Positions 1 to 64,000 of a stretch of 64,000 nucleotides of DNA are shown here, in pieces. This DNA comes from Candidatus Berkelbacteria bacterium (lineage in GTDB: Bacteria > Patescibacteriota > UBA1384 > XYA2-FULL-43-10 > CAINNR01). The position numbers and the translations under genes are program-made. Positions within the stretch are counted from its first letter, which is position 1, and the number at the start of each line of letters is the position of its first letter. The DNA is taken from the NCBI GenBank assembly GCA_037142675.1, contig JBAXAF010000004.1, forward strand, positions 326 through 64,325, given 5' to 3'. The notes beneath the pieces are model-generated. The model did no database searches and was not told the DNA's origin. It saw nothing but the letters and a program-made list of their open reading frames with translations.

Positions 1-755
1 TGTAGGTCATCGCGGTGCGGACCTGATGTTGTTAGCCCGGCGGCAATATCAATTCCCCTTTTAGCATTTAATTTGGCTGCAAAATCCCCTTCAGCTTTGG
101 CGTGATAAATTAGGTCAATCAGAGAATTTTTCTGGCCGGAAATTGTTTGATAAAAACCAGAAATCAAGCCAGCAAAATCTTCTACCGCCGCCTTTCTACT
201 GTTGGTGATAATTTCGGCTGTGGTTACCATTTCCGCATCCCAAAAATCAAGCTGATCCTCGGCAGCCCGCCCATCAGCGATCAACTTCAAAAGATTGTTT
301 CTTTGGGACAGAATCTTTTTGTAGTCCTGCAGCGCACGTAAATATTTATGATCTTTTTGCGATATAACAATATCTAAAAAACGTCGTCGCTCCTTTGGGT
401 CCCCTATTATTATTTCTAAACTCTCGGGCGAAAAGACAACTGATGGTAGGAGCCCAACAAAATCAGCAACCTTGCGCTTAATACCCCTTTCCTTAACCTG
501 AAAAACCAACCTCGGGGTTCGCTGAATAAAAATTTCGAGATCATCGCCAACAATTCTTGCGTAATCATTGTCAAATTTTATCATTTCGAGTCGGTTGTCA
601 CCACGGAAAGAACGGCACGAGGACAACGCCCCAATTGATTCCAAAATATTGGTCTTCCCTATCCCGTTTTTACCAATTAAAACAGTAATCTCCGATAATT
701 CGAGTTCAAAATTGGAGTGATTGCGATAATTTGTAAGAGACAAATGCTTAAGCAT
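1..755 (-). CDS. recF: DNA replication/repair protein RecF (5' part; runs off the window)
   Basis: Minus-strand translation MLKHLSLTNYRNHSNFELE...GKNGIGKTNILE (Walker A)...GPHRDD; truncated, so absent from the ORF track. Confidence 0.85.
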   Translation of the reverse strand, partial: MLKHLSLTNYRNHSNFELELSEITVLIGKNGIGKTNILESIGALSSCRSFRGDNRLEMIKFDNDYARIVGDDLEIFIQRTPRLVFQVKERGIKRKVADFVGLLPSVVFSPESLEIIIGDPKERRRFLDIVISQKDHKYLRALQDYKKILSQRNNLLKLIADGRAAEDQLDFWDAEMVTTAEIITNSRKAAVEDFAGLISGFYQTISGQKNSLIDLIYHAKAEGDFAAKLNAKRGIDIAAGLTTSGPHRDDL

Positions 756-774
756 AATATACAAAATCCTAAAT

Positions 775-860
775 TCTAATATTTAAACTCTAGACAATTT
801 TCAAAATTCAAATTTCTTAATGTTTTAAACATTTGAACATTTGGTAATTAGAACTTGTTT
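775..860. repeat. AT-rich palindromic intergenic repeat (family member)
   Basis: ctaaattctaa...ttttcaaaattcaaatttcttaatgttttaaacatttgaacatttgg...tttagg; same family as 12095-12205 and 20583-20690. Confidence 0.55.
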
Positions 861-890
861 AGGGTTTCGAATTTCGTGTTTAGAGTTTTT

Positions 891-1997
891 TTACTCTTCG
901 ACGCGGAGTGGCATAATAATATAAACGAAATCCTTAGACTTTTCAGGCCGAATTACGCCAGCCGAGAACCTATCATTGACCTCGAATACCAGCTTCTTAT
1001 CAGGCAAAACCTGCAAAATGTCACCGATATATTTAGCGTTAAATGTTATTTCCTCTGAGTCAACTGACACTGTTGCTGGAACTTTAGAGATATTGTCCCC
1101 CACCTGATCTGCAACTGATGTTATTGTGACTTCTGGCCCCTCAAAACGTATCTTAACGTTATTGCCACCTTGGCGCGCAAATAGCGATGCCATTTTGATT
1201 GCCGATGAAAACTCTTTAACCTCAATCTCTGCCGCCGACTTAAAGGCAGAAGGAATAATTTGTTTATAGTTAGGGAAAGAGCCCTCAATAAGCCTTGAAA
1301 CAACCTGAGTATCCCCTATGGTAAACGAAACCTGGTTGTCAGTTGCAGAGATTCCAACTTTTTCCAATCCTGAAGCAGCGGCGGTAATGCGTAAAATTTC
1401 CTGCATTGTTCTGGCTGGAACTATAAATTCTTTTTCGACATCTGACCCTGGTATACTAATTTTCTTTTCCGCCAATCGATAGCTATCGGTGGCGACTAGA
1501 TATAGAAAATCCTTTTCAAATTTAAAGTAAATGCCAGACAAAACGGGTCTAGTATCGTCTGTGGCGCAGGCGACTACAACCTCGGAGATTGCTTGCGTAA
1601 AATCTCCGGTGGCAAGATCAATTAATGAATCTTTAGAGATGTCGGGTAAAACGGGATATTCAGAGGAATCAATTCCTTTAATATTAGCCTCATACCTGGC
1701 ACTCTTCAGGTGCATAGTGGTCGCTTTTGATTCCAGATCCAAGCTTTCATCTGAGTTGGCGGCAATGAAGTCTGATATTAACCTGGCTGGAACAGTTAGC
1801 GCGCCCTCCTCGTCAACCTTAGCACCAATGGAGGTTGTCACACCAATCTCAAGGTCGGTGGCCGATAATTTTAATTGCCCATCCTTAGCCTCTAAGTAGA
1901 TATTCGACAAAACAGGCAAAGTTGTCCGGGTCCCAACGATTCTAGAAACGATTGAAAGGCCCTTGTTTAGGTTGGCCTGCGTACATGATATTTTCAT
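891..1997 (-). CDS. dnaN: DNA polymerase III beta sliding clamp
   Basis: 368 aa, MKISCTQANLNKGLSIVSRIV...; canonical position between recF and dnaA. Confidence 0.92.
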   Translation of the reverse strand: MKISCTQANLNKGLSIVSRIVGTRTTLPVLSNIYLEAKDGQLKLSATDLEIGVTTSIGAKVDEEGALTVPARLISDFIAANSDESLDLESKATTMHLKSARYEANIKGIDSSEYPVLPDISKDSLIDLATGDFTQAISEVVVACATDDTRPVLSGIYFKFEKDFLYLVATDSYRLAEKKISIPGSDVEKEFIVPARTMQEILRITAAASGLEKVGISATDNQVSFTIGDTQVVSRLIEGSFPNYKQIIPSAFKSAAEIEVKEFSSAIKMASLFARQGGNNVKIRFEGPEVTITSVADQVGDNISKVPATVSVDSEEITFNAKYIGDILQVLPDKKLVFEVNDRFSAGVIRPEKSKDFVYIIMPLRVEE

Positions 1998-2099
1998 ATT
2001 TCTCCTTAGATTTAACAGACTAAATATTTAAGATAAAAATTTAATAAATTTGTTTTAGTTTTTGTTTTAAATCACTAAATTTTTGTCTATTATTTGACC

Positions 2100-2430
2100 C
2101 ATCCTGTGAATAACTTTTGGTTCAAATTACAACTGATTTCCTTCTCAAAACCGTCTAAATTATTGGCACTTATCCACAGCCCTGTTGATAACTTCTGGGC
2201 TTTTCCACAGGATTGTAATTTGAACCGTTTTTCATTATTGATGGTGCAGAAGTTATCCACAACATACCAGGTAATTCACAGGTTTATCCACTTTTTTATT
2301 AACAGGTTGTTCTACTAAATTACCTACTATTCTATATTGCTTATCTGGTTATCCCCATTATTCACAGCCCTTATTATTATGATTGTTAGTTATTTAAAGT
2401 TTATAACTTATAAAGATGGGCTGTGAATAA
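2100..2430. promoter_or_regulatory. Candidate oriC: DnaA-box cluster plus AT-rich unwinding stretch
   Basis: TTATCCACA or 1-mismatch boxes at 2104, 2170, 2201, 2253, 2283, 2422; AT-rich 2360-2415; lies between dnaN and dnaA. Confidence 0.7.
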
Positions 2431-3816
2431 CTATTCGAATATCATCTCTTTAAGCATTTCAACCTCATCTTTAAATTGTTTGGAATTACCCATATCCTTA
2501 TTAACAGCCTTACAACCATGCATAATTGTAGTATGATCCTTCCCTCCTAATTCACGCCCAACCTCAGGAAAGGATAATCCAACAATATTATAAAGAATAT
2601 ACATTGCAACATGACGAGGTTTAATAACTTCCTTATTTCGTTTGGATGAGACTATATCATCAATTGATATGTTGTAGAATTTTTGTATAGTTTTTAAAAC
2701 TTTTTCAGCTGAAACAACCTGTCTTTTTGTGCTGTGTGAAACCTCGCTAGAGAGCAGTTTTTCAACAACGGCCATTGATGGTTTTTCATTAATAAGATCC
2801 ATGTGGGCAAAAAGTTTATTTAGAGTTCCTTCTAATTCACGAATGCTTGAACTAATATTTTTTGCAATAAATTCCAGAATTTCATTATCAATATTCTTTT
2901 TATGTTCCTGGCACTTCATTTTAAGTATAGCCAATCTCATTTCATAGTCCGGTAATTGAATATCAGCCACCATGCCCCACTCAAAGCGGCTAATCAAGCG
3001 TTTTTCCAATCCTTTAATCTCTTTCGGTGGACGATCAGAAGTAAGAATAATTTGTTTATTTTTCTGATGGAGGTGGTTAAAGGTGTGAAAAAATTCCTCT
3101 TTAGTACCTTCTTTATTGCCCAAAAACTGCACATCATCAACAATTAAAATATCAATATTGCGATAGCGATCTTTAAATTCCTTAGCCTTGCCGCCACGGA
3201 CAGAATCAATATAGTCATTGGTAAATGTTTCACAGGAGACATAAACCACTTTGGTTTTCGGTTTTTGACTAATGGCATAGTTTCCGATTGCTTGCGCCAA
3301 GTGAGTTTTCCCCAGGCCCGGATCGCCATAAATAAAGAGGGGATTATAACTTTTTCCCGGTTTCTGCGCCGATGCTTGAGCAGCAGCATTGGCCAACTGA
3401 TTTGATGAGCCGACTATAAAATTTTCAAAAGTGTAACTGTTCTTCAGGTAGCCATTTTCTTTGTTATCCACAGGCATCTCGTAGTCAGTATTTTCACTCG
3501 AGTTATCCACAGGCCTGTGAATAACTACTGGTACGTCGGTTGGTTTTTCGGCTTTTGTGGAAGTGGACGCGACTTTAAATTTTATCTCCTCAATAGGCTC
3601 CTTGAGCTGCTTTGTTAAAGCATTTTTGATTTCCTTAACATAATGTTTTCGAAGGTAGTCTTCGATAAAAAAAGATGGCACTCCGACTGTAAAAACGCCC
3701 TTTTTGAAGTCCAAAATAAACGTGCCGGCAAACCACGTTTGAAAGTTAGCTTTAGAAATTACCACCTCTAACTCCCCAAGAGCAACTGACCAGATTTTCT
3801 GTAGATCTTTCTCCAT
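2431..3816 (-). CDS. dnaA: Chromosomal replication initiator DnaA (native, low GC)
   Basis: Walker A GDPGLGKTHLAQAIGN; C-terminal DNA-binding domain; likely start MEKDLQKIW at 3816 rather than the ORF-track start; internal DnaA boxes at 3463 and 3503/3516 coincide with repeated PVDN codons. Confidence 0.93.
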   Translation of the reverse strand: MEKDLQKIWSVALGELEVVISKANFQTWFAGTFILDFKKGVFTVGVPSFFIEDYLRKHYVKEIKNALTKQLKEPIEEIKFKVASTSTKAEKPTDVPVVIHRPVDNSSENTDYEMPVDNKENGYLKNSYTFENFIVGSSNQLANAAAQASAQKPGKSYNPLFIYGDPGLGKTHLAQAIGNYAISQKPKTKVVYVSCETFTNDYIDSVRGGKAKEFKDRYRNIDILIVDDVQFLGNKEGTKEEFFHTFNHLHQKNKQIILTSDRPPKEIKGLEKRLISRFEWGMVADIQLPDYEMRLAILKMKCQEHKKNIDNEILEFIAKNISSSIRELEGTLNKLFAHMDLINEKPSMAVVEKLLSSEVSHSTKRQVVSAEKVLKTIQKFYNISIDDIVSSKRNKEVIKPRHVAMYILYNIVGLSFPEVGRELGGKDHTTIMHGCKAVNKDMGNSKQFKDEVEMLKEMIFE

Positions 3817-4040
3817 TTCGCTCCTCAAAATTACTGTACTAAAAACATAGCAAGTTATCCACAGGGGGTGCAAGCACCCCAACTAAAAACTAATAACTAA
3901 AAACTAATAACTAAAGAATTGGAGCGACTATTTTCATTATAATAGTTGATTTTCGCATACGCTTGTGTTACACTCTTTCAGTATCGAATAGATTCGAACT
4001 CCACAACTATTCGTTATTCACTATTAGTTATTCGTTATCA

Positions 4041-4178
4041 ATGAAGCGAACTTACCAACCAAACAATCGAAGACGACACAAAAACCACGGCTTTCTAACA
4101 AGAATGAAATCAGCCGATGGTGCTAATGTTATTGCAAGACGAAGAAAAAAGGGCCGCAAGAAATTAAGCGTAGCCTAA
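4041..4178 (+). CDS. rpmH: 50S ribosomal protein L34
   Basis: [45 protein letters not shown]. Confidence 0.93.
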
Positions 4179-4193
4179 ATTAGCTAACAGCTG

Positions 4194-4232
4194 TCAGCTA
4201 TTAGCTTTCAAGAGCCGTAAGGCTCTTTTTTG
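4194..4232 (+). terminator. Intrinsic terminator after rpmH
   Basis: agagccgtaaggctct hairpin followed by tttttt. Confidence 0.7.
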
Positions 4233-4402
4233 TTTTGTTTGGTATAAAATATCCACAGCATGAAGCTGTGTTATTTTTTAACGCTTTGTTTCATTTCTGT
4301 TTCTACCAGAAATGTTACTATTGGTCGCTCAATCATGGGTGGGTAGTCATGACTTTCACTTTCTTGTTATAATCTAGAAAACAACTAACATTTGGAGGCA
4401 AT

Positions 4403-4597
4403 ATGCCAGGAATCGAAAGTGGTCAAGGTGTTTATGGTAGCGATGTTACTCGGGAAGAAAATAAAGATTGGGCAGCAGGCAAAGGGGCCGAAGCAAATGC
4501 AAATGCAAATGAGTTGGCTAAGGGGTTGGGCAGGGAGAATCCTATTGCTCCAGAAGGACCAACACAGGATGAAGAGAGGTTGGATAAAGTCGCCTAA
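4403..4597 (+). CDS. Small hydrophilic hypothetical protein (64 aa)
   Basis: RBS ggagg 7 nt upstream; terminator hairpin 4612-4640; Ala/Asn/Glu-rich low-complexity sequence. Confidence 0.45.
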   Translation: MPGIESGQGVYGSDVTREENKDWAAGKGAEANANANELAKGLGRENPIAPEGPTQDEERLDKVA

Positions 4598-4642
4598 ATT
4601 AATAAGAAAATCAAAACTGAGCTCACCGGAGCTCTTTTTTGA

Positions 4643-4671
4643 TTGACAAAGAATGCTAAATCGTATATATT
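4643..4671 (+). promoter_or_regulatory. Near-consensus sigma70 promoter (TTGACA-17-TATATT)
   Basis: ttgacaaagaatgctaaatcgtatatatt read directly. Confidence 0.6.
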
Positions 4672-4698
4672 CAACGCGCATTAACCGAGCTTATGTGA

Positions 4699-5304
4699 GT
4701 GAGGTGCAAGGCTGTGGATTACCGTACCGCCATAGGCGTAGCTGCTGGCGCGATGATTCTGGCCGGGTATGCTGTATATATCATCGGGATGTTGCGTTCG
4801 GAGGGTAGCCCCCGGCCGGTGACGTGGAGCATCTGGGCGCTAACGGACCTGGCTATTCTTGGCAGCTTCTTGGTCAGCGGAGCTCATAGTGTCGGATGGA
4901 TGCAGTTGGGCACGACCGCCGGAAATGTGGCGGTCACAATTCTTTCGATAAGACGGGGGTTGTTTAGAGTCGGGCGGATTGATGTGGCATGCTTTCTGCT
5001 TGCATTTGCTGCAATCACTGCCCTTGTGATGTTTCATGACCCCGCAGCCACGCTTCTCTTCGGGTTAGCTTCAAAAACAATAGGCTTCATCCCAACAGGA
5101 CTGAAGTTGTGGTTCGCGATGAAGAACTTCAGGGCAGGTGATAGGGAGTTCTGGCCAACGTGGACGCTCTGGGCTGCTGCGGACATGGCAAGCATCTTCG
5201 CGGTTCAACATTTTGTGTCCATTGAGACGCTGGTCCCTGTGCAGTATAGTGCTCAATGCCTTCTAGTGCTTTATCTGAACAGCAAGATCCCCAAGTCCCC
5301 GTGA
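4699..5304 (+). CDS. GC-rich integral membrane protein, hypothetical (cassette A)
   Basis: 201 aa, multiple hydrophobic helices; terminator cccgtgacaaacgggg plus T-run at 5297-5323. Confidence 0.6.
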   Translation: MRCKAVDYRTAIGVAAGAMILAGYAVYIIGMLRSEGSPRPVTWSIWALTDLAILGSFLVSGAHSVGWMQLGTTAGNVAVTILSIRRGLFRVGRIDVACFLLAFAAITALVMFHDPAATLLFGLASKTIGFIPTGLKLWFAMKNFRAGDREFWPTWTLWAAADMASIFAVQHFVSIETLVPVQYSAQCLLVLYLNSKIPKSP

Positions 5305-5334
5305 CAAACGGGGCTTTTTTTATTGACTCACGAT

Positions 5335-5362
5335 TGACAAAGTATATACTTTTTGCTATAAT
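5335..5362 (+). promoter_or_regulatory. Sigma70-like promoter (TTGACA-16-TATAAT)
   Basis: ttgacaaagtatatactttttgctataat. Confidence 0.6.
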
Positions 5363-5432
5363 GCTCGTACACAGTAACGCGTAAATAGGCCGGGCCTGGG
5401 GGCCATCACAATTCCCAGCAGAGGACATAGAA

Positions 5433-6044
5433 ATGCCCAAGAGTCTCCGCGTCGTTCTGGTGGTTGTTGTGATGGTCCTGGCTAGCATGGCTGCGCACGC
5501 TGACGGCACGCTGTTCCAGCGCTTGGACATGGCTCGGGGCGCCGGGCCTTCGTTGACCACCGCTTGGCTCGATTCCTCGGGCCTCGAGTTGTGGTCGTTC
5601 TGCCAGCCGGACTTCCCGATGTACGAGTTGGGCAAGCTCTGGCCGGTCAAGGCCGACGAGGGCGACACCTTGCTTCTGGGAGGGTATGTCAGTTGGTGGG
5701 ACAAGGTCGACCAAGTCTTCCTGGAACCGTTCTGGGTGTACAACCACCCGCTTGACGGCGACTGGAAGATGGAAACCGGAGGTGGGGCTTACGTCCCTCT
5801 GAACGGTGGGCCCTGGGTCTTCTATACGTCCCAGGTGGCTCTGTCTCACCACGTGAGCAAGAACGTGCGCGCCGGGATCGCTGCCACCAACTGGTGGCAG
5901 GAAGGTGTCGGCAACAGTATCGCCATCGGTCCGAAGCTGAAGATCAGCGCTGGAGACACGTCGTGGCTGCTGCGTTACACCTTCGGTGTAGCCGGTGGAG
6001 CGCCCGATACCGCCCGCGTCGAGCTCAGCATCAAGCTGGACTGA
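5433..6044 (+). CDS. GC-rich secreted protein with signal peptide, OMP-like beta-rich (cassette B)
   Basis: MPKSLRVVLVVVVMVLASMAAHADG signal peptide; alternating aromatic/Gly pattern; terminator 6075-6112. Confidence 0.6.
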   Translation: MPKSLRVVLVVVVMVLASMAAHADGTLFQRLDMARGAGPSLTTAWLDSSGLELWSFCQPDFPMYELGKLWPVKADEGDTLLLGGYVSWWDKVDQVFLEPFWVYNHPLDGDWKMETGGGAYVPLNGGPWVFYTSQVALSHHVSKNVRAGIAATNWWQEGVGNSIAIGPKLKISAGDTSWLLRYTFGVAGGAPDTARVELSIKLD

Positions 6045-6118
6045 TGCTGAACACTGAGCAATGAACGAGTACAAGCGTCTGGCCGACTTCTGGTCAGGCG
6101 CTTTTTTAATTCAAATAA

Positions 6119-6907
6119 TTATTTCAGGTGATCCCAAATAAAATAAAACACAGCTCGCCAAGAATCGGCGATGTTTTTGTTTTCGTGAATCGACATATTC
6201 GAGTTCTTGTAGTCAAAGAGGACAAAAAGGTTATTGAAAATAACTATTGGTGCGGGAAACTCCTCTTTGTTAGGCATGTATTTAAGATTCGCAGGAGGTA
6301 AATTAAATCTTTCGACAATATAAGGATTGCGGATGTGTTCTTCAGGCGTTTTTCCGCGCTGACTTTTAGGTAAGATAGCTAGAATATTTACATCAAGCTT
6401 TTCAGCGGGCCTAACAAATTGTTTGAGAATTGGGTTTGATTCTGAGACAGTTTTGTACGAGTTCCCAAATATTAATACTTTGTTAAGTGGGGGTTTAAGC
6501 TCGGCGAATAATTGATAAAGTCGATCATAAAACTTTGTTATTTCATCAATTCCTCGATAATACTCCGTAATAGTTTGGCTTGTCACTCGATTATACTGTT
6601 CATCTATTTTTGGCAGTATTGAGCTAAGTTCCTGCTTTTTATTTGCCAATATTGACTCAAAAACAGACGGATCGGCGGGTTGATAAAGCGTTCTCTTGCC
6701 CTGCTCAATTGACAAGAGTAGTTTTTTTGAGATCAATCGATCGACATAATAATAAACAGCAGTTCTCTCAACGCCAGCGTTACGAGCTATCTCTGAAAAC
6801 GTTGCTTTGCCAAGTTCAACGGACGACAAATAAACCAAGACCTCAATTCGTTCTAGGCCAAGAGCTATCAACGGTTCGATGTCTTTTGAAGTGTCAAAAT
6901 ATTTCAC
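6119..6907 (-). CDS. TrmB-family HTH transcriptional regulator (paralog 1)
   Basis: N-terminal wHTH LGLERIEVLVYLSSVELGKATFSEIARNAGVERTAVYYYVDRL; low GC. Confidence 0.8.
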   Translation of the reverse strand: MKYFDTSKDIEPLIALGLERIEVLVYLSSVELGKATFSEIARNAGVERTAVYYYVDRLISKKLLLSIEQGKRTLYQPADPSVFESILANKKQELSSILPKIDEQYNRVTSQTITEYYRGIDEITKFYDRLYQLFAELKPPLNKVLIFGNSYKTVSESNPILKQFVRPAEKLDVNILAILPKSQRGKTPEEHIRNPYIVERFNLPPANLKYMPNKEEFPAPIVIFNNLFVLFDYKNSNMSIHENKNIADSWRAVFYFIWDHLK

Positions 6908-6966
6908 ATATCTATTATATCAATACTCCAAAACATGTCAAATATTTGGCAATAGTGTCTAAAGCA

Positions 6967-6995
6967 TTGACTAAAATAAGAATAAATGATACAAT
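6967..6995 (+). promoter_or_regulatory. Consensus sigma70 promoter TTGACT-17-TACAAT
   Basis: ttgactaaaataagaataaatgatacaat. Confidence 0.65.
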
Positions 6996-7080
6996 TCGGC
7001 GTTATGCTGAAGTCTCGGATTTTGGCATAAGGCAAAAAACACAAGGCTGGTTTGGTGCCTAACCAAACGGAGATAAATAG

Positions 7081-7674
7081 ATGATTAAGTTTCGCAACGC
7101 TGTTCTGGTGATGGTTGTGCTGGCGGATGTTTGCTCGGGTGTGCTGGCGCAAAGCGCCTTCATCCGCACTGAGGGTGCAGATGGTAAGGCACCGATGCAA
7201 ACGTTTGCCGCATGGGACGATACGTACGAAATCTGGCTCCAATCGTTCAACACCGATAGCTTCACTATTAGGGGTGGACCGCTCCAGAAGCTAGACAACG
7301 GGATGAAGTTGTCTGAGTGTTTGGCATGGACACCCAAAACTGGCGCGCTGGCGGTTAATGTCAACACCGGCAATGCCACGGTCTGCCAGAAGAGCAAGAC
7401 GTTCTGGGAGCTGGGCGCATATGCTCCGTTGAACGACGCGTCGAGTTGGGCGCTGGTGCTGTACGACGCTCGCCTCCTTGCACGGCTAACGCCCGAGCTG
7501 GCAATTGGTCCAGTCGCCTACGGCAAGTGGAGCGAGGGCGCCGGAAACGACTTCCTCTCCGCTGGCGTCGCCGTTGAGTACCGTGTGAAGGGCGGCTGTT
7601 TCTACGGCCGCTTGGCACGGAATCTCGTGTCTGATAAGAACGAGTTCCGGCTTCAATACGCCTTTGGCTTCTAG
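7081..7674 (+). CDS. GC-rich secreted OMP-like beta-barrel protein ending in aromatic F (cassette C)
   Basis: Signal peptide MIKFRNAVLVMVVLADVCSGVLAQSAF; C-terminus ...LQYAFGF (OMP C-terminal signature); terminator 7693-7733. Confidence 0.6.
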   Translation: MIKFRNAVLVMVVLADVCSGVLAQSAFIRTEGADGKAPMQTFAAWDDTYEIWLQSFNTDSFTIRGGPLQKLDNGMKLSECLAWTPKTGALAVNVNTGNATVCQKSKTFWELGAYAPLNDASSWALVLYDARLLARLTPELAIGPVAYGKWSEGAGNDFLSAGVAVEYRVKGGCFYGRLARNLVSDKNEFRLQYAFGF

Positions 7675-7747
7675 CCAACACAAGAACATCAATGCAAGCG
7701 CTGGGCCTTCGGGTCTGGCGCCTTTTTTTGTCCAAATTATGTAACCC

Positions 7748-7776
7748 TTGACAAACAAATATCACTAGGTTATAAT
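7748..7776 (+). promoter_or_regulatory. Consensus sigma70 promoter TTGACA-17-TATAAT
   Basis: ttgacaaacaaatatcactaggttataat. Confidence 0.65.
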
Positions 7777-7993
7777 TGCTCTACTATGGAATTCATACAT
7801 ATACAATCCATGCTCGGATACAAAATCAACCCAACTTTTCGTTGGGCCACCTTTAGTTTGTCTAACCGAGCTGATTCCTCATTTCATTATATAACGTGAT
7901 TTTTTAGAACTCATATATAACTTGAAGAACGTCTTGGTTAGCTAGACCAAGGCGTTTTTGTTTTAGCTATGTTCGTACACAATTTGAAAGGAA
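7777..7993 (+). promoter_or_regulatory. Long structured 5' leader with terminator-like hairpin; candidate riboswitch/attenuator
   Basis: Hairpins cccaacttttcgttggg and gaacgtcttggttagctagaccaaggcg followed by tttttgtttt; RBS aggaag before ATG. Confidence 0.4.
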
Positions 7994-9190
7994 GTGAGAA
8001 AGATGGCAAAAAAGACCGTGAGGTATTACCTGTTGTTGTCGTTGCTCTACCGATTTTCCAATACCTGCTTTGCCGCGACCTATGTAACATTTCTAATGAG
8101 CAGGGGAGGACTAAACCTGTTTCAGGTTAATATGGTCAATTTCATCTTCTTTGCGACGATGTTTTTGACCGAAATCCCGACCGGCGCCGTGGCCGACTGT
8201 TTCGGTCGCAAGCTGTCTTTTCTTATCTCTTGCTCGATTAACTGTGTTTCGTTGCTGGTGTATGCCCTGTCGCACACCTTCACTGGCTTTGCCACCGCCG
8301 AGGCAATGGGCGCAGTTGGGTCAACATTCTCGTCAGGCGCATTTCAGGCCTGGGTGGTTGATTCTCTTAACCACCACGGCTACCAGGAGGACTTTGGCAA
8401 GCTGTTCGCTCGCCAAAACCAGTTGGGCAACTTGGTCGGTATGGGTGCCGCCATCATTGGTGCACACCTGGCAACTATAAACCCGGCTTTCCCTTGGTTT
8501 CTGTCGGCTGCGTTTGTCTTCGCCACTGGTGTTGTCGCAATCTTTGTTATGAGGGAGGACTACCGGGAAAAAAGCAGTATCAATTTGTTGGCGACAGCCA
8601 AAGAGTTCGGCCGCAAGTTTGTGGTTAGCGCCCAAACAATCCGTGCTGGTGGGCCAGTAACACTAATGATGTTACTTGGACTGGTCTATTCCATTGGAGT
8701 CCAAGCCCCCAACATGCAGTGGCAGCCGTATTTCCGTAAGCACTTCGCCTCGGAAGCTGAATTGGGTTATTTGTGGGCTGGTGTCTCATTGGCGATCATC
8801 ATTGGCTCACAAATGTCAGCCATGATGCGTCGTGGGCCTGCGTTCGAGCGACTAGCGTTGATAGGAACCCAGGTTTCTATTGGCCTATTCATCGCGCTAG
8901 CGGGGATACAGTCGCCGTGGATGTTATCTGTTTTGTTTTACCTCATCCACGAGGCTGGGCGTGGGATGTTTTCACCGCTTAAGGATGCGTATCTCAACGA
9001 TGCCATCCAAAAGGAGGAGCGGGCAACCCTACTTTCCTGTGGTTCAATCTCTAGCCACATCGGTTCAATGGTTGGGCTAGTGATGTCTGGTCTTATGGCC
9101 AACAGGCTCTCAATCGCTCCCACCTGGATAGTGTCAGGGATTTTCCTTGTCGTCGGGACACTCGCAGTGTCTCGAATCAAGCGCACATGA
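7994..9190 (+). CDS. MFS-family transporter (cassette D)
   Basis: 398 aa, about 12 TM helices; GRK motif in loop 2-3; terminator gcggtctgc...gcagaccgc plus T-run at 9195-9228. Confidence 0.75.
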   Translation: MRKMAKKTVRYYLLLSLLYRFSNTCFAATYVTFLMSRGGLNLFQVNMVNFIFFATMFLTEIPTGAVADCFGRKLSFLISCSINCVSLLVYALSHTFTGFATAEAMGAVGSTFSSGAFQAWVVDSLNHHGYQEDFGKLFARQNQLGNLVGMGAAIIGAHLATINPAFPWFLSAAFVFATGVVAIFVMREDYREKSSINLLATAKEFGRKFVVSAQTIRAGGPVTLMMLLGLVYSIGVQAPNMQWQPYFRKHFASEAELGYLWAGVSLAIIIGSQMSAMMRRGPAFERLALIGTQVSIGLFIALAGIQSPWMLSVLFYLIHEAGRGMFSPLKDAYLNDAIQKEERATLLSCGSISSHIGSMVGLVMSGLMANRLSIAPTWIVSGIFLVVGTLAVSRIKRT

Positions 9191-9234
9191 CTCAGGCGGT
9201 CTGCTCCTCGCAGACCGCTTTTTTTGTCCCAAAT

Positions 9235-9990
9235 TTAGCCTTCGCCGACTTTTGCCTCGGTGGATTTCTCCCACAATAGAGTGTGGAAAATTTTCATTGC
9301 CTCGTATAGTTCTTTACTCTTAATAAGCATGCCAAAGTTCTCTTTTTGCGTGCTAAAAACACTAAGTTTTCCTGTGTCGTAGATTCCAATTCCAACCTCA
9401 ATTCTCATCCCATCTGGTCCCCATCGCAACTCTCGCAAGTACTCCAAGCCGTGTGATGATGTTTCATAGTTAATATCTGTATCTTTGTATCGAATAGTTT
9501 TGATAAATATTCCCTTTTCAATTCGAGCTTTGTCGATCTCGGCGATTGATCGTACCCCGCCAATCATTTGAGTTGCGCTCCCTGGCCAAATGTAGAGTGC
9601 CTCTTTTTTGCACTTCAACTCCTCGCGGATAACATTGCGCACCTGATCTGGCCCCTCAAAATAACTGACGCGTGGTTTGTGTGGGGTTAGATTAAATAAG
9701 TCTATAAAAGCCGGCAAACTATCTTTTAGTTTTGCCAATCTTTCATTCTCGAGCTCAATCAGGCGTTCTGGCGACTCAGCTTTGTAATTCATTCGGCCGT
9801 TTTTCTCGAACTTTGATATCAAACCCAGTTCAACTAGGTGATCAATAAAGTAATAAATTGATGTTCGTTTAATGCCGGCACGAGCAGCGATTGGAGTAAT
9901 GGTTGAACTGCCAAGCTCCAAAATAGCCAAGTAGACCTTGGCTTCCTTCTCGTCCAACCCAAATTTTACTAGTGTGTCCTCTTTGTTCAT
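9235..9990 (-). CDS. TrmB-family HTH regulator (paralog 2)
   Basis: FGLDEKEAKVYLAILELGSSTITPIAARAGIKRTSIYYFIDHL; start chosen at MNKEDTL (RBS gagga); ORF-track N-terminal 25 aa are GC-rich and atypical. Confidence 0.75.
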   Translation of the reverse strand: MNKEDTLVKFGLDEKEAKVYLAILELGSSTITPIAARAGIKRTSIYYFIDHLVELGLISKFEKNGRMNYKAESPERLIELENERLAKLKDSLPAFIDLFNLTPHKPRVSYFEGPDQVRNVIREELKCKKEALYIWPGSATQMIGGVRSIAEIDKARIEKGIFIKTIRYKDTDINYETSSHGLEYLRELRWGPDGMRIEVGIGIYDTGKLSVFSTQKENFGMLIKSKELYEAMKIFHTLLWEKSTEAKVGEG

Positions 9991-10156
9991 TCCTGTCATC
10001 CTCGGGCTTGCCTGCCCGCCTTTGGAGGGACCCGGGGATCCATTAATAGTTAAGACTTCGCACATATCGTCTAAAAAATCGTCGATAACACATTAATTCT
10101 AGCATAATTGGCACAAATTAGTCAAGTATTATTTGTCTAAATCATTGTCTAATATA

Positions 10157-10185
10157 TTGACAATATGCCAAATCAGTGATACAAT
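10157..10185 (+). promoter_or_regulatory. Consensus sigma70 promoter TTGACA-17-TACAAT
   Basis: ttgacaatatgccaaatcagtgatacaat. Confidence 0.65.
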
Positions 10186-10271
10186 GTGTTGTTACGATCG
10201 AAGTGGCAAACAAGCCAATCGCTCGTAAGGCAGATTACAACTTACGCCGGCGGGCTAACGCTAGGAATGAA

Positions 10272-10694
10272 ATGGATAACGATATTTGCGACTTTGGCTG
10301 TCCTGACGCCGTTGAGAACATCGCATTCAGTGGAAACACGTATTACGGCTTTGCTCGTTACGAAATCGCCACCGAGACCCGCGGGGGCATTCCTTACAAG
10401 ACTGAGGTTCGCGTCAACTATTTCCCCGTTGTTGATGGGCGCGTTCGGGTAGTAGATGTGGTTTTGATGCGATTCACCTGGGAGTCGTTTTACAAGACGC
10501 ATACGGTCGATGAAGCGCTGAAATCCAATTGGCCAGAAATATTGGCCGAGATGATCGCGGAGTCGCTGCCGGTTCGCATCGAGGAATTCTGCATCGCACG
10601 GCGCAAGAGTAGTGATCAGATGATACAGAATTTTAAGGAATGGCTGAAGTGTGAAAAGGGAATTGAGCTTTCGGAAGACCGCTCTGAACCGTAG
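10272..10694 (+). CDS. GC-rich hypothetical protein (operon E, gene 1)
   Basis: Start MDNDICDF with RBS aggaa; the ORF-track start 10176 would lie inside the promoter. Confidence 0.55.
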   Translation: MDNDICDFGCPDAVENIAFSGNTYYGFARYEIATETRGGIPYKTEVRVNYFPVVDGRVRVVDVVLMRFTWESFYKTHTVDEALKSNWPEILAEMIAESLPVRIEEFCIARRKSSDQMIQNFKEWLKCEKGIELSEDRSEP

Positions 10695-10719
10695 CAGGTT
10701 CGGAGCCGTTTCCGAGGGA
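10668..10719 (+). repeat. 52-nt hairpin-containing direct repeat, copy 1 (overlaps the 3' end of gene 1)
   Basis: ctttcggaagaccgctctgaaccgtagcaggttcggagccgtttccgaggga; about 92% identical to 11137-11188. Confidence 0.8.
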
Positions 10720-10756
10720 AATCAAGTGCTGGCGAGCCAAAACGCAAGGAAATAAC

Positions 10757-11131
10757 ATGAGTGGTACAGTTGACGATTTGATGGCAGCGCTTCGGATGAT
10801 CGACAGTCACTCGCAGCAGCTTGATGAAGAAAAAGAGACCCTGGCGTTGGCGCGGCGTGTCATCTCCGATCGTCACTTCCGGCAGCTGGTTCAGCGGCTG
10901 GAAACCGATCGGGTTGGATTGGCACGCGAGATCCTCGAAGCCGAGCAGATCCGCATCGACAACACCCCGATCGAAGATCTGTCGCTGTCGGTTCGGACAT
11001 ACAACGGCTTGAAGAAGAGTGGTATCAACACCCTCGGAGAGCTGGCTGAGTGCACGAAGGAGAAGTTGGCAGGCATCCGCAACTGGGGCCGCCGCTGCCA
11101 GGAAGAAGTAGATGAGATTCTGAAGAAATAG
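10757..11131 (+). CDS. Standalone RNA polymerase alpha-subunit C-terminal-domain-like protein
   Basis: IEDLSLSVRTYNGLKKSGINTLGELAECTKEKLAGIRNWGRRCQEEVDEILKK resembles the RpoA alpha-CTD helix-hairpin-helix. Confidence 0.6.
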   Translation: MSGTVDDLMAALRMIDSHSQQLDEEKETLALARRVISDRHFRQLVQRLETDRVGLAREILEAEQIRIDNTPIEDLSLSVRTYNGLKKSGINTLGELAECTKEKLAGIRNWGRRCQEEVDEILKK

Positions 11132-11136
11132 GAGTG

Positions 11137-11188
11137 CTTTCGGACGACCGCTCTGAACTGTAACAGGTTCGGAGCCGTTTCCGAGGGA
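11137..11188 (+). repeat. 52-nt direct repeat, copy 2
   Basis: ctttcggacgaccgctctgaactgtaacaggttcggagccgtttccgaggga. Confidence 0.8.
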
Positions 11189-11214
11189 GATAATCAGAAA
11201 GGTGGTTATGAAGT

Positions 11215-11625
11215 ATGTACATGTACCCTTTTGCATGGAGTGGCCAGGTATATAATCTGGGCGAAGGCGATGTCCAGATGCTGGTTGAGTTGTTGTGTGC
11301 AGGCCTAGACAAGGTGCTTGTAAACAACGATTACGAAGATGGCTCCAGGAAAGTGCGAATCTCGACTCACGACTATAAAAAGGCTAAATTCAACGACAAG
11401 CTGATCGAGCTCGAGTATACACTTCCCTGCAGGCATTTGCTTGTAGGACTGGGAAGTGGAGATTACCCGCGCTCCTTGCATCTTCCGCAAGCAATCGGTG
11501 GGGGGACCCTCGTCCGTAAGTCTCACGAGCCTGGCAAACCTATATACGTATGTCAGTTGGACATTGGAGACAGAAAGATAGAGCTGAAGGTGTGTTTCGT
11601 TGTGACTGAAGACAAGTTGAGATAG
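11215..11625 (+). CDS. GC-rich hypothetical protein (operon E, gene 3)
   Basis: RBS aaaggtgg; terminator ctccgggtcgtgattgattcggag plus T-run at 11660-11690. Confidence 0.55.
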   Translation: MYMYPFAWSGQVYNLGEGDVQMLVELLCAGLDKVLVNNDYEDGSRKVRISTHDYKKAKFNDKLIELEYTLPCRHLLVGLGSGDYPRSLHLPQAIGGGTLVRKSHEPGKPIYVCQLDIGDRKIELKVCFVVTEDKLR

Positions 11626-11750
11626 TCCAAGCAACTGCTGTCGGCAACCAACTTCGCCTCCGGGTCGTGATTGATTCGGAGCTTTTTTATTTCAAACTAG
11701 ATCCTTCGGCTACTCTCAGGATGACAATCTAAAAAATTCATGCTAAACTT

Positions 11751-12104
11751 TTGGCAATGTTAAACAATATCAACCGCCTGCGGAAGGCGGGGGAAATCCA
11801 AAAAGTATTCAAATTCGGCAAATCAATACGGTCTGCTAATTTTTCTATTCGCTATAATCCGAACCGCGCAAGCAATAATCGCTTCGCTGTTGTTGTTGGC
11901 ACAAAGGTGGACAAGCGAGCAACTCGCAGAAACGCTATAAAACGGCTTGTAAGAGAAGTTATTCGCTTAAATATACAATCTATCCCGACAAGCTTTGATA
12001 TTGTTCTCACGGCTCACAAACTAGCAAATTGGCCGATAAAACTGGTCGATGTCCAGCCAGAATTAACAGAACTGTTAAAACAAATTCGAAACTCTAAATC
12101 CTAA
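11751..12104 (+). CDS. rnpA: RNase P protein component
   Basis: 117 aa with conserved FAVVVGTKVDKRATRRNAIKRLVRE. Confidence 0.9.
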   Translation: MAMLNNINRLRKAGEIQKVFKFGKSIRSANFSIRYNPNRASNNRFAVVVGTKVDKRATRRNAIKRLVREVIRLNIQSIPTSFDIVLTAHKLANWPIKLVDVQPELTELLKQIRNSKS

Positions 12105-12205
12105 ATCCTAAACAAATCCAAATGATCCAATTTTCAAATATTTTAAACATTAAGACATTTGAATTTTGATATTGTTTAGAAATTAGATATTAGAATTTAG
12201 AAATT
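12095..12205. repeat. AT-rich palindromic intergenic repeat (family member)
   Basis: Nearly identical to 20583-20690: ...caaatgatccaattttcaaatattttaaacattaagacatttgaattttgatattgtttag... Confidence 0.7.
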
Positions 12206-12448
12206 ATGAAAAAAATCTTAATAAAAATCATTGAATTTTATCAGCGAACACTTTCGCCTGATCATGGATTTTTTTCATATAAATATCCAGCAGGATATTG
12301 CAAATATCATCCTGATTGCTCTGAATATTGTAAGCAGGCAATAGAGAAAAAAGGCGCTGTGAGGGGGATTGCGCTCGGAGCGTGGCGTGTGCTACGATGT
12401 AATCCATGGAGTTCTGGGGGGTACGATCCGGTGAATCATGAATCATGA
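12206..12448 (+). CDS. yidD: Membrane protein insertion efficiency factor YidD
   Basis: 80 aa, cysteine-rich YidD fold. Confidence 0.85.
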   Translation: MKKILIKIIEFYQRTLSPDHGFFSYKYPAGYCKYHPDCSEYCKQAIEKKGAVRGIALGAWRVLRCNPWSSGGYDPVNHES

Positions 12449-12509
12449 ATTGTGAATAATGGGCTCAAAACCATAATTCTTAATTCATAATTCTTAATTC
12501 AAGGAAAAA

Positions 12510-13382
12510 ATGTCTGCATTTTTCACAACCATCTTGTTTGTCCCGATCTATAACATGCTAATGTACTTGGTTGCCGTTATCCCTGGCCATCAAGTGGCAC
12601 TGGCTATTATCTTGCTAACTATTATCATTCGTCTGGTTCTTTTGCCATCTTCAATCAAGGCATCAAAATCTACAATTGAAATGCAGAAGATTCAACCACT
12701 ATTGAATGCTGTTCGGGCCAAATACAAGGGTGATCAGCTGAAAATGTCACAAGAAATGCAACGCCTGTTCAAGGAGCACAAGGTTTCGCCGTATGGAAGT
12801 TGTTTGCCACTAATTGTGCAGATGGTTGTACTTGTAGTTTTTTATCGGGTAATATTGATTGGTTTCAGCGCTGGCCACTTTAATCTCCTTTACTCATTTA
12901 TTCCCAAGCCTTCAGAGATTAATCTTGCCTTCTTTGGCATTGATGTTTCCAAGCCAGATCTGTGGGTTCTGCCAATTCTAGCTGGCGCGCTGCAGTTTGT
13001 TCAGACAAAAATGATGCCGCAGCCACCGCAATCAAAAGGTTCGAATGATCCAGCTGCAATGATGAACAAGCAAATAATCTATTTTTTGCCCTTGATTACA
13101 ATCTTCATCGGTCGTGCGCTTCCTGCGGGCCTGGCACTTTATTGGGTTCTAACATCCGTGGTTATGATTTTTCAGCAGTGGTATGTCAATAATCAATTTA
13201 AACTTGGTTTCTGGGGTAAGTTCCCTAATGTGCCAATTGCAGAGCTTCCTGAATACACCATAGATGATAAATCATCAGCCAAAGGCACTGAACTACACCC
13301 AGAACATGAAAAAATTATTCAGGCCGACGAAAAAAAGATCCGAGCTAAAGGCGTTGAGATTACAGTTCGAAAACGCAAGTAA
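12510..13382 (+). CDS. yidC: Membrane protein insertase YidC
   Basis: 290 aa, multi-TM; synteny rnpA-yidD-yidC. Confidence 0.88.
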   Translation: MSAFFTTILFVPIYNMLMYLVAVIPGHQVALAIILLTIIIRLVLLPSSIKASKSTIEMQKIQPLLNAVRAKYKGDQLKMSQEMQRLFKEHKVSPYGSCLPLIVQMVVLVVFYRVILIGFSAGHFNLLYSFIPKPSEINLAFFGIDVSKPDLWVLPILAGALQFVQTKMMPQPPQSKGSNDPAAMMNKQIIYFLPLITIFIGRALPAGLALYWVLTSVVMIFQQWYVNNQFKLGFWGKFPNVPIAELPEYTIDDKSSAKGTELHPEHEKIIQADEKKIRAKGVEITVRKRK

Positions 13383-13473
13383 GTTGCAAGTAACAAGTGA
13401 ATCAAGTAAAAAGTTGATAGAATTAAAAAATCCGCAATCAAATGCGGGTTTTTTAATTGAAATAGTCTAGCTT

Positions 13474-13752
13474 TTGAGCTATGATTCAAGCGTCATGAAA
13501 TATTTTGTCTACATGCTAGAGAATCAAAAAGGAAGACATTATATTGGAATAACAACTGATTTGGAACGCAGACTGGCCGAACATAATATTAATGGCGCCA
13601 AATCGACAAAGCCATTTGGACCGTGGAAAATGATTTATTCTGAGCAATTTGATTCCAGATCAGAGGCTTGCAAACGAGAGTGGCATTTAAAAAATTCACC
13701 AGGAAAGAAAGAAAAATCCGATATTATTAAACAATACGGAGAGGTCGCATAG
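13474..13752 (+). CDS. GIY-YIG domain nuclease (UPF0213-like)
   Basis: YFVYMLENQKGRHYIGITTDLERRLAEHN. Confidence 0.75.
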   Translation: MSYDSSVMKYFVYMLENQKGRHYIGITTDLERRLAEHNINGAKSTKPFGPWKMIYSEQFDSRSEACKREWHLKNSPGKKEKSDIIKQYGEVA

Positions 13753-13828
13753 TTGGTCTAGTGCGCTTGTTTCGAAAACAAGTAGGGCTGCAAGGCTCTC
13801 GCGAGTTCGAATCTCGCCCTCTCCGCCA
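13738..13828 (+). tRNA. tRNA-Ser (anticodon CGA)
   Basis: ggagaggtcgcatagttggtctagtgcgc...ttcgaaa anticodon loop, long variable arm, gagttcgaatctcgc T-arm, CCA encoded; overlaps the last 15 nt of the upstream ORF. Confidence 0.8.
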
Positions 13829-13888
13829 AGCTTAGCTTGGCAATTGAGACGCTTGGCGTCTCGCCAATAAATATAAATCGTAAATATT

Positions 13889-14203
13889 ATGTTTGATAAA
13901 GCAGTAGAATTTGAAAAACTAATTGAATATCAAGAAGGTGTTGTTGCAAGTCGAACTATCATCGACAAAAAAGCCGGTACGGTAACAGTGTTTGCTTTTG
14001 ATAAGGGTCAAGGGCTTTCCGAGCATATCGCGCCGTACGATGCCCTAGTTTATGCACTAGATGGTGAGGCTGAAATAATTGTTTCCGGCGAAAAACAACA
14101 GCTAGCAAAGGGTGAGATGTTGATAATGCCAGCTGGATCGCCTCATTCTCTGAAAGCTGCCGAGAAATTCAAAATGGTTTTAGTAATGATACGAGAGAAA
14201 TAA
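13889..14203 (+). CDS. Cupin-domain protein
   Basis: 104 aa small beta-barrel cupin pattern. Confidence 0.65.
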   Translation: MFDKAVEFEKLIEYQEGVVASRTIIDKKAGTVTVFAFDKGQGLSEHIAPYDALVYALDGEAEIIVSGEKQQLAKGEMLIMPAGSPHSLKAAEKFKMVLVMIREK

Positions 14204-14206
14204 ATA

Positions 14207-15358
14207 ATGAAATTTCCTAAAAACTTTCTTTTTGGATCGGCGACCTCGGCTCATCAAATTGAAGGCCATTTAAATAACGATTGGGCACGCTGGGAAAAAA
14301 CTCCTGGCCATATTTCCGATGGCACAACGTCCGAAACTGGTGCTGATAGTTGGAATAAGTGGCGAGATGATATTCGGCTGCTTAATAATACCTCTCAGAA
14401 TGCCTACAGATTTTCCATTGAATGGTCACGAATTGAGCCAGAAGAAGGTATGTTTGATGAAGACGCTACCCAGCATTACCGGGAAATTATCAACGAGCTA
14501 AATAAGAATAATATCACCCCAATGGTGACACTTTTCCATTTCACCTGTCCACTTTGGCTTGACGATATTGGCGGTGTTGCCAGCAGAAAATTCGCCCGGT
14601 ATTTTGCTCGCTTTGCCGGCAGGATGGCGAAAGAATTCGGCCACAAGGTTGATCTCTGGTCGGTGATTAATGAACCCAGTGTATATGTTAACGCCGGCTA
14701 CATTATTGGTCATTGGTACCCGGGCAAGCGCAACATTATTGGTGGGGTCAAGGCATTTTTTCACCTTGTTTCTGCTCACAAACAAGCGTACATAAGCATG
14801 AAGAATGCTAACCCGAGGGTCAAGGTAGGAATTGCTATGAATATGACTGCATTTGCACCAGTTAAAAACACTTGGTGCAACCGTGTTCTAACGAGGGTAG
14901 CAAAATGGTTGGTAAATGAATATTCAATAAATTTGGTTCGCAAAAACCTCGACTTTCTCGGCATAAATCATTATATGTCACACAAAATTCAATGCAAAAA
15001 ACCAGTCATGTTTGACGAGGGTGGAGTTAAAAGCGAATATGGCTGGAGCGTTCACCCAGAAGGACTCTATCAAGTAATAATGGAAGCCAAGCACTGGAAG
15101 CTGCCAATCTACATTACAGAGAACGGCACGGCTGATTCATCTGATAAATTGCGACAATCATTCATCACCAATTTTTTAGAAAAATGCTCCAAAGCCATTG
15201 CTGATGGCGCCGACCTTCGAGGCTACTTTCACTGGTCCCTGATTGACAATTTTGAATGGGCGAGCGGATATTCGATGAAATTTGGCCTGCACACCATAGA
15301 CAGAAAACCCCGCAAATCGGCGGAGATTTATAAGAAAATTATAGAAAGTTCTAGATAA
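14207..15358 (+). CDS. GH1-family beta-glucosidase-like glycoside hydrolase
   Basis: FLFGSATSAHQIEG N-terminal signature and ITENG catalytic motif. Confidence 0.8.
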   Translation: MKFPKNFLFGSATSAHQIEGHLNNDWARWEKTPGHISDGTTSETGADSWNKWRDDIRLLNNTSQNAYRFSIEWSRIEPEEGMFDEDATQHYREIINELNKNNITPMVTLFHFTCPLWLDDIGGVASRKFARYFARFAGRMAKEFGHKVDLWSVINEPSVYVNAGYIIGHWYPGKRNIIGGVKAFFHLVSAHKQAYISMKNANPRVKVGIAMNMTAFAPVKNTWCNRVLTRVAKWLVNEYSINLVRKNLDFLGINHYMSHKIQCKKPVMFDEGGVKSEYGWSVHPEGLYQVIMEAKHWKLPIYITENGTADSSDKLRQSFITNFLEKCSKAIADGADLRGYFHWSLIDNFEWASGYSMKFGLHTIDRKPRKSAEIYKKIIESSR

Positions 15359-15367
15359 ATTTTGAAT

Positions 15368-15400
15368 AAAAAAGCCCTGGCGTGACAACAACCAGGGTGG
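15368..15400. terminator. Bidirectional intrinsic terminator
   Basis: aaaaaagccctggcgtgacaacaaccaggg; T-run on the minus strand. Confidence 0.65.
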
Positions 15401-15423
15401 GCACTCTTGGCTTTCGAACCAGG

Positions 15424-16293
15424 TCAGGCAGACCTGACCGTGGCAGCATCCTCGGGCTGGCCAATGATCTGGCGGTACTTGTCGCGTAGCTCCGGCGACA
15501 ACCTCTCTGTCATGCTGATAGCGTCTCGACGGCCGCACAGGCTATCGTGGTGAGTGATGTGGGCGGCAACCAGTTTTTCGACTGCCGCCTCACGTTTGGC
15601 CGGTGGGAAGAGCGGGATCATGCACTCGGCATAATCGAGCCGGTAACTGGCGCTGCATGCTTCGTGGAAAAGCGCACGAAGACGCTTCTGGTCTCTAATG
15701 AAACCGAGCTCGGAGCTGAAACCGTTGACATCGCGGTAGGTGTACTGCGATCGGTGATGTTCAGCCGGGTGCATATCCATCTCGAGCAGGGAGAAGAACA
15801 GCCTCTCAAATGCTGCGTGTCGCAACCGCTTCGAGTCGATGGCGCGGATCGACCGCAGTGTTTCTTCGACGTTCCAGAAGCCATACCGGCAAAGCTGCAC
15901 GTTGGCGGCGTCACGGTCCTTTTTTGGGAGACCGACGATTGCTTTTCGCACTATGCGAATGTCGGAGTTCCGACGTGCGAGGTACTTCGGCATCCAGGTC
16001 ATAACCTCGTCGGTGTTCAGGTGACGACCAACGACCTCGAGATCGCGAAGCATGCCGTCGTAGTTGTAGCCATTTTCAACCACAATGGCTACAACTTTGC
16101 CTGCCTGCCCAGGTTGGAGCTCCTTTGGCAGTAGCGGAATGGCGGTGATGAGCGCAATCCTGAGCTGTTGGTGGCTGATCATCTTATCGATGACACCTGT
16201 TACCAGCTCCACCTTTCGCTCGGCGCTCATGTCTTGGAAGCAGTAGCTTAGCTGGCGCTCATATTCGTCCCCCCCAGATGTGGCTGACGGCAC
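15424..16293 (-). CDS. GC-rich hypothetical protein (island F)
   Basis: 289 aa; overlaps the upstream gene by 35 nt. Confidence 0.55.
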   Translation of the reverse strand: MPSATSGGDEYERQLSYCFQDMSAERKVELVTGVIDKMISHQQLRIALITAIPLLPKELQPGQAGKVVAIVVENGYNYDGMLRDLEVVGRHLNTDEVMTWMPKYLARRNSDIRIVRKAIVGLPKKDRDAANVQLCRYGFWNVEETLRSIRAIDSKRLRHAAFERLFFSLLEMDMHPAEHHRSQYTYRDVNGFSSELGFIRDQKRLRALFHEACSASYRLDYAECMIPLFPPAKREAAVEKLVAAHITHHDSLCGRRDAISMTERLSPELRDKYRQIIGQPEDAATVRSA

Positions 16294-16798
16294 AGTTGTA
16301 CCTGGCCATGACTAAGCAATGCAGCCGGTCTTCTGAGCGGTATTTGCTATTGGTCAGGCTTGAAGCATCCCTGGCCTGGTAATCGTAGCCGCCGAGGATA
16401 GTCAGCTCGTGAATTCGTCTTCCGACCTGTTTGCGCAGATGTTTTGTTTCGATCTTCCGGCACCAGTTGATCGCCGCCCAGAGTAGGGCCGCTGATCTGT
16501 GGTTATCGCTGCAAATTTCGACCTCAGCGATAAACTGGTTACAGGCTGCAAGTCGAAGATTATCAGCCTTGTCGCCGAGAAGTGCAGCAATTCTTGAGAG
16601 TGATTGCTCGGACTGGTGGATAGTGCGCCCGGTCATCCCGCCACCAGGTGTGATAATCACCATCCAGTGGATTAAGGACTTGGCGCATACCATCAACTGG
16701 TGATAAGTCAGACTGTGTCCGAGTTGGGTCACCAGGGTCACGGCCGCGTCAATATCACCAGCGATGATCAGAGCAGACAACAATTGCAAGGATCTCAT
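16259..16798 (-). CDS. GC-rich hypothetical protein (island F)
   Basis: 179 aa; RBS gagagg; minus-strand promoter TTGATT-17-TATAAC at about 16842-16870. Confidence 0.55.
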   Translation of the reverse strand: MRSLQLLSALIIAGDIDAAVTLVTQLGHSLTYHQLMVCAKSLIHWMVIITPGGGMTGRTIHQSEQSLSRIAALLGDKADNLRLAACNQFIAEVEICSDNHRSAALLWAAINWCRKIETKHLRKQVGRRIHELTILGGYDYQARDASSLTNSKYRSEDRLHCLVMARYNCAVSHIWGGRI

Positions 16799-16919
16799 TG
16801 TAGGTTCCTCTCACAAATCGGGTTGATTGTGAAACACCTAAGTTATATCAGCAAGCAATATTTTAATCAAATTTAATAAAAAAAACGCGGCGAAGGAACT
16901 CGCCGCGTGTACTCTTTGC

Positions 16920-18578
16920 TCAGATGTATCCGCTTTTTAGCCGGAAGTACATTCTGGCACTCACGTAACGGAAGAGGCGGACAGCTCGCGCCAGCCTGAC
17001 TCGTTGTGACGGTGAACTCATCAGAAATCCTGCTACTGCATGCTCGTCTTCGGCTGTTGCCAGCTTTTCGATGGCGTAGGCATGCAGCCCCTTTGGATGT
17101 ATGGGGTAGAGCCACTTGCTTTTGAAACAAATAGCTTCGGTGATGATTGGAATATAAGCTGGCGCAAGCTCAGATTGCCGGCTTATTTTGATGCCTGTGA
17201 CTGTCGGCATCAGCCCATGCCAGTTGATTGAACGGACGACCCAGTCGCGCTCATTGGCGCTGACGTTATCCAGTAACCCAGCCAGCAGGACAGGACCAAT
17301 ACGCTGGATGGCGGCGCGGTACTCGACTTCTGACGCGCCTTTGCAGAATGTCATTGCGGCGCCAACATGTTCGGCCCCAAATCGGCGTTCAAGAGCCCCA
17401 AAACTCATTGTGTGTGCCAAAGGCTTCAGCATTGCCGGCACAATCAGCGGGTTTCTGGACAACTCTGGAATGATCTCCTGTTCGGGACCGAAGATTCCCA
17501 TTTGTGGGTACCTTGGCAAAAGCAATTCTTGGGTCGCCATCCGCGCTTCTGACCGGTCGATGCGATTGCAGTTTCTGATCACCTCGCCAGCATCAACTTC
17601 TTCCAGTGCAACCGCCCAGAGGATGATCATCTTGCCGCCTTGATTCCCCCGATAGAGCGCATCAGGTGCGCCCATCTCGAAGGCCTCGACTACCCAGTGT
17701 CTGTCTGTCGGCGACCTCCATGTCTGGATGGCTTCTTGCAGTTCTCTCTCCTCAATCGACTCGATCTCGTTTTGTTTTGACAGCGCCAAGATCGCCGACA
17801 CCTCGGTTACCGTGCCGCGCCGGCCAAGTAATACCGAAATGACGGGAAGCAGGAAACCAGCCATTGGGAGACCGTGGTTTGCTACCAGGTTCGCAGCCTC
17901 GTGAATAAGTAGCGGCTGTCGTCCCCGACGATCGATCGTCTCTGCCTCGTAGAAAAGGCTAATGATCTGCCGTTCGTCCAGCCCTTCTACCCGAAATCGG
18001 CTGGCAAGCGCAGAGATGTAATCGTAGCCGAGCTCGGCGGTGTGGTAGCCCCACCAGAACCGGTCTTGAGCGTGTTCGTATTGTGGGTCATGATACTCTG
18101 GCAGTACGCCACGTCGGGAGGTCTCAGAAGGTGGAGGAGCCAAGTCCATGCCCATTTTGATCTCGGCTAGCCCGAACTTGACCGCTCCATCGATGTAGGA
18201 AGTCAGTCGGTTCGTGCCATAAGGATATTCCATATGTAGCACAAACTCGGTGGTCTCGCAGACCAGGTCGTAATTTCCGGCCTTAATCTGCCTGCCAATC
18301 TTCACCGAACAGTAATCATCAAGCGCAAGTTTGAACTTCGCCTGATACTCTATTAGCCTGGCCAGTGTTGGGTAGCCAATACGGGCAGCAATGTGCTTGA
18401 GCAGTTTGACGTATGCCCAAAGGCGCACATCTCCCTTTTCGGTGGTCACTTCGCACTCGTCATCACACTTTGTGACCTTTGGCTGAAGGCGTCGGACCTG
18501 CTGCAAGAGCTTCAAGCTCTCCAACAGAAACGGCTCAAGTTTGCCACTAATCTCCAAAAGTGCAACCCATGGTCTCAT
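16920..18578 (-). CDS. GC-rich large hypothetical protein (island F)
   Basis: 552 aa; minus promoter TTGACA-16-TAAGAT at 18609-18636; terminator cgcggcgaaggaactcgccgcg at 16888-16910. Confidence 0.6.
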   Translation of the reverse strand: MRPWVALLEISGKLEPFLLESLKLLQQVRRLQPKVTKCDDECEVTTEKGDVRLWAYVKLLKHIAARIGYPTLARLIEYQAKFKLALDDYCSVKIGRQIKAGNYDLVCETTEFVLHMEYPYGTNRLTSYIDGAVKFGLAEIKMGMDLAPPPSETSRRGVLPEYHDPQYEHAQDRFWWGYHTAELGYDYISALASRFRVEGLDERQIISLFYEAETIDRRGRQPLLIHEAANLVANHGLPMAGFLLPVISVLLGRRGTVTEVSAILALSKQNEIESIEERELQEAIQTWRSPTDRHWVVEAFEMGAPDALYRGNQGGKMIILWAVALEEVDAGEVIRNCNRIDRSEARMATQELLLPRYPQMGIFGPEQEIIPELSRNPLIVPAMLKPLAHTMSFGALERRFGAEHVGAAMTFCKGASEVEYRAAIQRIGPVLLAGLLDNVSANERDWVVRSINWHGLMPTVTGIKISRQSELAPAYIPIITEAICFKSKWLYPIHPKGLHAYAIEKLATAEDEHAVAGFLMSSPSQRVRLARAVRLFRYVSARMYFRLKSGYI

Positions 18579-18684
18579 GGTTGGCCTCTATTCTTGAGTA
18601 TCGCACTCATCTTAGCTCATGATTGTTTTATGTCAATAAAAAAAGGCGGGTATTAGCCGCCGTTAGTATTTGTGCAAGCCAACT

Positions 18685-19503
18685 CTACTGTTGGCGTGGG
18701 TCCCTGACAGGCATGACTCCTTGGTTTGACAGACCGTGGTCTACAGTGTGGACCAGCGGGGAGCCGCCGGAGAGCGGTGACATGAGCCATGCGATATGGT
18801 TGGCCACGTCTTCAGCCTTGGTGTTCACCCCTAATGGAACGGCGTGTGGCACGGCCTCGTATAATGAGCCGAAGTTCTTAACTCCCTTCGCCGCGATGGT
18901 GTTGATCGGCCCAGCGTCCAGCAGGTGGATGCGCACATTGGACTTTCCCATGTCGCCGGCAAGGTAGAGCGCTATTGAATCCAGTAGAGATTTGGCACTC
19001 GCCATTTGCCAGTAGTCCTCGATGTACTTCTCGGCACCCAGGAGGAAAGTCATCGCCACTCCCACAGCACCGTCGTTTAGCCGCCGGCCGAACCCCATGG
19101 CACCTGGGCAGAGTAAGGCTTTCGACATCCAGTGGAAGGAAAGGGCATTGAGACTGAGTGTCTCGATCCATTCCTCGGTGGTCATTGAGAGGAAGTTTCG
19201 TCCTTCCTGCTGAATGCTTGCAGGAGCAGCAGCCACGCTGTGGAGGTATCCATCAAGCATGATCCCTCTGTCTTGCAGTTCGCAGCGCAGGCGGACAAAA
19301 TCATCCTCGATCGAGAAATCACACGGGAGGATGATCTCGCCATCCTGGCGGAATTTTTCCGCTCTTTCAACAATGCTCGGATGGCATGTGATTACGGGCC
19401 TTCCTCCGTGGTTGCGAACTGCTTCAACGGTAGCCGTTCCGATGCCGCCGCGTAGGCCGACGCCGGAAACAAGTATGGTTCGTCCTTCAAGTAATCGTGA
19501 CAC
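18685..19503 (-). CDS. FabI-like enoyl-ACP reductase / SDR family (island F)
   Basis: ILVSGVGLRGGIG...Y-x6-K (YWQMASAKSLLD)...DAGPINTIAAKG...VDHG aligns with FabI; GTG start with RBS aagaggtg; promoter TTGACA-18-TATTTT at 19550-19579. Confidence 0.7.
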   Translation of the reverse strand: MSRLLEGRTILVSGVGLRGGIGTATVEAVRNHGGRPVITCHPSIVERAEKFRQDGEIILPCDFSIEDDFVRLRCELQDRGIMLDGYLHSVAAAPASIQQEGRNFLSMTTEEWIETLSLNALSFHWMSKALLCPGAMGFGRRLNDGAVGVAMTFLLGAEKYIEDYWQMASAKSLLDSIALYLAGDMGKSNVRIHLLDAGPINTIAAKGVKNFGSLYEAVPHAVPLGVNTKAEDVANHIAWLMSPLSGGSPLVHTVDHGLSNQGVMPVRDPRQQ

Positions 19504-19667
19504 TAGAAAGCACCTCTTTGGGTTGCTGGTTTTATGGGTCTGCAAGAAGGAAAATACCATTTTTTATTATTGATGTCAATGACATCCAGGGCGGTAGAAC
19601 TAATATCTGACCAATCTGATAATTTTTGTGGTAAAATAGATCTAAATATTAAGGAGGAGGAAATATT

Positions 19668-20597
19668 ATGAAGTGGAAAGAGATTTTGCTAAAAGCGTTC
19701 GAGTACATTAAAAAGTACCGCGCGTTGTGGTATTTGGGTATTTTGGCAGCTCTGACTGAAGGTGGGTCCGGCAGCAATTTTTCCAGCATGAAAAATTCTA
19801 CAAGCGGGAATTCTGGTGGTTTAACTGACACAATGCAGTCATCACTACTCCGGGCCTCTGATTGGGTCTCTAATAATCAGACCGAGGTTATTGTTATTTT
19901 TCTAGCTTTTGTTCTAATTTCATTAATTATTCTCTACATTTCCTATTCGGCACGAGCTGGACTCATCCATTCAATAGACAAGGCGGAATCTGGTGGCAAA
20001 AAACCAGAGTTCCACGAAGCATTTCATGCCGGACAAAAATATTTTTGGCGTTTTCTTGGCTTATCTCTTTTAATGGCTTTGATGATTTTTGCCGTTGCCT
20101 TTGTTTTGGTCGGCCTAATAGCGATTTTTATCATTTTAGTTGCAGCTGTTAGCATGTGGTTCTTAATTGTGGCGATTCCAGTGGGGCTGTTGCTTGTTTT
20201 TGGAATTGTTCTTTTGGCGGTTTATCTTGGCTGGATATTGCAGCTAGCCTTCAGGGAGGTTGTTATTAAAGAAAAAAGCATTTCAGCAGCTTTCACCGGT
20301 GCCAGAGAGCTTATTCATCATAATTTCACAAATGTTGTTTTGGCATGGTTGATACAGGCAGCTGTCAATTTAGTTGCCGGAATTGCCATGGCAATTGTAG
20401 TTTTGGTCATTGGTGGAGCATTATTTGCCATTGGGGTTGGAATTTATTTCGCCGGCGGGTTATCTGCCGTTCTGGCCTATGGGTCCATTGCGATCATATT
20501 ATTTATTGCCCTAGCATTATTTATCAGTGGTATTATTGCTGCTTACATTTCAACTTACTGGACAATTGTGTATAAAAATCTAAGCACGAAATCCTAA
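19668..20597 (+). CDS. Hypothetical multi-TM membrane protein (native)
   Basis: RBS aaggaggagg; 309 aa, hydrophobic. Confidence 0.65.
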   Translation: MKWKEILLKAFEYIKKYRALWYLGILAALTEGGSGSNFSSMKNSTSGNSGGLTDTMQSSLLRASDWVSNNQTEVIVIFLAFVLISLIILYISYSARAGLIHSIDKAESGGKKPEFHEAFHAGQKYFWRFLGLSLLMALMIFAVAFVLVGLIAIFIILVAAVSMWFLIVAIPVGLLLVFGIVLLAVYLGWILQLAFREVVIKEKSISAAFTGARELIHHNFTNVVLAWLIQAAVNLVAGIAMAIVVLVIGGALFAIGVGIYFAGGLSAVLAYGSIAIILFIALALFISGIIAAYISTYWTIVYKNLSTKS

Positions 20598-20690
20598 ATT
20601 CTAAACAAACCCAAATGATCAAATTTTCAAATATTTTAAACATTAAGACATTTGAGTTTTGATATTGTTTAGATATTAGAATTTAGAAAT
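20583..20690. repeat. AT-rich palindromic intergenic repeat (family member)
   Basis: Near copy of 12095-12205. Confidence 0.7.
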
Positions 20691-20705
20691 TTCCCCGGAG
20701 GGGAC

Positions 20706-22355
20706 ATGGTCGACATTGATCAAAAATTATTTAACTTGCGGCGGCAAGACGAAGAGGAGCTAACTCAAGCTTTGGCCGCTCGGCTTGGAATGGGTTACGT
20801 CGACATGGTCGGCTATCCTTTTGCGCCCGAGCTTTACATGTTGTTCCCGGCCGAAATAATGCTTCAATATGCCTTTGTCCCATATCTTAAAATCGGCAAA
20901 GAGATTAAGCTTGCCATTACAAATAGTTTAAACGATCGGTTGAAGAATTATTTAAATGAATATTCTCAGGCCAATAACACTAAGTTTGCCTTTTCGATAG
21001 TTTCTAAAACTGGCTTGCTCTATACTGTTGACTATTTTACCAAGCAGCAGGCCGAATTACAGAAAAAAAACCTGGCTATTTCTCAGCACCAAGAAGACCT
21101 AATTGACAAGGTTAGAACAGTGGCCGATATCGCCGAGGCAGCCAAAAGAGTCACAACCACTGAGCTGCTTGATTTGGTTCTAGTTTCAGCGGCGAAGATG
21201 AACGCATCAGATATTCATATTGAACCAGGGGAGGCAGATTTTCTTGTTCGTTTTCGAGTTGATGGTGTTTTGCAAGATGTCCTTAGGGCGAACTTGTCAG
21301 CATACAAATTTTTACTATCTCGAATTAAATTTTTAGCCAAACTGAAAATGGACGTAATGGTTGAGCCACAAGATGGCCGGTTCACCATTAAGCATGGATC
21401 AAGTGAAGTGGATTTGCGTGTGTCTACCTTACCTTCGGCTTACGGCGAAAGCATTGTTCTGCGTCTTTTGGGCCAAGAAATGTCAATTAAAAAATTAACT
21501 GATTTGGGCTTTCGCCCTGACGCACTGAAAATTATTAAAGATGCAATTTCCAAGCCACATGGGATGATATTAAATACAGGTCCGACTGGTTCTGGTAAAT
21601 CTACCACGCTCTATGCAGTAATTATGGAATTAAAAAAACCCGGAATCAAGATTATTTCACTCGAAGATCCTATTGAGTACCGGATATCGGGTGTTGAGCA
21701 AAGTCAGGTGGATCCTGAGGCCGGGTATACTTTTGCAGATGGTCTGCGAGCCGCCCTGCGCCAAGATCCGGACATTCTAATGGTTGGCGAGATACGCGAC
21801 AAGGAAACGGCTGAAATTGGCGTCCAGGCAGCTCTGACGGGCCACTTACTACTTTCAACTCTCCACTCAAATACTGCTGCTGCCGCATTACCGCGTCTTT
21901 TGGAAATTGGTGTCCGGCCATTTCTCTTGGCTGGTTCAATAAATTTAATTATGGGCCAGCGCCTAGTTCGGAGAATCTGTAAGTCATGTGCGCAACAATT
22001 TACTCCCACTGAACCAGTTTGGGAAGAGATACGAAATATACTTGTGCCAATTAAGGATCGGATAGAGCCACAAATTGCAGCTATGCTTGATTTGCCCATT
22101 GCCCAAGTTAAACTTAAACGCGGCATTGGCTGCCCAGCTTGCAATAAATCCGGATATTCTGGTCGTCAAGTCATTGTCGAGGTTTTGGTGCCAACTCCTG
22201 CTATGGAGGCTTTAATTGGCCGAGAAGCCACAATTGCCGAGTTTACAAAAACAGCCCTGACAGAAGGCCTAATTACCATGGAGCAAGATGGTTTGATTCA
22301 GGTTCTAAAAGGAGTTACAACTACAACTGAAGTTTGGCGAGTCACAAAAGATTAA
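20706..22355 (+). CDS. pilB: Type IV pilus / type II secretion assembly ATPase (PilB/GspE family)
   Basis: GPTGSGKSTTLYA Walker A, Asp box, CxxC...CxxC C-terminal motifs. Confidence 0.85.
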   Translation: MVDIDQKLFNLRRQDEEELTQALAARLGMGYVDMVGYPFAPELYMLFPAEIMLQYAFVPYLKIGKEIKLAITNSLNDRLKNYLNEYSQANNTKFAFSIVSKTGLLYTVDYFTKQQAELQKKNLAISQHQEDLIDKVRTVADIAEAAKRVTTTELLDLVLVSAAKMNASDIHIEPGEADFLVRFRVDGVLQDVLRANLSAYKFLLSRIKFLAKLKMDVMVEPQDGRFTIKHGSSEVDLRVSTLPSAYGESIVLRLLGQEMSIKKLTDLGFRPDALKIIKDAISKPHGMILNTGPTGSGKSTTLYAVIMELKKPGIKIISLEDPIEYRISGVEQSQVDPEAGYTFADGLRAALRQDPDILMVGEIRDKETAEIGVQAALTGHLLLSTLHSNTAAAALPRLLEIGVRPFLLAGSINLIMGQRLVRRICKSCAQQFTPTEPVWEEIRNILVPIKDRIEPQIAAMLDLPIAQVKLKRGIGCPACNKSGYSGRQVIVEVLVPTPAMEALIGREATIAEFTKTALTEGLITMEQDGLIQVLKGVTTTTEVWRVTKD

Positions 22356-22387
22356 ATAGCTATTATTTTGAATCGAGTGTCAGGTAC

Positions 22388-22416
22388 TTGATTTTTTATT
22401 TGTTTTGTGCTATAAT
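22388..22416 (+). promoter_or_regulatory. Consensus promoter TTGATT-17-TATAAT
   Basis: ttgattttttatttgttttgtgctataat. Confidence 0.6.
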
Positions 22417-22496
22417 GAAATGTTCCAGGGCGAGAGACAGTCTGTCTTTATGACCCCTCAGAGAACATCGTGTCGTGCATAAGGAGAGTGGAGAGC

Positions 22497-23051
22497 ATGC
22501 GCTCTATCACTGCTAGCTTGATTGTTCTGATTCTCGTTGCGAGCATCGCTTTCGCGCAGGGCAAGGACGCCAGGCGCCAGCGACCGCCGAACCCACAACA
22601 GGCGTTCCAGCGGGGACAGACCTGTAACACGCCGCAACAGCGGCGCCTGCAGCCCCATCGGCAGTACGACGCTCCTCGCCGCAACGACCGCGACCACGGA
22701 CGCCGCCCGATCACATTGGGCAGCATCCTCCACGACATCTTCAGCTCGCCTGTCGTCATCGTGGACGAGCGGCCAGACTACTATCCGCAGGTTTGCCAAA
22801 CGTCGCGCGTCGCAAAGGTTGTCGATGTGGACGGCGAAAATGTGTATGTGAACGCGCCGTTTGCAGTTGGTAGCCGAGTCCTTGATGTGTCATGGGTTCT
22901 CGACCCGGTGACAGACAGGAGAATATGTCGAAAAACCGACGCGACGCTAGTTGTTGTCGCATCAGATGGCCACAGATCTTCGCTCTGTCGGGTCATAAGT
23001 ACGGAGCCATGGTGCTTCGTCGCCCCGGGAGACGAAATAGTAGTACGCTAG
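22497..23051 (+). CDS. GC-rich small secreted protein (cassette G)
   Basis: MRSITASLIVLILVASIAFAQG signal peptide; RBS aaggagag; terminator gtgtctggcaatgaaattgccagacac at 23065-23100. Confidence 0.55.
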   Translation: MRSITASLIVLILVASIAFAQGKDARRQRPPNPQQAFQRGQTCNTPQQRRLQPHRQYDAPRRNDRDHGRRPITLGSILHDIFSSPVVIVDERPDYYPQVCQTSRVAKVVDVDGENVYVNAPFAVGSRVLDVSWVLDPVTDRRICRKTDATLVVVASDGHRSSLCRVISTEPWCFVAPGDEIVVR

Positions 23052-23210
23052 CTTGATTGTTCACGGTGTCTGGCAATGAAATTGCCAGACACCATTTTTA
23101 TTGGTTAATTTGAAACTAAAGTAACAAAAAAACCGCCCAGCATACTGCAGAAATTGCAATATGACCAAGGCGGTTTAATTTGTAACTCGAGAATCGTCAG
23201 TGCTAGAGAG

Positions 23211-23549
23211 CTATTTGACTGTTCCCTGTTGGATGCCTGTTCCAAGACCAACGGCGACTCTGGCAATGTAGTATGCGAGTATAATAATTATTATGCCGAT
23301 AATAGCGTTAATCACACCTTGCTGTCCCTTTTTAGCTGAATCCGGGTTGCCAGCAGCAGTAATGTAGAGAATACCTGAATAAATTAAATATGCAATTGCT
23401 AAAATTCCGGCAATCAATAAAACAAAATTAATAACAGTATTTGCAATGCTGGAGATTTGAGTACTGCCACCTGTTTGAGCAGGTTTAAGGAAATTAAATG
23501 TAGCAGCATGCGCTTTTGGCATTAACCAATTTGTAATCGTCGAAATCAT
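23211..23549 (-). CDS. Pilin-like small membrane protein with the Y-I-T-A-x-G-(N/D) C-terminal hairpin motif
   Basis: Signal/TM, ...LYITAAGNPDSAKKGQQGV..., second TM. Confidence 0.6.
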   Translation of the reverse strand: MISTITNWLMPKAHAATFNFLKPAQTGGSTQISSIANTVINFVLLIAGILAIAYLIYSGILYITAAGNPDSAKKGQQGVINAIIGIIIIILAYYIARVAVGLGTGIQQGTVK

Positions 23550-23627
23550 CGATCCTCCTTAAAAATTATTTTTTTATCGTTGCTAATTTAATAGTATTAC
23601 AGGCAAATTTGGTTGTCAAGCTTTTAC

Positions 23628-25976
23628 TTAAGCTACAATTAGGCCAAAGGTATTTATCAGCACATTAGCGGATAAAATTACCGCTAGTCCGATGACAGCC
23701 CAGACAATAGTTTTTTTAGCATTTTCGGCCTTTGAGTCATCGCCTAACGAGGTGATATAGAGAAAGCTTCCATAAAGGATAAGAAAAACAGCGACGACTT
23801 CGGCATAATAAATTGCCAGCTGAATGATTCGCCAGATAAAGCCGTTGTTATGACCAATAATGTCCATAATACTAGCGTTCGGACCGCCAAAACTTGTGGG
23901 CACAATGGTATTTGTATTAGATACTGGGTCGGGACTGTTGCCTATAATACCTTGTACTTCGGCAATGGTTGTTCTAACCAACATTACGCATAGTACGGCG
24001 CCGACAATCCCATAAACAGAAAATAATATTGCTTTTTTGCCAGTTTCTGCGCCCTTGGAGTCGCCGCCTGCGGTAATGTATTTCATGCCAGCGAGAATAA
24101 TGGCTAAGATTGCCACAATTCCCATTATCAATAGGGAGAAGCTGCCAATTTTATGGACTAGTCCGTCAATAGTTGTTAAAGCAGATTTTTGTAAATTCGC
24201 TGCCCATCCTGGGGTGACACTGCCTCCAGTAGTACCGTCTCCGCCGTTGCCTCCAGTTTCATCTCCTCCAGTCATGTTTTTGACGACGGTGATATTGGCG
24301 CTAACCACTGGGGAGGTGCCGTCATATTCGGGATAAGTCGCATCTGATGCATTTGCTTTTAATCCAAAAACTTTTAGCATCACCGTATATGTGCCGGCGG
24401 TGGAACCTGATGCGTCCCAAGTAACAACTTTAGGGCTGGCAATGGTAATTTCATTTTGTACAAATGGGCCAAAGGAACCTTTTTCAAAGCATCCAGTTGA
24501 ATCATTGTTTGTAATAGTATCTTGGCTGGCAGTACAAATGTACCAAGAAATTTTGCCAACTCGCCCTGGGCCAGTTGTATTTGTTAAATTATTTGGGTTC
24601 AAATTTGATGCAGTAATCTTTATCTGTACATTTTTAGCGGTAGCCTGGTTGCTTAAATCAACTGATGCTGGTGTGGTTACTGTCATCGGCACGGAGCCGC
24701 CGCCAGGTGTTACTATATCTCCTACTGCTGGTAAAACAGTGACGGTTTTTGAAACGTTGCCAAAGCTGTTGTCGCCGCTTAGTGTGCTGTATGCTTTTAG
24801 CATCAGGGTGCGTGCCGCAGGGTTGGAGGTGCTTGTGTCTTGGCTGGTATCTGGGCCCCAATCAAATGTACCACTGCGCTTGGCCCCATCCCAAGTGCAG
24901 CCAGTGCTGTCAGAGGTTAATTGGCTATCACTACCATTGAAGTCGATATTACAAAAAGTTTTTTGATCAATATTGAAAAGCACTCGATCGAGTGATGCTC
25001 CATTTGTCATATTTAAGCCACTGAGTTTAACTGAGAAAGTAACAACTTGGCTTTCAGAATGCTGAATTGTTCCAACGCTTGAAATTGTTAATCCGCTAGA
25101 ACTTGAATCACCTTGAATCTGTCTGTTATAATTCGCAACCGCGGCATCAATCTTGGTTTTGTTTATTGTGTCACCAATATTGTCTGCCTCGGCGGATGCA
25201 GAATGCAGAACTGCCAATGCTAAAGAGTTGGCGTGAGGTTTACTATAATGATAGCTATCATCAATTCTAACACCATAAGCGTATTGGCTTTGGGTAGCGC
25301 TAGTAATTGACTCTGAAGTGACATCGCTGTCGCAGATTCCAAGTGAATCAGTGCATAACGCAAGAACACTGGGATCCTTGGTTAATACTAAGTTTCCAGC
25401 GACCCGAAAATTACTAGCTGCTAGCAAGGCGGCGTGATCGTAAAGAGTGATAGCGCTACTTAGGGCTTGGACATCGGGGCCATTATTTGAACCTTGCGCT
25501 TTACCTTTCGCCCAAACTAAGAATTTGCGAGTCGCTGATGAACTAGCCGCGAGATCACCATAGGTGTAGTTGTAAGGTGGCATCGGCACAATCGCCATTG
25601 ATGCGGTGATGTAGTTTCCATCACTATCCGGATTGCTTTGATAAGGAACAATATAAGCTGGGTGGATACTGCTGCTACTGCCCATAACTGAACTGATTTC
25701 GGCGGTATTGTATATTTTGAGAAACGGCAGACTTGAGCCTGAAATACTGGAAATTGAATATTTGCTGGCCGGTACAGCGGCAATGGTTTCTGCGGAGTAA
25801 GTAAAATCCAGGTCGTGACCGTCGCCAACAAAGACATTGTTTGGATCGGCCGAGGCGAAAAATCCCTTGTACACTACCAGTGAGGTGATGAATAAAATAA
25901 CCAAACCGAAAAGTACGATCAGTAAGTTTCCAATAAATCTTTTTGAAAGTGTCTGCTTTTTCATTAAATTCCCCAA
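23628..25976 (-). CDS. Large surface protein with two C-terminal pilin-like TM-hairpin modules
   Basis: 782 aa; N-terminal TM; Ser/Thr/Gly-rich extracellular region; ...KYITAGGDSKGAETGKK... and ...YITSLGDDSKAENAKK... Confidence 0.6.
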   Translation of the reverse strand: MGNLMKKQTLSKRFIGNLLIVLFGLVILFITSLVVYKGFFASADPNNVFVGDGHDLDFTYSAETIAAVPASKYSISSISGSSLPFLKIYNTAEISSVMGSSSSIHPAYIVPYQSNPDSDGNYITASMAIVPMPPYNYTYGDLAASSSATRKFLVWAKGKAQGSNNGPDVQALSSAITLYDHAALLAASNFRVAGNLVLTKDPSVLALCTDSLGICDSDVTSESITSATQSQYAYGVRIDDSYHYSKPHANSLALAVLHSASAEADNIGDTINKTKIDAAVANYNRQIQGDSSSSGLTISSVGTIQHSESQVVTFSVKLSGLNMTNGASLDRVLFNIDQKTFCNIDFNGSDSQLTSDSTGCTWDGAKRSGTFDWGPDTSQDTSTSNPAARTLMLKAYSTLSGDNSFGNVSKTVTVLPAVGDIVTPGGGSVPMTVTTPASVDLSNQATAKNVQIKITASNLNPNNLTNTTGPGRVGKISWYICTASQDTITNNDSTGCFEKGSFGPFVQNEITIASPKVVTWDASGSTAGTYTVMLKVFGLKANASDATYPEYDGTSPVVSANITVVKNMTGGDETGGNGGDGTTGGSVTPGWAANLQKSALTTIDGLVHKIGSFSLLIMGIVAILAIILAGMKYITAGGDSKGAETGKKAILFSVYGIVGAVLCVMLVRTTIAEVQGIIGNSPDPVSNTNTIVPTSFGGPNASIMDIIGHNNGFIWRIIQLAIYYAEVVAVFLILYGSFLYITSLGDDSKAENAKKTIVWAVIGLAVILSANVLINTFGLIVA

Positions 25977-26563
25977 ACAGAAGTCTTAAACCCGGCAATA
26001 TTGCCAACCAATACAACCAGCATTAACAGCGCAGCACCCATGAGAGTGCTGAACAAAATATCTTTTGCTTCATTAATTGAGCTGGAGTCTCCTCTGCTAG
26101 TCATGTATTTAAACCCTGCATATATAACCATTAGGATTGAAAGTGCAACCGCGACTTTCATTGCAAAGCCGTACATTTTGCTAATATATTCGGTGTATGT
26201 ATAGCGTGTCCCGCTTTGTATTGCGTTGTCGGTTCCTCCATTTGGAAAACTAACGCCAACACCAACTCCCGCACCAGCATTAGTAGTTGTGTCAACGACT
26301 GTGGTTCCGGCCGGAGTGGCGGCCAAGGCAACAACTTTGTCATGATTGCTAGAAGAAGTTTCGGCAGCATCAATTTGTTCGTCTGTCACCGAGCTTTCAT
26401 TCCCCGTTACCGGGAGCATACAGGCGGTTGGCGCCGAGATGGGGTCATCAAAATAAACTGTAGAGTCTTCGGCCAGAATGTGGCTAGCAAAGCAAGCAAA
26501 AAGACTACAGACAATTGGTATTGTTGCCAGAGCCACTGTAATTTTATTACATCGATGAATCAT
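25964..26563 (-). CDS. Pilin-like membrane protein (third carrier of the motif)
   Basis: ...FKYMTSRGDSSSINEAKDILF... followed by a TM helix. Confidence 0.55.
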   Translation of the reverse strand: MIHRCNKITVALATIPIVCSLFACFASHILAEDSTVYFDDPISAPTACMLPVTGNESSVTDEQIDAAETSSSNHDKVVALAATPAGTTVVDTTTNAGAGVGVGVSFPNGGTDNAIQSGTRYTYTEYISKMYGFAMKVAVALSILMVIYAGFKYMTSRGDSSSINEAKDILFSTLMGAALLMLVVLVGNIAGFKTSVWGI

Positions 26564-26568
26564 TTTTG

Positions 26569-27258
26569 TTATTTATGGATATACCAATAGCCATTTAGCG
26601 CGCAAGAATTAAAAATATTTTCTACTGTGTCCTGGGTATTGTTGTTGTGAGGATCATTAATGTACACTGTGTTGCCGACAATTTTTGTTAGCACGATATA
26701 ATGGCTTCCCTTTGTATATTTTTGATTTTGACAATCACCAATAGTCATTATTATCGGAAGCAAATAATTGGATGGGTTTTGCGAATGCCATTTCAGATGT
26801 CTTTTTGCATCACTTGCTGATTGCTTCAGGATTTGTAGATTGTAGCGTTTGGCGAGTGCCGCAAGGCAGCCGGGAAAGTTGTATGTGCCGCCGTCAGTTC
26901 GGCGATATCCATTATCAAGACAATACTTGGCAGTTATCTGAGGTGTCACTTGCTGGCTTGTCCAATAACTTAAAACCATGGCGGCGGCTGTTGGTCCGCA
27001 GCCAGAGGTTGCAATTGTCGCTGGAGATTTTGCACCAGTTCTATCGTTAACCATCATCCCGTATTTATCTATATTTGAATCGTTGTACCAGGTTTGTTTA
27101 TAAAGTGGAACAGCGCAACTTGAATCGGGACCATTAGCAGAGACGGAAATTTTAGTTTGTACATAGGCAAAAACTATTGTCACCAAGGCAACTAACAAAG
27201 GGGCGGAGATAATTAATGCCACCAATTGTGTTTTTTTCAACTTAAATTTCAGACGCAT
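26569..27258 (-). CDS. C39-like (papain-fold) cysteine peptidase domain protein
   Basis: SGCGPTAAAMVLSYW catalytic Cys context; N-terminal TM. Confidence 0.65.
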   Translation of the reverse strand: MRLKFKLKKTQLVALIISAPLLVALVTIVFAYVQTKISVSANGPDSSCAVPLYKQTWYNDSNIDKYGMMVNDRTGAKSPATIATSGCGPTAAAMVLSYWTSQQVTPQITAKYCLDNGYRRTDGGTYNFPGCLAALAKRYNLQILKQSASDAKRHLKWHSQNPSNYLLPIIMTIGDCQNQKYTKGSHYIVLTKIVGNTVYINDPHNNNTQDTVENIFNSCALNGYWYIHK

Positions 27259-27262
27259 ATTT

Positions 27263-28672
27263 TTACCAAGTTGATTTTCTCAGAAGCGATGTAATATTGG
27301 CTGCGGCAGTATCGAGTGAGGCCTGAGAGCTCTGCGAGTGGTTATTGACGCGTGTTATTGCATCCTTGAATTGAAGGTCAACATCGACAGGATAGCGTCC
27401 CTTGTTCCATGTGATGATTGAATTGACAATATTCTCAGATGGTGGCTCACCAACACCCCTGTCCTTCAGAACTGGCGTTGGGTTCTCCTCCGGTTTTTTT
27501 GTTGATAATTCTTTGGTTGATGATTGATATGTACTAGCAGACTCAGTTGACAAGTTGAGAATAAAATTCCAGGCTGTATCAGGAAGAGTTGAATTTTGTG
27601 GCACAACATAACTAGTATATCTAGAATAGTCAACCATAGGGTTTAAATTACCGACCTGAGGGACCAAACTTCTTTCATAATCAAAGTTTGGATAAATTTG
27701 GGCAAAGTAATTTGTCAGATTAGTGTAGGAAAAAATGATTCCTACTTTTCCCTGGGCGAAAGCTTCGATGTCGATTGGCATGCTTGAGTTCCATGTGTAT
27801 TGTGGGCTTGTGGGGTTAGAATACTTTGTATAAAAATCCAGTGCATTTTTTCCGGCATAGACATCAGCGTTGGTGGTATTTTTAATTGGTAAATTAAGAG
27901 TTGATTGGCTCAGGTCGTCAGAAATTATTTTTGTTTGATTTTGGAGCATTAAAAGAGAGAAAATGTCAGCAGGGTATGAAATATTGTTGCTTGTTCCGAT
28001 CGCGGCACCAGCAATTTGAATGTTTGCGCCGTTCCTGACTGTTAGGTAGGGGATTAGAGCATCAAAATCTTCCCAGGTTGTTGGTGTGTTCTTAAAAATT
28101 GTTGAGATTTTTTCCAATTTGGCTTCATCATCTCCCGCTGAATTTTTAGCTCTTTCTTGTGCTTGTTCAAAAATTCTTGGGTTGTAATATATTTGCAAAA
28201 CATCAGTTGTTGGCGGCATGGCGTAAACCTGTTTATCAAAAATACTGTCAGAGACAACACTAGGGATAAAATATTCTGTCGGTTTAATTTTGGCGTTGTC
28301 TAGCAGTGCATTTGGTGCTGCTGCTAGTTTGTCTTTATGACGATATACCCAATCGTTGGGAATGGCCCAAACATCAGGGCCTTGTCCCGAAAGAATTGAG
28401 TTGAGAGAGTCGTTCTCATAGCCGCTGGTTAATGTTTTTTTTACATATTTTATGTCGATGTCTTTATTTTGGGCTGAAAAGTCTTTGATGATGGGATTGA
28501 AAACGTCTTCATCAACAAATCCCCAGATTACCAGAGAATTCGGTGCTGTGGCAGCCGGAGCGGTTCCACAGCCAGTTAGAGTTAATGCCATCGCAACGGC
28601 TAGTGTCGAGGTGCCAAAAATCTTTAGAAACTTGTTCCAAGCGAAACTTCTATGCTTTTTACTGTTTGCCAT
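27263..28672 (-). CDS. Lipoprotein, extracellular solute-binding-protein-like
   Basis: Lipobox LTGC after the signal peptide; 469 aa. Confidence 0.6.
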   Translation of the reverse strand: MANSKKHRSFAWNKFLKIFGTSTLAVAMALTLTGCGTAPAATAPNSLVIWGFVDEDVFNPIIKDFSAQNKDIDIKYVKKTLTSGYENDSLNSILSGQGPDVWAIPNDWVYRHKDKLAAAPNALLDNAKIKPTEYFIPSVVSDSIFDKQVYAMPPTTDVLQIYYNPRIFEQAQERAKNSAGDDEAKLEKISTIFKNTPTTWEDFDALIPYLTVRNGANIQIAGAAIGTSNNISYPADIFSLLMLQNQTKIISDDLSQSTLNLPIKNTTNADVYAGKNALDFYTKYSNPTSPQYTWNSSMPIDIEAFAQGKVGIIFSYTNLTNYFAQIYPNFDYERSLVPQVGNLNPMVDYSRYTSYVVPQNSTLPDTAWNFILNLSTESASTYQSSTKELSTKKPEENPTPVLKDRGVGEPPSENIVNSIITWNKGRYPVDVDLQFKDAITRVNNHSQSSQASLDTAAANITSLLRKSTW

Positions 28673-28755
28673 TTCCCACTCCTGTTTTGTTATCTCGGAC
28701 TTGGGTCCCGAGAATCTATATTATTGGATCCTGAATCAAGTTCAGGATGACAGTA

Positions 28756-29628
28756 TTAAATATCCAAACTTTTCAAATAATCCTTAAGATCATCTCTTAA
28801 ATCGTCTCTCATTAATGCAAACTCGATATTGGTTTTAAGATAATTCAGGGGATTGCCAGTATCGTAAGATTTGCAACCTTTAACTTCGCAGCCATAAAGA
28901 GGCCCGTTTTTTACAATTGCATTCATGCCATCAACTAGCCAAATTTCATTGTCATTTCCAGGCACTGTCTCTTTTAGTGCCGGAAATATATCTGGTGTCA
29001 AAATAAAAGCACCTCGTTGTGCCAGGTTTGATGGTGGATTCTCTGGCCCAGGTTTTTCAACAATCCCTTTAAGTTCATGCACACCTCCACCAATATCTTT
29101 GCCGTCTAAAATTCCATATTGCGAATACTCTCGATCATTGGCCACTCTAAAGGCAGCAATAACTGGCCTTTCATATTTAGCATAAACCTCGGACATCTGG
29201 GTAATGGTAGGTGGATTAGCGAGATCGATTTCATCGGCCCAATGGACAACGAAGGGTTCGTTTCCAACCACTGCCTCAGCATTAAGAACTGGCGTTCCGT
29301 TACCGTAGTTTCCTTTCTGTCGTATGTAAACAAACTCAGCCATTCTAGAAATTTTTCTTATCTGATCTAGTATTTCCAACTTGCCATTTTTCTCGAGAAA
29401 ATTCTCCATTTCAGCGTCGTCATCAAAAAAATCCTCGATCTCGTGTTTGTGTGGATTGGTGACGATTATAATTTCTTCTATGCCGGACTTTACTAATTCT
29501 TCGACAACATAAAGAATCGTTGGTTTATCAACGACGGGTAACATCTCTTTTGGAATTGTTTTTACCGCTGGCAAAAAACGGGTACCATAACCCGCGGCCG
29601 GAATCACAGCCTTCCTGATCTTGCTCAT
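28756..29628 (-). CDS. galU: UTP-glucose-1-phosphate uridylyltransferase
   Basis: KAVIPAAGYGTRFLPAVKTIPKEMLPVVDKP. Confidence 0.88.
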   Translation of the reverse strand: MSKIRKAVIPAAGYGTRFLPAVKTIPKEMLPVVDKPTILYVVEELVKSGIEEIIIVTNPHKHEIEDFFDDDAEMENFLEKNGKLEILDQIRKISRMAEFVYIRQKGNYGNGTPVLNAEAVVGNEPFVVHWADEIDLANPPTITQMSEVYAKYERPVIAAFRVANDREYSQYGILDGKDIGGGVHELKGIVEKPGPENPPSNLAQRGAFILTPDIFPALKETVPGNDNEIWLVDGMNAIVKNGPLYGCEVKGCKSYDTGNPLNYLKTNIEFALMRDDLRDDLKDYLKSLDI

Positions 29629-29689
29629 ATTTCCACCCTGCTTATTGTTTTATCCATTAAGAATATTTTAAACTTAATATTATGTTTGT

Positions 29690-29810
29690 AAATGACTAAT
29701 ATCTAATTACTAATTCCTAATAAAATGCTCAATGCTCAAATGTCTAATTTTGGAATTTGATATTTGGAATTTGTTTAGAAATTAGAAATTAGGATTTAGA
29801 AATTGATTTT
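29690..29810. repeat. AT-rich intergenic repeat (family member)
   Basis: ...ttggaatttgatatttggaatttgtttagaaattagaaattaggatttagaaatt. Confidence 0.5.
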
Positions 29811-29813
29811 AGT

Positions 29814-30188
29814 CTAGCCCATCTCAATTTTCAGTGATTTAGTTTTTGACCTGGCGTCTTTTGGAATAATGATAGAAAGTAAGCCATTCTTCAGTTGTGC
29901 CTTGGCTTTTTCGGAGTTAACAGCAATTGGCAAAACAAATGTGCGACCAAAAGGCCCCCAGTAGCATTCTTGAACAAAATGTTGTTCATCTACTGCTTTG
30001 TGACCACTTTTCCGCTCGCCGCGAATAGTTACAACCTCGTCGGTAATTTGAACATCAATATCTGCTGGTGAGGTACCGGCAATTGGCGCCAAAATATAGA
30101 TATTTTCGTCATCTTGATAAACATCAATAGCGAGTTGACCCTCGGTCTCCTCGTCACCAACATTTATGTTGATATTGTCCTCACCCAT
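29814..30188 (-). CDS. Hsp20/alpha-crystallin small heat-shock protein
   Basis: 124 aa ACD fold, ...AIDVYQDDENIYILAPIAG... Confidence 0.82.
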   Translation of the reverse strand: MGEDNININVGDEETEGQLAIDVYQDDENIYILAPIAGTSPADIDVQITDEVVTIRGERKSGHKAVDEQHFVQECYWGPFGRTFVLPIAVNSEKAKAQLKNGLLSIIIPKDARSKTKSLKIEMG

Positions 30189-30511
30189 ATAAGACCCCTC
30201 TCTATATAGAAGAATGAATTATGAATGCAGAATTGTGAATTATGGTTTACCCAACATTCATCATTCTTGATTCAGTATTCACGTTATTTTTATCCCTATA
30301 ACCATTATAATCTGCAATAATATCGCCGTCAACAACCCCCCGTCATTCCGGATCTTCCGCAGTCTTTCGAAGATGACCCCGCGGGGTGACCCTGTGGGCT
30401 CGATCCGGAATCTGACAAACAAATTTCGAATTTGCGAAAAATCAAGATCAAAAAAAGAGCGGGGCTTGTTAGCCCCGCTATGTGCGGCGTTGGACTTGCT
30501 GGTTTTTGGCA

Positions 30512-30694
30512 TCACCGGAAAATCAGGAAGGTGATGACCGCCGGCGGAAGCCAGGCCGTGATAACCATGATTACGCCGATTGTACCTGCGGTTATCCTCC
30601 ACTTACTCATCTGGTGTTTAGCTGCCCATACTAGGAGATAGCCAGCTGCCAGGAGCTGGCATACTACAAGGACCATAAAGACAAGCGGTTGCAT
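30512..30694 (-). CDS. GC-rich 60-aa two-TM membrane peptide (cassette H)
   Basis: MQPLVFMVLVVCQLLAAGYLLVWAAK...; terminator agcggggcttgttagccccgct at 30448-30480. Confidence 0.45.
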   Translation of the reverse strand: MQPLVFMVLVVCQLLAAGYLLVWAAKHQMSKWRITAGTIGVIMVITAWLPPAVITFLIFR

Positions 30695-30706
30695 GACGTT
30701 TCCCTT

Positions 30707-31543
30707 CTATTGAAGTTTGGACAGCACTTCTAACACGGCCAGTGACCCGTAACCGATCTGTTGACGTCGCCCATGGTGAAACAGCAGGCACTCTGAGGGT
30801 GGTGGGTTGTTATCGTACTCAGTCGGAAGACCTAGCAGTGCCCGCTCGAGGAGTGTCATGCCAGAGCAGTTCTGTCGGACCGTCTGCCTGAAGGCCGTGA
30901 TGACATCGGCCAGTTCCGAGCTGACATCAGTTTGGTGGTCAGTCAGCAGTCTTTCGGCGAAAAAGGCTGAGACCGAAGGGGTGTAGAAGAGGGTCGAGGT
31001 CATGAAGTCCTCTACAGAACGCAGGCTTCTGGCTACATATTCCACGGTCCTCTTGGTGGCTTCGCCTAGACCACCCAGAAGGAAGTGGAGCCTGAGAATG
31101 TTGATCGAACTGGTCGGGTCCCAGTAGCTACCCGGGTTGTAGGGTGAGTAGTCGTCCTTGACCCAAACCCCGGTGCCCTTCTCGCTCTCGGAATTGGCGA
31201 TCAGTAGGTCGCGTGTCGGTGAGAGTGAATCGACGGATATCAACCCGGCTCTCACTAGCAGCCAGATGATAAACGCTGTATCCTCCCAGTCCGGAGGATA
31301 GAACGGGTTGAAGCACCAGAGCGCTCGTCCCTCACACTCATCCGGCACCCTCCTCGAGCTGAGAAATGTCAGCGCTTCAGCTACCTGTTTCTCGTCCATG
31401 TCGGTGAGCTGCGCGAGATAGACAACGATCGCCGTTATTGCGACCGTATCGACAGTTCTCGCCTCCCCCGTCTCCTTGTTATACATCGTCGTCGGCACCT
31501 GACCCGATTTCAGCTGCCCCGACAACTTTGTAGCGCCGATTGC
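30707..31543 (-). CDS. GC-rich hypothetical protein (cassette H)
   Basis: Start MAIGATKL with RBS gggag; about 278 aa. Confidence 0.55.
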   Translation of the reverse strand, partial: AIGATKLSGQLKSGQVPTTMYNKETGEARTVDTVAITAIVVYLAQLTDMDEKQVAEALTFLSSRRVPDECEGRALWCFNPFYPPDWEDTAFIIWLLVRAGLISVDSLSPTRDLLIANSESEKGTGVWVKDDYSPYNPGSYWDPTSSINILRLHFLLGGLGEATKRTVEYVARSLRSVEDFMTSTLFYTPSVSAFFAERLLTDHQTDVSSELADVITAFRQTVRQNCSGMTLLERALLGLPTEYDNNPPPSECLLFHHGRRQQIGYGSLAVLEVLSKLQ

Positions 31544-31689
31544 CATAATTATCACTCCCGTCCAAGTTTGTCCGATTTGTCAGACAGCTAATTATAGGTG
31601 GGTTACTTGCTAATATCTATACCGATTGACAGAAATACCGAAAAGATCTAAAATTAGTCTATAAATCAGTTGTCTAAAAGGTTCGACAA

Positions 31690-32442
31690 ATGTTTGTTAA
31701 ACAGCTTGAACAATTAGGACTCAATGAAACAGAAGCCAAAACATACTTGGCGCTTTTGAAAATCGGCAGTTCCTCGGTCGGAACTTTAAGCAAAGAATCG
31801 GGCATTGCTAGGACGACTCTTTACTATTCCATTGAAGAGTTGAAGAAGAAGGGTTTTGTCTTTGAAAAGCTTATAGATCAGAAAAAGCGCTTGATCCCAC
31901 GATCGCCGGAGTTCTTGGGTAAAAAAGCTGAGAAACTAGCGCAGCAGGCTCATGAGACGGCTAAGTCGATTTCCAGTCTTATTCCAGCATTAAAAAAGCT
32001 AGCCAAGGAAGATAGCTCTTATTCGACAGTCAACCACTATGAAGGCAAAGAGAGTGTTTGGGAAGTTTTTGAGATTATTCTGCGATCAAATAAAGATAGT
32101 TTGTGGTTTGGCTTTGGTCAGAGTTTTCTTGAGAATTATGATTTTGATTATTTTGTAACCAATTTCAGTAAAAAACGCCGACAGTTTGGACGCACAAAAT
32201 CCTTTAACATAATCCCGCCATTCAAAAGTGCAGCAAAAATAGCCACAAGGGGAGAAACCGATTTTCAAGAATTTCGGTTCTTGGGTAAAGATCAGAACTT
32301 TAATGCTGGTATTTGTATATTTGGAAATAAAATAGCAATTTTTTCATATGACAATGTTTTGTCGGCGACTTTAATTCAAGGCGACGCAATCGCAGAAATA
32401 GCTAGCACTATGTTTAAAATGATATGGAAATCTCTGAGCTAA
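31690..32442 (+). CDS. TrmB-family HTH regulator (paralog 3)
   Basis: LGLNETEAKTYLALLKIGSSSVGTLSKESGIARTTLYYSIEEL; promoter TTGACA-17-TAAAAT at 31625-31653. Confidence 0.8.
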   Translation: MFVKQLEQLGLNETEAKTYLALLKIGSSSVGTLSKESGIARTTLYYSIEELKKKGFVFEKLIDQKKRLIPRSPEFLGKKAEKLAQQAHETAKSISSLIPALKKLAKEDSSYSTVNHYEGKESVWEVFEIILRSNKDSLWFGFGQSFLENYDFDYFVTNFSKKRRQFGRTKSFNIIPPFKSAAKIATRGETDFQEFRFLGKDQNFNAGICIFGNKIAIFSYDNVLSATLIQGDAIAEIASTMFKMIWKSLS

Positions 32443-32454
32443 AGTATAAAAAAA

Positions 32455-32487
32455 CCAGCTTGGCAACTGCGCCAAGCTGGAACGGCT
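32455..32487. repeat. Hairpin direct repeat, copy A (also the terminator of cassette I)
   Basis: ccagcttggcaactgcgccaagctggaacggct. Confidence 0.7.
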
Positions 32488-32493
32488 AAAGTT

Positions 32494-33270
32494 TCACTGT
32501 TCGTCGACCCACCGTGCGATGCTCTCGAGCATTTGCCGCTCTGTCGGGTTATCAGCGTTGGGTAGCTTGGTGATGAGTGGTCGCTTGACTTCGACGTAGT
32601 GAAACGCCTTGGTTTCGGGTGGTTTCAGCGGTTTCCATCTCGTGGAGTGGATTTGAAGATCGAGCTTTTTTCTGGCCGACAATCCTCTCTTGTAATTAGG
32701 GCTAACCACCATACATTTTGTCTCGTTTAATACCCTGCAGCGAGAGTAGAAGTGGTTGGCAACTTCTATTGCAGACTTTCGAACGCACCAAACAACGTTG
32801 TCTTGTGGGTCTAACGCGTCAAGTACTGCTGTACCTAACCACGTGCTTCCAGAAGGAGCGTCCAACAGAACGTGATCAGCGCCAAGTTTTTTCAGGCGTG
32901 CTAGGATATCTCTAACTGAAAAGGCAAATTCCAAGTACCCGACGATCGTTTCTTGGATATTTGACCGCCACCGTTCGGCTGGGTCCTCGCTGACTGGTAC
33001 AACATATGCGCCATGATAAGCAGCGAGTTGCTTGAATGAGAGTCGTTTCACAGTGTCGTTGCTATTGAATCTTCTCATGTCTATCAGCTGGTTTGATGTA
33101 ACCGTCACGCTATCAACCAACGACAACATCTCCAGCATGTATGACCCATCAAAGTCCAAATCCACCAGGCATGTCTTTCGCCCCGCCTTGGCAAGCTCTA
33201 CCGCTAAAGCGATACTGAGCGTGGTTTTGCCCGTCCCACCAACTTGAGACACGATCGCTGTCGTTTTCAT
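32494..33270 (-). CDS. ParA/MinD-family P-loop ATPase (GC-rich, cassette I)
   Basis: AIVSQVGGTGKTTLSIALAVELAKAGRKTCLVDLD deviant Walker A. Confidence 0.7.
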   Translation of the reverse strand: MKTTAIVSQVGGTGKTTLSIALAVELAKAGRKTCLVDLDFDGSYMLEMLSLVDSVTVTSNQLIDMRRFNSNDTVKRLSFKQLAAYHGAYVVPVSEDPAERWRSNIQETIVGYLEFAFSVRDILARLKKLGADHVLLDAPSGSTWLGTAVLDALDPQDNVVWCVRKSAIEVANHFYSRCRVLNETKCMVVSPNYKRGLSARKKLDLQIHSTRWKPLKPPETKAFHYVEVKRPLITKLPNADNPTERQMLESIARWVDEQ

Positions 33271-33297
33271 ATTCCTAACCTCTTCCTTCTCGCTGTT

Positions 33298-33330
33298 TCC
33301 GGCTTGGCGTAACTGCCAAGCCGGAACGGT
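33298..33330. repeat. Hairpin direct repeat, copy B
   Basis: ccggcttggcgtaactgccaagccggaacggtt; about 80% identical to copy A. Confidence 0.7.
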
Positions 33331-34137
33331 TCAATCGTCCATGAGCTGGTTAAGCTTGTCTAGAGCCTCTAGTGTTAAGGAATCATCGATATTCCCCGAA
33401 TAGCAGCCGTAAGTGAGTTGCAGGGTGTCGAAAGCCTCTAATGGAGTCATGGCTTGCCTGATTCTAGCTCGAATGAGCTCCAATAGTCTGGGCTTGATTA
33501 ATGCTGTGCCTGGTTCCATGGAGTGAAAACGAACTTCGTACAACAGTGCGTCAAGGTTAGAGCACTGATGAGCACGATCCTTGGCCCCAGCCATCCACGG
33601 CTGCACACGGTTGTAAACGTTGATGACTTCCTTGGTGGTTCGACATTCGGAGAGAAGTCCATACCTTTCGAGCTGATCGGCGCCAGGTGAATTCTCAAAG
33701 ACTTCCTTAGCCTCAGCGACACTTCGTGAGTTCTTCAGTGCTTGCGTCGAAATCAAATGCCACTTGGCCCACGCTAGATCTGCGGCGGCTCTGTCATGTA
33801 CTTGTTTTGCCGCGTTGAATACCTTTCTGATTGCAGCCGTTTCAGAAAGTGCAATCCATTTTTCCAGAGCTAGATGGCGTAGCTTCTCGGGGCTGGCCCA
33901 AAAAGCTACCTCGGCCTCACTAGGACTTTGGGCCATCTTGATGGCTTTTGTAGTTAGTTTAGCCCATTTGGTATTGAACCTCCTCCTCGTTGGACTGTCC
34001 GTGTGGTGATACTGATACGTCATGCGGTCAAACTCTTTAGCGTCGGTGGCGTTATTGATAAACCATTTGATATATCTGTCTATCACCTCTTGCTCTCGAC
34101 GCTCCAGATCCACAGCCATATTCTTTTTTTGTTTCAT
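33331..34137 (-). CDS. GC-rich hypothetical protein (cassette I)
   Basis: 268 aa; RBS aagggcgaggag. Confidence 0.55.
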   Translation of the reverse strand: MKQKKNMAVDLERREQEVIDRYIKWFINNATDAKEFDRMTYQYHHTDSPTRRRFNTKWAKLTTKAIKMAQSPSEAEVAFWASPEKLRHLALEKWIALSETAAIRKVFNAAKQVHDRAAADLAWAKWHLISTQALKNSRSVAEAKEVFENSPGADQLERYGLLSECRTTKEVINVYNRVQPWMAGAKDRAHQCSNLDALLYEVRFHSMEPGTALIKPRLLELIRARIRQAMTPLEAFDTLQLTYGCYSGNIDDSLTLEALDKLNQLMDD

Positions 34138-34314
34138 TCTCCTCGCCCTTACAAATTGTTTATCTGAAACTACTTATTATTGCACTTGTAGGGGATCCAA
34201 CAATAACCTGGTTGGATATTTCACAAAAAATAATTTTAGCGCTTGCATTTCGATCTCAAAGATTATACAATTGTGTTAACTAATATCGTTAACAGACAAA
34301 TCTAGTCAGAGGGT

Positions 34315-35094
34315 TTGAAAAAAGGAAAAGGAATGCCAAAGATAAATTTAGAACAATTTGGGATGAGCAGTGAGGAAGCCAAGGTATATTTGGCTCTAGT
34401 AAAGCGTGGGTCGTCGGGAGTAATGGATATCTCCCATGAATCAAATCTTAGTCGCTCAACCACCTATTATCATTTGGAAGCCCTGCTTTCCAAAGGACTG
34501 GTTTCACAATCGTTTAATGGCAAGAAGCACATTTACACACCATCAAAGCCAAAGGTTTTAGAACGAATCTTAGAACAAAAGGAACTGGAACTTGCGGATC
34601 AAAAACAAAGTTTACCCAGCTTGCTAAAACGGATTGAAAACATTGCCGCCCAACAGGCGACGGATCCGGAAGCACAAATATTAAAGGGTAAAATTGGTCT
34701 TTTACAGATTCTTGACAGTGTTCTTGGTGCTTCGGGTGACATTTACTTCATTGGCTCGCATGATGTTGTTCTCAAAAACGAGAGCTTGTTTTCAACAGAA
34801 TTTTTTCTTCGTAATTTTACAGCCAAACGCCGGCAAAAAGGAAAAAGTGTTGCCTGGATCATTGGCGATGAAAGTGAAATTACTTTGCGCCAGAAGCGCG
34901 AACAAGATACGGAGTTTCGGAAAATTAAAGTTTGGTCAGAACTTGCGAACATGAATGGCGGTTTAATTGTCTATGGCTCAAAGGTGTTGTTTTACAGTGT
35001 TTCAGGAGAAGCTACAGCTTATATCATCCACAATCCAGTAACTTCCGAGATCTTAAAAGTTATGTTTAAAATGATATGGAGTTCATTGGAATAA
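34315..35094 (+). CDS. TrmB-family HTH regulator (paralog 4)
   Basis: FGMSSEEAKVYLALVKRGSSGVMDISHESNLSRSTTYYHLEAL. Confidence 0.8.
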   Translation: MKKGKGMPKINLEQFGMSSEEAKVYLALVKRGSSGVMDISHESNLSRSTTYYHLEALLSKGLVSQSFNGKKHIYTPSKPKVLERILEQKELELADQKQSLPSLLKRIENIAAQQATDPEAQILKGKIGLLQILDSVLGASGDIYFIGSHDVVLKNESLFSTEFFLRNFTAKRRQKGKSVAWIIGDESEITLRQKREQDTEFRKIKVWSELANMNGGLIVYGSKVLFYSVSGEATAYIIHNPVTSEILKVMFKMIWSSLE

Positions 35095-35789
35095 AAAATC
35101 AAATTATTTCAGTTGGGTATTTTTTCCTCGATCTTATTTTCCCCAAAAAATGTGTTAATTGTGGGGAATTTGGTAGTTTTTGTTGTCAGAAATGTTTGGA
35201 GAAAATTAAGTCGATCGAAACTCAAGTTTGTCCGAAGTGTGGGAAAATATCGGACAGGGGAAAATGGTGTGCTAGCTGTAAAGGAAAGTCCAATCTTTCC
35301 GGCATCATTGTCGGTGCGCAATATCGAACCGGACCGACTAAGGAACTGATTCATCACCTGAAATACAATTTCATTCTTGACCTGTCGCCTATTTTGGCTG
35401 ATTTGCTGATAGACCAGCTCATTGACATCGACCTTCGCGGTGACATTATTGTCACATCTGTCCCGCTTCACCGCCGGCGACAAAACGAAAGGGGATTCAA
35501 TCAGGCCGAAGTCTTGGCCAAAATTGTGGCGAAAAAAGTTGGTTACAATTATTTGCCACTGCTCAAAAGAAAAATCCACAAAAAAACTCAAGTTGAGCTT
35601 TCTGGTGTGCAAAGAAGAGAGAACTTGGCGGGGATTTTTGATCCTGCTGATGTGAAAAATATAGTCGGAAAAACCATTATATTGATCGACGATGTCTCGA
35701 CCACCGGCACAACTTTGGAAGAATGTGCAAAGGTTTTGAGGGAAAATGGCGCCAAGCAAGTTTGGGGTTTGGTGGCGGCAAGGGGATAA
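35076..35789 (+). CDS. comF: ComF-family competence protein (phosphoribosyltransferase fold)
   Basis: N-terminal CxxC x2 zinc ribbon; C-terminal PRTase motif IILIDDVSTTGTT. Confidence 0.8.
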   Translation: MEFIGIKNQIISVGYFFLDLIFPKKCVNCGEFGSFCCQKCLEKIKSIETQVCPKCGKISDRGKWCASCKGKSNLSGIIVGAQYRTGPTKELIHHLKYNFILDLSPILADLLIDQLIDIDLRGDIIVTSVPLHRRRQNERGFNQAEVLAKIVAKKVGYNYLPLLKRKIHKKTQVELSGVQRRENLAGIFDPADVKNIVGKTIILIDDVSTTGTTLEECAKVLRENGAKQVWGLVAARG

Positions 35790-35882
35790 TAGTGAAATCA
35801 ATTTCTAATATCTAACTCCTAATTTCTAAACAAATACCAAATGTGAAATAAAAAATCTGCAAACGAGTTGTAGATTTTTTTT

Positions 35883-35972
35883 TGGCGGAGAGGGCGAGAT
35901 TCGAACTCGCGAGACCCTTGCAGGCCTTCCAGTTTTCAAGACTGGTGCACTCAACCACTATGCGACCTCTCC
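35883..35972 (-). tRNA. tRNA-Ser (anticodon TGA)
   Basis: Reverse complement ggagaggtcgcatagtggttgagtgcacc...cttgaaa loop...gagttcgaatctcgccctctccgcca; long variable arm. Confidence 0.8.
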
Positions 35973-36326
35973 AAAAAAATTATCTATTAAGTCAGTTGCT
36001 TTTGGGGTAATTGATCTTCTGCTGTGGAGACACTTTTTTACTAAATATTCTTGTTCGTTAGAATTTAAAACATACAACCAGTCATAAGCATTAATTTTAG
36101 TTTTTTTAACGATATAGCCAGTTGAATTAGAATGAATTCGTCGAAGGTCTACTTCCCCGCTACCAGAAAATCTAACCTGGATTCTTTTTAATATTCCATC
36201 TTTTTCAACAATTAGGTCGTAAGCTGCAGATTCGGTTAGCGGAATTGAAACATCGAAGCCTAATTTTGTCAGGCTCGCTATTGCTTTTGCTACTGCGTAA
36301 TCACCTTTTCTTTGGGTGTTTCTCAT
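35958..36326 (-). CDS. PD-(D/E)xK-fold nuclease-like small protein
   Basis: Start MRNTQRKGDYAVAKAIASLTKLGFDVSIPLTESAAYDLIVEKDGILKRIQVR has an Hjc/restriction-endonuclease-like D...E.K pattern; the ORF-track N-terminus overlaps the tRNA and was trimmed. Confidence 0.5.
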   Translation of the reverse strand: MRNTQRKGDYAVAKAIASLTKLGFDVSIPLTESAAYDLIVEKDGILKRIQVRFSGSGEVDLRRIHSNSTGYIVKKTKINAYDWLYVLNSNEQEYLVKKCLHSRRSITPKATDLIDNFFGEVA

Positions 36327-36373
36327 ACCAATATTATATCCGGTATGGGCAACAGTTTCAATTAAATGATTTC

Positions 36374-36466
36374 TGGCGGAAGGTGAGGGATTCGAACCCT
36401 CGTGGCGGCTTTTAGACCACCGACGGTTTAGCAAACCGTTCCCTTAAGCCACTCGGGCAACCTTCC
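36374..36466 (-). tRNA. tRNA-Ser (anticodon GCT)
   Basis: Reverse complement ggaaggttgcccgagtggcttaagggaacggtttgctaaaccgt...gagggttcgaatccctcaccttccgcca. Confidence 0.75.
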
Positions 36467-36597
36467 ACAGTTTCTAACCGATTCTAGCATTTTCAAAGTC
36501 GAATGACAACCGCTTGACAGCATCTCTTAGCGTCTGTTACGTTCATGGGGCCGAAAGGCGTACCTATCAAACGCTCTTGAAAGGAGCGAATACAATC

Positions 36598-37995
36598 ATG
36601 TCGGATACTCTTCTGTCTGCGGACGAGATCTGGGCTGCAGCGTTGCCGCTCCTTACCGAGCGGATTAGGCTCACGTCGATTGTCACTATGTTACGCAATG
36701 CTGAGGTTATCAGCTACGATGGCACGACGTTTGTGCTTGCTGTGAATGGTGACTTTTCCAGGGGGTTGCTTGTGGACGGTTTGCATCTTCCGACGATTAC
36801 CACCTGCTTGGAGCAAGTCGCCAAACAGCCAGTTCAACTTCAGGTTGAGGCGTCAGCTAATGCTGTGCCTTTGGCTGCTGTTGGATGTGCTGCAGAGCAA
36901 GTGCGACAGGAAAGTTTGCCCGTGGCTCAGCCACTGAATACCAGGTCGTCGCATGAGCAGCTTGAGACTATGCCGCTCAACGACCGTCATACCTTCGACA
37001 ACTTTGTTATGGCTGACTGCAATCGTTTTGCATTCAGCGCTGCCCAACAGGTTTGCCGAAACCCCGGGCGCAGCTACAATCCACTGCTCATCCACAGTAA
37101 GTCGGGTTTGGGCAAGACCCACCTGATGCAAGCGATCGGGCACGAGATACGCTCCCAGCACAGTGACATGGAAGTCGTCTACGTGTCCGCCGAGAACTTC
37201 GTCAACCAGATCATCTCTGCTATCCGCGACAATCGCACCGCCGAGTTCAGGCGGCGCTACCGCTACGTGGATGTCTGGCTGGTGGACGACATCCAGTTCA
37301 TCGCCGCCCTTGATGGCCCGGCGTCCGAAGAGGAGTTCTTCCACACCCTCAACACACTGTGTATCAACGACAAGCAAGTCGTCATCGCGTCGGATGTGCC
37401 GCCTCGTCAGTTGCAGATCGTGAATGTCCGTCTACGGAGCCGCCTCGAGATGGGAATTTTGGCCGACTTGCGTGCTCCGGATCTCGAAACTCGCATCGCC
37501 ATTCTCGAGAAAATGGCTGAGGCGGAGAAGACTCATATTCCTCGTGAAGTTTTGGAGTATTTGGCCAAGAAGGTAGAGAACAATATCCGAGTTCTTGGTG
37601 GGGCACTGCTGCAGTTAGTCGCCTATGCATCGTTGCATGGTAAACTAACTCTGGCGCTGGCCGGAGAAGCTCTGGAGAGCTACTCCACCAGCAAAGATGG
37701 GCGGCAGTTCAGTCTGGCCGAGATTGTTACCTACATCGCTGAACGATTCACCCAGAAGGCAAGTGATATCACTGGCCCAAAACGGAGCAAGGAGCTCGCC
37801 TGGCCACGGCAAGTAGCGATTTACCTCTGTCGGGAGCTGACCGACTACTCGCTGAGTGATATCGGTCACTTCTTCAACGACCGAGACCACTCAACCATCA
37901 ACTATAATTATGGAGTGGTACGCGACAGGATAGGAGAGGACGAGCAAACCCTCTGGCTGATGAACGACATGAAGGCACAACTGCGCGGTAGCTAG
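36598..37995 (+). CDS. Second, GC-rich DnaA-family replication initiator paralog (cassette J)
   Basis: Start MSDTLL (RBS aaaggagcg); AAA+ SKSGLGKTHLMQAIGHE; C-terminal HTH ...RQVAIYLCRELTDYSLSDIGHFFNDRDHSTINY...; terminator ccgccctgtgtatccgggcgg plus T-run at 38008-38040. Confidence 0.8.
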   Translation: MSDTLLSADEIWAAALPLLTERIRLTSIVTMLRNAEVISYDGTTFVLAVNGDFSRGLLVDGLHLPTITTCLEQVAKQPVQLQVEASANAVPLAAVGCAAEQVRQESLPVAQPLNTRSSHEQLETMPLNDRHTFDNFVMADCNRFAFSAAQQVCRNPGRSYNPLLIHSKSGLGKTHLMQAIGHEIRSQHSDMEVVYVSAENFVNQIISAIRDNRTAEFRRRYRYVDVWLVDDIQFIAALDGPASEEEFFHTLNTLCINDKQVVIASDVPPRQLQIVNVRLRSRLEMGILADLRAPDLETRIAILEKMAEAEKTHIPREVLEYLAKKVENNIRVLGGALLQLVAYASLHGKLTLALAGEALESYSTSKDGRQFSLAEIVTYIAERFTQKASDITGPKRSKELAWPRQVAIYLCRELTDYSLSDIGHFFNDRDHSTINYNYGVVRDRIGEDEQTLWLMNDMKAQLRGS

Positions 37996-38230
37996 CCGCG
38001 CATCGAGTTCCGCCGCCCTGTGTATCCGGGCGGTTTTTTCTTTGGCAGCTGGACGAATCGAAAGAAAATTGCTACTATTTATTCAGTGACATGTTTTTTG
38101 CTACAAGTAATTGATCGGCCCTCCTGCGCTCATGTTCGTCTCGTGGTTTTCATCCACGCTGCCGAAACTTTGCTTCGGAAGGGCGCGACAAAATACTATT
38201 AGAAGTAATTATTGAAGTCGCGGAGGGAAT

Positions 38231-38749
38231 ATGGCAGAAAAAGATATTGAAAAGAAGCCTGCGGTGAAGCCTGAGATTTTATCAACGGACAAACCAATTT
38301 TCTATTGGCAGGCAATTGAATTCGAAAGTCATGAAAAGCCAAATAATTGGCTTTTATACATCATTCTAATCGCTATTGCTTTGACCGCATTGATGATTTA
38401 TCTGAAAATGTGGCTTGGAGCAGCCGTCGTCGTTGCCGCTTGTTTTGCTCTTTACAGCCAGTCAGCTTCACGTGGCAAAAAACGGAGTTATGCTGTTTAC
38501 AACCAGGGAATAACTGTTGATAACAAGGTTTATACCTTTGATCAATTCAAATCCTTCTGGATCTTCACTTACCAAGAAAGGGCGATTATCCGTTTCGAGC
38601 AACTGAAGCGCTTCGCGATACCAATCGAAATGCCAATTGGTGAAGAAAATCCGGAACAAGTTCGGTTGTTTCTTACCAAGCATTTGCCAGAAATAGAAGG
38701 TCGCGGCGAAGATGTGACTGACACTATTAACAGATGGATTAAATTTTGA
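38231..38749 (+). CDS. Hypothetical membrane protein (native)
   Basis: 172 aa, two TM helices. Confidence 0.55.
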   Translation: MAEKDIEKKPAVKPEILSTDKPIFYWQAIEFESHEKPNNWLLYIILIAIALTALMIYLKMWLGAAVVVAACFALYSQSASRGKKRSYAVYNQGITVDNKVYTFDQFKSFWIFTYQERAIIRFEQLKRFAIPIEMPIGEENPEQVRLFLTKHLPEIEGRGEDVTDTINRWIKF

Positions 38750-38880
38750 CAGAGTCAAAATAAAACTCTAAATTCTAATTTCTAAACTCTAAACAAATTT
38801 GAAATTCAAATTTCTCAATGTTTTAAACATTTGATCATTTGAGATTTAGACATTGTTTGAGACTTAGTACTTATAATTTA
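38750..38880. repeat. AT-rich intergenic repeat (family member)
   Basis: ...ttctcaatgttttaaacatttgatcatttgagatttagacattgtttgag... Confidence 0.5.
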
Positions 38881-38897
38881 GGATTTGTTTTATTTTT

Positions 38898-38973
38898 GCC
38901 CGCGTAGCTCAGTGGATAGAGCGTCCGGTTGCGGTCCGGAAGGTCGTTGGTCCGATTCCAATCGCGGGTACCA
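38898..38973 (+). tRNA. tRNA, Arg-like (anticodon read as GCG; atypical T-loop)
   Basis: gcccgcgtagctcagtggatagagcg tccgg ttgcggt ccgga...cgcgggtacca; T-loop tccgatt deviates from TTCGAAT, so the call is tentative. Confidence 0.5.
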
Positions 38974-39041
38974 AGCCGCTTTGCGGCAAGCAAAAAGTTT
39001 ATCAAGTTCATAAAGTTGAAAGTTCAAGGAAAGATTACTTT

Positions 39042-40310
39042 ATGCCGGAAATTAGAAAACTTAAAAACGGAATTACGCTGGTTTTATCCGAAGAAAAAAG
39101 AACTGAGGCTGTGAGCCTCATTGTTTATATTGGTGCCGGTTCTCGTTACGAAGATGATCGTGTCGCTGGTATGACTCATTTTTTGGAGCACATTCTATTT
39201 GATGGGACCGAAAAAAGACCGACAGCGCTAGATGTAACAAAGGAAATTGATGCCATTGGTGCTGATGTTAATGCTCATCCAATGGAGGAATACACCAACT
39301 TTCACATTAAGGCGGCGGCTGAGCACCTGGAAATTATCGCAGATATTTTTTCCGACATGCTACTGAATTCTCGGATTACCGAAGCAGACATTGCCAAGGA
39401 AAAGAAAGTTATTGCCGAAGAGATCAAGATGCGAACTGATATTGCTCCGAGCCACGTATTCAATGTTTTTGATGAGGCAATTTTCGCAGGGAATAATTTG
39501 GGTCGTTATGCCGCCGGTGAACTTGAAGTGATTGATAATATCTCCAGAGATGATGTTATAGATTTCTATAAAAAGTACTATCTTGGAAACAATGTTTTTA
39601 TCTCAGTTTGTGGTAATTTTGCTGGCAGGACGGCTGACGAAATTTCAGATTTAATCGAATCAAAGTTTAATTTTCCTAGCGGTATTGTTAAATTAGAAAA
39701 ATCTCTTGAATTTAAACAGGAGAAATTGCGTTTTTTGGCTAAAAACAGTCAGCAAACGAACTTTATTGTCGGTTATTATGGCTGCTCTTTTAATTCACCT
39801 GATCGTATTGGGCTTAAGCTTTTGTCGATAATTCTTGGTGGTAATATGAGTTCGCGACTTCACACCGAACTCCGGGAAAAAAGAGGCCTGGCTTATGATG
39901 TTAGAACTTTTAGTTCATCAATCTCTGACATTGGAATTATCGAAACTGTTGCCGGGGTTGCCGATGAAAAGGCCGGCGAAGCGCTGTCCGCGGTTATTGC
40001 AGAGTATGAAAAGACTAAAGCCGGCGTCACAGAAGATGAACTTTCGATGGCAAAGTCCTATCTTTTGGGTCAAATGAAGATTGGTTTCGAAGATTCAGAA
40101 AATTTTGGTGAGTTTAATTTATCACAAGTTTTTTATACTGGTAGCACTGAAACACTCTCGGATATTTCGGAAAAAATTGCTAAAATAACTACAGCGGATA
40201 TTAAAAATTTAGCTAATAAATATTTTGATAACAAAAAACTTTCTGTTGCCGTGATTGCTAAAGAGGCTGTTCGGCAGGAAATTGAAGCAATAATAAAAAA
40301 TATTAAATAG
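39042..40310 (+). CDS. M16-family zinc peptidase (insulinase-like)
   Basis: HFLEHILFDG inverted zincin motif HxxEH. Confidence 0.82.
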   Translation: MPEIRKLKNGITLVLSEEKRTEAVSLIVYIGAGSRYEDDRVAGMTHFLEHILFDGTEKRPTALDVTKEIDAIGADVNAHPMEEYTNFHIKAAAEHLEIIADIFSDMLLNSRITEADIAKEKKVIAEEIKMRTDIAPSHVFNVFDEAIFAGNNLGRYAAGELEVIDNISRDDVIDFYKKYYLGNNVFISVCGNFAGRTADEISDLIESKFNFPSGIVKLEKSLEFKQEKLRFLAKNSQQTNFIVGYYGCSFNSPDRIGLKLLSIILGGNMSSRLHTELREKRGLAYDVRTFSSSISDIGIIETVAGVADEKAGEALSAVIAEYEKTKAGVTEDELSMAKSYLLGQMKIGFEDSENFGEFNLSQVFYTGSTETLSDISEKIAKITTADIKNLANKYFDNKKLSVAVIAKEAVRQEIEAIIKNIK

Positions 40311-40317
40311 GAGAAAT

Positions 40318-40920
40318 ATGGAAAAACCAAAAGTTGAACGAACAATGATTGCTATCAAATCCGAATCAATTCAGCGGCAGATTATAGGTGAACTTCTGAC
40401 TAAGTTTGAAAAACGTGGACTTAAAATGACCGCCTGCAAAATGTTGGCACCAGATGCGGAGTTGATTGGCAAACATTATGCGGATGACGAATCCTGGTAC
40501 GTCTCATCTGGAACAAAAACTAGGGCTAATTATGAGGCGAAAGGGGATAAGGATTTGTTAGAGCCGATTGAATACGGGAAAAGAACTAGGGATCTTTTAA
40601 TGGATAGTCTAAAAGATCGCCCAATTTTGGTAATGATTTGGGAGGGACCGCACGCAGTCGCACTTGGAAGAAAGACCGCTGGTGCAACTAATCCGTTGAT
40701 TGCAGATATTGGCTCTATTCGAGGTGATTACAGCCACGATTCCTATGAAGTTTCTGACGAGGTTAAGCGGTCAATCCAGACTTTAGTTCATGCATCCGGA
40801 TCGAGCGAAGAGGCCGAGACCGAAATTGCAATCTGGTTTCGCCCTGAAGAAATTCTTAATTACGATTTAGTTTTGGAAAATGTTTTTTTTACCCAAGATT
40901 GGGGACGAGTCAAACGCTGA
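40318..40920 (+). CDS. ndk: Nucleoside diphosphate kinase (with insertion)
   Basis: ERTMIAIKSESIQRQIIGELLTKFEKRGLKM...GATNPLIADIGSIRGDY. Confidence 0.8.
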   Translation: MEKPKVERTMIAIKSESIQRQIIGELLTKFEKRGLKMTACKMLAPDAELIGKHYADDESWYVSSGTKTRANYEAKGDKDLLEPIEYGKRTRDLLMDSLKDRPILVMIWEGPHAVALGRKTAGATNPLIADIGSIRGDYSHDSYEVSDEVKRSIQTLVHASGSSEEAETEIAIWFRPEEILNYDLVLENVFFTQDWGRVKR

Positions 40921-40988
40921 AGCGCAATTTCTAATTTCTAGACTCTAATTTCTAATAAATATCTAATGTCAAAATGTCTAATTAGCGC

Positions 40989-42128
40989 TTGAATCATTGG
41001 AAATTTATTAGATCGATTAGGGCAATTAGGTTAATTATGAATTATCTCGTAGCTTTTATTGCGACACTTATCCTCTCGGTATTATTTACCGGAGTAGTTC
41101 GCAATTTTGCGCTGAAAAAAAACTTGGCTCCGGAGTTGCGGGATCGCGATGTCCACAAAAACCGCGTGCCTCGAATTGGTGGTCTGGCAATTTTCGCTGC
41201 TTTTTTCATTATCTCAATTATTTATTTTGCTTTCATTAATCCGCACGCAACCATAGGCGCTGGGCAGTGGCTCGGTCGCGACAAACGAATTGTTAGTATT
41301 TGGTTTTCTACTTTGATTATTGTTGGCGCAATGCTCTACGATGATCTTCGCGGCCTTTCAGCTTGGAAAAAATTTGGTTTTCAAGCATTAGCTGCGCTAA
41401 TTGTTGTTGCCGGAGGAATTGGAGTTGGGACACTATCAAATCCATTCGGACATGCAATCAATTTGAACTCAGTTATTATTAGCTTCAATATTTTTGGTGC
41501 CACTCATCACATTTGGCTTTGGTCGGATTTACTAGCGTTTTTCTGGCTTATTGGTATGATGAATGTCATTAACTTTATTGACGGGATTGATGGGTTGGCG
41601 GCTGGTGTTTCCGGCATAGCCGCCTTCATTATTTTTATGCTTAGTTTGGCTGTTAGCCAAAGCGCTGTGGCAATGATAGCCATTGTGCTTTGTGGCGCAG
41701 CAATCGGGTTCCTCTATTGGAACTTTTACCCGGCAAAAATTTTTATGGGTGATTCCGGCTCAATGTTCCTTGGTTTTATGCTGGGGGTCCTGCCATTAAT
41801 TTCCGGTGGGAAACTGGCCACAGCCTTTTTAGTACTAGGTTTTGCCATTGTCGACGGTTTAATTGTCGCTGGCGCCCGCATTCTTCGAGGAAAAAATCCT
41901 TTTACTACTGCGGACAAAACTCACTTGCACCACCGATTTTTAGCTGCCGGTTTTTCCGTACCAGCAACAGTTCTCTCGCTTTATGCTATTGCTGCACTTT
42001 TTGGTTGGGTGGCTTTGCGTTCAACGACACTGAACAAAATTATCGCTTCCAGTTTTCTAATTGTTGTCATTGCCTCGTTAATATTAATTTTGAATCAAAT
42101 AAAGAAAATTCGAAATCCTAAACCCTAA
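40989..42128 (+). CDS. MraY/WecA-family polyprenyl-phosphate N-acetylhexosamine-1-phosphate transferase
   Basis: MMNVINFIDGIDGLAAG and FMGDSGSMFLGF motifs; alternative start MNYLVAF at 41036. Confidence 0.8.
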   Translation: MNHWKFIRSIRAIRLIMNYLVAFIATLILSVLFTGVVRNFALKKNLAPELRDRDVHKNRVPRIGGLAIFAAFFIISIIYFAFINPHATIGAGQWLGRDKRIVSIWFSTLIIVGAMLYDDLRGLSAWKKFGFQALAALIVVAGGIGVGTLSNPFGHAINLNSVIISFNIFGATHHIWLWSDLLAFFWLIGMMNVINFIDGIDGLAAGVSGIAAFIIFMLSLAVSQSAVAMIAIVLCGAAIGFLYWNFYPAKIFMGDSGSMFLGFMLGVLPLISGGKLATAFLVLGFAIVDGLIVAGARILRGKNPFTTADKTHLHHRFLAAGFSVPATVLSLYAIAALFGWVALRSTTLNKIIASSFLIVVIASLILILNQIKKIRNPKP

Positions 42129-42240
42129 ATTCTAGACAAATCCAAATGACCAAAAATCAAAAATTCAAAAATTTTTTGAGCATTAAAACATTTGTATTTT
42201 GGAATTTTTTAGAGTTTAGATATTAGAATTTAGAGCTTGG
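42120..42240. repeat. AT-rich intergenic repeat (family member)
   Basis: cctaaaccctaaattctagacaaatccaaatgacc...ttagagtttagatattagaatttagag. Confidence 0.5.
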
Positions 42241-42367
42241 AGTGGTCATGTTTGAGCACAATGGAAAAAAGTGGGTAAAAATTGTTTTTATAGTTTTGTT
42301 AGTTTTAATGCTGGTCTTCACCATTCTGCCATTTTTGGGTAGCCTAAAATGATACAATAGTAATGTT

Positions 42368-42850
42368 ATGAATAATTCTGACTTCACATTTAAAGGTCAG
42401 CGGCCAGATGAGAAGGTTTTTAATGTTGTCCGTCGGCATCCAATAGTTTTCTTTTGGTCACTTTTGCAATCAACACTGGCGTTGGCAGTAGCTATCATCG
42501 TTCTAATTTATTTTGATTTTGGTGATATGTTCTACATCATTGGTGGTCTGGCGGCGTTATTCATTTTTGCCGTCGTCTCCAAAGTTTGGTTTATTTACGC
42601 CAATAGTTTTTGTCTAATTACCAGCCAGCGAGTGATAAATGTTGATCAGCGTGGATTTTTTAATCGTCAAATTACTGAAACCGAGTTTTCAAAAATTCAG
42701 GATGTAACGAATTCCACCTCTGGAATGATTGGTACAACACTAAATGTCGGTCAGATTGAAATTCAAACTGCCGGCAAGGAGAACAAATTAACTATCAAAC
42801 ATATTCCAGATCCGTACCAAGTTCAGCAAGAAATCACAAAAAATATTTAG
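42368..42850 (+). CDS. Membrane protein with bacterial PH-like domain
   Basis: Two TM helices then a beta-rich domain. Confidence 0.5.
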   Translation: MNNSDFTFKGQRPDEKVFNVVRRHPIVFFWSLLQSTLALAVAIIVLIYFDFGDMFYIIGGLAALFIFAVVSKVWFIYANSFCLITSQRVINVDQRGFFNRQITETEFSKIQDVTNSTSGMIGTTLNVGQIEIQTAGKENKLTIKHIPDPYQVQQEITKNI

Positions 42851-42854
42851 AGTA

Positions 42855-45800
42855 CTAGGTTATATTTTCGTTTCCGACTATCTCTTTTAATTTTCTCTTA
42901 ACTACTGGGCTTAAGTCAAGGCGGTTTTTTATTTTGATCTCTTCCCAGCCCTCACCATTTTTCGGTACTTTCATAATTACCGGGCTAGTTCCAGGGTGAG
43001 TTGCAATTACAGTTTTTATGTCCTTTAAAATGTGCGGTGCTGAGCCACGAGGTATGGTAATTTGCAGTGGTTCAGGTTTGGTATCAATTGGTGCTGCTGG
43101 CGCTTTTGCTGCTGGCGCTGGTTGATTATATCCTCCGGAATATCCACCGCCATTACCGCCTCCTCCACCGCCCCAACTATTTAATTTCTTCTTTCCCCTG
43201 GGCACGAAATCGGGGATTTTATCATCGCCAACAGGAAAAATTTCTTCGGCTAGTATTTTTAGTTCGCCATCTTTGTTGCTAATGTAGCCATCGACAACAA
43301 CAACCCTGTCCGGTGTGAAAATTGTCGGCGTGGCAGCGAAAATTTTCGGAAAAACCAGAACTTCAATGTTTTTTGTTTGATCTTCGACTTTAATAAAAGC
43401 CATTTTCTGACTATGTTTTTTGGTGATTATTTCCTGAACATTCATAATAATTCCAGCAACTCGGACAAATTGATTGTCCATTTCAGCTGAAATCTCGATC
43501 ATTTTCTTCTGTTGATGAGGTTCAATTAAGGGCGCAATTTCAGACAATGGATGCTCGGAAACGTACATCCCTAAAAGCTCGCGCTCCCAGGCCAATCGTT
43601 GTTTCTTCTCGGCTGGCTGTGTGGCCTCGAATTCAATTTTGGCAGTTGCAATTACGTCTTCACTGAAAAGTGATGACTGATTGGTGTCTCGATTCTTTTT
43701 GGCGCCAGCAGCGAATGCCAGCATTCGTTCCATGTTGAATATCAGCTCGTTGCGCTCAGCTAAATCATCTAAGGCTCCAGCCATCGCTAGTGCCTCTAGG
43801 GATTTTTTGTTAATCACTTTTGATCCGAGCCGCAACAGAACATCGGCAACGTCTTTGAATTTGCCATTATTTTTTCGATCCTCAACAATTTCTTCTGCCA
43901 CCGCAGACCCGACATGTTTTATGGCCGAGAGCCCAAACCTGACATTACCGGTTTCTTTCACCACACCGAAGTCGACAAATGATTCGTTAATCGACGGTGG
44001 AAGCACGGCAATTCCCATTCGTTTACACTCCTCAATTTCCATTGCCAATTTATCCAAATCATCTTTGTTTGAGGTCATAAGTGCCGACATATACTCTGGC
44101 GGAAAGTTGGATTTCAGATAGGCTGTTTGATAGGCGACCAAAGCATAGCTAGCAGCGTGAGCTTTGTTAAAACCGTAACCGGCAAATGTTTCTATTTGAG
44201 TCCAAAGTTCGTTGGTTGTGGCCTCGCTCATACCTCGCTCAATAATTTGGCGGAAAAATTTATCTTTTTGCGCTGACATTTCTTTAATGATTTTTTTGCC
44301 GATTGCTTTACGGAATTTATCAACCTCTTCCCAGTTGTAGCCGGCGAGTTCAATAGCAATCATTAAAACATCGTCTTGATAAACAATTAGCCCCAGCGAC
44401 TGCTTTAAAACCGCTTCTAGTCGTGGGTCGGAGTATTTGATTCTTGATGGATTGTGTTTCCTGGCAACATATTCGGGAATAAAGGCCATTGGCCCTGGGC
44501 GGTAGAGCGCCACCATGGCCATAATGTCGAGAATGGTTGTCGGCCGAAGTTCCTTAATGTTTTTGCGCATGCCTTCTGATTCGAGTTGGAAAACACCAAT
44601 TGTTTCGCCGCGCGAGAGCATTTCGTAAGTTTTTTTGTCATCAAGCGGGATTTCGTCCAATATTATTTGAACGCCTTGAGTTTTGGCGATGATCTTTATA
44701 ACATTTTGAATAATTGACAGGTTCGCTAAGCCCAAGAAGTCCATTTTAATTAAGCCAATACCGTCCTCACCCACGGCGTGCATTTCGTATTGAGTAATTA
44801 GACGGTCGCCCTTAGCATCCATCATAACCGGCGTATAGTTCGTAATCTCTTCCGGGGCAATAACAACACCGGCAGCGTGGACAGATGCATGTCTAACGAC
44901 GCCCTCGAGCCTTCTGGCAATATCAATGCACTGTTTAACCCTTGGGTCAGAGTCGTATAAATTTCGTAGTTCGGCCACTTCTTTTAGCGCTTTATCTAAA
45001 GTGGTTTTTAGCGGCGGAATTAATTTGGCAATGATATCAACCTCGGAGTAACTCATGCCGAGTACGCGGCCGACGTCGCGGACGGCCATTCTGGCTGCCA
45101 TAGTTCCAAAGGTAATAATTTGTGCCACGTGGTCGCTGCCGTATTTGTTGGAAACATAGCGAATAATTTCGTCCCGCCCAGCGTCAGCAATATCAGCGTC
45201 AATATCAGGCGCAGATGGACGAAATGGATTTAAAAATCGTTCAAAAGGTAAGTTATAATCAAAAGGATTTAATTGTTTGCCGGTAATTCCTAGTGCGTAG
45301 GAGATGAAGCAGCCGGCTGCTGAGCCCCTGGTATTGGTTGGGATTCCTTGTTGCTTGGCAAAGTGAAAGAAGTCTTGAACAATTAAAAAGTAGCCTAAAT
45401 ACCCCTTGTCCTTAATTACTTTGAATTCATAATCAATACGTTCGCGGATTCGCGGAGTAATTTCTGAAACTATTTTTGGCAATCTTTCATCAATAAGTTT
45501 GCGTAAGTATGTTTCGTATGTTTCACCAGCCGGCAGCGGAAACTCTGGGAACCTAAATTTACCGAGCTCAATTTGCACGTCGCATTTATTCATGACCTCA
45601 ATTGTATTGGTTAGCACTTCTGGGTGGTCGGGGAAGTTGCTCGACATTTGGGCGTGAGTTAGGAGAGAATAGTCATCGCCTGCCATTGTCATTCTGTTGG
45701 TGTCGCCGACTAACTTACCAGTTTGCAAACAAATCAGCGCGTCGTGAGCAATGTTGTCATCTGAATTAACGTAGTGCGGATCGTTTGTGGCAATAACTTT

Positions 45801-46421
45801 TAATCCAAATTCTTCGGCCAGCTTAAAAATATTGTTGTTGGCAATTTTTTGTTCCGGCACAGTGTTTGGGTGATGTTGAACTTCAAGATAAAAATCCTCT
45901 TTGGGGAAAATTTCCAAATATTCTTTTAGCGCTTTTCTGCCCTCCTCAATATTTTCCAATGATTTTCGCGGGATTTCTCCCTGGACGCAAGCGGAGCAAG
46001 CAATTAAACCCTCAGAGTGCTCTTTGAGTAGTTTTTTGTCGATGCGCGGTTTGTAATAATAGCCATCCAAGTGGGCGAGTGATGTTAGTTTCATTAAGTT
46101 TCGGTAGCCGGCTTCATTTTTAGCTAATAAAATCAAGTGATAAGTAGAGGAGTCAACCCTTGGTTGCTTGTCTTTCATTGTCCTGGGCGCAACGTAGGTT
46201 TCAATACCTAGAATAGGCTTAATTCCTTGCTTGGTGCACTCCTCATAAAACTCAACAATGCCGTGCATCACGCCGTGGTCAGTTAAAGCTAATGCCGGCT
46301 GCCCATCATTTTTAGCCTTTGCTACCAAATCAGGAATCTTGCCCATGCCGTCTAGCATAGAATAATGTGAGTGAACGTGGAGATGCACAAAGTCTTTAGT
46401 TTTTGGTTTGTCGTCAGGCAT
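42855..46421 (-). CDS. dnaE: DNA polymerase III alpha subunit
   Basis: 1188 aa; PHP domain HLHVHSHYSMLDG; polymerase core. Confidence 0.93.
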   Translation of the reverse strand: MPDDKPKTKDFVHLHVHSHYSMLDGMGKIPDLVAKAKNDGQPALALTDHGVMHGIVEFYEECTKQGIKPILGIETYVAPRTMKDKQPRVDSSTYHLILLAKNEAGYRNLMKLTSLAHLDGYYYKPRIDKKLLKEHSEGLIACSACVQGEIPRKSLENIEEGRKALKEYLEIFPKEDFYLEVQHHPNTVPEQKIANNNIFKLAEEFGLKVIATNDPHYVNSDDNIAHDALICLQTGKLVGDTNRMTMAGDDYSLLTHAQMSSNFPDHPEVLTNTIEVMNKCDVQIELGKFRFPEFPLPAGETYETYLRKLIDERLPKIVSEITPRIRERIDYEFKVIKDKGYLGYFLIVQDFFHFAKQQGIPTNTRGSAAGCFISYALGITGKQLNPFDYNLPFERFLNPFRPSAPDIDADIADAGRDEIIRYVSNKYGSDHVAQIITFGTMAARMAVRDVGRVLGMSYSEVDIIAKLIPPLKTTLDKALKEVAELRNLYDSDPRVKQCIDIARRLEGVVRHASVHAAGVVIAPEEITNYTPVMMDAKGDRLITQYEMHAVGEDGIGLIKMDFLGLANLSIIQNVIKIIAKTQGVQIILDEIPLDDKKTYEMLSRGETIGVFQLESEGMRKNIKELRPTTILDIMAMVALYRPGPMAFIPEYVARKHNPSRIKYSDPRLEAVLKQSLGLIVYQDDVLMIAIELAGYNWEEVDKFRKAIGKKIIKEMSAQKDKFFRQIIERGMSEATTNELWTQIETFAGYGFNKAHAASYALVAYQTAYLKSNFPPEYMSALMTSNKDDLDKLAMEIEECKRMGIAVLPPSINESFVDFGVVKETGNVRFGLSAIKHVGSAVAEEIVEDRKNNGKFKDVADVLLRLGSKVINKKSLEALAMAGALDDLAERNELIFNMERMLAFAAGAKKNRDTNQSSLFSEDVIATAKIEFEATQPAEKKQRLAWERELLGMYVSEHPLSEIAPLIEPHQQKKMIEISAEMDNQFVRVAGIIMNVQEIITKKHSQKMAFIKVEDQTKNIEVLVFPKIFAATPTIFTPDRVVVVDGYISNKDGELKILAEEIFPVGDDKIPDFVPRGKKKLNSWGGGGGGNGGGYSGGYNQPAPAAKAPAAPIDTKPEPLQITIPRGSAPHILKDIKTVIATHPGTSPVIMKVPKNGEGWEEIKIKNRLDLSPVVKRKLKEIVGNENIT

Positions 46422-46518
46422 TTTGTCTGGCTTAATCTTATATTTTATGGTAGAATTACGATTGAATTAAGAATTATGAATTAAGAATTATGGCAAAAAC
46501 ATTCATGATTCATACCTC

Positions 46519-47784
46519 ATGATTCATAATTCATTTTATTTTGTGTTGGGTCGGGAAAATAAAATTAGCCAAACAGAATTGGAGTGCGTTTTGGCTAGTT
46601 TTGATTTTGGTTTTTCCCCCGCGAACATTTCTATCTTATCTGATCAAGTTTTAGAGATCAAACTAGAGGCTAGCAGCGACCAAGTCAAAAAATTAATTGA
46701 AATTCTTGGCGGCACGGTGAAAATCTTTCAGAAAATCGCTCCAGCTAATGAAAAAATCGAGAATCTGCTTTTGGCTGAAGATAAATCATCAAAAATAATT
46801 TTTGGCTTATCAAATTACTCTGTTGCCAAGGTCGATACCTTTCGAATGGCGTTGTCGGCTAAAAAGGCGGCAAAAAAATCAATTCGAATTATCGACGGCA
46901 AAGAGGGTGGCAGACTTTCAAGCGCTCAATCTTTTCAGTACAAAATGGATATTGATAATGTTGAGTATGGTTTATTTGAAACTGGAATTGGCAAGTTAAT
47001 TGCAGTGCAAAATATCAACGAGTGGACTCGCCACGACTACGGTAAGCCAAAGTCAGACGCTAAATCAGGCATGTTGCCACCGAAACTGGCTAGAATGATG
47101 GTGAACTTGGCCGTAGGCCAAGTTAATGACGAAACCAGAATTAATAATGACGAAGACAGTGGTTCCTCATTCCTCATTCGTCATTCGGGTTTACGACCTT
47201 TGGTCGTTGATCCCTTTTGTGGTTCGGGAAACGTTTTAATTGAGGCAGTTTCTGTTGGTTGTAATGTCGTTGGTTCTGATCTGTCAGAAAAAGCTGTATC
47301 TGACACGAAAGAAAATCTTGAATGGTTCCTTAAATCAGTCATCCCCGATCCAGTCGGGGATCCACTAATAGTAGATTCCCGCCTTTGCGGGAATGACATT
47401 GTTGTTGCTGATGCCGCTAAGTTTGACTTCTCTGACATCAAAGAAGATTTTATCATCGCCACTGAGCCATTTTTAGGCCAACCGCGAACATCAAAATTAC
47501 GAATCGAAGAAGAGGCCGAAGCCAAAAGCGAAATTACTCAATTGTATATGGATTTTCTTCGCAACTTGAAGCTAACAGCCAATAGCCAAAAGCTGAAAGC
47601 TATCGCAATAGTTTTTCCTCTCTTTGAACTGGCCAATGGAAAAAAGTTATCAATTTTCAATGATTGTGTTGACTTTATCCGTGATATCGGCTACACTACT
47701 GTTTGTCCACCTTTGGAATATGGACGTGATTATCAAGTTGTCAAACGACAAATCGTTATATTAAAGCTATCAGCTGACAGCTAA
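46519..47784 (+). CDS. THUMP/UPF0020-type class I SAM-dependent RNA methyltransferase-like protein
   Basis: DPFCGSGNVLIEA motif I; PPKLARMMVNLA. Confidence 0.6.
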   Translation: MIHNSFYFVLGRENKISQTELECVLASFDFGFSPANISILSDQVLEIKLEASSDQVKKLIEILGGTVKIFQKIAPANEKIENLLLAEDKSSKIIFGLSNYSVAKVDTFRMALSAKKAAKKSIRIIDGKEGGRLSSAQSFQYKMDIDNVEYGLFETGIGKLIAVQNINEWTRHDYGKPKSDAKSGMLPPKLARMMVNLAVGQVNDETRINNDEDSGSSFLIRHSGLRPLVVDPFCGSGNVLIEAVSVGCNVVGSDLSEKAVSDTKENLEWFLKSVIPDPVGDPLIVDSRLCGNDIVVADAAKFDFSDIKEDFIIATEPFLGQPRTSKLRIEEEAEAKSEITQLYMDFLRNLKLTANSQKLKAIAIVFPLFELANGKKLSIFNDCVDFIRDIGYTTVCPPLEYGRDYQVVKRQIVILKLSADS

Positions 47785-47805
47785 TAGCTATTAGCTTAAA
47801 GAAAA

Positions 47806-48087
47806 ATGGCACATAAGAAAGCTGGCGGTAGTACAAGTTTAGGGCGGGATTCGGTCTCCAAGCGACTTGGGGTCAAGATTTTTGGTGATGAAAAAATTGT
47901 TGCTGGTAATATCATCATTCGTCAAAAAGGTACCAGATACTTGGCAGGTGCTAATGTTGGCGAGGGTAATGATCGCACACTTTATGCTAAAAAAGACGGT
48001 TTTGTTAAATATTCTCAAATCAAAAAAACTACATTTTCCGGTTCAAAGATCAAAAAGACCAGGGTTGCAGTAGCTGATCAAAAGTAA
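47806..48087 (+). CDS. rpmA: 50S ribosomal protein L27
   Basis: [27 protein letters not shown]... Confidence 0.92.
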
Positions 48088-48099
48088 GTTTCTGACAAA

Positions 48100-48640
48100 A
48101 GGCATCTTGAAAGATGTTTTTTGTCAGCCACTTGTTGTCGGCTGCATTCTGTGAAAACGGAGAGGTGCCCCAATGATTTGGGGAGTTGTATGGCAGACAT
48201 GCCCCTTAAGAGACGCGATAGCGCGTTCTCCATCCACGTAAGGGTAAGGTCCCAGATGAACATCGAAGCACACACCGTAGTCGTGCCTCCTGGTCTCTTG
48301 GGGCGAAGCCCCGTGACCTAGAGGCTACATTATGTCGAAGGATGCCAAGTCGAAAGAAGAGCCAGTAGAACAACGTCCTGGATCGCCAATGGCTAGCGCA
48401 CTGGCGACAGAGTGGGCGACTGGCTATTGGGGCGAGTCCAGTGTTGACGCACGCGGCAAGGCTGGGCAGAAGTAAAACAATAGTAAGCGCTCGAGGTTCA
48501 CGTGCGATTCCTCGATCGCAATCGAACAACACTCACTAATCTGGTGAGAGTTACCGCGAGAAAAGCGGATGTTTGCCCGGCGCAGGCGTGAGAGCCCCTG
48601 CGCCGCTCTCTCTGAGTTCAATCAATTGAAAATAGAGATG
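48100..48640. other. GC-rich 540-nt unassigned segment: candidate structured ncRNA and/or a 49-aa ORF (48332-48481)
   Basis: Markedly GC-rich versus flanks; many local hairpins (ccccaatgatttgggg, cggcgcaggcgtgagagcccctgcgccg); no convincing long ORF. Confidence 0.3.
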
Positions 48641-48682
48641 GGCGGATCAGAAAAATGACAAAATCAGAATGAAGAATGACGA

Positions 48683-49312
48683 ATGAAAGTAAAAGAAAAA
48701 ATTATGCACAAAGTAAACCTTTCAAAATTCATGAAAAAGAATATCCCCGACATTCACACCGGAGATACTGTTAAAGTTCACCAGAAAATCAAAGAAGGTG
48801 ACAAGGAGCGCGTACAGATTTTTGAAGGCCTGGTTATTGCCACCCACGGTGGGAAAAGCCTCGATGGTTCGTTTACTGTTCGCAAAGAATCATTTGGCGT
48901 TGGCGTTGAAAGAATTTTCCCAGTTCACTCCCCACGTGTTGTTAAAATAGAACGAATTAAACAATCAAAAGTTCGTCGAAGCAAACTATATTTTATGCGC
49001 GAACTTTCCGGTAAAAATGCCAGGTTGAAAGAATTAAATCGCGATTACGCAATGTGGGAAGAAAAAGGCGTTGAAGAAGAGCTAGAAAAAATCGCCGAAG
49101 AAACTGCCAAACTTGCTGAAGCCGCCGCCGCCGAAAAAGAAGCCGAAGAAGCCGAATTTGAGAAAAAGGCCGAAACTGCCATTAAAGCCCATGGTCACAC
49201 TCCTGGCGAAAATGAGCCAAAAGACGAAGAAGATGTTACTCCAGGCTCAGCCGAAGATGAGAAAAAAGCCCAGTCAACTGAAGAAAAAGCCGACAAAGCC
49301 GCAGAAAAATAA
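48683..49312 (+). CDS. rplS: 50S ribosomal protein L19 with Glu/Ala/Lys-rich C-terminal extension
   Basis: ...TGDTVKVHQKIKEGDKERVQIFEGLVIATHGG... Confidence 0.88.
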   Translation: MKVKEKIMHKVNLSKFMKKNIPDIHTGDTVKVHQKIKEGDKERVQIFEGLVIATHGGKSLDGSFTVRKESFGVGVERIFPVHSPRVVKIERIKQSKVRRSKLYFMRELSGKNARLKELNRDYAMWEEKGVEEELEKIAEETAKLAEAAAAEKEAEEAEFEKKAETAIKAHGHTPGENEPKDEEDVTPGSAEDEKKAQSTEEKADKAAEK

Positions 49313-49363
49313 TATTTACTTGCTCTATAGAAAAAACGCCCCAGAAATGGTGGCGTTTTTTGG
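49297..49363 (+). repeat. 67-nt direct repeat copy 1 (rplS 3' end plus terminator)
   Basis: agccgcagaaaaataatatttacttgctctatagaaaaaacgccccagaaatggtggcgttttttggt. Confidence 0.9.
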
Positions 49364-49429
49364 TGTTGTTGATTTATTTGATGTGATACAATTATTTTAA
49401 ATATTTCAAATAAAAACTAGGAGCACAAA

Positions 49430-50848
49430 ATGGGCGATAATGAAGACGAACTACAATCACTTGGGGAAGAGCAACGAATATTTGAGGCCCAGCAGGACGA
49501 AGCAGCGCGGTTGGCTGCGTCTACCCGCGAAGCGGAGCTGCGGGCTGATCACATTGCTCATGTGGCGGCGGCTAGCCACTCTGATCTTAGAAAAGCTGCG
49601 GTCGAACGGGACGCAGAGATGAGGGCGACTGGTTTGGCTGAGATACGCGAAACACTGGGTTCGCCCGAAGGTGTTCAGGAAAAAGCCGACGTACTAAGAT
49701 CAGAATTTGACGCCAGCTTGCTCGAGATTGCAGAATTAAGACAAAGCATTGCAAGAATCAGGGAATTTGTCCCAGAAGGCAGGCCAATGTCACCAGTTCT
49801 TGCAACTAAGATTGAGGCAATCGAACAGCGTCGAGCTGGAATTGAGAATGGTCTAGGTGCATTGCTGCAAAAGTCAGACGAGGCAAAAAGTTTAGCAGAG
49901 AATGTTAAAAGTTACGATCGGCTAAAGACTGAAATCGATCTGCTCCGTCAGGGAACAGATGAAATCTATGCCATGCCTGGAGTCGCTGATATACTTTACC
50001 AAGAAGCGATTGATACAGACGAAAAGGAAACTTGGGCTGTTGAAGCCGGGAAACAGGAGCGTCGAATAGCCAGAGAGCAAGCATTGGCTATCGAAAAAGA
50101 AACCGCCCAAGCGGCCGAAAAGGAGAAATCGCTCAAAGAAGAGATAATCAAGAAAATAAGTGATCGCGCTAGCCGCATACCGACAAATACAGGCACGGAA
50201 AAAGACCCTCGCCGAGTTGAGTTCACTGAGCCATTAATTTCTGCTTTTTTAGATGATGCATTGGAACAATCTGGAATTAATGGAATTGAACTAACCGCAG
50301 CTAGTGCCGACAGGAGAAGAGAGTTAATTAGAGCCGTAGCTCAACAAATTGAATTTGGTTTAAATACCCGTTGGAATGGACAAGACTATCCCAATGGCTT
50401 TGGCTCTGATCCAAGCGAGGCAAAAAGGGTTTATGCTCAAAGTGATCCTAAGAACTTCGGAAGACAACTTGGTAACATGCTGGGGACTCAAATGCACGAG
50501 GCGGGTAGTCCTGATGTGCTAGGCCATGTTATTGGTTCCGATAGTGGCGTTCGGGTTCGTGAGGCTCGTAAATGGCATAGAAGCATTCCGTTTATTGTTG
50601 GTTTTGCTAGGGGAACACAGGAGGTTCGTTCGGCAACAAAAATTCAAGAACAACCATATCGTTTGGTTGACGCCCATGCTTCGCAGGCTTTATTTGGAGG
50701 TCTAGCAAGTCGTGTAAGGCTTGGTGAAATGGTTTTCAGAGATAATATTGCCAGATCTGCGTTTGAGCAAGGAGTTACAAGGTCTGAGCAAATTTATCAG
50801 AGAGCTCATAGCGTCGACGCCAATGAACAGGTAGCCGCAGAAAAATAA
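49430..50848 (+). CDS. Hypothetical coiled-coil protein (472 aa) flanked by direct repeats
   Basis: RBS taggagc; moderately GC-rich; ends ...QVAAEK, reusing the repeat-encoded last codons. Confidence 0.6.
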   Translation: MGDNEDELQSLGEEQRIFEAQQDEAARLAASTREAELRADHIAHVAAASHSDLRKAAVERDAEMRATGLAEIRETLGSPEGVQEKADVLRSEFDASLLEIAELRQSIARIREFVPEGRPMSPVLATKIEAIEQRRAGIENGLGALLQKSDEAKSLAENVKSYDRLKTEIDLLRQGTDEIYAMPGVADILYQEAIDTDEKETWAVEAGKQERRIAREQALAIEKETAQAAEKEKSLKEEIIKKISDRASRIPTNTGTEKDPRRVEFTEPLISAFLDDALEQSGINGIELTAASADRRRELIRAVAQQIEFGLNTRWNGQDYPNGFGSDPSEAKRVYAQSDPKNFGRQLGNMLGTQMHEAGSPDVLGHVIGSDSGVRVREARKWHRSIPFIVGFARGTQEVRSATKIQEQPYRLVDAHASQALFGGLASRVRLGEMVFRDNIARSAFEQGVTRSEQIYQRAHSVDANEQVAAEK

Positions 50849-50901
50849 TATTTACTTGCTCTATAGAAAAAACGCCCCAGAAATGGTGGCGTTTTTTTGG
50901 T
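50833..50901 (+). repeat. 67-nt direct repeat copy 2
   Basis: Identical to copy 1 apart from one extra T in the T-run. Confidence 0.9.
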
Positions 50902-50959
50902 TAAGTTGCTTGATGGCTAGCGATTAAAAAAACCGACCAAGCGAGGGCGAGGTCGGGTG

Positions 50960-51556
50960 CTATTGGCCACCGAGGCCAGTTAGGTTATAAGAAAATCCAA
51001 TTGAGACTTGTGGGTCGTTGGTAAATAGCTTGATCTCGAGGTGTCTACCAACTTTGCGAACGACTCCAACACCAAAGTTGTGCTCCTTGGCGCTCCACAG
51101 GCCACGGAGTTGGATTTTCGTCCCTTTGACCGATAGTTCCCAGCGCTCTATCTCCAGCGTAGGTGACATTTCGGCCTTCACCATTAAAGGCTGGTAATAA
51201 CGGACAGAATTCCTACTTGTTAGGTAGTGAACCTGAAAGTAGATTTCCTGGTCCCCGGCCAGAAACACGGTCGGCCCTGGCTTCTGCACCACTCTCAGTC
51301 CAAGTAGAAACGGCTTGTGCAGACAGGACATTCCCGCCCCGATCACCCTGAAACTCATTACAGCTTCGTCCGTTTTGCCGCCCCCATCCCTTGTCAGCCG
51401 CAAGCTCATTGTTGTCGTATAAAGCGTAGACGATACGATGTTCTTGCTAGCCTCAAGGCTAATGACAATGGGAAGACTTGGCCAATCTTCTTTTTTTTCC
51501 TCTGCCCAAAGTGGTAGGCAGAAGAAAAATGCGACTATAATCATCGCGATTTTCAT
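50960..51556 (-). CDS. GC-rich secreted protein (cassette L)
   Basis: Start MKIAMIIVAFFFCLPLWA signal peptide; minus promoter TTCACA-16-TATAAT; terminator ccgaccaagcgagggcgaggtcgg at 50927-50950. Confidence 0.55.
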   Translation of the reverse strand: MKIAMIIVAFFFCLPLWAEEKKEDWPSLPIVISLEASKNIVSSTLYTTTMSLRLTRDGGGKTDEAVMSFRVIGAGMSCLHKPFLLGLRVVQKPGPTVFLAGDQEIYFQVHYLTSRNSVRYYQPLMVKAEMSPTLEIERWELSVKGTKIQLRGLWSAKEHNFGVGVVRKVGRHLEIKLFTNDPQVSIGFSYNLTGLGGQ

Positions 51557-51664
51557 TTTGCCCACATCCTTTGGTATGCGCAGATGGTTCCGCGGCAATT
51601 ATAGCACTTAAATTTGAATTGTGAACCAAGAATTATGGATGATGGGATAATTAGTTACGTTGTA

Positions 51665-51693
51665 TTGACAAATCAATGCAACATATGTTACAA
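51665..51693 (+). promoter_or_regulatory. Promoter TTGACA-17-TTACAA(T) giving a leaderless transcript
   Basis: ttgacaaatcaatgcaacatatgttacaat; ATG at 51704 lies about 3 nt after the predicted TSS. Confidence 0.5.
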
Positions 51694-51703
51694 TTTAATC
51701 ACT

Positions 51704-51958
51704 ATGCAACATAACGATTACATCTCAACAATTGAAGCATCTAGCATTCTTGGGTTGGACCGAACTCAGGTATTCCGCCTGATCCAGAGTGGAAAAATTC
51801 CGGCTGTAAAAATCGGCCGTAATTTCGCAATTAAAAAATCAGACCTGGGAATTTACGGTGGAGAAGTATCAACAAAAGAAAAAAAGAACATCGAACTATC
51901 GGTAGACAGAGTTTTTGCGGAATATGGTGACGTGATCAAAAAATTGGGAGAGGAGTGA
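51704..51958 (+). CDS. HTH (excisionase/MerR-like) antitoxin candidate
   Basis: ISTIEASSILGLDRTQVFRLIQSGKIPAVKIGRNFAIKKSDL; 4-nt overlap (ATGA) with the downstream toxin. Confidence 0.65.
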   Translation: MQHNDYISTIEASSILGLDRTQVFRLIQSGKIPAVKIGRNFAIKKSDLGIYGGEVSTKEKKNIELSVDRVFAEYGDVIKKLGEE

Positions 51959-52377
51959 TCTACAAAATCTCAATCGAAGAGGTTGAGCTTATTGCTCACC
52001 GAATGGCAAAAAATATAATGGAGTGGGATGAGCCGATTCCCGATTTTTCAACTCGCTATCCGAATGTTCTGGAGAGCTGCTTGGCTGTGCCGTTTCAATC
52101 GTTTGGCCGCAAAGATTTGTATTCTACTTTGGTCAAAAAGGCGGCAATTTTGTTTTATTTAATGATAAAAAACCATCCGTTTCAAAACGGAAATAAACGG
52201 GTTGCAGTGACCACACTTTTCACCTTCTTGGGAAAAAATGACAAGTGGCTGAAAGTTGATAATCAAGAACTCTATAATTTTGCTGTTTGGGTCGCATCTT
52301 CACCAGCAGAATTTCAGGCAGAAATTCTCGCCGCCGCTGAGAAATTTATTAAAAGAAATTTAGTTAGTTCAAGCTAA
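51955..52377 (+). CDS. doc: Doc/Fic-family toxin
   Basis: HPFQNGNKRVAVTTLFTFL matches the Doc motif HxFx(D/N)GNKR. Confidence 0.8.
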   Translation: MIYKISIEEVELIAHRMAKNIMEWDEPIPDFSTRYPNVLESCLAVPFQSFGRKDLYSTLVKKAAILFYLMIKNHPFQNGNKRVAVTTLFTFLGKNDKWLKVDNQELYNFAVWVASSPAEFQAEILAAAEKFIKRNLVSSS

Positions 52378-52380
52378 AAA

Positions 52381-52728
52381 ATGGATAAAACAAAGAACAA
52401 AACCACCGGAAATGCTGGGGAAGATTTGGCAGCGGAGTTTCTCAACCGACAGAAATACAAAATTCTTGGCCGCAACATTTCTTATCCTTTTGGGGAAATT
52501 GATATTTTGGCGGATGATAGGGGGACTATTGTGATTGTTGAAGTCAAAACTGTCAAAGGAGGTGGCTGGGGAAGCGCAGTTGATCTGGTCCGGAATAAAA
52601 AACAGCAGAAATTGAGACTTTTGGCGCTGGAAATCGAGAGGGAATATCCGAATAAAAATATTCGAATTGATGTTATTGGCGTTGATAATGGAAAAATCAA
52701 TTATATAAAAAACGCCGTCGAGGGCTAG
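52381..52728 (+). CDS. YraN/UPF0102-family PD-(D/E)xK endonuclease
   Basis: GEDLAAEFLNRQKYKILGRN...GEIDILADDRGTIVIVEVKT. Confidence 0.75.
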   Translation: MDKTKNKTTGNAGEDLAAEFLNRQKYKILGRNISYPFGEIDILADDRGTIVIVEVKTVKGGGWGSAVDLVRNKKQQKLRLLALEIEREYPNKNIRIDVIGVDNGKINYIKNAVEG

Positions 52729-52747
52729 CGAATTTGGTCTAAAAACC

Positions 52748-52907
52748 CTTGACAACCTGATGTAAATCAGGTATTTTGACATCTGGTGGTTGTCTTTGCG
52801 CCGAGCGTGGATGCGGAGTGCGAAGGCATTACTACTACCGCGTTTTACGCGGCTGCCCCCCACGGCAGGGCCAGGGTCCATGTGATCCTGGCCACTATTT
52901 TTTTTAG
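52748..52907 (+). promoter_or_regulatory. Promoter plus GC-rich structured leader of about 120 nt ending in an intrinsic terminator, immediately upstream of gltX (T-box/attenuator-like)
   Basis: TTGACA-17-TATTTT at 52748-52776; hairpins ccgcgttttacgcgg, ctgccccccacggcag, ggccagggtccatgtgatcctggcc plus T8. Confidence 0.45.
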
Positions 52908-52990
52908 CCCGACTTTGTGCTAAGCTGAGGGAGATAAAATGAAGTTAGTACACGGATCTATTGCGCGGATTATCACGGATGGGAATAACA

Positions 52991-54409
52991 ATGGAACAAT
53001 CAAACAATAAAACAATGATTCGCACCCGCTTTGCTCCAAGTCCAACCGGTGAACTTCACATTGGTGGTGCCAGAACTGCACTATTTTCATATTTATTCGC
53101 CAAAAATCAAGCTGGCGAATTTTTGTTGCGCATTGAAGATACTGACCGCGAGAGATTTGTTGAGGGTGCAACTGAGCGGATTATCGAATCACTGGGCTGG
53201 CTGGGAATTGTAGCTGACAACGCTGGCAAGCCAATGGTTCAGTCTGAGCGCCTGGATAAATATCGAAAAGTCGCTTTTGATTTAGTAAATGAGGGGAAAG
53301 CTTACCTTTGCACTTGTACTAAAGAAAAACTAGCAGAGGACCGCGAGCGTCAGCAAAAAGAAAATAAACCACCGCGATACGAAGGTCATTGTCGTGATGC
53401 TAGTATAGACATTAAGACCCTAGCCGAAGGTTGCTACACCATCCGGATGAAGATGCCACAATCAGGGACTATTATTGTTGATGATTTGATCCGAGGCCGT
53501 GTGGAATTCGATGCGGCCTTAATTGACGATCAGGTAATTCTAAAATCTGACGGTTTCCCGACATATCACCTAGCATCTGTTGTTGATGACCACGAAATGG
53601 AAATTACCCATGTCATTCGCTCGGAAGAGTGGTTGTCGTCAACGCCAAAGCATGTTGTTCTTTATGAAATGCTGGGCTGGAGTGCGCCGGAATTTGCTCA
53701 CCCTTCAATGATTTTGGGACCGGATCACTCAAAGCTTTCGAAGCGCCACGGTGCAACATCAGTTATCGATTATAAAAATCAAGGTTATTTACCAAAGGCG
53801 CTAGTGAACTTTATGGCTCTTTTAGGCTGGAATCCGAAGGACGACAGAGAAATCTTCTCGCTAGAAGAATTAATTGGCGAATTTAAACTGGAAAACGTTA
53901 ATAAAAGTGGCGCAATTTTTGACATTGAAAAACTGAATTGGATGAATGGGGAGTATATCCGAGTCGAAAGTCGAAAGTCGAAAGTCGAAAGTCTGAAGGA
54001 TTTTGGTATAGAAGAATTATCAGCCGGAGAATTGGAACTAATTGGTCGTGGCGGGTTTAAAACTTTGAAAGAAGCGGCGGACTATATCATTCAATTGCGC
54101 AAAACACCGGAGTACGATTCATCACTCCTAATTTTCAAAAAATCCGATCGTGAAAAAACCACTATTGGGTTGAAAGCTGCCAGCTGTCAGCTGCTAGCTG
54201 TTAGTTTATGGGAACAAGAAGAAATACAAAAAACCTTGGAATCAATCGTATCTGAGAAAAATTTAACGAACGGCGATGTATTTTGGCCTGTGCGGGTGGC
54301 ACTATCTGGCGCGGAAAAGTCACCGAGTCCAGTTGAATTATTACTAGCTCTCGGTAAAGAAGAATCAATCAAACGAATTACAAAAGCTATAGATGACCTC
54401 AAAAACTAA
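52991..54409 (+). CDS. gltX: Glutamyl-tRNA synthetase
   Basis: IRTRFAPSPTGELHIGGARTALFSY (HIGH), KLSKRHG (KMSKS); start 52991 or 53015. Confidence 0.9.
   Translation: MEQSNNKTMIRTRFAPSPTGELHIGGARTALFSYLFAKNQAGEFLLRIEDTDRERFVEGATERIIESLGWLGIVADNAGKPMVQSERLDKYRKVAFDLVNEGKAYLCTCTKEKLAEDRERQQKENKPPRYEGHCRDASIDIKTLAEGCYTIRMKMPQSGTIIVDDLIRGRVEFDAALIDDQVILKSDGFPTYHLASVVDDHEMEITHVIRSEEWLSSTPKHVVLYEMLGWSAPEFAHPSMILGPDHSKLSKRHGATSVIDYKNQGYLPKALVNFMALLGWNPKDDREIFSLEELIGEFKLENVNKSGAIFDIEKLNWMNGEYIRVESRKSKVESLKDFGIEELSAGELELIGRGGFKTLKEAADYIIQLRKTPEYDSSLLIFKKSDREKTTIGLKAASCQLLAVSLWEQEEIQKTLESIVSEKNLTNGDVFWPVRVALSGAEKSPSPVELLLALGKEESIKRITKAIDDLKN
53963..53997 (+). repeat. Heptanucleotide tandem repeat (gtcgaaa)x4 plus a degenerate copy inside the gltX CDS
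   Basis: gtcgaaagtcgaaagtcgaaagtcgaaagtctgaa. Confidence 0.9.
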
Positions 54410-55511
54410 AACAAAGATTATCCAAGTTATTGCTGACTCGTCACTGGGTGGTGGGGCGAGGCATGTGCTGGGTTTAATATCAAACATTGATAAAGAAAAG
54501 TTTGAGGTTCTTTTAATTGCGCCGCGTGGTTGGTTAACGACTGAAGCAATGAAAATCAAGGATATCAAAGTAAAAATAGTCGAATTTAAAAGTAAGTGGG
54601 ATTTATCATCCCTCACAAAACTCAAAAAAGATGTCGCTGAGTTTCGCAAAAGTGGTGATCCCTTCGCGCCGATTATTATTCATGCTCACGGACCGCGAGC
54701 GGGATCTTTTTGTAAAATGGCACTACGACCAGGCGAGAAATTTATCTACACCGAGCATATTTGGAGTGATGATTATCATTTGAAAAATCCACTGAATTCA
54801 ATTTTGCAGAAGAGCGGACTTCGAGGAATTTACCGCCGATCAGATTCATTAATTGCTGTTTCAAAATCGGTCAAAACCTTTATTGAGAAATTTGGTGTTG
54901 ATAAAAATAAAATTACTATCATCCCAAACGCTGTGGAAATTAGTGATGATAATGCGGAAAAAAACCATTCGGATAAGTTAATGGTTGGCACTATCGGCAA
55001 TTTATATAAACAAAAAGGTCAGCAGTATTTAATTCAGGCATTTGCTAGGGTTGCCGCCAGTTTGCCGAAAGCCAGGCTGGAAATTATTGGTGACGGGCCG
55101 GAAAAGCAGAAACTACTGGACTTAATCAAAGAGTTAGATTTGGAATCCAGGGTGCAACTTTTGGGCAAAATTGACAAACCAAAAAGATATTTAGATAAGT
55201 GGGATTTGTTTGTTCTGCCATCGCTGTCGGAAACCTTTGGCTTAGTAATACTGGAAGCCTTTGCGTCTCGTGTCCCGGTTGTGGCAACACGGGTTGGTGG
55301 CATTCCTGAGCTGATTATTGATGACAAAACCGGCTACCTTGTCCCGCCGGCTGATTCTGAAAAATTGGCCAAAGCAATTTCTTATCTCTTGGCGGAAAAA
55401 AAGAAACGGGAAGCACTGGCCAGCGAAGCCTACGCGCTTTTGAAAAAGCACTACGATTGGGAAAAGGTAATTAAAGAAATTGAAAACGAATATTTAAAGC
55501 TCTCGAAATAA
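54393..55511 (+). CDS. GT4-family (group 1) glycosyltransferase
   Basis: ETFGLVILEAFASRVPVVATRVGGIPELI (EX7E region). Confidence 0.82.
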   Translation: MTSKTKTKIIQVIADSSLGGGARHVLGLISNIDKEKFEVLLIAPRGWLTTEAMKIKDIKVKIVEFKSKWDLSSLTKLKKDVAEFRKSGDPFAPIIIHAHGPRAGSFCKMALRPGEKFIYTEHIWSDDYHLKNPLNSILQKSGLRGIYRRSDSLIAVSKSVKTFIEKFGVDKNKITIIPNAVEISDDNAEKNHSDKLMVGTIGNLYKQKGQQYLIQAFARVAASLPKARLEIIGDGPEKQKLLDLIKELDLESRVQLLGKIDKPKRYLDKWDLFVLPSLSETFGLVILEAFASRVPVVATRVGGIPELIIDDKTGYLVPPADSEKLAKAISYLLAEKKKREALASEAYALLKKHYDWEKVIKEIENEYLKLSK

Positions 55512-55550
55512 AAAAATCCCCTTGTCCGAATAAATCGGACAAGGGGAGTG

Positions 55551-55731
55551 ATTATTGATTCCGCCATTTTTCCTCATTTCTTGCCCGCATCTCCGCAGCC
55601 TCCGTTGAGCTTTTGGCCTCCTCCATCCACTTGTCCGGGATCTCAATTCCCTTATCTTTGGCTATCTCGATGAAGTGGCAAACAACGTGCTCCCAGTCGG
55701 CGATCTTTACGTTTCTCAGGGCTGCCCACAA
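55551..55731 (-). CDS. GC-rich small ORF; either TTG-initiated 59 aa or a 70-aa ORF interrupted by an in-frame TGA
   Basis: Minus strand: ATG ACT GAG ... GAT CTG TGA TTG TGG GCA... = MTEQTELMDL*(L)WAALRNVKIADWEHVVCHFIEIAKDKG...; terminator ccccttgtccgaataaatcggacaagggg at 55517-55547. Confidence 0.4.
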
Positions 55732-55869
55732 TCACAGATCCATCAGCTCCGTCTGCTCAGTCATTTTAAACTCTTTTCCAGATACCTGATTGGCATCTAT
55801 TGTAATGTTGGGGCTAATTCCCCTCAGTTGCGGGCGCGATCTATTCGATCGTGCCCGGTTCTGATAAGG

Positions 55870-55956
55870 CTAGCTACAAAGCGATAGCATGAAATACATG
55901 GCGAAAAGGCCTATTATGATCCCCAAAACGACGATGACCAGGTTGAGAATTTCCAT
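55870..55956 (-). CDS. 28-aa single-TM peptide (MEILNLVIVVLGIIIGLFAMYFMLSLCS)
   Basis: RBS cgagg 7 nt upstream; downstream of the minus promoter TTGACG-17-TACAAT (56048-56076). Confidence 0.4.
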   Translation of the reverse strand: MEILNLVIVVLGIIIGLFAMYFMLSLCS

Positions 55957-56124
55957 TTTTTTCCTCGTGTCACGTGTCGGCTAATGTCGCCTGTAAGTTG
56001 TTTGCTCGCTTCAGACTTTTGGGTTGTTCCTTAGCCTGACAGGTAACATTGTACCATAACCTTAGCAATACGTCAATACAAAATGACGAAAAATTCTACT
56101 AAAATAACTTTAAAACGATCTCAT

Positions 56125-56154
56125 TTGACAAAATATGACGAGTTTTGCTATAAT
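56125..56154 (+). promoter_or_regulatory. Consensus promoter TTGACA-18-TATAAT for TrmB paralog 5
   Basis: ttgacaaaatatgacgagttttgctataat. Confidence 0.6.
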
Positions 56155-56193
56155 ATAGTCGTATATTAGTGACGAAAATAAGAGTAGTAAAAA

Positions 56194-56928
56194 ATGGAAA
56201 CTTTGGAGATTCTAAAATCAATTGGATTAAATGACAATGAAAGCAAGGTTTACCTAGCTGTCCTTGAACTCGGTGCATCGACGGTTTTGCCCATCTCAAA
56301 AAAGTCCGGAATAAAACGGACCTATTGTTACGATATTTTGGAAAGCTTGCTAAAAAAGGGTTTTGTTAGTCACTTTAGTAAAAATGGTCGCCGTCGCTAC
56401 CTGGCTGCTGACCCAAAGCAAATCGAGGCGTTGTTAGAAAATAAATTAAACCGATTTTCAGAAGCTTTGCCACAACTGCGGTCAATTTATAATTCATCGC
56501 CAGAAAAACCAACAATTCGATTTTTTGAGGGTAAGGAAATCAAAAATATTTATGAAATGTTGCCGTCAGCGAAATACATTGATTCCATAGCCTCCCCTGA
56601 GTACATTTACCAATATCTTGGCAATTACTTTGATGAAATTGTAAAATTAATAGCTAAAAAGAAGGTAGCTGTTCGGGAAATTGTGCCAGAGAAAAATAAG
56701 GATGCTGGCTATATTAAGAATTTTCAAAAGCCAGACGAGGAGCTTAGATTTTTACCAAAAGAAGTCCAGTTGTCGACGGATATAATAATTTTTGATGACA
56801 AGGTTGCACTGATTTCATTTGCAAAAAAGGTTCACGCGGTGTTAATTGAAAGTTCGAGTATTGTGGAGACTCAGCGCTATATGTTTGATTTGATCTGGCA
56901 GATGGCAAAAAGTCCGTCTTCGAGGTAG
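56194..56928 (+). CDS. TrmB-family HTH regulator (paralog 5)
   Basis: IGLNDNESKVYLAVLELGASTVLPISKKSGIKRTYCYDILESL. Confidence 0.8.
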   Translation: METLEILKSIGLNDNESKVYLAVLELGASTVLPISKKSGIKRTYCYDILESLLKKGFVSHFSKNGRRRYLAADPKQIEALLENKLNRFSEALPQLRSIYNSSPEKPTIRFFEGKEIKNIYEMLPSAKYIDSIASPEYIYQYLGNYFDEIVKLIAKKKVAVREIVPEKNKDAGYIKNFQKPDEELRFLPKEVQLSTDIIIFDDKVALISFAKKVHAVLIESSSIVETQRYMFDLIWQMAKSPSSR

Positions 56929-56948
56929 AATAAATTTATTGGAGGACT

Positions 56949-57707
56949 ATGTTTTGGCAGAAGGAAGAAAACCGAGGGTCTTGGGCGGCTTACACTGATG
57001 TGATGAAAATTCACCCAATTTCTCGTGTTACCGCCGATAAGGTTTTGGTTTTGGCGCCACATCCAGATGACGATGTTTTAGGTTGCGGAGGACTCTTGGC
57101 CGAGCTATCTGAGGCTGGTGCAAAAATCAAAGTGGTTTATTTTACTGATGGTTCTCGTGGCAACCGCGAGGCTAAGTTTTCTGAAAATTTAATCGCACAG
57201 AGGGAAGAAGAATCGGTTGAAGCTGGAAAAGTTTTAAAAATCTCTGAACAGAAATTTCTTCGGCTACCCCATAATTCCTTGAAGTCTAGTATTGAGTTGG
57301 CGGCGATTATCCGCAAAGAAATTGAGTTCGACAAACCTGACTTAATTTTAGCACCCTCATTTGAGGAACCGCACCCAGACCATTTAGCGGTTTTGGAGGC
57401 ACTAAATTTAGGTTTAAAAAATTATTCTGAAGGTTTAAATATTTGGTTGTATGAAGTTTTTGGAACCGGGCGGTTAAATCGCCTGTTTATTATAGATGAT
57501 TTTGTTGAAGTGAAAACAGAAGCTCTTAAGTGCCACAAAAGTCAGTACAAAATTAAAAAATATGACGAGGCAATATTGTCCTTGAATAAATTTCGGGCAC
57601 TGTCGGCTGGAATTGGAAATTATGCCGAGGGTTATTATTCCACCGGTCCGCGAACATTTCAAAAATTATTTGAGTTTTACCAGCGTCATCACGAAAGTAG
57701 AATTTGA
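56949..57707 (+). CDS. PIG-L/LmbE-family N-acetylglucosaminyl deacetylase (paralog 1)
   Basis: VLAPHPDDDVLGCGG zinc-binding motif. Confidence 0.8.
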   Translation: MFWQKEENRGSWAAYTDVMKIHPISRVTADKVLVLAPHPDDDVLGCGGLLAELSEAGAKIKVVYFTDGSRGNREAKFSENLIAQREEESVEAGKVLKISEQKFLRLPHNSLKSSIELAAIIRKEIEFDKPDLILAPSFEEPHPDHLAVLEALNLGLKNYSEGLNIWLYEVFGTGRLNRLFIIDDFVEVKTEALKCHKSQYKIKKYDEAILSLNKFRALSAGIGNYAEGYYSTGPRTFQKLFEFYQRHHESRI

Positions 57708-57740
57708 GGAGTTATCATTTCTAAGGTATTAAAAATCGTT

Positions 57741-58364
57741 TTGACAGGTGGGGCTTGTGGCGGAAAAACCACGACTATCGAAGCTGTCAAAAAAGATCTT
57801 GGTGATCGAGTTATTGTCGTCCCCGAAGTTGCATCTCAACTTATTCGGCCACTAGAAAAAGGAGGAGTCGGAATACCGGGCGTTGATATCGAGTGGTCGC
57901 AGGAATGGCAGGATGAATTACAACAACAAATTCTAGTAAAACAATTAAATGATGAAAACATATCGATTAGTGAAGCCGAAATGTTTGAAGGGCCGTCCAT
58001 CGTACTTTGCGACAGAGGAGTTCTCGACGGGGCCGTTTATATGTCTGGTGGGCTAGAAGAGTTTCTCGAAAAGTTTCATTTGGAGTACAGCGCTTGTATT
58101 TCGCGATACGATGCGATTATTCACCTCAATTCATTGGCTGTTGATGATCCGGAAAAATTCATCGAGTTTTTTAAATCAAACTCAGCAAGACATAGACAAG
58201 TTGACAAGGCGGCGTTACTTGATAAAGCGATTTTTGAGGTCTGGAAAGGCCACCAGAATCACCTGCGAGTTGCTTCGACTGAAGAGATGGAAGAAAAAAT
58301 TGAATTGGTGCTATCAGAAATACGAAAGGAATTAGGGCGGGTTAATGCAGAATTGGGGGGCTGA
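57741..58364 (+). CDS. P-loop NTPase (AAA_28 / nucleoside-kinase-like)
   Basis: TTG start; LTGGACGGKTTT Walker A. Confidence 0.6.
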   Translation: MTGGACGGKTTTIEAVKKDLGDRVIVVPEVASQLIRPLEKGGVGIPGVDIEWSQEWQDELQQQILVKQLNDENISISEAEMFEGPSIVLCDRGVLDGAVYMSGGLEEFLEKFHLEYSACISRYDAIIHLNSLAVDDPEKFIEFFKSNSARHRQVDKAALLDKAIFEVWKGHQNHLRVASTEEMEEKIELVLSEIRKELGRVNAELGG

Positions 58365-58428
58365 AATTGGTAGCGAGGGCAAGCTTGGGGTTATTTGAGT
58401 TTTATCAACGCCATCATGAAAGCAAAAT

Positions 58429-59184
58429 ATGAGCATTAAAAAACAATTTCTGTCGGCATTTAGAACTATGAATTTTGCTGCCGCTGAGGCTGGTTGGCGA
58501 ATTTTCACCAGTGGCGCCGATTTTAAAGTGGTGGAAGAATTACCAAATAATGATATTTTAATTATTGCCCCGCACCCGGATGATGAGATTTTTGCTTGCT
58601 CCGGAGTAATATCTAGAGTAAAAAAGGATCAAAAAATTAAAATAGCCTACATTTTTTCTGGAGATAAACTATCGCGATCAGAGCGAGCTAGTGCGAGAGA
58701 AGAAGAGTCAAAAAGTGCAGTAGAACAATCTGAAAATCTCGAGCAAATATTTTGTCGTCAACCAGACAATTCGATTGTGGACAAAGAAACAATTTATGAT
58801 CTTTCGACTATTATCTTGGAAATGAAACCAGGGATTATTCTAACGCCGAACTTTTCTTGCCCAAATGACGACCATCGTGAGGCGACGAAGGCAATTGTTG
58901 AGGCATTAAAACTGGCAAAAATAAAAGGCCAAGATCTCAAAGAAATTTCTATTTGGCTTTACGGCGTTTGGGGGCCATTACCGTATTTTAATCGATTGTT
59001 GAAAGTTGACGTAGATAAAAAAGAAAAGGCAATGGAGAAGTTCTTATCGCAACATAAGGACCGAAATTATATTAAGGCTATAAAATCGCTCGATGATTAC
59101 TATGGCGAAATTTACGGTTTAGCTTACTCCACCGAAGCCTTTTTCGCCGTGCCGGCAGATTTGCTGCTCAAGCTCTATAAATAA
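58429..59184 (+). CDS. PIG-L/LmbE-family deacetylase (paralog 2)
   Basis: IIAPHPDDEIFACSG. Confidence 0.8.
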   Translation: MSIKKQFLSAFRTMNFAAAEAGWRIFTSGADFKVVEELPNNDILIIAPHPDDEIFACSGVISRVKKDQKIKIAYIFSGDKLSRSERASAREEESKSAVEQSENLEQIFCRQPDNSIVDKETIYDLSTIILEMKPGIILTPNFSCPNDDHREATKAIVEALKLAKIKGQDLKEISIWLYGVWGPLPYFNRLLKVDVDKKEKAMEKFLSQHKDRNYIKAIKSLDDYYGEIYGLAYSTEAFFAVPADLLLKLYK

Positions 59185-59225
59185 ATTGAACTAATAAAAA
59201 ACTCTGGCGCCATGCCAGAGCCGTG

Positions 59226-59681
59226 TCATCCTCCATTTTTCTTGGCGATGTTCTTTTTCCGGCCAGATCCTTGGAGTGAAGCCATCAGCAACTTTTCATC
59301 ATCGGAGAGGTATCGGTTGCAGGCCTCGGCGATGCTGTGCTGGGTGCACTTCAGACGTTTGTGCATTTTGGCGGCAGACGGGTAGATGTTGGCTTTCAAG
59401 CGCCAGCGGACTGCGACCAAAACGCGTTTGGTTTTGTCGCAGGTATGACGTCCGCGTTGTCGTTTTGGCTTTTGGGGCCACTTGGTCTTTCTTTTTCTCT
59501 TCCGCTCTGCTGGCGCCAGATCCCTGGTCAAGATCTGCCCGATCCTTGTCCCGGTTACCCCGTAGTGCTTCCCCAGTTCCTCGTTGGTTTGGTACTTGCG
59601 TTCACCGCGGATCATCGCTCGAACTCGGGCGATCAGATCCTTGGTGTCAACTTTAGTTTCGGCCAAACTGACCACCTCCAT
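59226..59681 (-). CDS. GC-rich small DNA-binding protein with sigma-70 region-4-like HTH and basic tail
   Basis: EELGKHYGVTGTRIGQILTRDL; KRKRKTKWPQKPKRQRGR; promoter TTGACC-17-TATATT at 59694-59722, so the mRNA is (near-)leaderless; start 59681 or 59690. Confidence 0.5.
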   Translation of the reverse strand: MEVVSLAETKVDTKDLIARVRAMIRGERKYQTNEELGKHYGVTGTRIGQILTRDLAPAERKRKRKTKWPQKPKRQRGRHTCDKTKRVLVAVRWRLKANIYPSAAKMHKRLKCTQHSIAEACNRYLSDDEKLLMASLQGSGRKKNIAKKNGG

Positions 59682-59769
59682 CGTTCTCATGACAATATAG
59701 CGGAAAAAACAACTCCGGTCAATCAGCGGATTGATAATTAGGCACAAATATGGTAAAATTTTCTAGTAA

Positions 59770-59843
59770 TCCCGGGTAGTATAATGGCAGTACGGTGGAT
59801 TCTGGCTCCATTAATCTAGGTTCGACCCCTAGCCCGGGAACCA
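59770..59843 (+). tRNA. tRNA-Gln (anticodon CTG)
   Basis: tcccggg tagtataatggcagtac g gtgga ttctggc tccat ... ggttcgacccctagcccgggaacca. Confidence 0.8.
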
Positions 59844-59875
59844 ATTTTTGTTTCAGGGCAGGCGAGAGCGCGAAA

Positions 59876-59977
59876 GGGGTCGGGAAAAATGCTGTTTTCC
59901 CGCCGGAGGAAATTATTCAAAACCGTGGGTTTTGAAAAGCCTCGAAGAGGCGCGCGAGACCCCTAGCCCGGGAACCA
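59876..59977 (+). repeat. tRNA-linked structured element, copy 1 (ends in an exact copy of the tRNA-Gln 3' 20 nt)
   Basis: ggggtcgggaaaaatgctgttttcccg...ttcaaaaccgtgggttttgaa...gacccctagcccgggaacca. Confidence 0.8.
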
Positions 59978-59978
59978 T

Positions 59979-60055
59979 GGCCCGGTCGTCTAGTGGCCTA
60001 GGATACTTGGTTCTCATCCAAGAGATCATGGGTTCGACTCCCATCCGGGCTACCA
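59979..60055 (+). tRNA. tRNA-Glu (anticodon CTC)
   Basis: ggcccggtcgtctagtggcctaggatacttggttctcatccaagagatcatgggttcgactcccatccgggctacca; hairpin plus T6 terminator at 60058-60090. Confidence 0.8.
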
Positions 60056-60112
60056 TGAAAAGTGCATCACTTCGGTGATGCTTTTTTCATGGTAAATGGA
60101 AGTCGAACGGGA

Positions 60113-60208
60113 AGGGGTCGGGAAACGGGAGTTTCCCGCAGAGGAAGATAATAGAAACCGTGAGTTTCTATAAGCCGAAGGCGTGTGAGCCTCCCATCCG
60201 GGCTACCA
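60113..60208 (+). repeat. tRNA-linked structured element, copy 2 (ends in an exact copy of the tRNA-Glu 3' 18 nt)
   Basis: ggggtcgggaaacgggagtttcccg...atagaaaccgtgagtttctat...ctcccatccgggctacca; terminator ctgaagttttgcttcag plus T-run at 60213-60238. Confidence 0.8.
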
Positions 60209-60271
60209 AAAAATTCTGAAGTTTTGCTTCAGGATTTTTTGTTTTGATCAAATTGAGCTAGAATAGAGTGG

Positions 60272-61771
60272 ATGAAAAAATTTTTTCAGGCGCCTAATTT
60301 TAGAAGTTGGCAGTTTTGGCTAAAGATTTTTTTGGTCGTTCTAATTATTGCTGGCGGGATCGCTGGTATATTGTTGATTAAAAAACACCGAGTAGCGGCA
60401 CCAGCCGCTGAGATTAAAGCTCCTGTTGAAGTTGCTGTTACCCCAATTGCTCCACCAGAAGAAGCAAAAAAAGCTGTTATCGCTGCGCCTCCTAAGGTTA
60501 AGACTTCTGGAAAAACTTCAACTAAGGCCAATTCAGATGGATCAAAGACGGTTACATCTGCCACTGGACCAGTTAATTCTGCCAACACAGCTGTTGCTGC
60601 CGCGGCTGGGCCTTCGGCTGGTATTGCCGGTATTCATTATATCGACCAAACAGGTTCGCATGCTGATTTGGGTGATCAACTTAAAACGTATATGTCGAAT
60701 AACTTATTAGTTAAAGGCGAAGTTAGCAGTATGTACTCGATAATTCTGCAAAACGCCGGAGACACCGGCTGGGCCGGACTTTATTCCGGGTCGTATAATC
60801 AAGACGCGAACGGCCAAATAACTTCCGCCTGGGGCTATATAACGCTAAACAGCTACTATTATGAAGGTAATCCATACTTCCTTGACTACATGAAACTAAT
60901 TTTGTCGCACGAATATGGCCACCACTACTCCTTGTATTACAAATGGATAGTTTGGCAGATTCCTTCTGGTCAACGCTTCCCCGATTCTTATTATTCCGTT
61001 CGGCCGCTGACAAAGTCAGGAACAGCTCCTGATTACTCACTGGGTTGGGCCAACTGCGATGCGGAAATAATTGCGGAGGATTACTCTTATCTCTATTCCG
61101 GTTATGGCTATCATGGCATGGCAGCGACCTACGGTTATCCATCTGCTGGGACAAAAACTTGGTTGGTTAATGAGCCAGCCGGGTCATCTGCTTCAGCGCC
61201 AGCGTCAGACAGCGCACCAACAGTCTCAATTACCGCACCAGCCAGTGGCGCAACTGTTTCTGGAACGGTGCCATTTTCAGCCACGGCTTCTGATGATAAT
61301 GGTGTAACAAAGGTGAGCTTTTACATTGACAACAATTTATTAGTTGAAGACTCCGTCGCACCATATGAAACGTCATTCAATTCTGCAAGTTATGGCAATG
61401 GAGTTCATTCTTTGCGGGCTAGAGCAACTGACACGGCTGGACAAACTGCTGATTCGACAGTCTCTATTATCATTAATAACGCGACGACCGACACGGAAAA
61501 CCCGACGGTTACCATTGGCGACCCAGCTGACAATCCTCATGCTTGGGCAAATGGTAATTTACACATTGCAGTTACGGCAACAGACAACGTTGCGGTGCAG
61601 AAAATCGAGATCTATATTAATGATCAACTAGCTCTAACTGAGAACTCAGGATCAGTTTCTGCTGTTTGGAATTATAATGATGCTCCAGCCGGAACCTACA
61701 CACTAAAAGCAAAAGCCTACGATGCTTCCGGCAACACCGCCGAAACTAGCATTGTGGTAAACAAAAGTTAG
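60272..61771 (+). CDS. Membrane-anchored putative zinc metalloprotease (HExxH) with C-terminal Ig-like repeats
   Basis: N-terminal TM; Pro/Ala-rich linker; LSHEYGHH; two repeated modules of about 90 aa. Confidence 0.6.
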   Translation: MKKFFQAPNFRSWQFWLKIFLVVLIIAGGIAGILLIKKHRVAAPAAEIKAPVEVAVTPIAPPEEAKKAVIAAPPKVKTSGKTSTKANSDGSKTVTSATGPVNSANTAVAAAAGPSAGIAGIHYIDQTGSHADLGDQLKTYMSNNLLVKGEVSSMYSIILQNAGDTGWAGLYSGSYNQDANGQITSAWGYITLNSYYYEGNPYFLDYMKLILSHEYGHHYSLYYKWIVWQIPSGQRFPDSYYSVRPLTKSGTAPDYSLGWANCDAEIIAEDYSYLYSGYGYHGMAATYGYPSAGTKTWLVNEPAGSSASAPASDSAPTVSITAPASGATVSGTVPFSATASDDNGVTKVSFYIDNNLLVEDSVAPYETSFNSASYGNGVHSLRARATDTAGQTADSTVSIIINNATTDTENPTVTIGDPADNPHAWANGNLHIAVTATDNVAVQKIEIYINDQLALTENSGSVSAVWNYNDAPAGTYTLKAKAYDASGNTAETSIVVNKS

Positions 61772-62517
61772 ATCTTTTTTCCGATTCCCCAAAGTATGTC
61801 AAAAATATTTTTAAAAACCTTAACCAGGTTTTTATTTTTGATTTCAATCACCATTGGCTCTGTTGCCGAATGGAGAACTAAAATGTCATCGCCAAAAATA
61901 TTGAAGTTTCCCAAGTCAGCCATCTTTTTTTCGATTAGCCGATATTCATATAACTTTGGAAGACTATTTTTTAATTTCATTTCGAAATCGTTTTCATTAA
62001 AAATCAACATTTGCCATTTAATCATTCTTTCTTGTTGGATTTTCAGAAATTTGCTGGTTAGTTTTCCCATATGCTCTTGCCAAAGAGGCCCGATTGACCC
62101 GGCGATAAAATCTGTTGTTCCAGTTGGCAACTTAGAATAAGCATCCAGCCAAAATCGGCGATAGGACTCCAGCCCTTCATAAATGGTTATTTCAGGTGAT
62201 TCTGCTTGGATCATCTTTTTTAATTCAGGCACTAAGGTTTTTGCTAGTTGAAATTCCTCAGCAGCGATATCAAGCAACTTTTCTGGATCAAGCGATTGGA
62301 AGTACTTAATTTTTGATTTCTCAAAACTAAAGACTAGTTTTTTGCTAATAAGTTTTTTTAATGATTCATAAACCACACTGCGATGCAGCTGAGTTTTTTC
62401 AATGATTTTTCCTGCGGAAGTTGTACCGATTTCTAAAAGGGCAGTGTAAGTTTTGGCTTCACTGCTAGTTAGGTGTAATTGTTCCAAGCGCGATCTAATT
62501 TGCTCGTTAATTGCCAT
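61768..62517 (-). CDS. TrmB-family HTH regulator (paralog 6)
   Basis: LHLTSSEAKTYTALLEIGTTSAGKIIEKTQLHRSVVYESLKKL. Confidence 0.8.
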   Translation of the reverse strand: MAINEQIRSRLEQLHLTSSEAKTYTALLEIGTTSAGKIIEKTQLHRSVVYESLKKLISKKLVFSFEKSKIKYFQSLDPEKLLDIAAEEFQLAKTLVPELKKMIQAESPEITIYEGLESYRRFWLDAYSKLPTGTTDFIAGSIGPLWQEHMGKLTSKFLKIQQERMIKWQMLIFNENDFEMKLKNSLPKLYEYRLIEKKMADLGNFNIFGDDILVLHSATEPMVIEIKNKNLVKVFKNIFDILWGIGKKI

Positions 62518-62600
62518 AATTTTTTATAAGTTTATTTTACTTTACTAAAAATATCTTATCACAAAACAATTAGATAATCAATATATGTTGTCGAAAATAG

Positions 62601-62629
62601 TTGACAAATAAAATAATCGATGATAGGAT
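62601..62629 (+). promoter_or_regulatory. Promoter TTGACA-17-TAGGAT
   Basis: ttgacaaataaaataatcgatgataggat. Confidence 0.5.
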
Positions 62630-62685
62630 GTTCTTTGCATGGGTTTGGGAGTTAGGAAACACCAAAAAATTCTGGAGGCGCTTCG

Positions 62686-63180
62686 ATGAACGCCAATACT
62701 GATAACAGCAAGCATTTGCTGCTATCTGAAATACTCAGAGGGGAAGATGTTGTTGGGTTGGCGGCTCGGTATCGGCGACTCAATTTTTCACAGCGGTCGT
62801 CAGTGAATGGCGAAGTCATTGATTTGTTTGCCAGTTATGTCGACGGTTTGAAAACTACCGGCGATGTTACAAACAAACCAATCGGTCGTGATGCATCGTA
62901 CAACATCTTGCTTTTCATTGAGCAAATCGCTGATTCTGGGATCCTGCTGAACCTCAGATTTAGAGACCGAATTGGCAAACTGGCGCGGTACGTAGCGCTC
63001 TGGGCTGGACAACAAAAACCAGGTTACCGACCGCATCAGGTTGTCAGCTTGGTGTTGCGGATAGGGTTTGCCGCCGATGTGCATGAGGTTTGGGCTGTCG
63101 CCGAAAGACTACTGACCCATCAGGACTTAGGCCTATTGGTGATTGAGGCCATGTCGAAAAAATGGCAGGCCGAACAGTGA
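62686..63180 (+). CDS. Moderately GC-rich hypothetical protein (cassette P)
   Basis: 164 aa; terminator gcggggagagaaaatctccccgc plus T-run at 63198-63228. Confidence 0.5.
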   Translation: MNANTDNSKHLLLSEILRGEDVVGLAARYRRLNFSQRSSVNGEVIDLFASYVDGLKTTGDVTNKPIGRDASYNILLFIEQIADSGILLNLRFRDRIGKLARYVALWAGQQKPGYRPHQVVSLVLRIGFAADVHEVWAVAERLLTHQDLGLLVIEAMSKKWQAEQ

Positions 63181-63282
63181 TGTGTGGAAATTGCTCTGCG
63201 GGGAGAGAAAATCTCCCCGCTTTTTTTGTTAGAACATCAAAAAAATATCACTAAAACTGGCGATTGATAAAAATTAATTAGT

Positions 63283-63441
63283 CTTTTTGGCGTTGGAGGC
63301 CGAAGATAATTAGGTAGAAAGTAAAGGCAAAAGTCAGCAAAATCGAAACAAAGACATCAATATGCCCCTGGAATATTGCCACGGCTGTGGCTATCCAAGT
63401 AATGACGATGATTGCTGTTGTCCAAAGTTGTTTAGTCATAG
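63283..63441 (-). CDS. 52-aa two-TM small membrane protein
   Basis: MTKQLWTTAIIVITWIATAVAIFQGHIDVFVSILLTFAFTFYLIIFGLQRQKD. Confidence 0.4.
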
Positions 63442-63443
63442 TT

Positions 63444-63965
63444 TTATATTAATTGCATTAATTTTTCTGCAGGTTGCTTAATTTTATTATACAGCGTTCC
63501 TCTGTCCTCAACCAAATCCTGAAACCACTCTGTCAGGAACTCCTTGGCTTTTTCTCTTTCAAACTCGTCGTAGGGGTCAGCCAGTTTTTCATTTTCGATT
63601 TGTGGACTTTCGAGTAAATATTTTTCCAAATCATCTATCATTTCGTTGTGCTCTTTGGCAAAACCTTGTAAGGCTAAATCCATACGGAAAGTCGGAGAAA
63701 TTTGCATAGCCATCATGTCATCAATTACTAATGTGCGGATGAAATGAATTAAATCTCGATGGAAATGCACGTTGTAGCTTTCAGCGATTCTCATTGCCTT
63801 AATGAAGCTTACGGCGGTGCTGCGATTGTAAAGCGATTCAGAAGGGTGGCCAATTGAGTTTTGCCATGTTCCTATTATTTGTTTTAGTGGTTGTTCATAA
63901 ACTTCAGCCATTTTTCTCAATATTTCTAAATACGTCTCAATAGCGCCATTATTTCTCTGAGACAA
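63444..63965 (-). CDS. Hypothetical protein (native, low GC)
   Basis: 173 aa ORF with an upstream AT-rich region. Confidence 0.5.
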   Translation of the reverse strand: MSQRNNGAIETYLEILRKMAEVYEQPLKQIIGTWQNSIGHPSESLYNRSTAVSFIKAMRIAESYNVHFHRDLIHFIRTLVIDDMMAMQISPTFRMDLALQGFAKEHNEMIDDLEKYLLESPQIENEKLADPYDEFEREKAKEFLTEWFQDLVEDRGTLYNKIKQPAEKLMQLI

Positions 63966-64000
63966 AAAGCGAATTCTGTCTTCAACAGATCTAAGGCCGA

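Follow-up and report, generated by a model that had tools for sequence, protein, structure and literature searches.

An accessory gene behind rplS in Candidatus Berkelbacteria, flanked by terminator repeats that probably evolve in concert

The Candidate Phyla Radiation is a large group of uncultivated bacteria that includes Berkelbacteria. Several described systems resemble the locus reported here in part. In lambdoid phage genomics, "morons" are autonomous promoter-gene-terminator units lying between conserved genes. Elements that target gene 3′ ends (phages, ICEs and IMEs at tRNA, tmRNA and protein genes) are bounded by attL/attR direct repeats. The rrn operons and tuf genes of bacteria evolve in concert by gene conversion, and Xer-dependent integrative elements (IMEX) lack a recombinase of their own and lie between dif-like repeats. 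A literature search for a described equivalent of our locus returned nothing specific.

The window analysed here is a 64,000-nt (64-kb) stretch of DNA from a Candidatus Berkelbacteria bacterium, which we call species A; its relatives are referred to as species B, C, E, F, H, I and J. Downstream of rplS, the window holds a 472-aa ORF between two direct repeats, R1 and R2. We think it probable that the arrangement as a whole reflects an old accessory-gene insertion, a duplicate terminator evolving in concert with its source, and an allele imported by recombination.

Like a moron, the ORF is an extra gene with a predicted promoter and terminator between conserved neighbours, its presence is variable, and the cargo of the slot varies. 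The moron-like anatomy consists of predicted elements in a host that is not a phage: an extended −10 element common to species A, B and C, the terminator R2, and variable occupancy. The differences are that the unit lies on a Candidatus Berkelbacteria chromosome beside a ribosomal protein gene, that its terminator appears to be copied from the upstream gene, and that it shows no composition anomaly (GC 0.45–0.51 vs about 0.42–0.45 in the flanks). It shares with 3′-end integrative elements a target 3′ end reconstituted by direct repeats and the existence of empty sites. Unlike them, it has a single-gene cargo, no integrase was found, and the unit was found nowhere else; its site would have been occupied before three species split, with repeats that seem to evolve in concert and are diverged in species C. 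As in the rrn and tuf genes, copies within a genome are identical while those of different species differ, and a lineage-specific insertion stands in both copies. Here, however, the unit is 65–85 nt long, is mostly a non-coding terminator, and the two genes whose ends it bridges are unrelated. The likeness to IMEX is that of a recombinase-less unit between direct repeats of a chromosomal site, but IMEX use a 28-bp dif site at the replication terminus, whereas the repeat here is the terminator hairpin that follows rplS. The window is close to dnaA and dnaN, and no XerC/D-type binding motif is evident.

Over 65 nt (AGCCGCAGAAAAATAATATTTACTTGCTCTATAGAAAAAACGCCCCAGAAATGGTGGCGTTTTTT) the two copies of the repeat match at 100% identity, and their starts lie 1536 nt apart; 100 dinucleotide shuffles gave 0 matches. 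At the end of this stretch the T-tract is T6 in copy 1 and T7 in copy 2, followed by GGT in both. Our first-pass annotation had described a 67-bp repeat with copies the same but for one T, which is essentially right. Its count of six rplS codons in the repeat has to be lowered to four. Each copy contains one preceding base, the AAEK codons, a stop codon, a spacer, and a terminator hairpin with a GNRA loop. The hairpin (CGCCCCA GAAA TGG-U-GGCG) has an A-tract before it and a U-tract after it, and folding gave about −17 kcal/mol. A simple terminator scan missed it owing to the bulged U, while it is visible on folding. From folding and sequence, R1 is predicted to be the intrinsic terminator of rplS. 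R2 appears to be the source of the stop codon and predicted terminator of the 472-aa ORF; the ORF does end inside R2, as expected from the earlier proposal that copy 2 gives it its AAEK* end and terminator. Both copies would be active as terminators. Nothing in the window besides tRNAs reached the Rfam gathering threshold. The SpF10 sRNA, a terminator-like match to R, was rejected as sub-threshold (24 bits vs 60). The likeness to the right of the T-tracts in species A was not significant, as 1020 of 5000 shuffles scored equally high.

Table 1. Positions of the features at the rplS locus in the 64-kb window.
Feature	Position	Strand	Description or basis
rplS (ribosomal protein L19)	48683..49312	+	Pfam PF01245 Ribosomal_L19, E=2.6e-41; ORF list
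R1	49297..49361	+	AAEK codons and stop 49297-49312, then 18-nt spacer and A-tract; predicted terminator
R1 hairpin	49337-49355	+	GAAA loop, bulged U; T6 tract 49356-49361
A-vs-B divergence island	49362..51232	.	60-nt block identity, NG86 dS; left edge at R1
Predicted extended −10 promoter (TGaTACAAT) of the inserted ORF	49384..49392	+	consensus resemblance only
Shine-Dalgarno AGGAG	49419..49423	+	6 nt upstream of the ORF ATG; read from sequence
472-aa ORF, function unknown	49430..50848	+	final 4 codons and stop within R2
R2	50833..50897	+	same as R1; extra T at 50898; hairpin 50873-50891
Hairpin terminator of the convergent gene, separate from R	50926..50959	-	CCGACC...GGTCGG and T-run on the minus strand; read from sequence
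Convergent gene, 198-aa (up to 212-aa), unknown function	50960..51556	-	right border of the variable slot

The rplS gene encodes a long Ala/Glu/Lys-rich C-terminal tail, whose final 4 codons and stop fall within R1. The 472-aa ORF would be a lineage-restricted accessory gene in the slot between the rplS terminator and the convergent gene. It would form a small transcription unit of its own, in which an extended −10 promoter and a Shine-Dalgarno sequence precede the ORF and a terminator follows it. The TGaTACAAT element may function as the promoter, and species B, C, E and F have TGnTAnAAT equivalents 3′ of the rplS terminator. For the hairpin of the convergent gene, species B, C, E and I retain the structure but not the sequence.

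The ORF is a real gene under purifying selection (dN/dS 0.17, A vs B). Its product is predicted to be all-helical, with long N-terminal helices (about residues 1–250), and the C-terminal half (about 260–460) is better conserved. Searches of 5.8 billion proteins and of 1.84 billion cluster representatives found only 3 and 2 homologues, respectively, and the exhaustive search of the representatives gave no further relatives; the databases searched contain only three ORF-bearing species. The ORF had no Pfam domain above the curated cutoff and no family match in PHROGs or PADLOC. In the Pfam/NCBIfam search, DUF6844 (15 bits vs a cutoff of 27) and a PleD-family model (19 bits vs 474) were sub-threshold and were rejected. 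A PDB profile search gave only weak coiled-coil noise. The AlphaFold2 model, built on an alignment of 3 sequences, had a pLDDT of 54.

The same gene was found in the same place in species B (69% amino acid identity) and species C (44–49%), with the hairpin duplicated in both. In species B, the contigs cover the ORF and its right-hand neighbours, and in species C the gene order is dnaE, methyltransferase, rpmA, rplS, ORF, the convergent gene of about 200 aa, yraN and gltX. Species I (L113), H (L111) and J (L114/L104) have empty sites, with just one hairpin behind rplS. In species E and F the slot holds unrelated ORFs of 76 and 185 aa, each with a single hairpin. The single hairpin after rplS is orthologous in E, H, I and J, and in E it has a compensatory change from G-C to A-U. 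The proposal that the ORF was inserted therefore holds relative to these close relatives, among which I, H and J show the empty site. The first-pass annotation had also named a finding that would speak against it, namely all relatives sharing the arrangement with diverged repeats. This holds in part: it is seen in species C, alongside the empty sites of the other three. All contigs with an A-type L19 or an A-type convergent protein have the occupied site. A search for rplS among genome contigs gave matches mostly in unrelated phyla, and only one contig (L013) was useful.

In the flanking genes, species A, B and C fail to group as a clean clade. DnaE identity is 93% between C and E vs 91% between A and C, and the L19 and L27 of species C are closest to those of J. 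Since there is no clean clade, a single ancient gain of the gene would need later losses or transfer by recombination.

The copies of R in species B are identical over about 84–85 nt, with both on one contig, while those in species C have 88% identity over 41 nt. The spacer is TACTTGCTCTATAG in both A copies and GTCATCCTGAGTGAAAACGAAGGATCTAATAT in both B copies. The latter contains a mini-palindrome absent from A; this insert is a member of a dispersed mini-palindrome family, which is also present at 11700–11726 of the window. Copy 1 therefore equals copy 2 in each of the two species, and the spacers of A and B differ in both copies. As the B-specific change stands in both copies, it argues for copy-to-copy transfer, that is, for concerted evolution. 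The identity of the repeats within a genome would then reflect homogenisation rather than recent insertion. The pattern points to gene conversion as the copying mechanism. The same pattern would be expected from repeated excision and re-integration via R, or from independent re-duplication. A direction of conversion from rplS to the ORF is suggested because the ORFs of A and B extend 8 codons past the end of the C orthologue.

Comparison of species A with species B revealed an island of divergence. The nucleotide identity is about 57–87% in the island vs 92–100% in the flanks. Protein identity is 98.6% for L19, 97.8% for Fic and 96% for HTH, but only 69% for the ORF. The dS of the ORF is 1.32 vs 0.03–0.25 in the flanking genes (including values of 0.25, 0.24 and 0.17); the contigs known for species B are only about 3 kb long, and "nearly identical flanks" here means four genes. 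The A-B pS of the ORF, 0.62, is comparable to that of housekeeping genes between A and C (0.54–0.76). The island runs on past R2 and has its right edge within the convergent gene, whose C-terminal-coding half is part of it; the A-B pS is 0.46 in that half vs 0.03 in the N-terminal half. Because the synonymous divergence of the ORF is of an interspecies kind while the adjoining genes are nearly identical, the ORF allele of A or B was probably imported by homologous recombination, with the left junction at R1; the direction of this transfer is one that we infer. One apparent ORF-SmpB fusion (P0004/L012) was rejected as a chimeric contig, since its coverage is about 1 and its exact match to species B breaks off after 700 nt, where the sequence switches.

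Perfect repeats at a gene 3′ end had first been read as att-type integration or a recent cassette duplication. The insert, the empty sites and the repeats themselves stand, but the locus is not a fresh scar, for species B and C hold the gene and the repeats of C are diverged. It is quite unlikely that R1 and R2 are the attL and attR of a cassette of about 1.5 kb, brought to the rplS 3′ end by a trans-acting tyrosine or serine recombinase through independent recent integration in A and B that duplicated the local target on each occasion. The 65-nt perfect repeats that rebuild the end of the target gene, the empty target sites in I, H and J, and the patchy distribution among close relatives all agree with such integration, and independent insertions would also predict identity within a genome and differences in R between species. 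But no recombinase was found in the unit, in the gene tables for ±6 kb, by scanning 30 ORFs of the window, or in a motif scan. Signs of mobility were also lacking: the population contigs are all occupied, with no unoccupied A-type contig, a metagenome scan found the cassette at no other site, and viral, phage and plasmid sequences gave no match. In addition, species C has the gene at the same site with diverged repeats, and an attP carrying the spacer variant of each host presupposes earlier residence and homogenisation there. A transposon or IS with a target-site duplication was rejected, since 65–85 nt far exceeds, to our knowledge, any known duplication of this kind (2–15 bp). A search for inverted repeats in 48000–52500 gave six imperfect pairs (71–93% complementary), none at the unit ends, and Pfam gave no transposase domain in the unit. 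An integron cassette was also rejected, as the 19-nt terminator stem-loop is without R″/R′ core sites and no integrase was found. There remains a small chance of a portable cassette that needs no recombinase, in which R1 × R2 recombination releases R, promoter and ORF as a 1536-bp circle, or DNA uptake supplies this segment, and RecA-dependent re-insertion follows at the rplS terminator, which would serve as a landing pad between Berkelbacteria lineages. Such a landing pad, if true, would account for the patchy occupancy of the slot, seen within a group of 90–93% DnaE identity, and for an ORF allele far older than its flanks with the left junction of the island at R1. The hairpin core is also the same in A, B, C and J and nearly so in I, while synonymous sites are saturated. 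Against it, the right edge of the island in the convergent gene rather than at R2 fits ordinary homologous replacement better, the assemblies contain no circle or empty-site variant, and a repeat of 65 nt is short for efficient recombination.

Two further readings do not involve mobility, and both are very improbable. One is an assembly artefact, by which a repeat-induced loop or strain chimera would have produced an arrangement with no contiguous molecule behind it. Several other assemblies do break at or near the repeat or in the N-terminal part of the ORF. The rplS-R-ORF junction is nevertheless present in four independent assemblies and samples, and the ORF-R-downstream junction in further assemblies, so that both are seen across different samples and different assemblers. 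Both copies lie on one JGI contig in species B and on several contigs in species C, and the contig name k141_938509 suggests an assembly k of 141, larger than the repeat. The arrangement is not an assembly artefact. By the other, R would be a dispersed module of a generic terminator or REP-like type, present behind both genes by chance. Families of small palindromic repeats do occur in these genomes, but R has only two copies in the 64 kb, even at ≤3 mismatches, in the metagenome scan its hairpin was found in relatives only behind rplS and this ORF, and viral contigs gave no match. The suspicion that the 67-mer might be a common module can thus be set aside, as the repeat is specific to this locus metagenome-wide. 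The remaining matches of that scan were chance matches in GC-rich coding sequence.

We therefore prefer an old insertion with concertedly evolving repeats. The gene would have been acquired before the split of species A, B and C, and with it a second copy of the rplS 3′ end and terminator; this copy would now close the ORF. R1 and R2 would exchange sequence by homologous recombination and so evolve in concert, with the shared tract in A and B reaching 16–17 nt into both coding regions, so that both L19 and the ORF end in AAEK*. In species C, homogenisation would have lapsed and the copies drifted. A divergent ORF allele would have entered A or B later by homologous recombination.

No new mechanism is revealed by this locus. 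Rather, it offers a clean small case of an accessory gene slotted behind a conserved gene in a streamlined Candidate Phyla Radiation genome. Perfect flanking repeats need not indicate a recent mobile-element insertion, because a terminator duplicate of 65–85 nt can stay identical for long by gene conversion. This calls for caution in the automated calling of att sites and genomic islands. For the organism, the slot downstream of rplS appears to be a hot spot of recombination and gene turnover, and it holds an orphan protein family under purifying selection.

Our analysis of the rplS 3′ end revealed a perfect direct repeat of 65 nt (R), which was absent from all dinucleotide shuffles. The rplS gene ends in copy 1 (Pfam Ribosomal_L19, E=2.6e-41) and a 472-aa ORF ends in copy 2. 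R starts with 16 nt of coding sequence, (A)GCC GCA GAA AAA TAA, encoding AAEK and a stop, followed by an 18-nt spacer, an A-tract, the stem-loop CGCCCCA-GAAA-TGG(U)GGCG, and a T-tract (T6 in copy 1, T7 in copy 2). The folding energy of the hairpin, with the A- and U-tracts paired, is about −17 kcal/mol; a simple terminator scan overlooked it because of the bulged U in the stem. The first-pass annotation had described the repeat correctly overall, but for the number of codons inside it, which is four rather than six. The low-complexity C-terminal tail of L19 (about 85 residues, Ala/Glu/Lys-rich) varies strongly in length across relatives (L19 of 165–230 aa).

Features of the rplS region and other elements, in window positions
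Feature	Position	Remark
R, copy 1	49297-49361	R1
R, copy 2	50833-50897	R2
472-aa ORF	49430-50848
L19 C-terminal tail	49058-49312
Contig breaks in the ORF	49490-49690
rpmA-rplS gap	48088-48682	about 590 nt
CTCTCTGAGTTCAATCAATTGAAAATAGAGA	about 48608-48650	about 45 nt, directly upstream of rplS
Methyltransferase gene	46519-47784
GATTCCCGCCTTTGCGGGAATG	47374-47395	in frame within the methyltransferase gene
TTGTCATCCTGAGAGTAGCCGAAGGATCTAG	11700-11726	minus strand
HTH_17 + Fic/Doc pair	51614-52377	between convergent gene and yraN
Region compared for the flanking genes	42855-54409
TrmB-family HTH paralogue	6122-6919
TrmB-family HTH paralogue	9238-10092
TrmB-family HTH paralogue	31678-32439
TrmB-family HTH paralogue	34306-35091
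TrmB-family HTH paralogue	56191-56925
TrmB-family HTH paralogue	61771-62523

Protein searches found three ORF homologues among 5.8 billion sequences and two among 1.84 billion cluster representatives; the family is therefore limited to this clade. Two related species, B and C, carry the ORF. The species B ORF (contigs L105, L011, and L012) shares 69% identity with that of species A, the Candidatus Berkelbacteria MAG from which the window comes. That of species C (L007–L010; 451 aa) shares 44% (tblastn/BLASTP), or 49% over aligned codons. Species C and A have a common gene order: dnaE, methyltransferase, rpmA, rplS, ORF, a convergent gene of about 200 aa, yraN, and gltX. One species B contig carries both R copies, identical from AAGCCGCAG to GGCGTTTTTG (about 84–85 nt). 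In species C the hairpin is also doubled, once after rplS and once after the ORF, with 88% identity over 41 nt only, not reaching the coding regions. This doubled arrangement in both relatives and the divergence in species C argue against the proposal that the gene was recently inserted or duplicated.

We then looked up contigs encoding close L19 homologues and read the DNA behind the rplS terminator. In species I (L113) the rplS hairpin is followed by the terminator of the convergent gene and then by that gene, so the slot is empty. It is also empty in species H (L111), where the hairpin has diverged with its GAAA loop and pairing kept. In species J (also called D; L114/L104) the yraN promoter follows. 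Species E (L106) and F (L108) have unrelated ORFs of 76 and 185 aa, each with a single hairpin; by blastp these were not significantly similar to the 472-aa ORF or to each other. Therefore, the slot is variable, and the second hairpin copy accompanies the 472-aa family only. The annotation was thus right, in evolutionary terms, that a gene had been inserted, since some relatives have a single hairpin and an empty site; att-type integration or recent duplication is not the best explanation. Hairpin pairing is kept across species (standard pairs in 93.8% of cells), and in species E both partners of a G-C pair have changed to give A-U. A TGnTAnAAT extended −10-like element lies 3′ of the rplS T-tract in A, B, C, E, and F.

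The R spacer reads TACTTGCTCTATAG in species A and GTCATCCTGAGTGAAAACGAAGGATCTAATAT in species B, and within each genome both copies carry its own version. A mutational event strikes one copy, yet the change is found in both, which points to copy-to-copy transfer after the lineages separated. Such a pattern is the hallmark of concerted evolution, for which gene conversion between the two 65–85-nt tracts is the simplest account; the drift in species C shows the outcome when copies have not been homogenised recently. The ORF of A and that of B each run 8 residues further than in C and close, as L19 does, with AAEK. The original ORF stop may once have been overwritten by conversion running, putatively, from the rplS end. 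The insert in the species B spacer, shared by both copies, is a member of a small family of dispersed palindromes, and a related mini-palindrome, TTGTCATCCTGAGAGTAGCCGAAGGATCTAG, occurs in the window.

The flanking proteins of A and B are 90–99% identical (L19 98.6%, Fic 97.8%, HTH 96%, convergent gene 90.5%). Nucleotide identity falls from 0.92–1.00 to about 0.57–0.87 directly after R1 and is regained only at about 51232, within the convergent gene. Nei-Gojobori estimates of dS and dN/dS were 0.25 and 0.04 for L19, 0.17 and 0.10 for HTH, 0.24 and 0.04 for Fic, and 1.32 and 0.17 for the ORF. In the convergent gene (whole-gene dN/dS 0.17), pS was 0.03 in the N-terminal half and 0.46 in the C-terminal half. 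The A–B pS of the ORF, 0.62, is on a par with the values for housekeeping genes in the A–C comparison (0.54–0.76); the ORF is a real gene, kept by purifying selection, and an outlier in divergence. The alleles in A and B coalesce much deeper than the flanks, which indicates that a divergent allele was swapped in via homologous recombination, with its left junction at R1. The predicted structure of the protein is entirely helical, the N-terminal helices being long, and conservation is higher in the C-terminal half; the model is of low confidence (pLDDT 54). PleD, DUF6844, and coiled-coil PDB chains scored far under threshold as relatives.

The flanks, compared with L007, L106, L113, and L114, are a phylogenetic mosaic and gave conflicting relationships. 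In DnaE, C is nearest to E (93% identity between C and E vs 91% between A and C); in L19 and L27, C is nearest to J; and in YraN and GltX, species E groups with I. Such conflict indicates recombination breakpoints around the slot, in a recombination-prone neighbourhood, and A, B, and C make no clean clade; the occupancy pattern thus calls for later losses, with R × R deletion as an obvious route, or for transfers. The toxin-antitoxin-like HTH_17 + Fic/Doc pair, which A, B, and H have and C, E, I, and J lack, is a second variable cassette nearby.

Upstream, G+C in the rpmA-rplS gap reaches 0.56 in 400-nt windows vs about 0.37–0.46 nearby, with no Rfam match at the gathering threshold or E<=5. 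Species C, E, F, H, I, and J have equivalent gaps of 630–840 nt, whereas G, a more distant species, has none. Conservation within the gap is confined to certain blocks, namely the terminator of rpmA, a block in the middle that may contain a small ORF (with a zinc-ribbon-like CxxC...CxxC in E and I), and CTCTCTGAGTTCAATCAATTGAAAATAGAGA, which could be an rplS leader. The palindromic GATTCCCGCCTTTGCGGGAATG family, also present in this gap in E and H, has the look of a short repeat, dispersed in the genome, whose insertion in coding sequence is tolerated. The 64-kb stretch, part of a small genome, encodes six paralogous HTH regulators of the TrmB family.

That the repeat arose in assembly is scarcely credible: the rplS-R-ORF junction was present in contigs of four samples (two ENA, Logan, and JGI) and the ORF-R-downstream side in further contigs, and a contig name beginning k141_ suggests an assembly k exceeding the repeat length. 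The arrangement is real. Several independent assemblies break within the first 20–90 or so ORF codons: L004 and L006 both stop at about 49492, L117 begins about 33 codons and L116 about 87 codons after the ORF start, and L011 begins roughly 35–50 codons in. Such breaks might stem from alleles of both types, A and B, co-occurring in the sister samples Ga0194043 and Ga0194053. L012 (ERZ4223250 NODE_204685, coverage about 1.08) matches species B exactly over 700 nt (rplS end, R, and the first 154 or so ORF codons) and then runs in frame into SmpB-like sequence; this low-coverage contig is probably a chimera rather than a true fusion. A generic terminator module is equally hard to credit, since only two R copies exist in the 64-kb window even at 3 mismatches. 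Our scan of the metagenome collection upheld this locus specificity, the hairpin matching only after rplS and after the ORF, apart from chance matches within GC-rich coding sequence; viral contigs gave nothing.

An att cassette mobilised in trans is improbable. The site is occupied in all population contigs with A-type flanks, and no ORF homologues were found in PHROGs, PADLOC, phage records, plasmids, or viral contigs. The recombinase that the annotation had suggested looking for, or a transposase, was found neither in the unit (the ORF with its flanking R) nor in gene tables covering ±6 kb, and none turned up among 30 scanned window ORFs or in a crude motif scan. No inverted-repeat pair lies at the unit ends, the unit has no GC anomaly, and the window comes from an ordinary chromosomal region close to dnaA and dnaN. 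A cassette moving through R independently of any recombinase is somewhat less doubtful, though still unlikely. We consider it likely that the ORF represents an old accessory gene of moron-like type that occupies a variable slot, with a borrowed rplS terminator copy kept identical by gene conversion, at a locus that also undergoes allele replacement by recombination. With no new mechanism involved, the case is a tidy evolutionary example and a caution for att-site calling.

Follow-up and report, generated by a model that had tools for sequence, protein, structure and literature searches.

A duplicated PIG-L gene end flanking an NTPase gene in a glycosyltransferase–deacetylase locus of Candidatus Berkelbacteria

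Organization of the locus

The locus lies in a 64-kb stretch of Candidatus Berkelbacteria DNA (the window) and contains a glycosyltransferase gene, a regulator gene, two deacetylase genes (PIG-L1 and PIG-L2) and an NTPase gene, with the following features.

52961–54409, plus strand: gltX (glutamyl-tRNA synthetase), the conserved left anchor; tRNA-synt_1c and Anticodon_2 are present in the orthologues of all related loci
54393–55511, plus strand: GT4-family glycosyltransferase gene (Pfam Glycos_transf_1, 1.4e-44; Glyco_transf_4, 1.2e-21)
55517–55547, no strand assigned: bidirectional terminator-like hairpin with a 13-bp stem, immediately 3′ of GT4
55548–56124, minus strand: lineage-specific insert with small minus-strand ORFs, its first ~0.5 kb having 48% G+C
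56125–56154, plus strand: sigma-70-type promoter upstream of the TrmB gene (12/12 consensus matches plus a TG extension)
56194–56928, plus strand: TrmB-family regulator gene (Pfam TrmB, 2e-17)
56949–57707, plus strand: PIG-L1, LmbE/PIG-L-family deacetylase gene (Pfam, 7e-27), with PHPDDD and PHPDH motifs and the C-terminus ...YQRHHESRI
57666–57708, plus strand: T1, left copy of a direct repeat and working 3′ end of PIG-L1, reading LFEFYQRHHESRI*
57717–58364, plus strand: AAA_28 P-loop NTPase gene (Pfam, 1.9e-18), between PIG-L1 and PIG-L2
58391–58433, plus strand: T2, right copy of the repeat and former PIG-L1 3′ end, now non-coding, which would read LFEFYQRHHESKI*
58429–59184, plus strand: PIG-L2 (Pfam, 4e-18), an old PIG-L1 paralogue (31% identity)
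59200–59222, no strand assigned: terminator-like hairpin closing the unit after PIG-L2

The order gltX–GT4–PIG-L1 is kept in related loci L001, L004, L007, L010, L015 and L016. The four genes described in the first-pass annotation (GT4, two PIG-L genes and the NTPase) are all present, but GT4 does not adjoin the PIG-L pair: a hairpin terminator, ~0.6 kb of 48% G+C DNA, a perfect sigma-70-type promoter and the TrmB gene lie between. The insert, which carries two minus-strand ORFs (55552–55731, 59 aa; 55870–55956, a 28-aa hydrophobic peptide), is missing from L010, L004 and L001, where GT4 and PIG-L1 are spaced by 12–85 nt, and the TrmB gene occupies this position in this genome only. GT4 is thus predicted to be transcriptionally separated from the deacetylases, and the genes should no longer be annotated as one operon here.

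Predicted functions of the glycosyltransferase and deacetylases

Both GT-B halves of the GT4 protein pass their Pfam gathering scores (152.1 bits, cut-off 26.4; 77.9 bits, cut-off 28.5). Membership of the LmbE/PIG-L family was judged by a PF02585 match above the gathering score (28.2), an (A/S)PHPDD motif and an HxxH-type second motif. PIG-L1 (94.9 bits) has both metal and catalytic motifs, PHPDDD and PHPDH, and PIG-L2 (66.5 bits) has PHPDDE and PNDDH. In each of the six PIG-L2 orthologues aligned, Asn stands where the second motif should have its first His, giving PN(D/I/A)DH in place of PHPDH.

A GT4 gene close to LmbE/PIG-L-family deacetylase genes recalls the BshA/BshB and MshA/MshB pairs, and the genes had at first been read as enzymes of bacillithiol/mycothiol-type synthesis or of a glycolipid-anchor pathway. 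The thiol assignment has been dropped, and the thiol-pathway label should not be used in annotation: all scores fall far below the NCBIfam equivalog cut-offs. GT4 reaches none of these, scoring 151.9 bits against BshA (TIGR03999; cut-off 273.7), over the C-terminal half only, and 86.1 against MshA (TIGR03449; 462.5). PIG-L1 scores 69.8 against BshB1 (TIGR04001; 182.5), 43.4 against BshB2 (TIGR04000; 195.3), 20.9 against MshB (TIGR03445; 224.4) and 20.8 against Mca (TIGR03446; 277.2), and PIG-L2 scores 49.5 and 33.8 against BshB1 and BshB2 respectively. No BshC- or MshC-like cysteine ligase was found among the ~40 window ORFs scanned with Pfam, and GT4 stands transcriptionally apart. Among solved structures, PIG-L1 is best matched by an archaeal diacetylchitobiose deacetylase rather than by BshB or MshB.

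The same two families act in the same reaction order in the PIG-A/PIG-L GPI-type pathway and in bacterial GlcN-lipid synthesis, and GlcNAc transfer followed by de-N-acetylation is the most plausible generic chemistry for these proteins as judged from their families; the most likely product would be a GlcN-containing envelope glycoconjugate. The locus differs from those pathways in having two paralogous deacetylases, one with the His to Asn change in the second motif.

The AAA_28 NTPase gene

The NTPase matches PF13521 over its full length (67.7 bits, cut-off 27; profile positions 1–164 of 164) with the Walker A motif GGACGGKTT; NCBIfam and solved structures gave no family and no informative structure. 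Its start is most probably the ATT codon at 57717 and not TTG 57741, and should be annotated so, because GAGGAG is present at 57706–57711, the Pfam match runs from 57732 and homologues begin MSKVxKI. The window copy also carries a one-base frameshift that annotation should record: a run of six G at 58355–58360, where L010 has five, shifts the frame such that translation stops at 58362–58364 and the last 11 residues are lost. With five G the stop would be TGA 58396–58398, within T2.

AAA_28 NTPases are often fused to or adjacent to CYTH domains, and a homologue of this gene adjoins CYTH in L016, and in P0141, P0145 and P0146 the homologue shares a polypeptide with a CYTH or thymidylate kinase domain. 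The NTPase is taken to be a passenger in the locus; no link to the GT4/deacetylase chemistry was seen. PADLOC models match none of GT4, PIG-L1, the NTPase and PIG-L2; only TrmB has a match, a marginal one to a CasR-like HTH.

A 43-nt direct repeat of the PIG-L1 gene end

T1 and T2 are identical at 36 of 43 nt (84%), and their similarity ends there, extending no further to the left or right. The ungapped score (+1/-2) is 22, compared with 13.1±1.3 (maximum 19) for 60 dinucleotide shuffles of positions 54000–60000. The direct repeat reported in the first-pass annotation is therefore real, although its coordinates (57662–57707 and 58385–58431) required correction, and the NTPase gene is indeed bracketed by the duplicated PIG-L1 3′ end. 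As described there, the second copy is non-coding and its terminal TGA overlaps the PIG-L2 start codon as ATGA. Nor does the similarity reflect a motif common to all PIG-L proteins, a caveat raised at the same time: the ...YQRHHES(K/R)I tail occurs in PIG-L1 orthologues only, and PIG-L2 orthologues stop ~10 residues earlier, at ...KLYK.

Related loci and junctions

In L004, PIG-L1 and PIG-L2 overlap by ATGA (-4 nt), the PIG-L1 end ...gaaagcaaaatATGAgcat being identical to the T2 end, and in L017 and L032 the two genes are 6 nt apart. T2 thus corresponds to an old junction between the PIG-L1 end and the PIG-L2 start, and the NTPase is, as had been proposed, an insertion relative to these relatives. 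L004 positions 6717–7508 (tail plus PIG-L2) are colinear with 58390–59181 (T2 plus PIG-L2), and the L004 PIG-L1 alignment runs through T1.

PIG-L1 is followed by PIG-L2 with no NTPase in between in L013, L015, L016, L017 and L032. Two of these (L016 and L017) carry NTPase orthologues after PIG-L2(-CYTH), at 62% and 57% identity, a divergence similar to that of the PIG-L genes. In the available DNA of the closest sister lineages (L001, L004, L027 and L032) the locus lacks an NTPase, and the gene may therefore equally well have been regained from outside as moved within the operon. Neither a T2 relic without the NTPase nor a tandem duplicate, and no donor or intermediate state, was found among the relatives examined. 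Other inserts occupy this junction in sister lineages L001, L015 and L016, which makes it a hot spot.

Both junctions look like microhomology joins when set against homologues that are themselves 50–60% diverged. On the right, the intact L010 NTPase ends GGG GTT ATT TGA and has TTATTTGA in common with the beginning of T; the L021 homologue ends GTTATTTAA. On the left, AATTTGAGGAG resembles the sequence upstream of the native L016 NTPase, AATTTGAGGAA.

Relative to the closest relative, L010, dS is 0.40 for PIG-L1 and 0.45 for PIG-L2 but only 0.082 for the NTPase. The low-divergence block spans about 57600–58500, and identity is 93% across the locus against a background of 82%. The contrast between the block and its flanks points to recent spread by recombination through the flanking genes.

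Origin of the second repeat copy

These observations suggest that T2 is probably the scar of the old PIG-L1/PIG-L2 junction, between whose genes the NTPase was placed by microhomology recombination and then spread homologously, T2 itself probably coming from another allele. The ancestor of this Berkelbacteria group would have had the paralogous PIG-L1 and PIG-L2 genes adjacent, with the PIG-L1 stop overlapping or nearly touching the PIG-L2 start and the AAA_28 NTPase gene, part of the same gene string, normally just 3′ of PIG-L2. In this lineage, an illegitimate, microhomology-mediated event would have put the NTPase between the two, and both genes would stay intact only in products with the last 43 nt of PIG-L1 doubled: T1 would complete PIG-L1 with its conserved RHHES tail, and T2, now non-coding, would preserve the native 5′ context of PIG-L2 and the ATGA junction. 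Ordinary homologous recombination via the flanking PIG-L genes would later have carried the rearranged segment from one diverged strain to another, T2 coming along with PIG-L2 from another strain.

The differences between the copies bear on this last step. Six of the seven are at third codon positions (P = 0.007 if uniform, 0.04 if T2 is neutral, in a comparison of 14 codons with little statistical power), and the single difference at position 1 or 2 is assigned to T1 by outgroups. Almost exclusive third-position change indicates that T2 was coding for most of the divergence. Third-position identity is 8/14, and orthologues from separate lineages have about 50%; the nearest tails are that of L004 for T2 (5 differences) and that of L027 for T1 (6), with 7 between T1 and T2. 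Since the copies differ almost only synonymously, to about the extent seen between orthologous tails of different lineages, they probably derive from two different alleles, and duplication in situ is a less likely source on this pattern. One element of the contrast, ATA TGA against ATT TGA, may reflect convergence imposed by whether or not an ATG overlaps the end.

A single event in one genome, with T1 and T2 identical at birth and diverging later, is accordingly unlikely. It could have proceeded by tandem duplication of a T–PIG-L2–NTPase segment, after which the first PIG-L2 and the second NTPase would have been lost, or by insertion at a 43-nt staggered break. The position of the NTPase 3′ of PIG-L2 in L016 and L017 suits the former, in that one duplication joining at TTATTTGA yields the exact right junction, and the first 14 nt of T1 and T2 are exactly shared. 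However, a non-coding T2 should have gathered changes at all codon positions, and the third-position identity would require T2 to remain unchanged over a long time. There are also no relics of lost copies: the NTPase begins only 9 nt after the T1 stop, and there is nothing after PIG-L2. Tandem duplication–random loss, a gene-order change model that is classical for mitochondrial genomes, likewise has a neighbouring gene shift position and a duplicated gene fragment remain as a non-coding relic, but here there is no second relic, and an origin from a different allele accounts for the T2 substitutions better than an old copy made in situ does.

It is very improbable that the NTPase is a self-contained mobile cassette with the 43-nt repeats as att sites of a site-specific or circle-mediated system targeting gene 3′ ends. 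The first-pass annotation noted that the pattern, a gene bracketed by a duplicate of the preceding gene's end, occurs elsewhere in the window, and a similar one does recur: repeats involving the upstream gene 3′ end flank two other single genes, with a 65-nt pair (100% identical) around a 472-aa ORF after rplS and a 56-nt pair (93% identical) around a 124-aa ORF (the pairs lie at 49297/50833 and 10667/11136). The youth of the NTPase block relative to its flanks and the other inserts at the same junction also fit a cassette. A cassette or transposon would be recognized by a recombinase or transposase gene, by terminal inverted repeats or structured att sites and by the same repeat at other sites. 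However, Pfam and PHROG revealed no recombinase, integrase or transposase among the neighbouring genes scanned (~51.9 to 62.5 kb), and the three repeat pairs have no sequence in common. T1 and T2 form no secondary structure (z about 0.2), hairpin or inverted repeat and thus no att-like structure, and, whereas att cores are conserved, the two copies have diverged by 16% in a pattern like that of coding sequence. At this junction L001 has an insert with inverted repeats and without a duplicated tail, and no PIG-L gene precedes the NTPase homologues in L020 and L021. The idea of a foreign mobile cassette also gives way to the finding that the NTPase is a regular operon neighbour in L016 and L017.

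A broader version, in which Berkelbacteria and perhaps other CPR routinely shuffle single genes together with a copy of the upstream gene's 3′ end or terminator as a recombinase-free cassette system, is improbable. If true, the unit could be excised as a circle across its 40–65-nt direct repeats and then integrate into related genomes through recombination over short homologies, and the 64-kb window would hold three instances (T1/T2, the rplS end and the pair at 10667/11136).

That the interrupted order is ancestral, with L004-type genomes arising by NTPase deletion through T1×T2 recombination, is extremely improbable: 43-nt direct repeats could mediate such deletions and the L004 tail is mixed (mostly T2-like, yet with CAC as in T1), but the distant relatives lack an NTPase between the PIG-L genes, two having it after PIG-L2, and the block is young between this genome and L010.

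Microhomology insertion followed by homologous spread, the reading favoured here, makes the locus a clear instance of operon remodelling, of an ordinary kind, and no new molecular system. Illegitimate and homology-facilitated illegitimate recombination junctions, reportedly formed in naturally transformable bacteria, similarly join a gene-sized segment at short (about 8–10 nt) microhomologies, with a short recipient duplication at the junction and homologous flanks that serve later spread. Here, the duplicated 43 nt would instead be a gene end that selection has maintained, and it is from diverged homologues that the microhomologies are deduced. So understood, the locus provides a clean natural example of a gene entering between two overlapping genes with neither destroyed, the overlap region being duplicated and the spare copy persisting as a datable relic, and of an insertion spreading between strains about 18% diverged by recombination in flanking genes.

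The hairpin that closes the unit after PIG-L2 is found together with its downstream DNA after PIG-L1 in L027, and a similar hairpin lies immediately 3′ of PIG-L1 in L007.

Organization of the PIG-L region

The window contains all of the genes listed in the first-pass annotation, namely a GT4 glycosyltransferase gene, two PIG-L/LmbE deacetylase genes (PIG-L1 and PIG-L2) and a P-loop NTPase gene between the latter two:

54393–55511: GT4 glycosyltransferase
56949–57707: PIG-L1 deacetylase
57666–57708: T1, the working 3′ end of PIG-L1
57717–58364 (plus strand): AAA_28 P-loop NTPase
58391–58433: T2, non-coding second copy of the PIG-L1 end
58429–59184: PIG-L2 deacetylase

T1 and T2 form the single outstanding direct repeat reported by a repeat finder within 54000–60000. 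They are identical at 36 of 43 nt, with an ungapped score of 22 (13.1±1.3, maximum 19, in 60 dinucleotide shuffles), and no similarity extends past either end of the 43 nt. T1 encodes the final 13 residues and stop codon of PIG-L1 (LFEFYQRHHESRI). T2, in the 64-nt spacer 3′ of the NTPase gene, would read LFEFYQRHHESKI followed by a TGA that overlaps the PIG-L2 ATG. The repeat had been described correctly, with coordinates a few bases off. It had also been allowed that the tail might be a motif of all PIG-L proteins; when six orthologues of each gene are aligned, the (Y/F)xRHH(E/H/Q)Sxx C-terminal extension occurs only in the PIG-L1 set, and the tail is therefore not such a motif.

The possibility that T2 is an att site or a structured RNA was also considered and rejected (folding z = 0.2); Rfam identifies two tRNAs and nothing else over 55400–60300. 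A role as a Shine-Dalgarno or other translation element for PIG-L2 appears unlikely, as PIG-L2 is without a recognisable Shine-Dalgarno sequence in every lineage, whatever lies upstream.

The PIG-L1/PIG-L2 junction in related genomes

The nearest proteins carry the name Candidatus Berkelbacteria, which belongs to the candidate phyla radiation (CPR), and the order gltX-GT4-PIG-L1 is kept in every related contig recovered. PIG-L1 and PIG-L2 are 31% identical, have separate sets of orthologues and are old paralogues; PIG-L1 retains PHPDDD and PHPDH motifs, and the second motif is PN(D/I/A)DH in all aligned PIG-L2 orthologues.

State of the PIG-L1/PIG-L2 junction in related loci (percentages are PIG-L1 identities)
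L010 (GCA_964401195.1), closest relative; 98%; NTPase and T2 as in the window
L001–L003; 87%; 121-aa 23S-rRNA-IVP-family gene between 35–47-nt inverted repeats, no tail duplication
L004 (GCA_026397235.1); 85%; ATGA overlap, sequence ...gaaagcaaaatATGAgcat identical to the T2 end
L027, L007; 85%, 65%; no PIG-L2, terminator hairpin after PIG-L1
L013; 64%; ~50 nt between the genes
L015, L016; 57%, 54%; spacers of 115 and 112 nt
L017, L032; more distant/fifth lineage; 6 nt between the genes

In BLASTN comparisons PIG-L1 of L004 aligns through T1 and, separately, the L004 tail plus PIG-L2 is colinear with T2 plus PIG-L2, which argues that T2 is the former junction of the PIG-L1 end and PIG-L2 start, kept before PIG-L2. 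The proposal that the NTPase gene was inserted between two copies of a gene end is supported and refined. In L027 the hairpin and downstream DNA following PIG-L1 are the same as those following PIG-L2 in the window.

The junction carries other inserts in sister lineages (L001 6758–7209, L015 6756–6874 and L016 3618–3729). The inverted repeats (35–47 nt) around the 23S-rRNA-IVP-family gene of L001 are of the (AAAATCAAAA)n type, and the same repeat type makes up the L015 spacer, which folds to a long hairpin (z = −5.4) and is possibly an empty, MITE-like version of the L001 insert. The L016 spacer has similar tracts, with no inverted repeat and no significant fold.

The NTPase gene

NTPase orthologues are few (26 matches). 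Among the best are those in L016 (62% identity; gltX-GT4-PIG-L1-PIG-L2-CYTH-AAA_28) and L017 (57%; PIG-L1-PIG-L2-AAA_28), in both of which the gene lies 3′ of PIG-L2; the PIG-L genes show comparable identities between the same genomes. This position and divergence speak against a foreign cassette; the NTPase gene looks like a long-standing neighbour that moved, or that was re-acquired from a relative.

Aligned homologues begin MSKVxKI, and their ATG corresponds in both the window and L010 to an ATT codon (57717) standing 5 nt behind GAGGAG. A start at TTG 57741 would lose the strand before the P-loop, and the NTPase gene offers no ATG, GTG or TTG that would retain it (57706–57719). PIG-L1 and the NTPase gene are in one reading frame, separated by the TGA and three codons; read-through or recoding of the TGA was rejected, as the window genes are normal under table 11 and a separate Shine-Dalgarno sequence serves the NTPase gene.

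The L010 NTPase has 226 aa and the C-terminus ...AELGAEIGSEGKLGVI, which lines up with ...SEGKPKIS and ...SEGKPRTI in homologues. A run of G residues (58355–58360) has six in the window versus five in L010, shifting the frame so that the final 11 residues are lost; the six-G run reflects a genuine frameshift or else an artefact of assembly, and its effect on the NTPase is truncation only. A programmed frameshift fusing the NTPase to T2 would need four or seven G, which are not seen, and the five of L010 give an intact protein. A PDB search with the NTPase returned only spurious matches to designed Kelch-type proteins. Defence-system and phage origins were rejected, with nothing relevant in PADLOC or PHROGs, and a literature search found nothing relevant.

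Origin of the second copy

Six of the seven differences between T1 and T2 are at third codon positions (P = 0.007 under uniform placement; P = 0.04 under a model of neutral drift in T2 and purely synonymous change in T1). The sole non-synonymous difference is AGA versus AAA, and outgroups assign the change to T1. Third-position identity is 8/14, comparable to the ~50% among PIG-L1 orthologues of four equidistant sister lineages (the window with L010, L001, L004 and L027). This bias and orthologue-like divergence suggest that, for most of the time since the two copies parted, T2 evolved in the way a coding sequence does.

T2 is nearest to the tail of L004, which has the overlap (five differences), and T1 to that of L027, which has no PIG-L2 (six); T1 and T2 differ at seven positions. 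On the evidence of these fourteen codons, T1 and T2 are most simply read as derived from different alleles, and recombination between strains may have brought in T2 together with PIG-L2. The alternative is that T2 is an old in-situ duplicate held unchanged by some constraint. One T1/T2 difference has an obvious rationale, in that the ATA TGA of T2 contains the PIG-L2 ATG and T1 has ATT TGA, removing a now-useless start. A PIG-L2 protein search found no relatives with 81%–94% identity, and a search for a donor lineage by single-protein scans of genome and metagenome contigs returned few loci.

Comparison with L010 bears on the age of the arrangement. Identity is ~82% across the upstream genes including gltX and GT4, jumps exactly at the PIG-L1 start to 93.4% up to the tRNA genes, and drops to 86% past the tRNA-Glu gene; these steps point to exchange of the whole 3.1-kb segment (56949–60055) between lineages. 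Differences within it amount to ~8% in the PIG-L bodies versus 2.4% in 57600–58500.

Nei-Gojobori estimates, window versus L010
PIG-L1; dS 0.40; omega 0.02
NTPase; dS 0.082; omega 0.20
PIG-L2; dS 0.45; omega 0.055

The low NTPase dS relative to the flanking PIG-L genes means that the NTPase and both repeat copies share a common ancestor much younger than that of the flanks. Such a young block is characteristic of an inserted allele that spreads via homologous recombination in the genes on either side.

At the right join, the intact NTPase end is GGG GTT ATT TGA, and its final eight bases (TTATTTGA) are the first eight of the repeat; the NTPase homologue at locus L021 ends GTTATTTAA. At the left join, the T1 end and NTPase leader read AATTTGAGGAGttatcATT, and the sequence upstream of the NTPase in L016 is AATTTGAGGAAaatATG. 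Given these shared short sequences, both joins are compatible with microhomology-mediated illegitimate recombination, by which the NTPase may have been joined between PIG-L1 and PIG-L2, as judged from comparison sequences that have diverged. Genome change of this kind is already known; the locus documents it well in a little-studied phylum and can serve for annotation and as a brief case study.

The GT4–PIG-L1 interval

GT4 is followed in the window by a bidirectional hairpin with a 13-bp stem, ~0.5 kb of 48% G+C DNA, a sigma-70-type promoter (12/12) and a TrmB gene, which are absent between GT4 and PIG-L1 in L010, L004 and L001. With these elements in place, the present transcription unit is probably TrmB-PIG-L1-NTPase-PIG-L2. 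The lineage-specific insert between GT4 and TrmB (55548–56193) includes:

55552–55731 (minus strand): 59-aa ORF, in the 48% G+C DNA
55870–55956 (minus strand): 28-aa hydrophobic peptide ORF, in the 48% G+C DNA
56125–56154: perfect TTGACA-18-TATAAT promoter, in an AT-rich stretch after the 48% G+C DNA

Putative functions of GT4 and the deacetylases

NCBIfam scores
GT4; BshA; 151.9 bits (cut-off 273.7)
GT4; MshA; 86.1 bits (cut-off 462.5)
PIG-L1; BshB1; 69.8 bits (cut-off 182.5)
PIG-L2; BshB1; 49.5 bits (cut-off 182.5)

The bacillithiol/mycothiol-type pathway, one of those suggested earlier for these enzymes, is not borne out: all scores are below the cut-offs, the best solved relative of PIG-L1 is an archaeal diacetylchitobiose deacetylase (3we7, E 3e-18) with BshB1 (6p2t, E 4e-9) behind, and none of the ~40 window ORFs scanned encodes a BshC- or MshC-like protein. 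From family knowledge alone, the best available guess is that GT4 transfers an N-acetyl-hexosamine that is then de-N-acetylated, and the likeliest product is an envelope glycoconjugate.

Other repeats and features of the window

The gene-end repeat pattern recurs in the window, as had been noted. A 65-nt, 100% direct repeat (49297–49361/50833–50897) comprises the last 16 nt of rplS and its terminator and flanks a 472-aa ORF with no assigned function (49430–50848), whose last four codons and stop it supplies. L010 shares this gene end; in L001 the terminator alone is repeated (41 nt, 88%), and L004 has neither gene nor repeat. A further direct repeat (56 nt, 93%; 10667–10722/11136–11191) has a hairpin within it and flanks a 124-aa ORF (10757–11131) in a 50% G+C patch adjoining a TrmB gene; by eye the ORF resembles the C-terminal domain of RNA polymerase alpha, and it has no Pfam or PHROG matches. 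The three repeat pairs share no common sequence and no recombinase lies nearby. They are read as independent scars of one general process, and it is improbable that they are sites of a dedicated system.

Two full-length dnaA paralogues with DnaA ATPase and C-terminal HTH domains lie 33 kb apart (2431–3882, minus strand, adjoining dnaN at 891–1997; and 36514–37995, plus strand). Four Pfam-backed TrmB-family regulator genes (31690–32442, 34315–35094, 56194–56928 and 61768–62517) and a similar-looking fifth candidate (9235–10065) occur within the 64 kb, at positions that vary among related genomes; a 43-nt, 77% repeat (32409/35061) is explained by the sequences encoding the C-termini of two of these regulators. 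A family of ~48-nt intergenic sequences rich in CTAAA/TCTAA (..TCTAAATTCTAAACAAA..) is present at six gene boundaries within 20570–42148 (e.g. 35795–35842).

Follow-up and report, generated by a model that had tools for sequence, protein, structure and literature searches.

Candidate structured insertion elements without open reading frames at tRNA genes and other conserved gene ends in Patescibacteria

Two structured elements of about 90 nt that follow the tRNA-Gln and tRNA-Glu genes of a Candidatus Berkelbacteria contig are, on balance, best explained as members of a family of ORF-less insertion elements that is spread across Patescibacteria and is gained and lost by recombination through the copy of a gene end that each element carries. 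The element comes and goes at conserved gene ends and duplicates the gene end in doing so, and therefore looks like a new miniature mobile element without a gene of its own. The family has apparently not been described so far. Since tRNA and element share a transcript in most cases, there is also scope for an RNA function.

Patescibacteria (CPR), with their tiny genomes, account for much of bacterial diversity and are considered poor in mobile elements. In this study, we examine the two elements in a stretch of 64,000 nucleotides of contig JBAXAF010000004.1 (the window), together with their relatives in other genomes.

Two copies in a tRNA operon

An earlier note on this DNA had proposed that each of the two tRNA genes is followed by a homologous structured element of about 100 nt that ends in an exact copy of that tRNA's own 3' end. 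The repeats were as described: copy 1 (GGGG at 59876, end 59977) terminates in gacccctagcccgggaacca, identical to the final 20 nt of tRNA-Gln, and copy 2 (GGGG at 60114, end 60208) terminates in ctcccatccgggctacca, identical to the final 18 nt of tRNA-Glu (Table 1). The two copies, the only ones within the window, are homologous, with 76% column identity in their alignment, and the proposed structure also held, with a single A-U to C-G exchange between the copies in helix A (H1) and three compensatory exchanges in helix B (H2). The proposed length did not hold, as the unit is longer by a 5' arm, which is an imperfect reverse complement of the repeat, and a 6-nt linker. This inverted arm was absent from the earlier note, as were the targets at tmRNA genes and at protein-gene 5' ends and the armless cores between tRNAs that are described below.

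Both cores begin with GGGGUC. In core 1 this is followed by H1 (59881-59902), the junction GCCGGAGGAAA, H2 (59916-59936), H3 (59939-59951) and GCGCGA, and in core 2, the top-scoring match of all copies to the covariance model R1, by H1 (60119-60138), the junction GCAGAGGAAG, H2 (60151-60171), H3 (60174-60182) and the pseudo-T-loop GUGUGAGC. In arm B1, GUUUCAGGGCAGG pairs with CCUAGCCCGGGAAC of copy C1, and an MFE fold of 59844-59977 pairs the arm with 59962-59975. Arm B2 is complementary to UACCA plus the T-stem/T-loop part GUUCGACUCCCAU of tRNA-Glu, its acceptor-strand-facing part being deleted. The linker consensus across the family is NGGGAA or NCGAAA, with A as the last base.

The predicted promoter upstream would drive a tRNA-Gln / element 1 / tRNA-Glu transcript. 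Only 1 nt lies between copy C1 and tRNA-Glu, and copy 1 must be transcribed with the operon; an RNase P cut at tRNA-Glu would then free the 3' end of the copy 1 RNA. Copy 2 is located downstream of its own terminator, a terminator-like hairpin within the inserted segment whose flanks extend it to a long palindrome, which reaches from the T-loop of tRNA-Glu as far as arm B2 (-24 to +53 from the tRNA end). The region as a whole is GC-rich relative to its surroundings.

Table 1. Features of the tRNA-Gln/tRNA-Glu locus, in window positions
Feature	Position	Strand	Basis
Sigma-70-like promoter (predicted), TTGATA-17-TAAAAT with TG extension	59731..59759	+	consensus scan, 10/12 matches
tRNA-Gln(CUG), encoded CCA	59770..59843	+	ARAGORN; Rfam tRNA 59.3 bits
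Repeat copy A1, final 20 nt of tRNA-Gln	59824-59843	+	
5' arm B1, degenerate reverse complement of tRNA-Gln 3' part	59850..59869	+	
Linker GCGAAA	59870..59875	+	family alignments and linker census
Core 1	59876..59957	+	covariance model R1, 81.1 bits, E 3.5e-19; sequence
Repeat copy C1, exact 20-nt duplicate of tRNA-Gln 3' end including ACCA	59958..59977	+	
tRNA-Glu(CUC), encoded CCA	59979..60055	+	ARAGORN; Rfam
Repeat copy A2, final 18 nt of tRNA-Glu	60038-60055	+	
Intrinsic-terminator-like hairpin, GCAUCAC-UUCG-GUGAUGC and U run	60064..60089	+	terminator scan
5' arm B2, UGGUAAAUGGAAGUCGAAC	60090..60108	+	
Linker GGGAA	60109..60113	+	family alignment and linker census
Core 2	60114..60190	+	model R1, 93.1 bits, E 2.1e-22
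Repeat copy C2, exact 18-nt duplicate of tRNA-Glu 3' end	60191..60208	+	
Resident intrinsic terminator of the tRNA operon	60207..60241	+	terminator scan; comparison with L017

A family with arms matched to each target

A scan of a one-genome-per-species collection for the pattern GGGGTCGGGAAA..TTTCCCGC gave more than 118 stretches among the matches listed. The model R1, seeded by the two window copies and relatives and applied at a cut-off of E<=1e-4, found about 115 copies in 118 loci taken from those matches. Nearly all are in genomes or MAGs of Patescibacteria, among them Saccharibacteria, Berkelbacteria, Moranbacteria, Kaiserbacteria, Parcubacteria and others, and 82 copies have a same-strand tRNA at most 170 nt upstream. 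One MAG (JBAZJN01) holds at least six copies of two subfamilies at 6 different tRNAs, and another (JBAYHC01) at least five. Copies within a genome are fairly diverged (76% in the window), unlike those of a recently bursting MITE. The null that the earlier note had set against its proposal, two independent partial tRNA duplications by chance and no family, draws on the presence of only two copies in the window and on nothing else; it is refuted by some 115 copies, alike in anatomy, from dozens of independent assemblies, and its probability is practically negligible.

The family also appears to be new, as the earlier note had supposed for the layout. Rfam 15, searched with the window and two other members at gathering score and at E<=10, matched only the tRNAs, and full-text searches of the literature gave no description of the family. 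Sub-threshold matches to CRISPR-DR2, PrrB_RsmZ and mir-8512, far below gathering score and with E>0.1, were put down to chance. A pattern scan of IMG/VR, the INPHARED phages and the PLSDB plasmids gave no match to the element. The tRNA group I introns of Patescibacteria are anticodon-loop introns and are unrelated (PMC13011429).

The order of parts is constant: the intact gene end (A), a variable spacer with a terminator in some copies, the inverted arm (B) that copies the first 9-20 nt of the repeat, the 6-nt linker, a core of three conserved hairpins (about 80 nt) and, distal to the core, a second direct copy of the gene end (C). B lies close beside A, the unit is compact (about 130-250 bp at more than 100 loci), and no ORF lies inside it. 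An A..B palindrome was found at many loci. Across CPR classes, H1 and the junctions keep their sequence.

At tRNA genes, 57 copies end in an exact duplicate of 12-30 nt (median 19) of the 3' end of the adjacent upstream tRNA, covering 17 amino-acid identities. The repeat begins 14-20 nt before the tRNA end and stops 0-6 nt past it. At tRNA and tmRNA genes alike (the latter in loci L106 and L117, with the same architecture) it runs from the T-loop to the 3' end, with the inner junction fixed at the boundary of T-loop and T-stem; the outer boundaries vary, and across the family repeats reach up to 93 nt. In genes without an encoded CCA the repeat runs on into the genomic trailer and not into CCA, and must therefore have been copied from DNA or from a primary transcript, not from mature tRNA. 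The arms are cognate-specific across the family, the sequence of B changing from copy to copy: for 19 of 57 5' arms the cognate 3' arm ranked first or second. The acceptor-facing part of B is often degenerate.

The same architecture was found at the 5' ends of genes for EF-G, RNase HI, DnaX, DinB and a GT4 protein, with the gene on the opposite strand. There the repeat, of 35-76 nt, extends from codon 11-21 outward to the start codon, and B always adjoins the linker as the reverse complement of the repeat start. The two EF-G repeat copies differ by 11 synonymous and 2 non-synonymous codons in L056 and by 10 and 1 in L029, and EF-G GC3 is 0.18 in C as compared to 0.65 in A and 0.63 in the gene. 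These mostly synonymous differences and the GC3 contrast imply that one copy came from the functional gene of another lineage, and the distal repeat at protein genes looks foreign in origin; in L085 the C copy has a stop at codon 2. In L056, however, it is the gene-proximal copy A that B matches (13 of 13) and not C, the foreign-looking one, so that a picture in which B and C are carried together requires a further step: either conversion, or a B newly copied from the resident gene. An in-frame insertion into EF-G was rejected, as the frame is broken: a 62-codon uORF ends 11 nt short of the true start. Short palindromic sequences (TTCGAA, ATCGAT, ATGCAT, ACGCGT) mark the inner junction at several targets and not at all of them, and are a lead only.

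Gain and loss, fold and competing explanations

The locus L017 matches the window collinearly on both sides, at 92.5% and 85.6% identity, and lacks exactly 60056-60208, the 153 nt from the spacer to C2; its tRNA-Glu abuts the terminator that in the window comes after C2. L017 is thus an exact empty site for copy 2, which could reflect precise deletion instead of the ancestral state. An exact-match metagenome scan gave no match to an empty allele of the tRNA-Gln site. Elements also appear to have been exchanged: tRNA-Glu, spacer, B and the 5' part of the core are 98.3% identical between the window and L111, as against 82% in the adjacent tRNA-Gln region and flanks that do not align, a pattern that suggests recent exchange. 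Cores 95-96% identical to copy 2 stand behind tRNA-Leu (L023) and tRNA-Val (L067, in the same MAG as L017), each with arms that match its own tRNA. In the same loci 48 of 123 tRNA units are free of the element, and its positions vary between orthologous operons. The element is dispensable and patchy. Of the two readings offered in the earlier note, a miniature integrative element with an attL/attR layout is supported by the exact empty site in a close relative, and further by the repeats from T-loop to gene end, the near-identical cores behind different tRNAs and the element-free units.

Integration by tyrosine integrases classically leaves a footprint of direct repeats in tRNA genes, spanning T-loop to 3' end. 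The resemblance of the present repeats to that footprint, and the GC-rich window region, would suit decayed attR-side remnants of large integrative elements, such as prophages or islands, once present in these tRNA genes. We consider this very improbable: random deletion would not yield one compact unit shared by more than 100 loci, the indel between close relatives is the 153-bp unit itself, searches of phage, plasmid and viral collections gave no match, and no integrase lies nearby. Among 753 flanking ORFs at 54 loci we found no recurrent integrase, recombinase, transposase or RT family. The only ORF family common to more than five of these loci was a small GIY-YIG nuclease, encoded directly upstream of the element-bearing tRNA in 6 of 54, an association that a rough estimate does not make statistically convincing.

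The core shows strong covariation. Helix B has double-sided changes at 9 of 9 pairs across the family, and 90% of its cells are paired as compared to 74% in shuffles, with none of 500 shuffles attaining the observed values. The hairpins contain 46 G·U and 25 A·C pairs on the plus strand (13 and 1 at the outermost H2 pair), which points to selection on a single-strand structure; no such strand asymmetry was found in the B:C arms. H3 has changed compensatorily between orthologues, from GCCUC/GAGGC in the window to GCUUC/GAAGC in L017. A T-loop-like UGAGA is present, B:C pairing is predicted by the fold, and UCGAAC with GUGAGA yields a tandem-G·A helix in 28 of 57 copies. The tRNA-sense strand would fold with B paired to C plus the pseudo-T-loop, often through tandem G·A, closing a junction of H1, H2 and H3.

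Several more specific candidates for the core were rejected. Hammerhead-like CUGANGA/GAAA/GUC, noticed by eye as a possible self-cleaving ribozyme, is broken by the variants GGUGGAA and GUCGGAA, and HDV, twister and pistol ribozymes in Rfam do not match the element. Apparent pairing of the H2 loop with the junction (GGNGG) in a pseudoknot is explained better by CC/GG-closed H2 with GUG, GAG or GCAA loops and by subfamily correlation. A supposed G-quadruplex in GGGAAGGGGUCGGGAAACGGG lacks conservation of its first and fourth G-tracts, and a short ORF from GUG in H2 has no conserved peptide in a stem that covaries.

Among 47 operon-terminal copies, 30 have no terminator between tRNA and core and 17 lie behind one, and the element is usually co-transcribed with its tRNA. 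The co-transcribed non-coding RNA that the earlier note had offered as its other reading thus stands as a description of transcription, while an independent RNA function does not follow from it. Such a function, by which the core would be the active part of a small RNA of tRNA operons, is possible but on present evidence unlikely. The RNA would be excised by tRNA-processing enzymes, with the upstream tRNA processed at its 3' end and RNase P cutting at the downstream one; where no tRNA follows, the B:C stem, the T-loop-like GUGAGAU and the NCCA end would form a surrogate acceptor/T minihelix that serves processing, CCA addition or stability, and the repeat would have arisen incidentally through local duplication, its copies being kept identical by selection or gene conversion. 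Armless cores that abut tRNAs on both sides (L036 and L088) agree with this, as do the 30 terminal copies lacking an intervening terminator, the plus-strand G·U excess and the covariation, the compensatory H3 changes, the tandem-G·A helix and the conservation of H1 and junction sequence across CPR classes. However, the element is dispensable, with 48 of 123 units lacking one and an exact empty site; it occurs antisense at protein-gene 5' ends, where plus-strand transcription is unexpected; 17 of the 47 terminal copies lie behind a terminator; and a surrogate helix need neither match its own neighbor nor bear xenologous coding sequence.

Co-orientation with the tRNA in every case, usual co-transcription and plus-strand selection for structure would also be expected of a non-autonomous retroelement, in which the RNA, through the target copy at its 3' end, would anneal to a homologous gene that has been nicked and there prime reverse transcription by an RT provided in trans, with B formed by snap-back or template switching. 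Retroviral primer-binding sites span about 18-20 nt, from the tRNA T-loop to the 3' end, the same span as the repeat, and variable outer boundaries of the repeat would likewise fit. We nonetheless judge this improbable, as the repeat tracks the genomic trailer and not CCA in CCA-less genes, antisense protein-gene targets allow no consistent RNA-level relation to the target transcript, and RT is absent among the 753 neighboring ORFs. A survey also finds group II introns absent from Patescibacteria (PMC13011429).

For an ORF-less insertion element moved by recombination, which we favor, the unit gained or lost (153 bp for copy 2) would consist of spacer, B, linker, core and gene-end copy, and would sit at the outward end of a conserved gene that is kept intact as A, with C beyond the core. 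The element would bear a copy of its target's end and may enter and leave by Campbell-like recombination between this copy and the chromosomal gene, through host homologous recombination or an enzyme acting in trans. Such entry and exit would turn the conserved gene into a portable homology arm by which the element spreads from genome to genome. Hops between tRNA genes may be seeded by the T-loop, which all tRNAs and tmRNA share; afterwards the arms would come to match the new target. Counting against insertion, neither a recombinase nor a circular or other free form was seen.

Armless cores lie exactly between tRNAs, with no repeat, in L036 (promoter-core-tRNA-core-tRNA-tRNA), L088 (tRNAVal-core-tRNAPhe) and L068. 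They speak against purely recombinational insertion and fit a processed RNA module better.

A bolder version is speculative, and we rate it as unlikely: the element would be a programmable gene-less mobile element whose single-stranded form is a hairpin with the target copy as its stem. C has the sequence of the top strand and B its complement; once the stem had opened, the arms would pair with both chromosomal strands and guide insertion by host enzymes, with the T-loop as universal seed. The arms would be rewritten from the new target at every hop, and the conserved 80-nt core, not a transposase gene, would be the heritable 'machine'.

Relation to known systems and implications

The closest likeness is to integrative elements of tRNA and tmRNA genes, which also leave a direct repeat from the T-loop to the 3' end or just past it, keep the gene intact and have exact single-copy empty sites in relatives. 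At protein genes the likeness extends to supplying or duplicating the gene end, as SXT does at prfC. In contrast, the present unit of 130-250 bp encodes no integrase or other ORF, has a structured 80-nt core in place of cargo and an extra inverted partial copy of the target, and places one core at many targets, each with matching arms. Like MITEs, the elements are small, ORF-less, multi-copy and foldable, with a target duplication and inverted sequences flanking the body. Their arms, however, copy the individual target and are not conserved terminal inverted repeats, the duplication is not short and of fixed length (12-30 nt at tRNAs, up to 93 nt, and it can be xenologous), and insertion is polar relative to the gene end. 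We know of no parent IS for them.

Integron attC sites and CTX-phi attP(+) likewise fold as one strand via imperfect inverted repeats that are conserved with strand asymmetry. In CTX-phi attP(+), two sites that resemble the target, inverted and separated by about 90 nt, anneal into a mimic of the duplex target of XerCD, and these paired sites resemble A..B here. In those systems a known recombinase (IntI or XerCD) acts on a single fixed target (attI or dif), whereas here the targets are many (17 tRNA identities, tmRNA and at least 5 protein genes), each with a mimic rewritten to suit it. PATEs of IS200/IS605 elements and TnpB omega-RNAs share non-autonomy, strand specificity, one-strand hairpins and a scaffold followed by about 16-20 nt at the 3' end that match neighboring DNA. 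IS200/IS605 elements make no target duplication and insert beside a 4-5 nt motif, the guide being the unduplicated flank. Here the target is duplicated, no TnpA, TnpB or IscB family occurs in the flanks (753 ORFs, 54 loci), and Rfam gives no omega-RNA or HEARO match to the element.

Finally, tRNA-like modules (the tRNA-like domain of tmRNA, viral TLS and mascRNA-type processing signals) have a 5' strand paired with an acceptor/T 3' half that ends in NCCA, a pairing that is predicted here for B with C, and a T-loop-like pentanucleotide, here UGAGA. Processing by RNase P / RNase Z is implied by the element's place in tRNA operons. The element differs from them in that its acceptor-side pairing is often degenerate or deleted, it has no D-loop partner, its identity changes with the neighboring gene, and protein-gene ends are used too.

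To our knowledge, an ORF-less element with arms that always match the local target has no described precedent; in its anatomy a conserved folded core is enclosed by a direct repeat together with a partial inverted one. The core covaries well and is a candidate for a new family in Rfam. Should the arms act as guides, the element would represent a nucleic-acid-guided insertion system beside bridge RNAs and omega-RNAs, and a much smaller one. A family present in many CPR lineages, at several tRNA genes per genome, would be a major overlooked feature of their genome dynamics. Where MAG annotations show partial 'pseudo-tRNA' 3' ends or a gene start in duplicate, it would account for them, and it would flag the recombination junctions at which lineages swap conserved genes.

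Two copies in the window and the parts of the element

The earlier note had described tRNA-Gln and tRNA-Glu as each followed by a homologous segment ending in a copy of that tRNA's own 3' end, and this description held, the terminal copies being exact over 20 and 18 nt, respectively. Pairwise alignment gave 76% identity between copies 1 and 2, and the compensatory changes reported in both helices were recovered, one in hairpin H1 and three in H2. Neither copy matches any Rfam family, even at E≤10. A search for further genomic copies, which the note had also proposed, was productive: R1, a covariance model built on the core (88 positions, 20 pairs), detects ~115 copies in pattern-matched loci, almost all of them from Patescibacteria, copies 1 and 2 being the only ones in the window.

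Positions of the elements, adjoining features and protein-gene targets (window coordinates unless a matched locus, L0xx or L1xx, is named)
Feature	Position or locus	Strand	Remark
Glycosyltransferase-like ORF, putative	54393-55511		further upstream of the PIG-L genes
PIG-L family deacetylase	56949-57707	+	upstream of tRNA region
AAA_28 ATPase	57741-58364	+	between the PIG-L genes
PIG-L family deacetylase, paralogue	58429-59184	+	upstream of tRNA region
Orphan ORF (~153 aa)	59226-59687	-	directly upstream of tRNA-Gln, divergent
Promoter-like site	59731-59759	+	5' of tRNA-Gln
tRNA-Gln(CUG)	59770-59843	+	ARAGORN and Rfam
Copy 1	59876 (GGGGUC) to 59977	+	ends with tRNA-Gln 3' end
tRNA-Glu(CUC)	59979-60055	+	ARAGORN and Rfam
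Intrinsic terminator, predicted	60064-60089	+	upstream of copy 2
Copy 2	60114-60208	+	ends with tRNA-Glu 3' end
Second intrinsic terminator, predicted	60207-60241	+	3' of copy 2
H1, copy 1 / copy 2	59881-59902 / 60119-60138
H2, copy 1 / copy 2	59916-59936 / 60151-60171
GIY-YIG ORFs	L086:4467-4779, L069:2722-2995, L022:1946-2180, L090, L064, L011
EF-G target	L056, L029	opposite
RNase HI target	L082	opposite
DnaX target	L087	opposite
DinB target	L113, L016	opposite
GT4 glycosyltransferase target	L085	opposite

A same-strand tRNA lies at most 170 nt upstream in 82 of the 115 copies, with 17 amino-acid identities represented, and two copies follow a tmRNA. The order of parts is constant: the gene's own end (A), a spacer (8-170 nt), an inverted arm (B), a linker (6 nt, NGGGAA), the core, a pseudo-T-loop (GUGARA in 28/57 copies) and a second direct copy of the gene end (C), which at tRNA targets reproduces A exactly. 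The core starts with GGGGUC and comprises H1 (GGGAAA(A)C / G(U)UUUCCC), a purine-rich junction (GC-NN-GGAAG), H2, whose outer stem covaries around a conserved AAACC-GUG/GAG/GCAA-GGUUU, and a variable H3, often GC-GAA-GC, followed by GAC.

The exact repeat of the tRNA copies measures 12-30 nt (median 19). Its start, at the T-loop/T-stem boundary, lies 14-20 nt short of the tRNA end, and it reaches 0-6 nt beyond that end, or 30-90 nt longer, through the terminator, in a few loci. Where the gene does not encode CCA, the repeat extends into the genomic trailer instead, and was thus copied from DNA or a primary transcript rather than from mature tRNA. In every case arm B touches the linker, and its sequence is the repeat region's first 9-20 nt in reverse complement; at tRNA targets it reads GGAYUCGAAC, complementing the T-loop and the 3' strand of the T-stem, and follows the T-loop variant of its own tRNA. 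Its outer part often complements NCCA, and its acceptor-facing part is degenerate or deleted. In many loci the stretch from A through the spacer to B is a single long palindrome with a terminator-like hairpin at its apex. Judged from base complementarity, UCGAAC of B and a GUGAGA pseudo-T-loop could join in a helix that includes tandem G·A pairs, and in other copies GCUCGAA can pair with the pseudo-T-loop canonically.

Several variants were also observed. The L111 orthologue of copy 2 carries an extra insertion of ~55 nt in the H2 region (L111:~255-310, - strand), and large insertions at the same point in L013, L038, L020 and L101 suggest a permissive or nested insertion site. A subfamily (L098, L052, L005, L093, L117:7227-7292) retains GGGGUC, H1, arms and repeat, with a different module (..GGGUGAC-hairpin-CCAGAGGGCGGAARCCCUAU..) replacing the usual junction and H2. 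A palindrome of 6-10 bp often falls at the inner repeat junction (L085, L056, L113, L042/L116; tRNA T-loops), namely TTCGAA in T-loops, CATCGATG in EF-G, ATGCAT in DinB, GAACGCGTTC in GT4, and CGCGCG; the targets in L029, L048 and L087 have none, and the palindrome has at most a possible role in target choice.

Host range and selection on the fold

The pattern GGGGTCGGGAAA N3-12 TTTCCCGC, scanned against a one-genome-per-species collection, matched more than 118 stretches. About 25 of the matches listed are chance occurrences within coding DNA of other phyla, and the remainder are Patescibacteria MAGs from many independent studies, including Saccharibacteria, Berkelbacteria, Moranbacteria, Kaiserbacteria, Nomurabacteria, Falkowbacteria, Doudnabacteria, Portnoybacteria, Paceibacteria and others. 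A dozen of the R1 copies had been overlooked by the pattern. No match was found in IMG/VR, the INPHARED phages or the PLSDB plasmids.

Covariation was assessed in a model-based alignment of 109 copies, with 500 shuffles as control. Paired cells amounted to 90%, versus 74% in the shuffles, double-sided changes occurred at 17/20 pairs, and the covariation score was 0.28 versus 0.08, none of the 500 shuffles scoring equally high; the signal was abolished when partners were slid. H2 covaries at all 9 pairs, and H1 is near-invariant save for its last pair (AU 56 / CG 38). G·U plus U·G pairs number 46 against 25 A·C plus C·A pairs, 14 of the A·C pairs being due to a shifted register in the GCAA subfamily, and the outermost H2 pair has 13 G·U-type against 1 A·C-type. 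This excess on the plus strand indicates that the folded molecule has the tRNA sense, as RNA or as the top DNA strand; the arms display no strand asymmetry. By these comparative measures the fold is subject to plus-strand selection. A chance origin of the element is effectively excluded, at a probability we regard as negligible.

Targets, gain and loss

The A/B/core/C arrangement also occurs at the 5' ends of opposite-strand protein genes, those tabulated among others, with a constant geometry in which B faces the gene body and copy A leaves the gene intact. Here the repeat begins 11-21 codons into the gene and extends as far as the start codon; similarity ends there, and A and C are non-identical. 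Between the EF-G copies of L056, 11 codons differ synonymously and 2 non-synonymously, the latter both at the junction; in L029 the numbers are 10 and 1. Copy C of L085 has a stop at codon 2. For the EF-G target, GC3 is 0.18 in C, 0.65 in A, 0.63 in the whole EF-G gene and 0.50-0.54 in the other ORFs of the locus. Since the differences are mostly synonymous and GC3 contrasts, C looks as if it came from a functional gene of another lineage, as the end of that gene, rather than being a fresh target-site duplication decaying in situ. In L056, B fits A (13/13) rather than C. From the displaced EF-G start of that locus (copy C), a 62-codon uORF (L056:5454-5641) reads across the entire element in reverse complement and ends 11 nt short of the real start codon, an arrangement that could provide translational coupling across the insertion. 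A retroelement mechanism appears highly improbable: repeats follow the trailer and not CCA, protein-gene targets are antisense, and no reverse transcriptase was found among the flanking ORFs examined.

Collinearity with locus L017 (Berkelbacteria ELA704), at 92.5% identity on one side and 85.6% on the other, assigns the window to a Berkelbacteria-like organism. L017 lacks exactly window 60056-60208, its tRNA-Glu being followed directly by the terminator that in the window follows C2. The indel is the entire 153-nt unit, including one 18-nt repeat copy. The window's tRNA-Glu, spacer, B and 5' core are 98.3% identical to L111 (MAG JBAZJN01), and the adjoining tRNA-Gln with its element only 82%, with unalignable flanks; this identity contrast points to recent exchange of the unit. 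Cores 95-96% identical to copy 2 lie 3' of tRNA-Leu (L023) and tRNA-Val (L067, from the same MAG as L017), with arms that fit those tRNAs. JBAZJN01 alone holds at least six copies; they fall into two core subfamilies and occupy six different tRNAs. Across the same loci the element is absent from 48/123 tRNA units, and occupied positions vary among orthologous operons (Met-el-Met-el-Asp in L050, Met-Met-Asp-el in L022). Two identical elements stand in tandem 3' of a tRNA-Tyr (L114:5661-6070; repeat unit ~286 nt), as expected of unequal recombination between direct repeats.

The indel, retargeting, patchiness and foreign-looking repeat copies, and the lack of any ORF inside the element, are best accounted for by a mobile, non-autonomous insertion element, a reading we favor by a little over even chances. 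Descent from large islands, as their remnants, is effectively excluded, though less utterly than chance. Most economically, the element, carrying a copy of its target's end, would be gained and lost as that copy recombines with the gene in the chromosome, and the T-loop, common to all tRNAs, would seed hops among tRNA genes. Such recombination would account for the repeat and exact empty site, for the highly conserved targets (T-loop to 3' end in tRNAs and tmRNA; N-terminal motifs of EF-G, DnaX, DinB and RNase HI) and for A/C similarity ending at the gene boundary.

Armless cores, neighbouring genes and kinship

Some cores have neither B arm nor repeat. L036 reads promoter-core-tRNAArg-core-tRNALys-tRNA, with cores 0-2 nt from the tRNAs; in L088 a core occupies the gap between tRNA-Val and tRNA-Phe, and in L068 and L036(+) it stands immediately 5' of a tRNA. 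The core can therefore be a bare inter-tRNA spacer, which RNase P and 3'-end processing would cut out. Copy 1, between two tRNAs with 1 nt to spare, must be co-transcribed. A terminator-like hairpin separates tRNA and core in 17/47 operon-terminal and 2/10 internal copies; in all others the terminator of the tRNA comes only after the element. Recombination does not explain these armless cores, the match of B to the resident gene or the rewriting of arms after a hop, and two ideas consequently stay alive: that tRNA operons harbour the core as a functional RNA released by processing, which we think unlikely, and, more radically, that a hairpin stem made of target sequence base-pairs with both strands of the target and so directs insertion, which we hold to be doubtful.

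Small stand-alone GIY-YIG nuclease ORFs (78-104 aa; Pfam PF01541, E 1e-15 to 1e-18) terminate 5-220 nt before, and in the same orientation as, tRNAs that bear the element, and none was seen adjoining element-free tRNAs. This is the only recurrent neighbour protein and a candidate nuclease in trans, in numbers too small for an association. The orphan ORF of the window, which has a helix-turn-helix-like segment and is strongly basic in its central part, lies in a GC-rich patch (0.51-0.56 versus ~0.38-0.42 around), matches no Pfam or NCBIfam family and has homologues in just two other loci, probably L017 and L111. The PIG-L, AAA_28 and glycosyltransferase-like genes are ordinary cell-envelope genes unrelated to the element.

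Like tRNA-gene integrative elements, the element has an att-like repeat, keeps the gene intact and, from sequence comparison, appears to excise precisely, but it has no integrase and is too small. It resembles MITEs in size and copy number, but lacks conserved terminal repeats and a fixed target duplication; with attC and the CTX-phi attP(+) hairpin it shares a strand-specific fold and a target-mimicking inverted repeat, but not a fixed partner site or known recombinase. We file it with miniature or integrative mobile elements, with a real chance that it is something further removed. Four records labelled Gammaproteobacteria, Bdellovibrionales or Bathyarchaeia (L011, L109, L005, L044) carry typical elements in tRNA contexts like those of Patescibacteria (CPR), and are probably mis-binned CPR contigs; the element may thus serve as a CPR marker.
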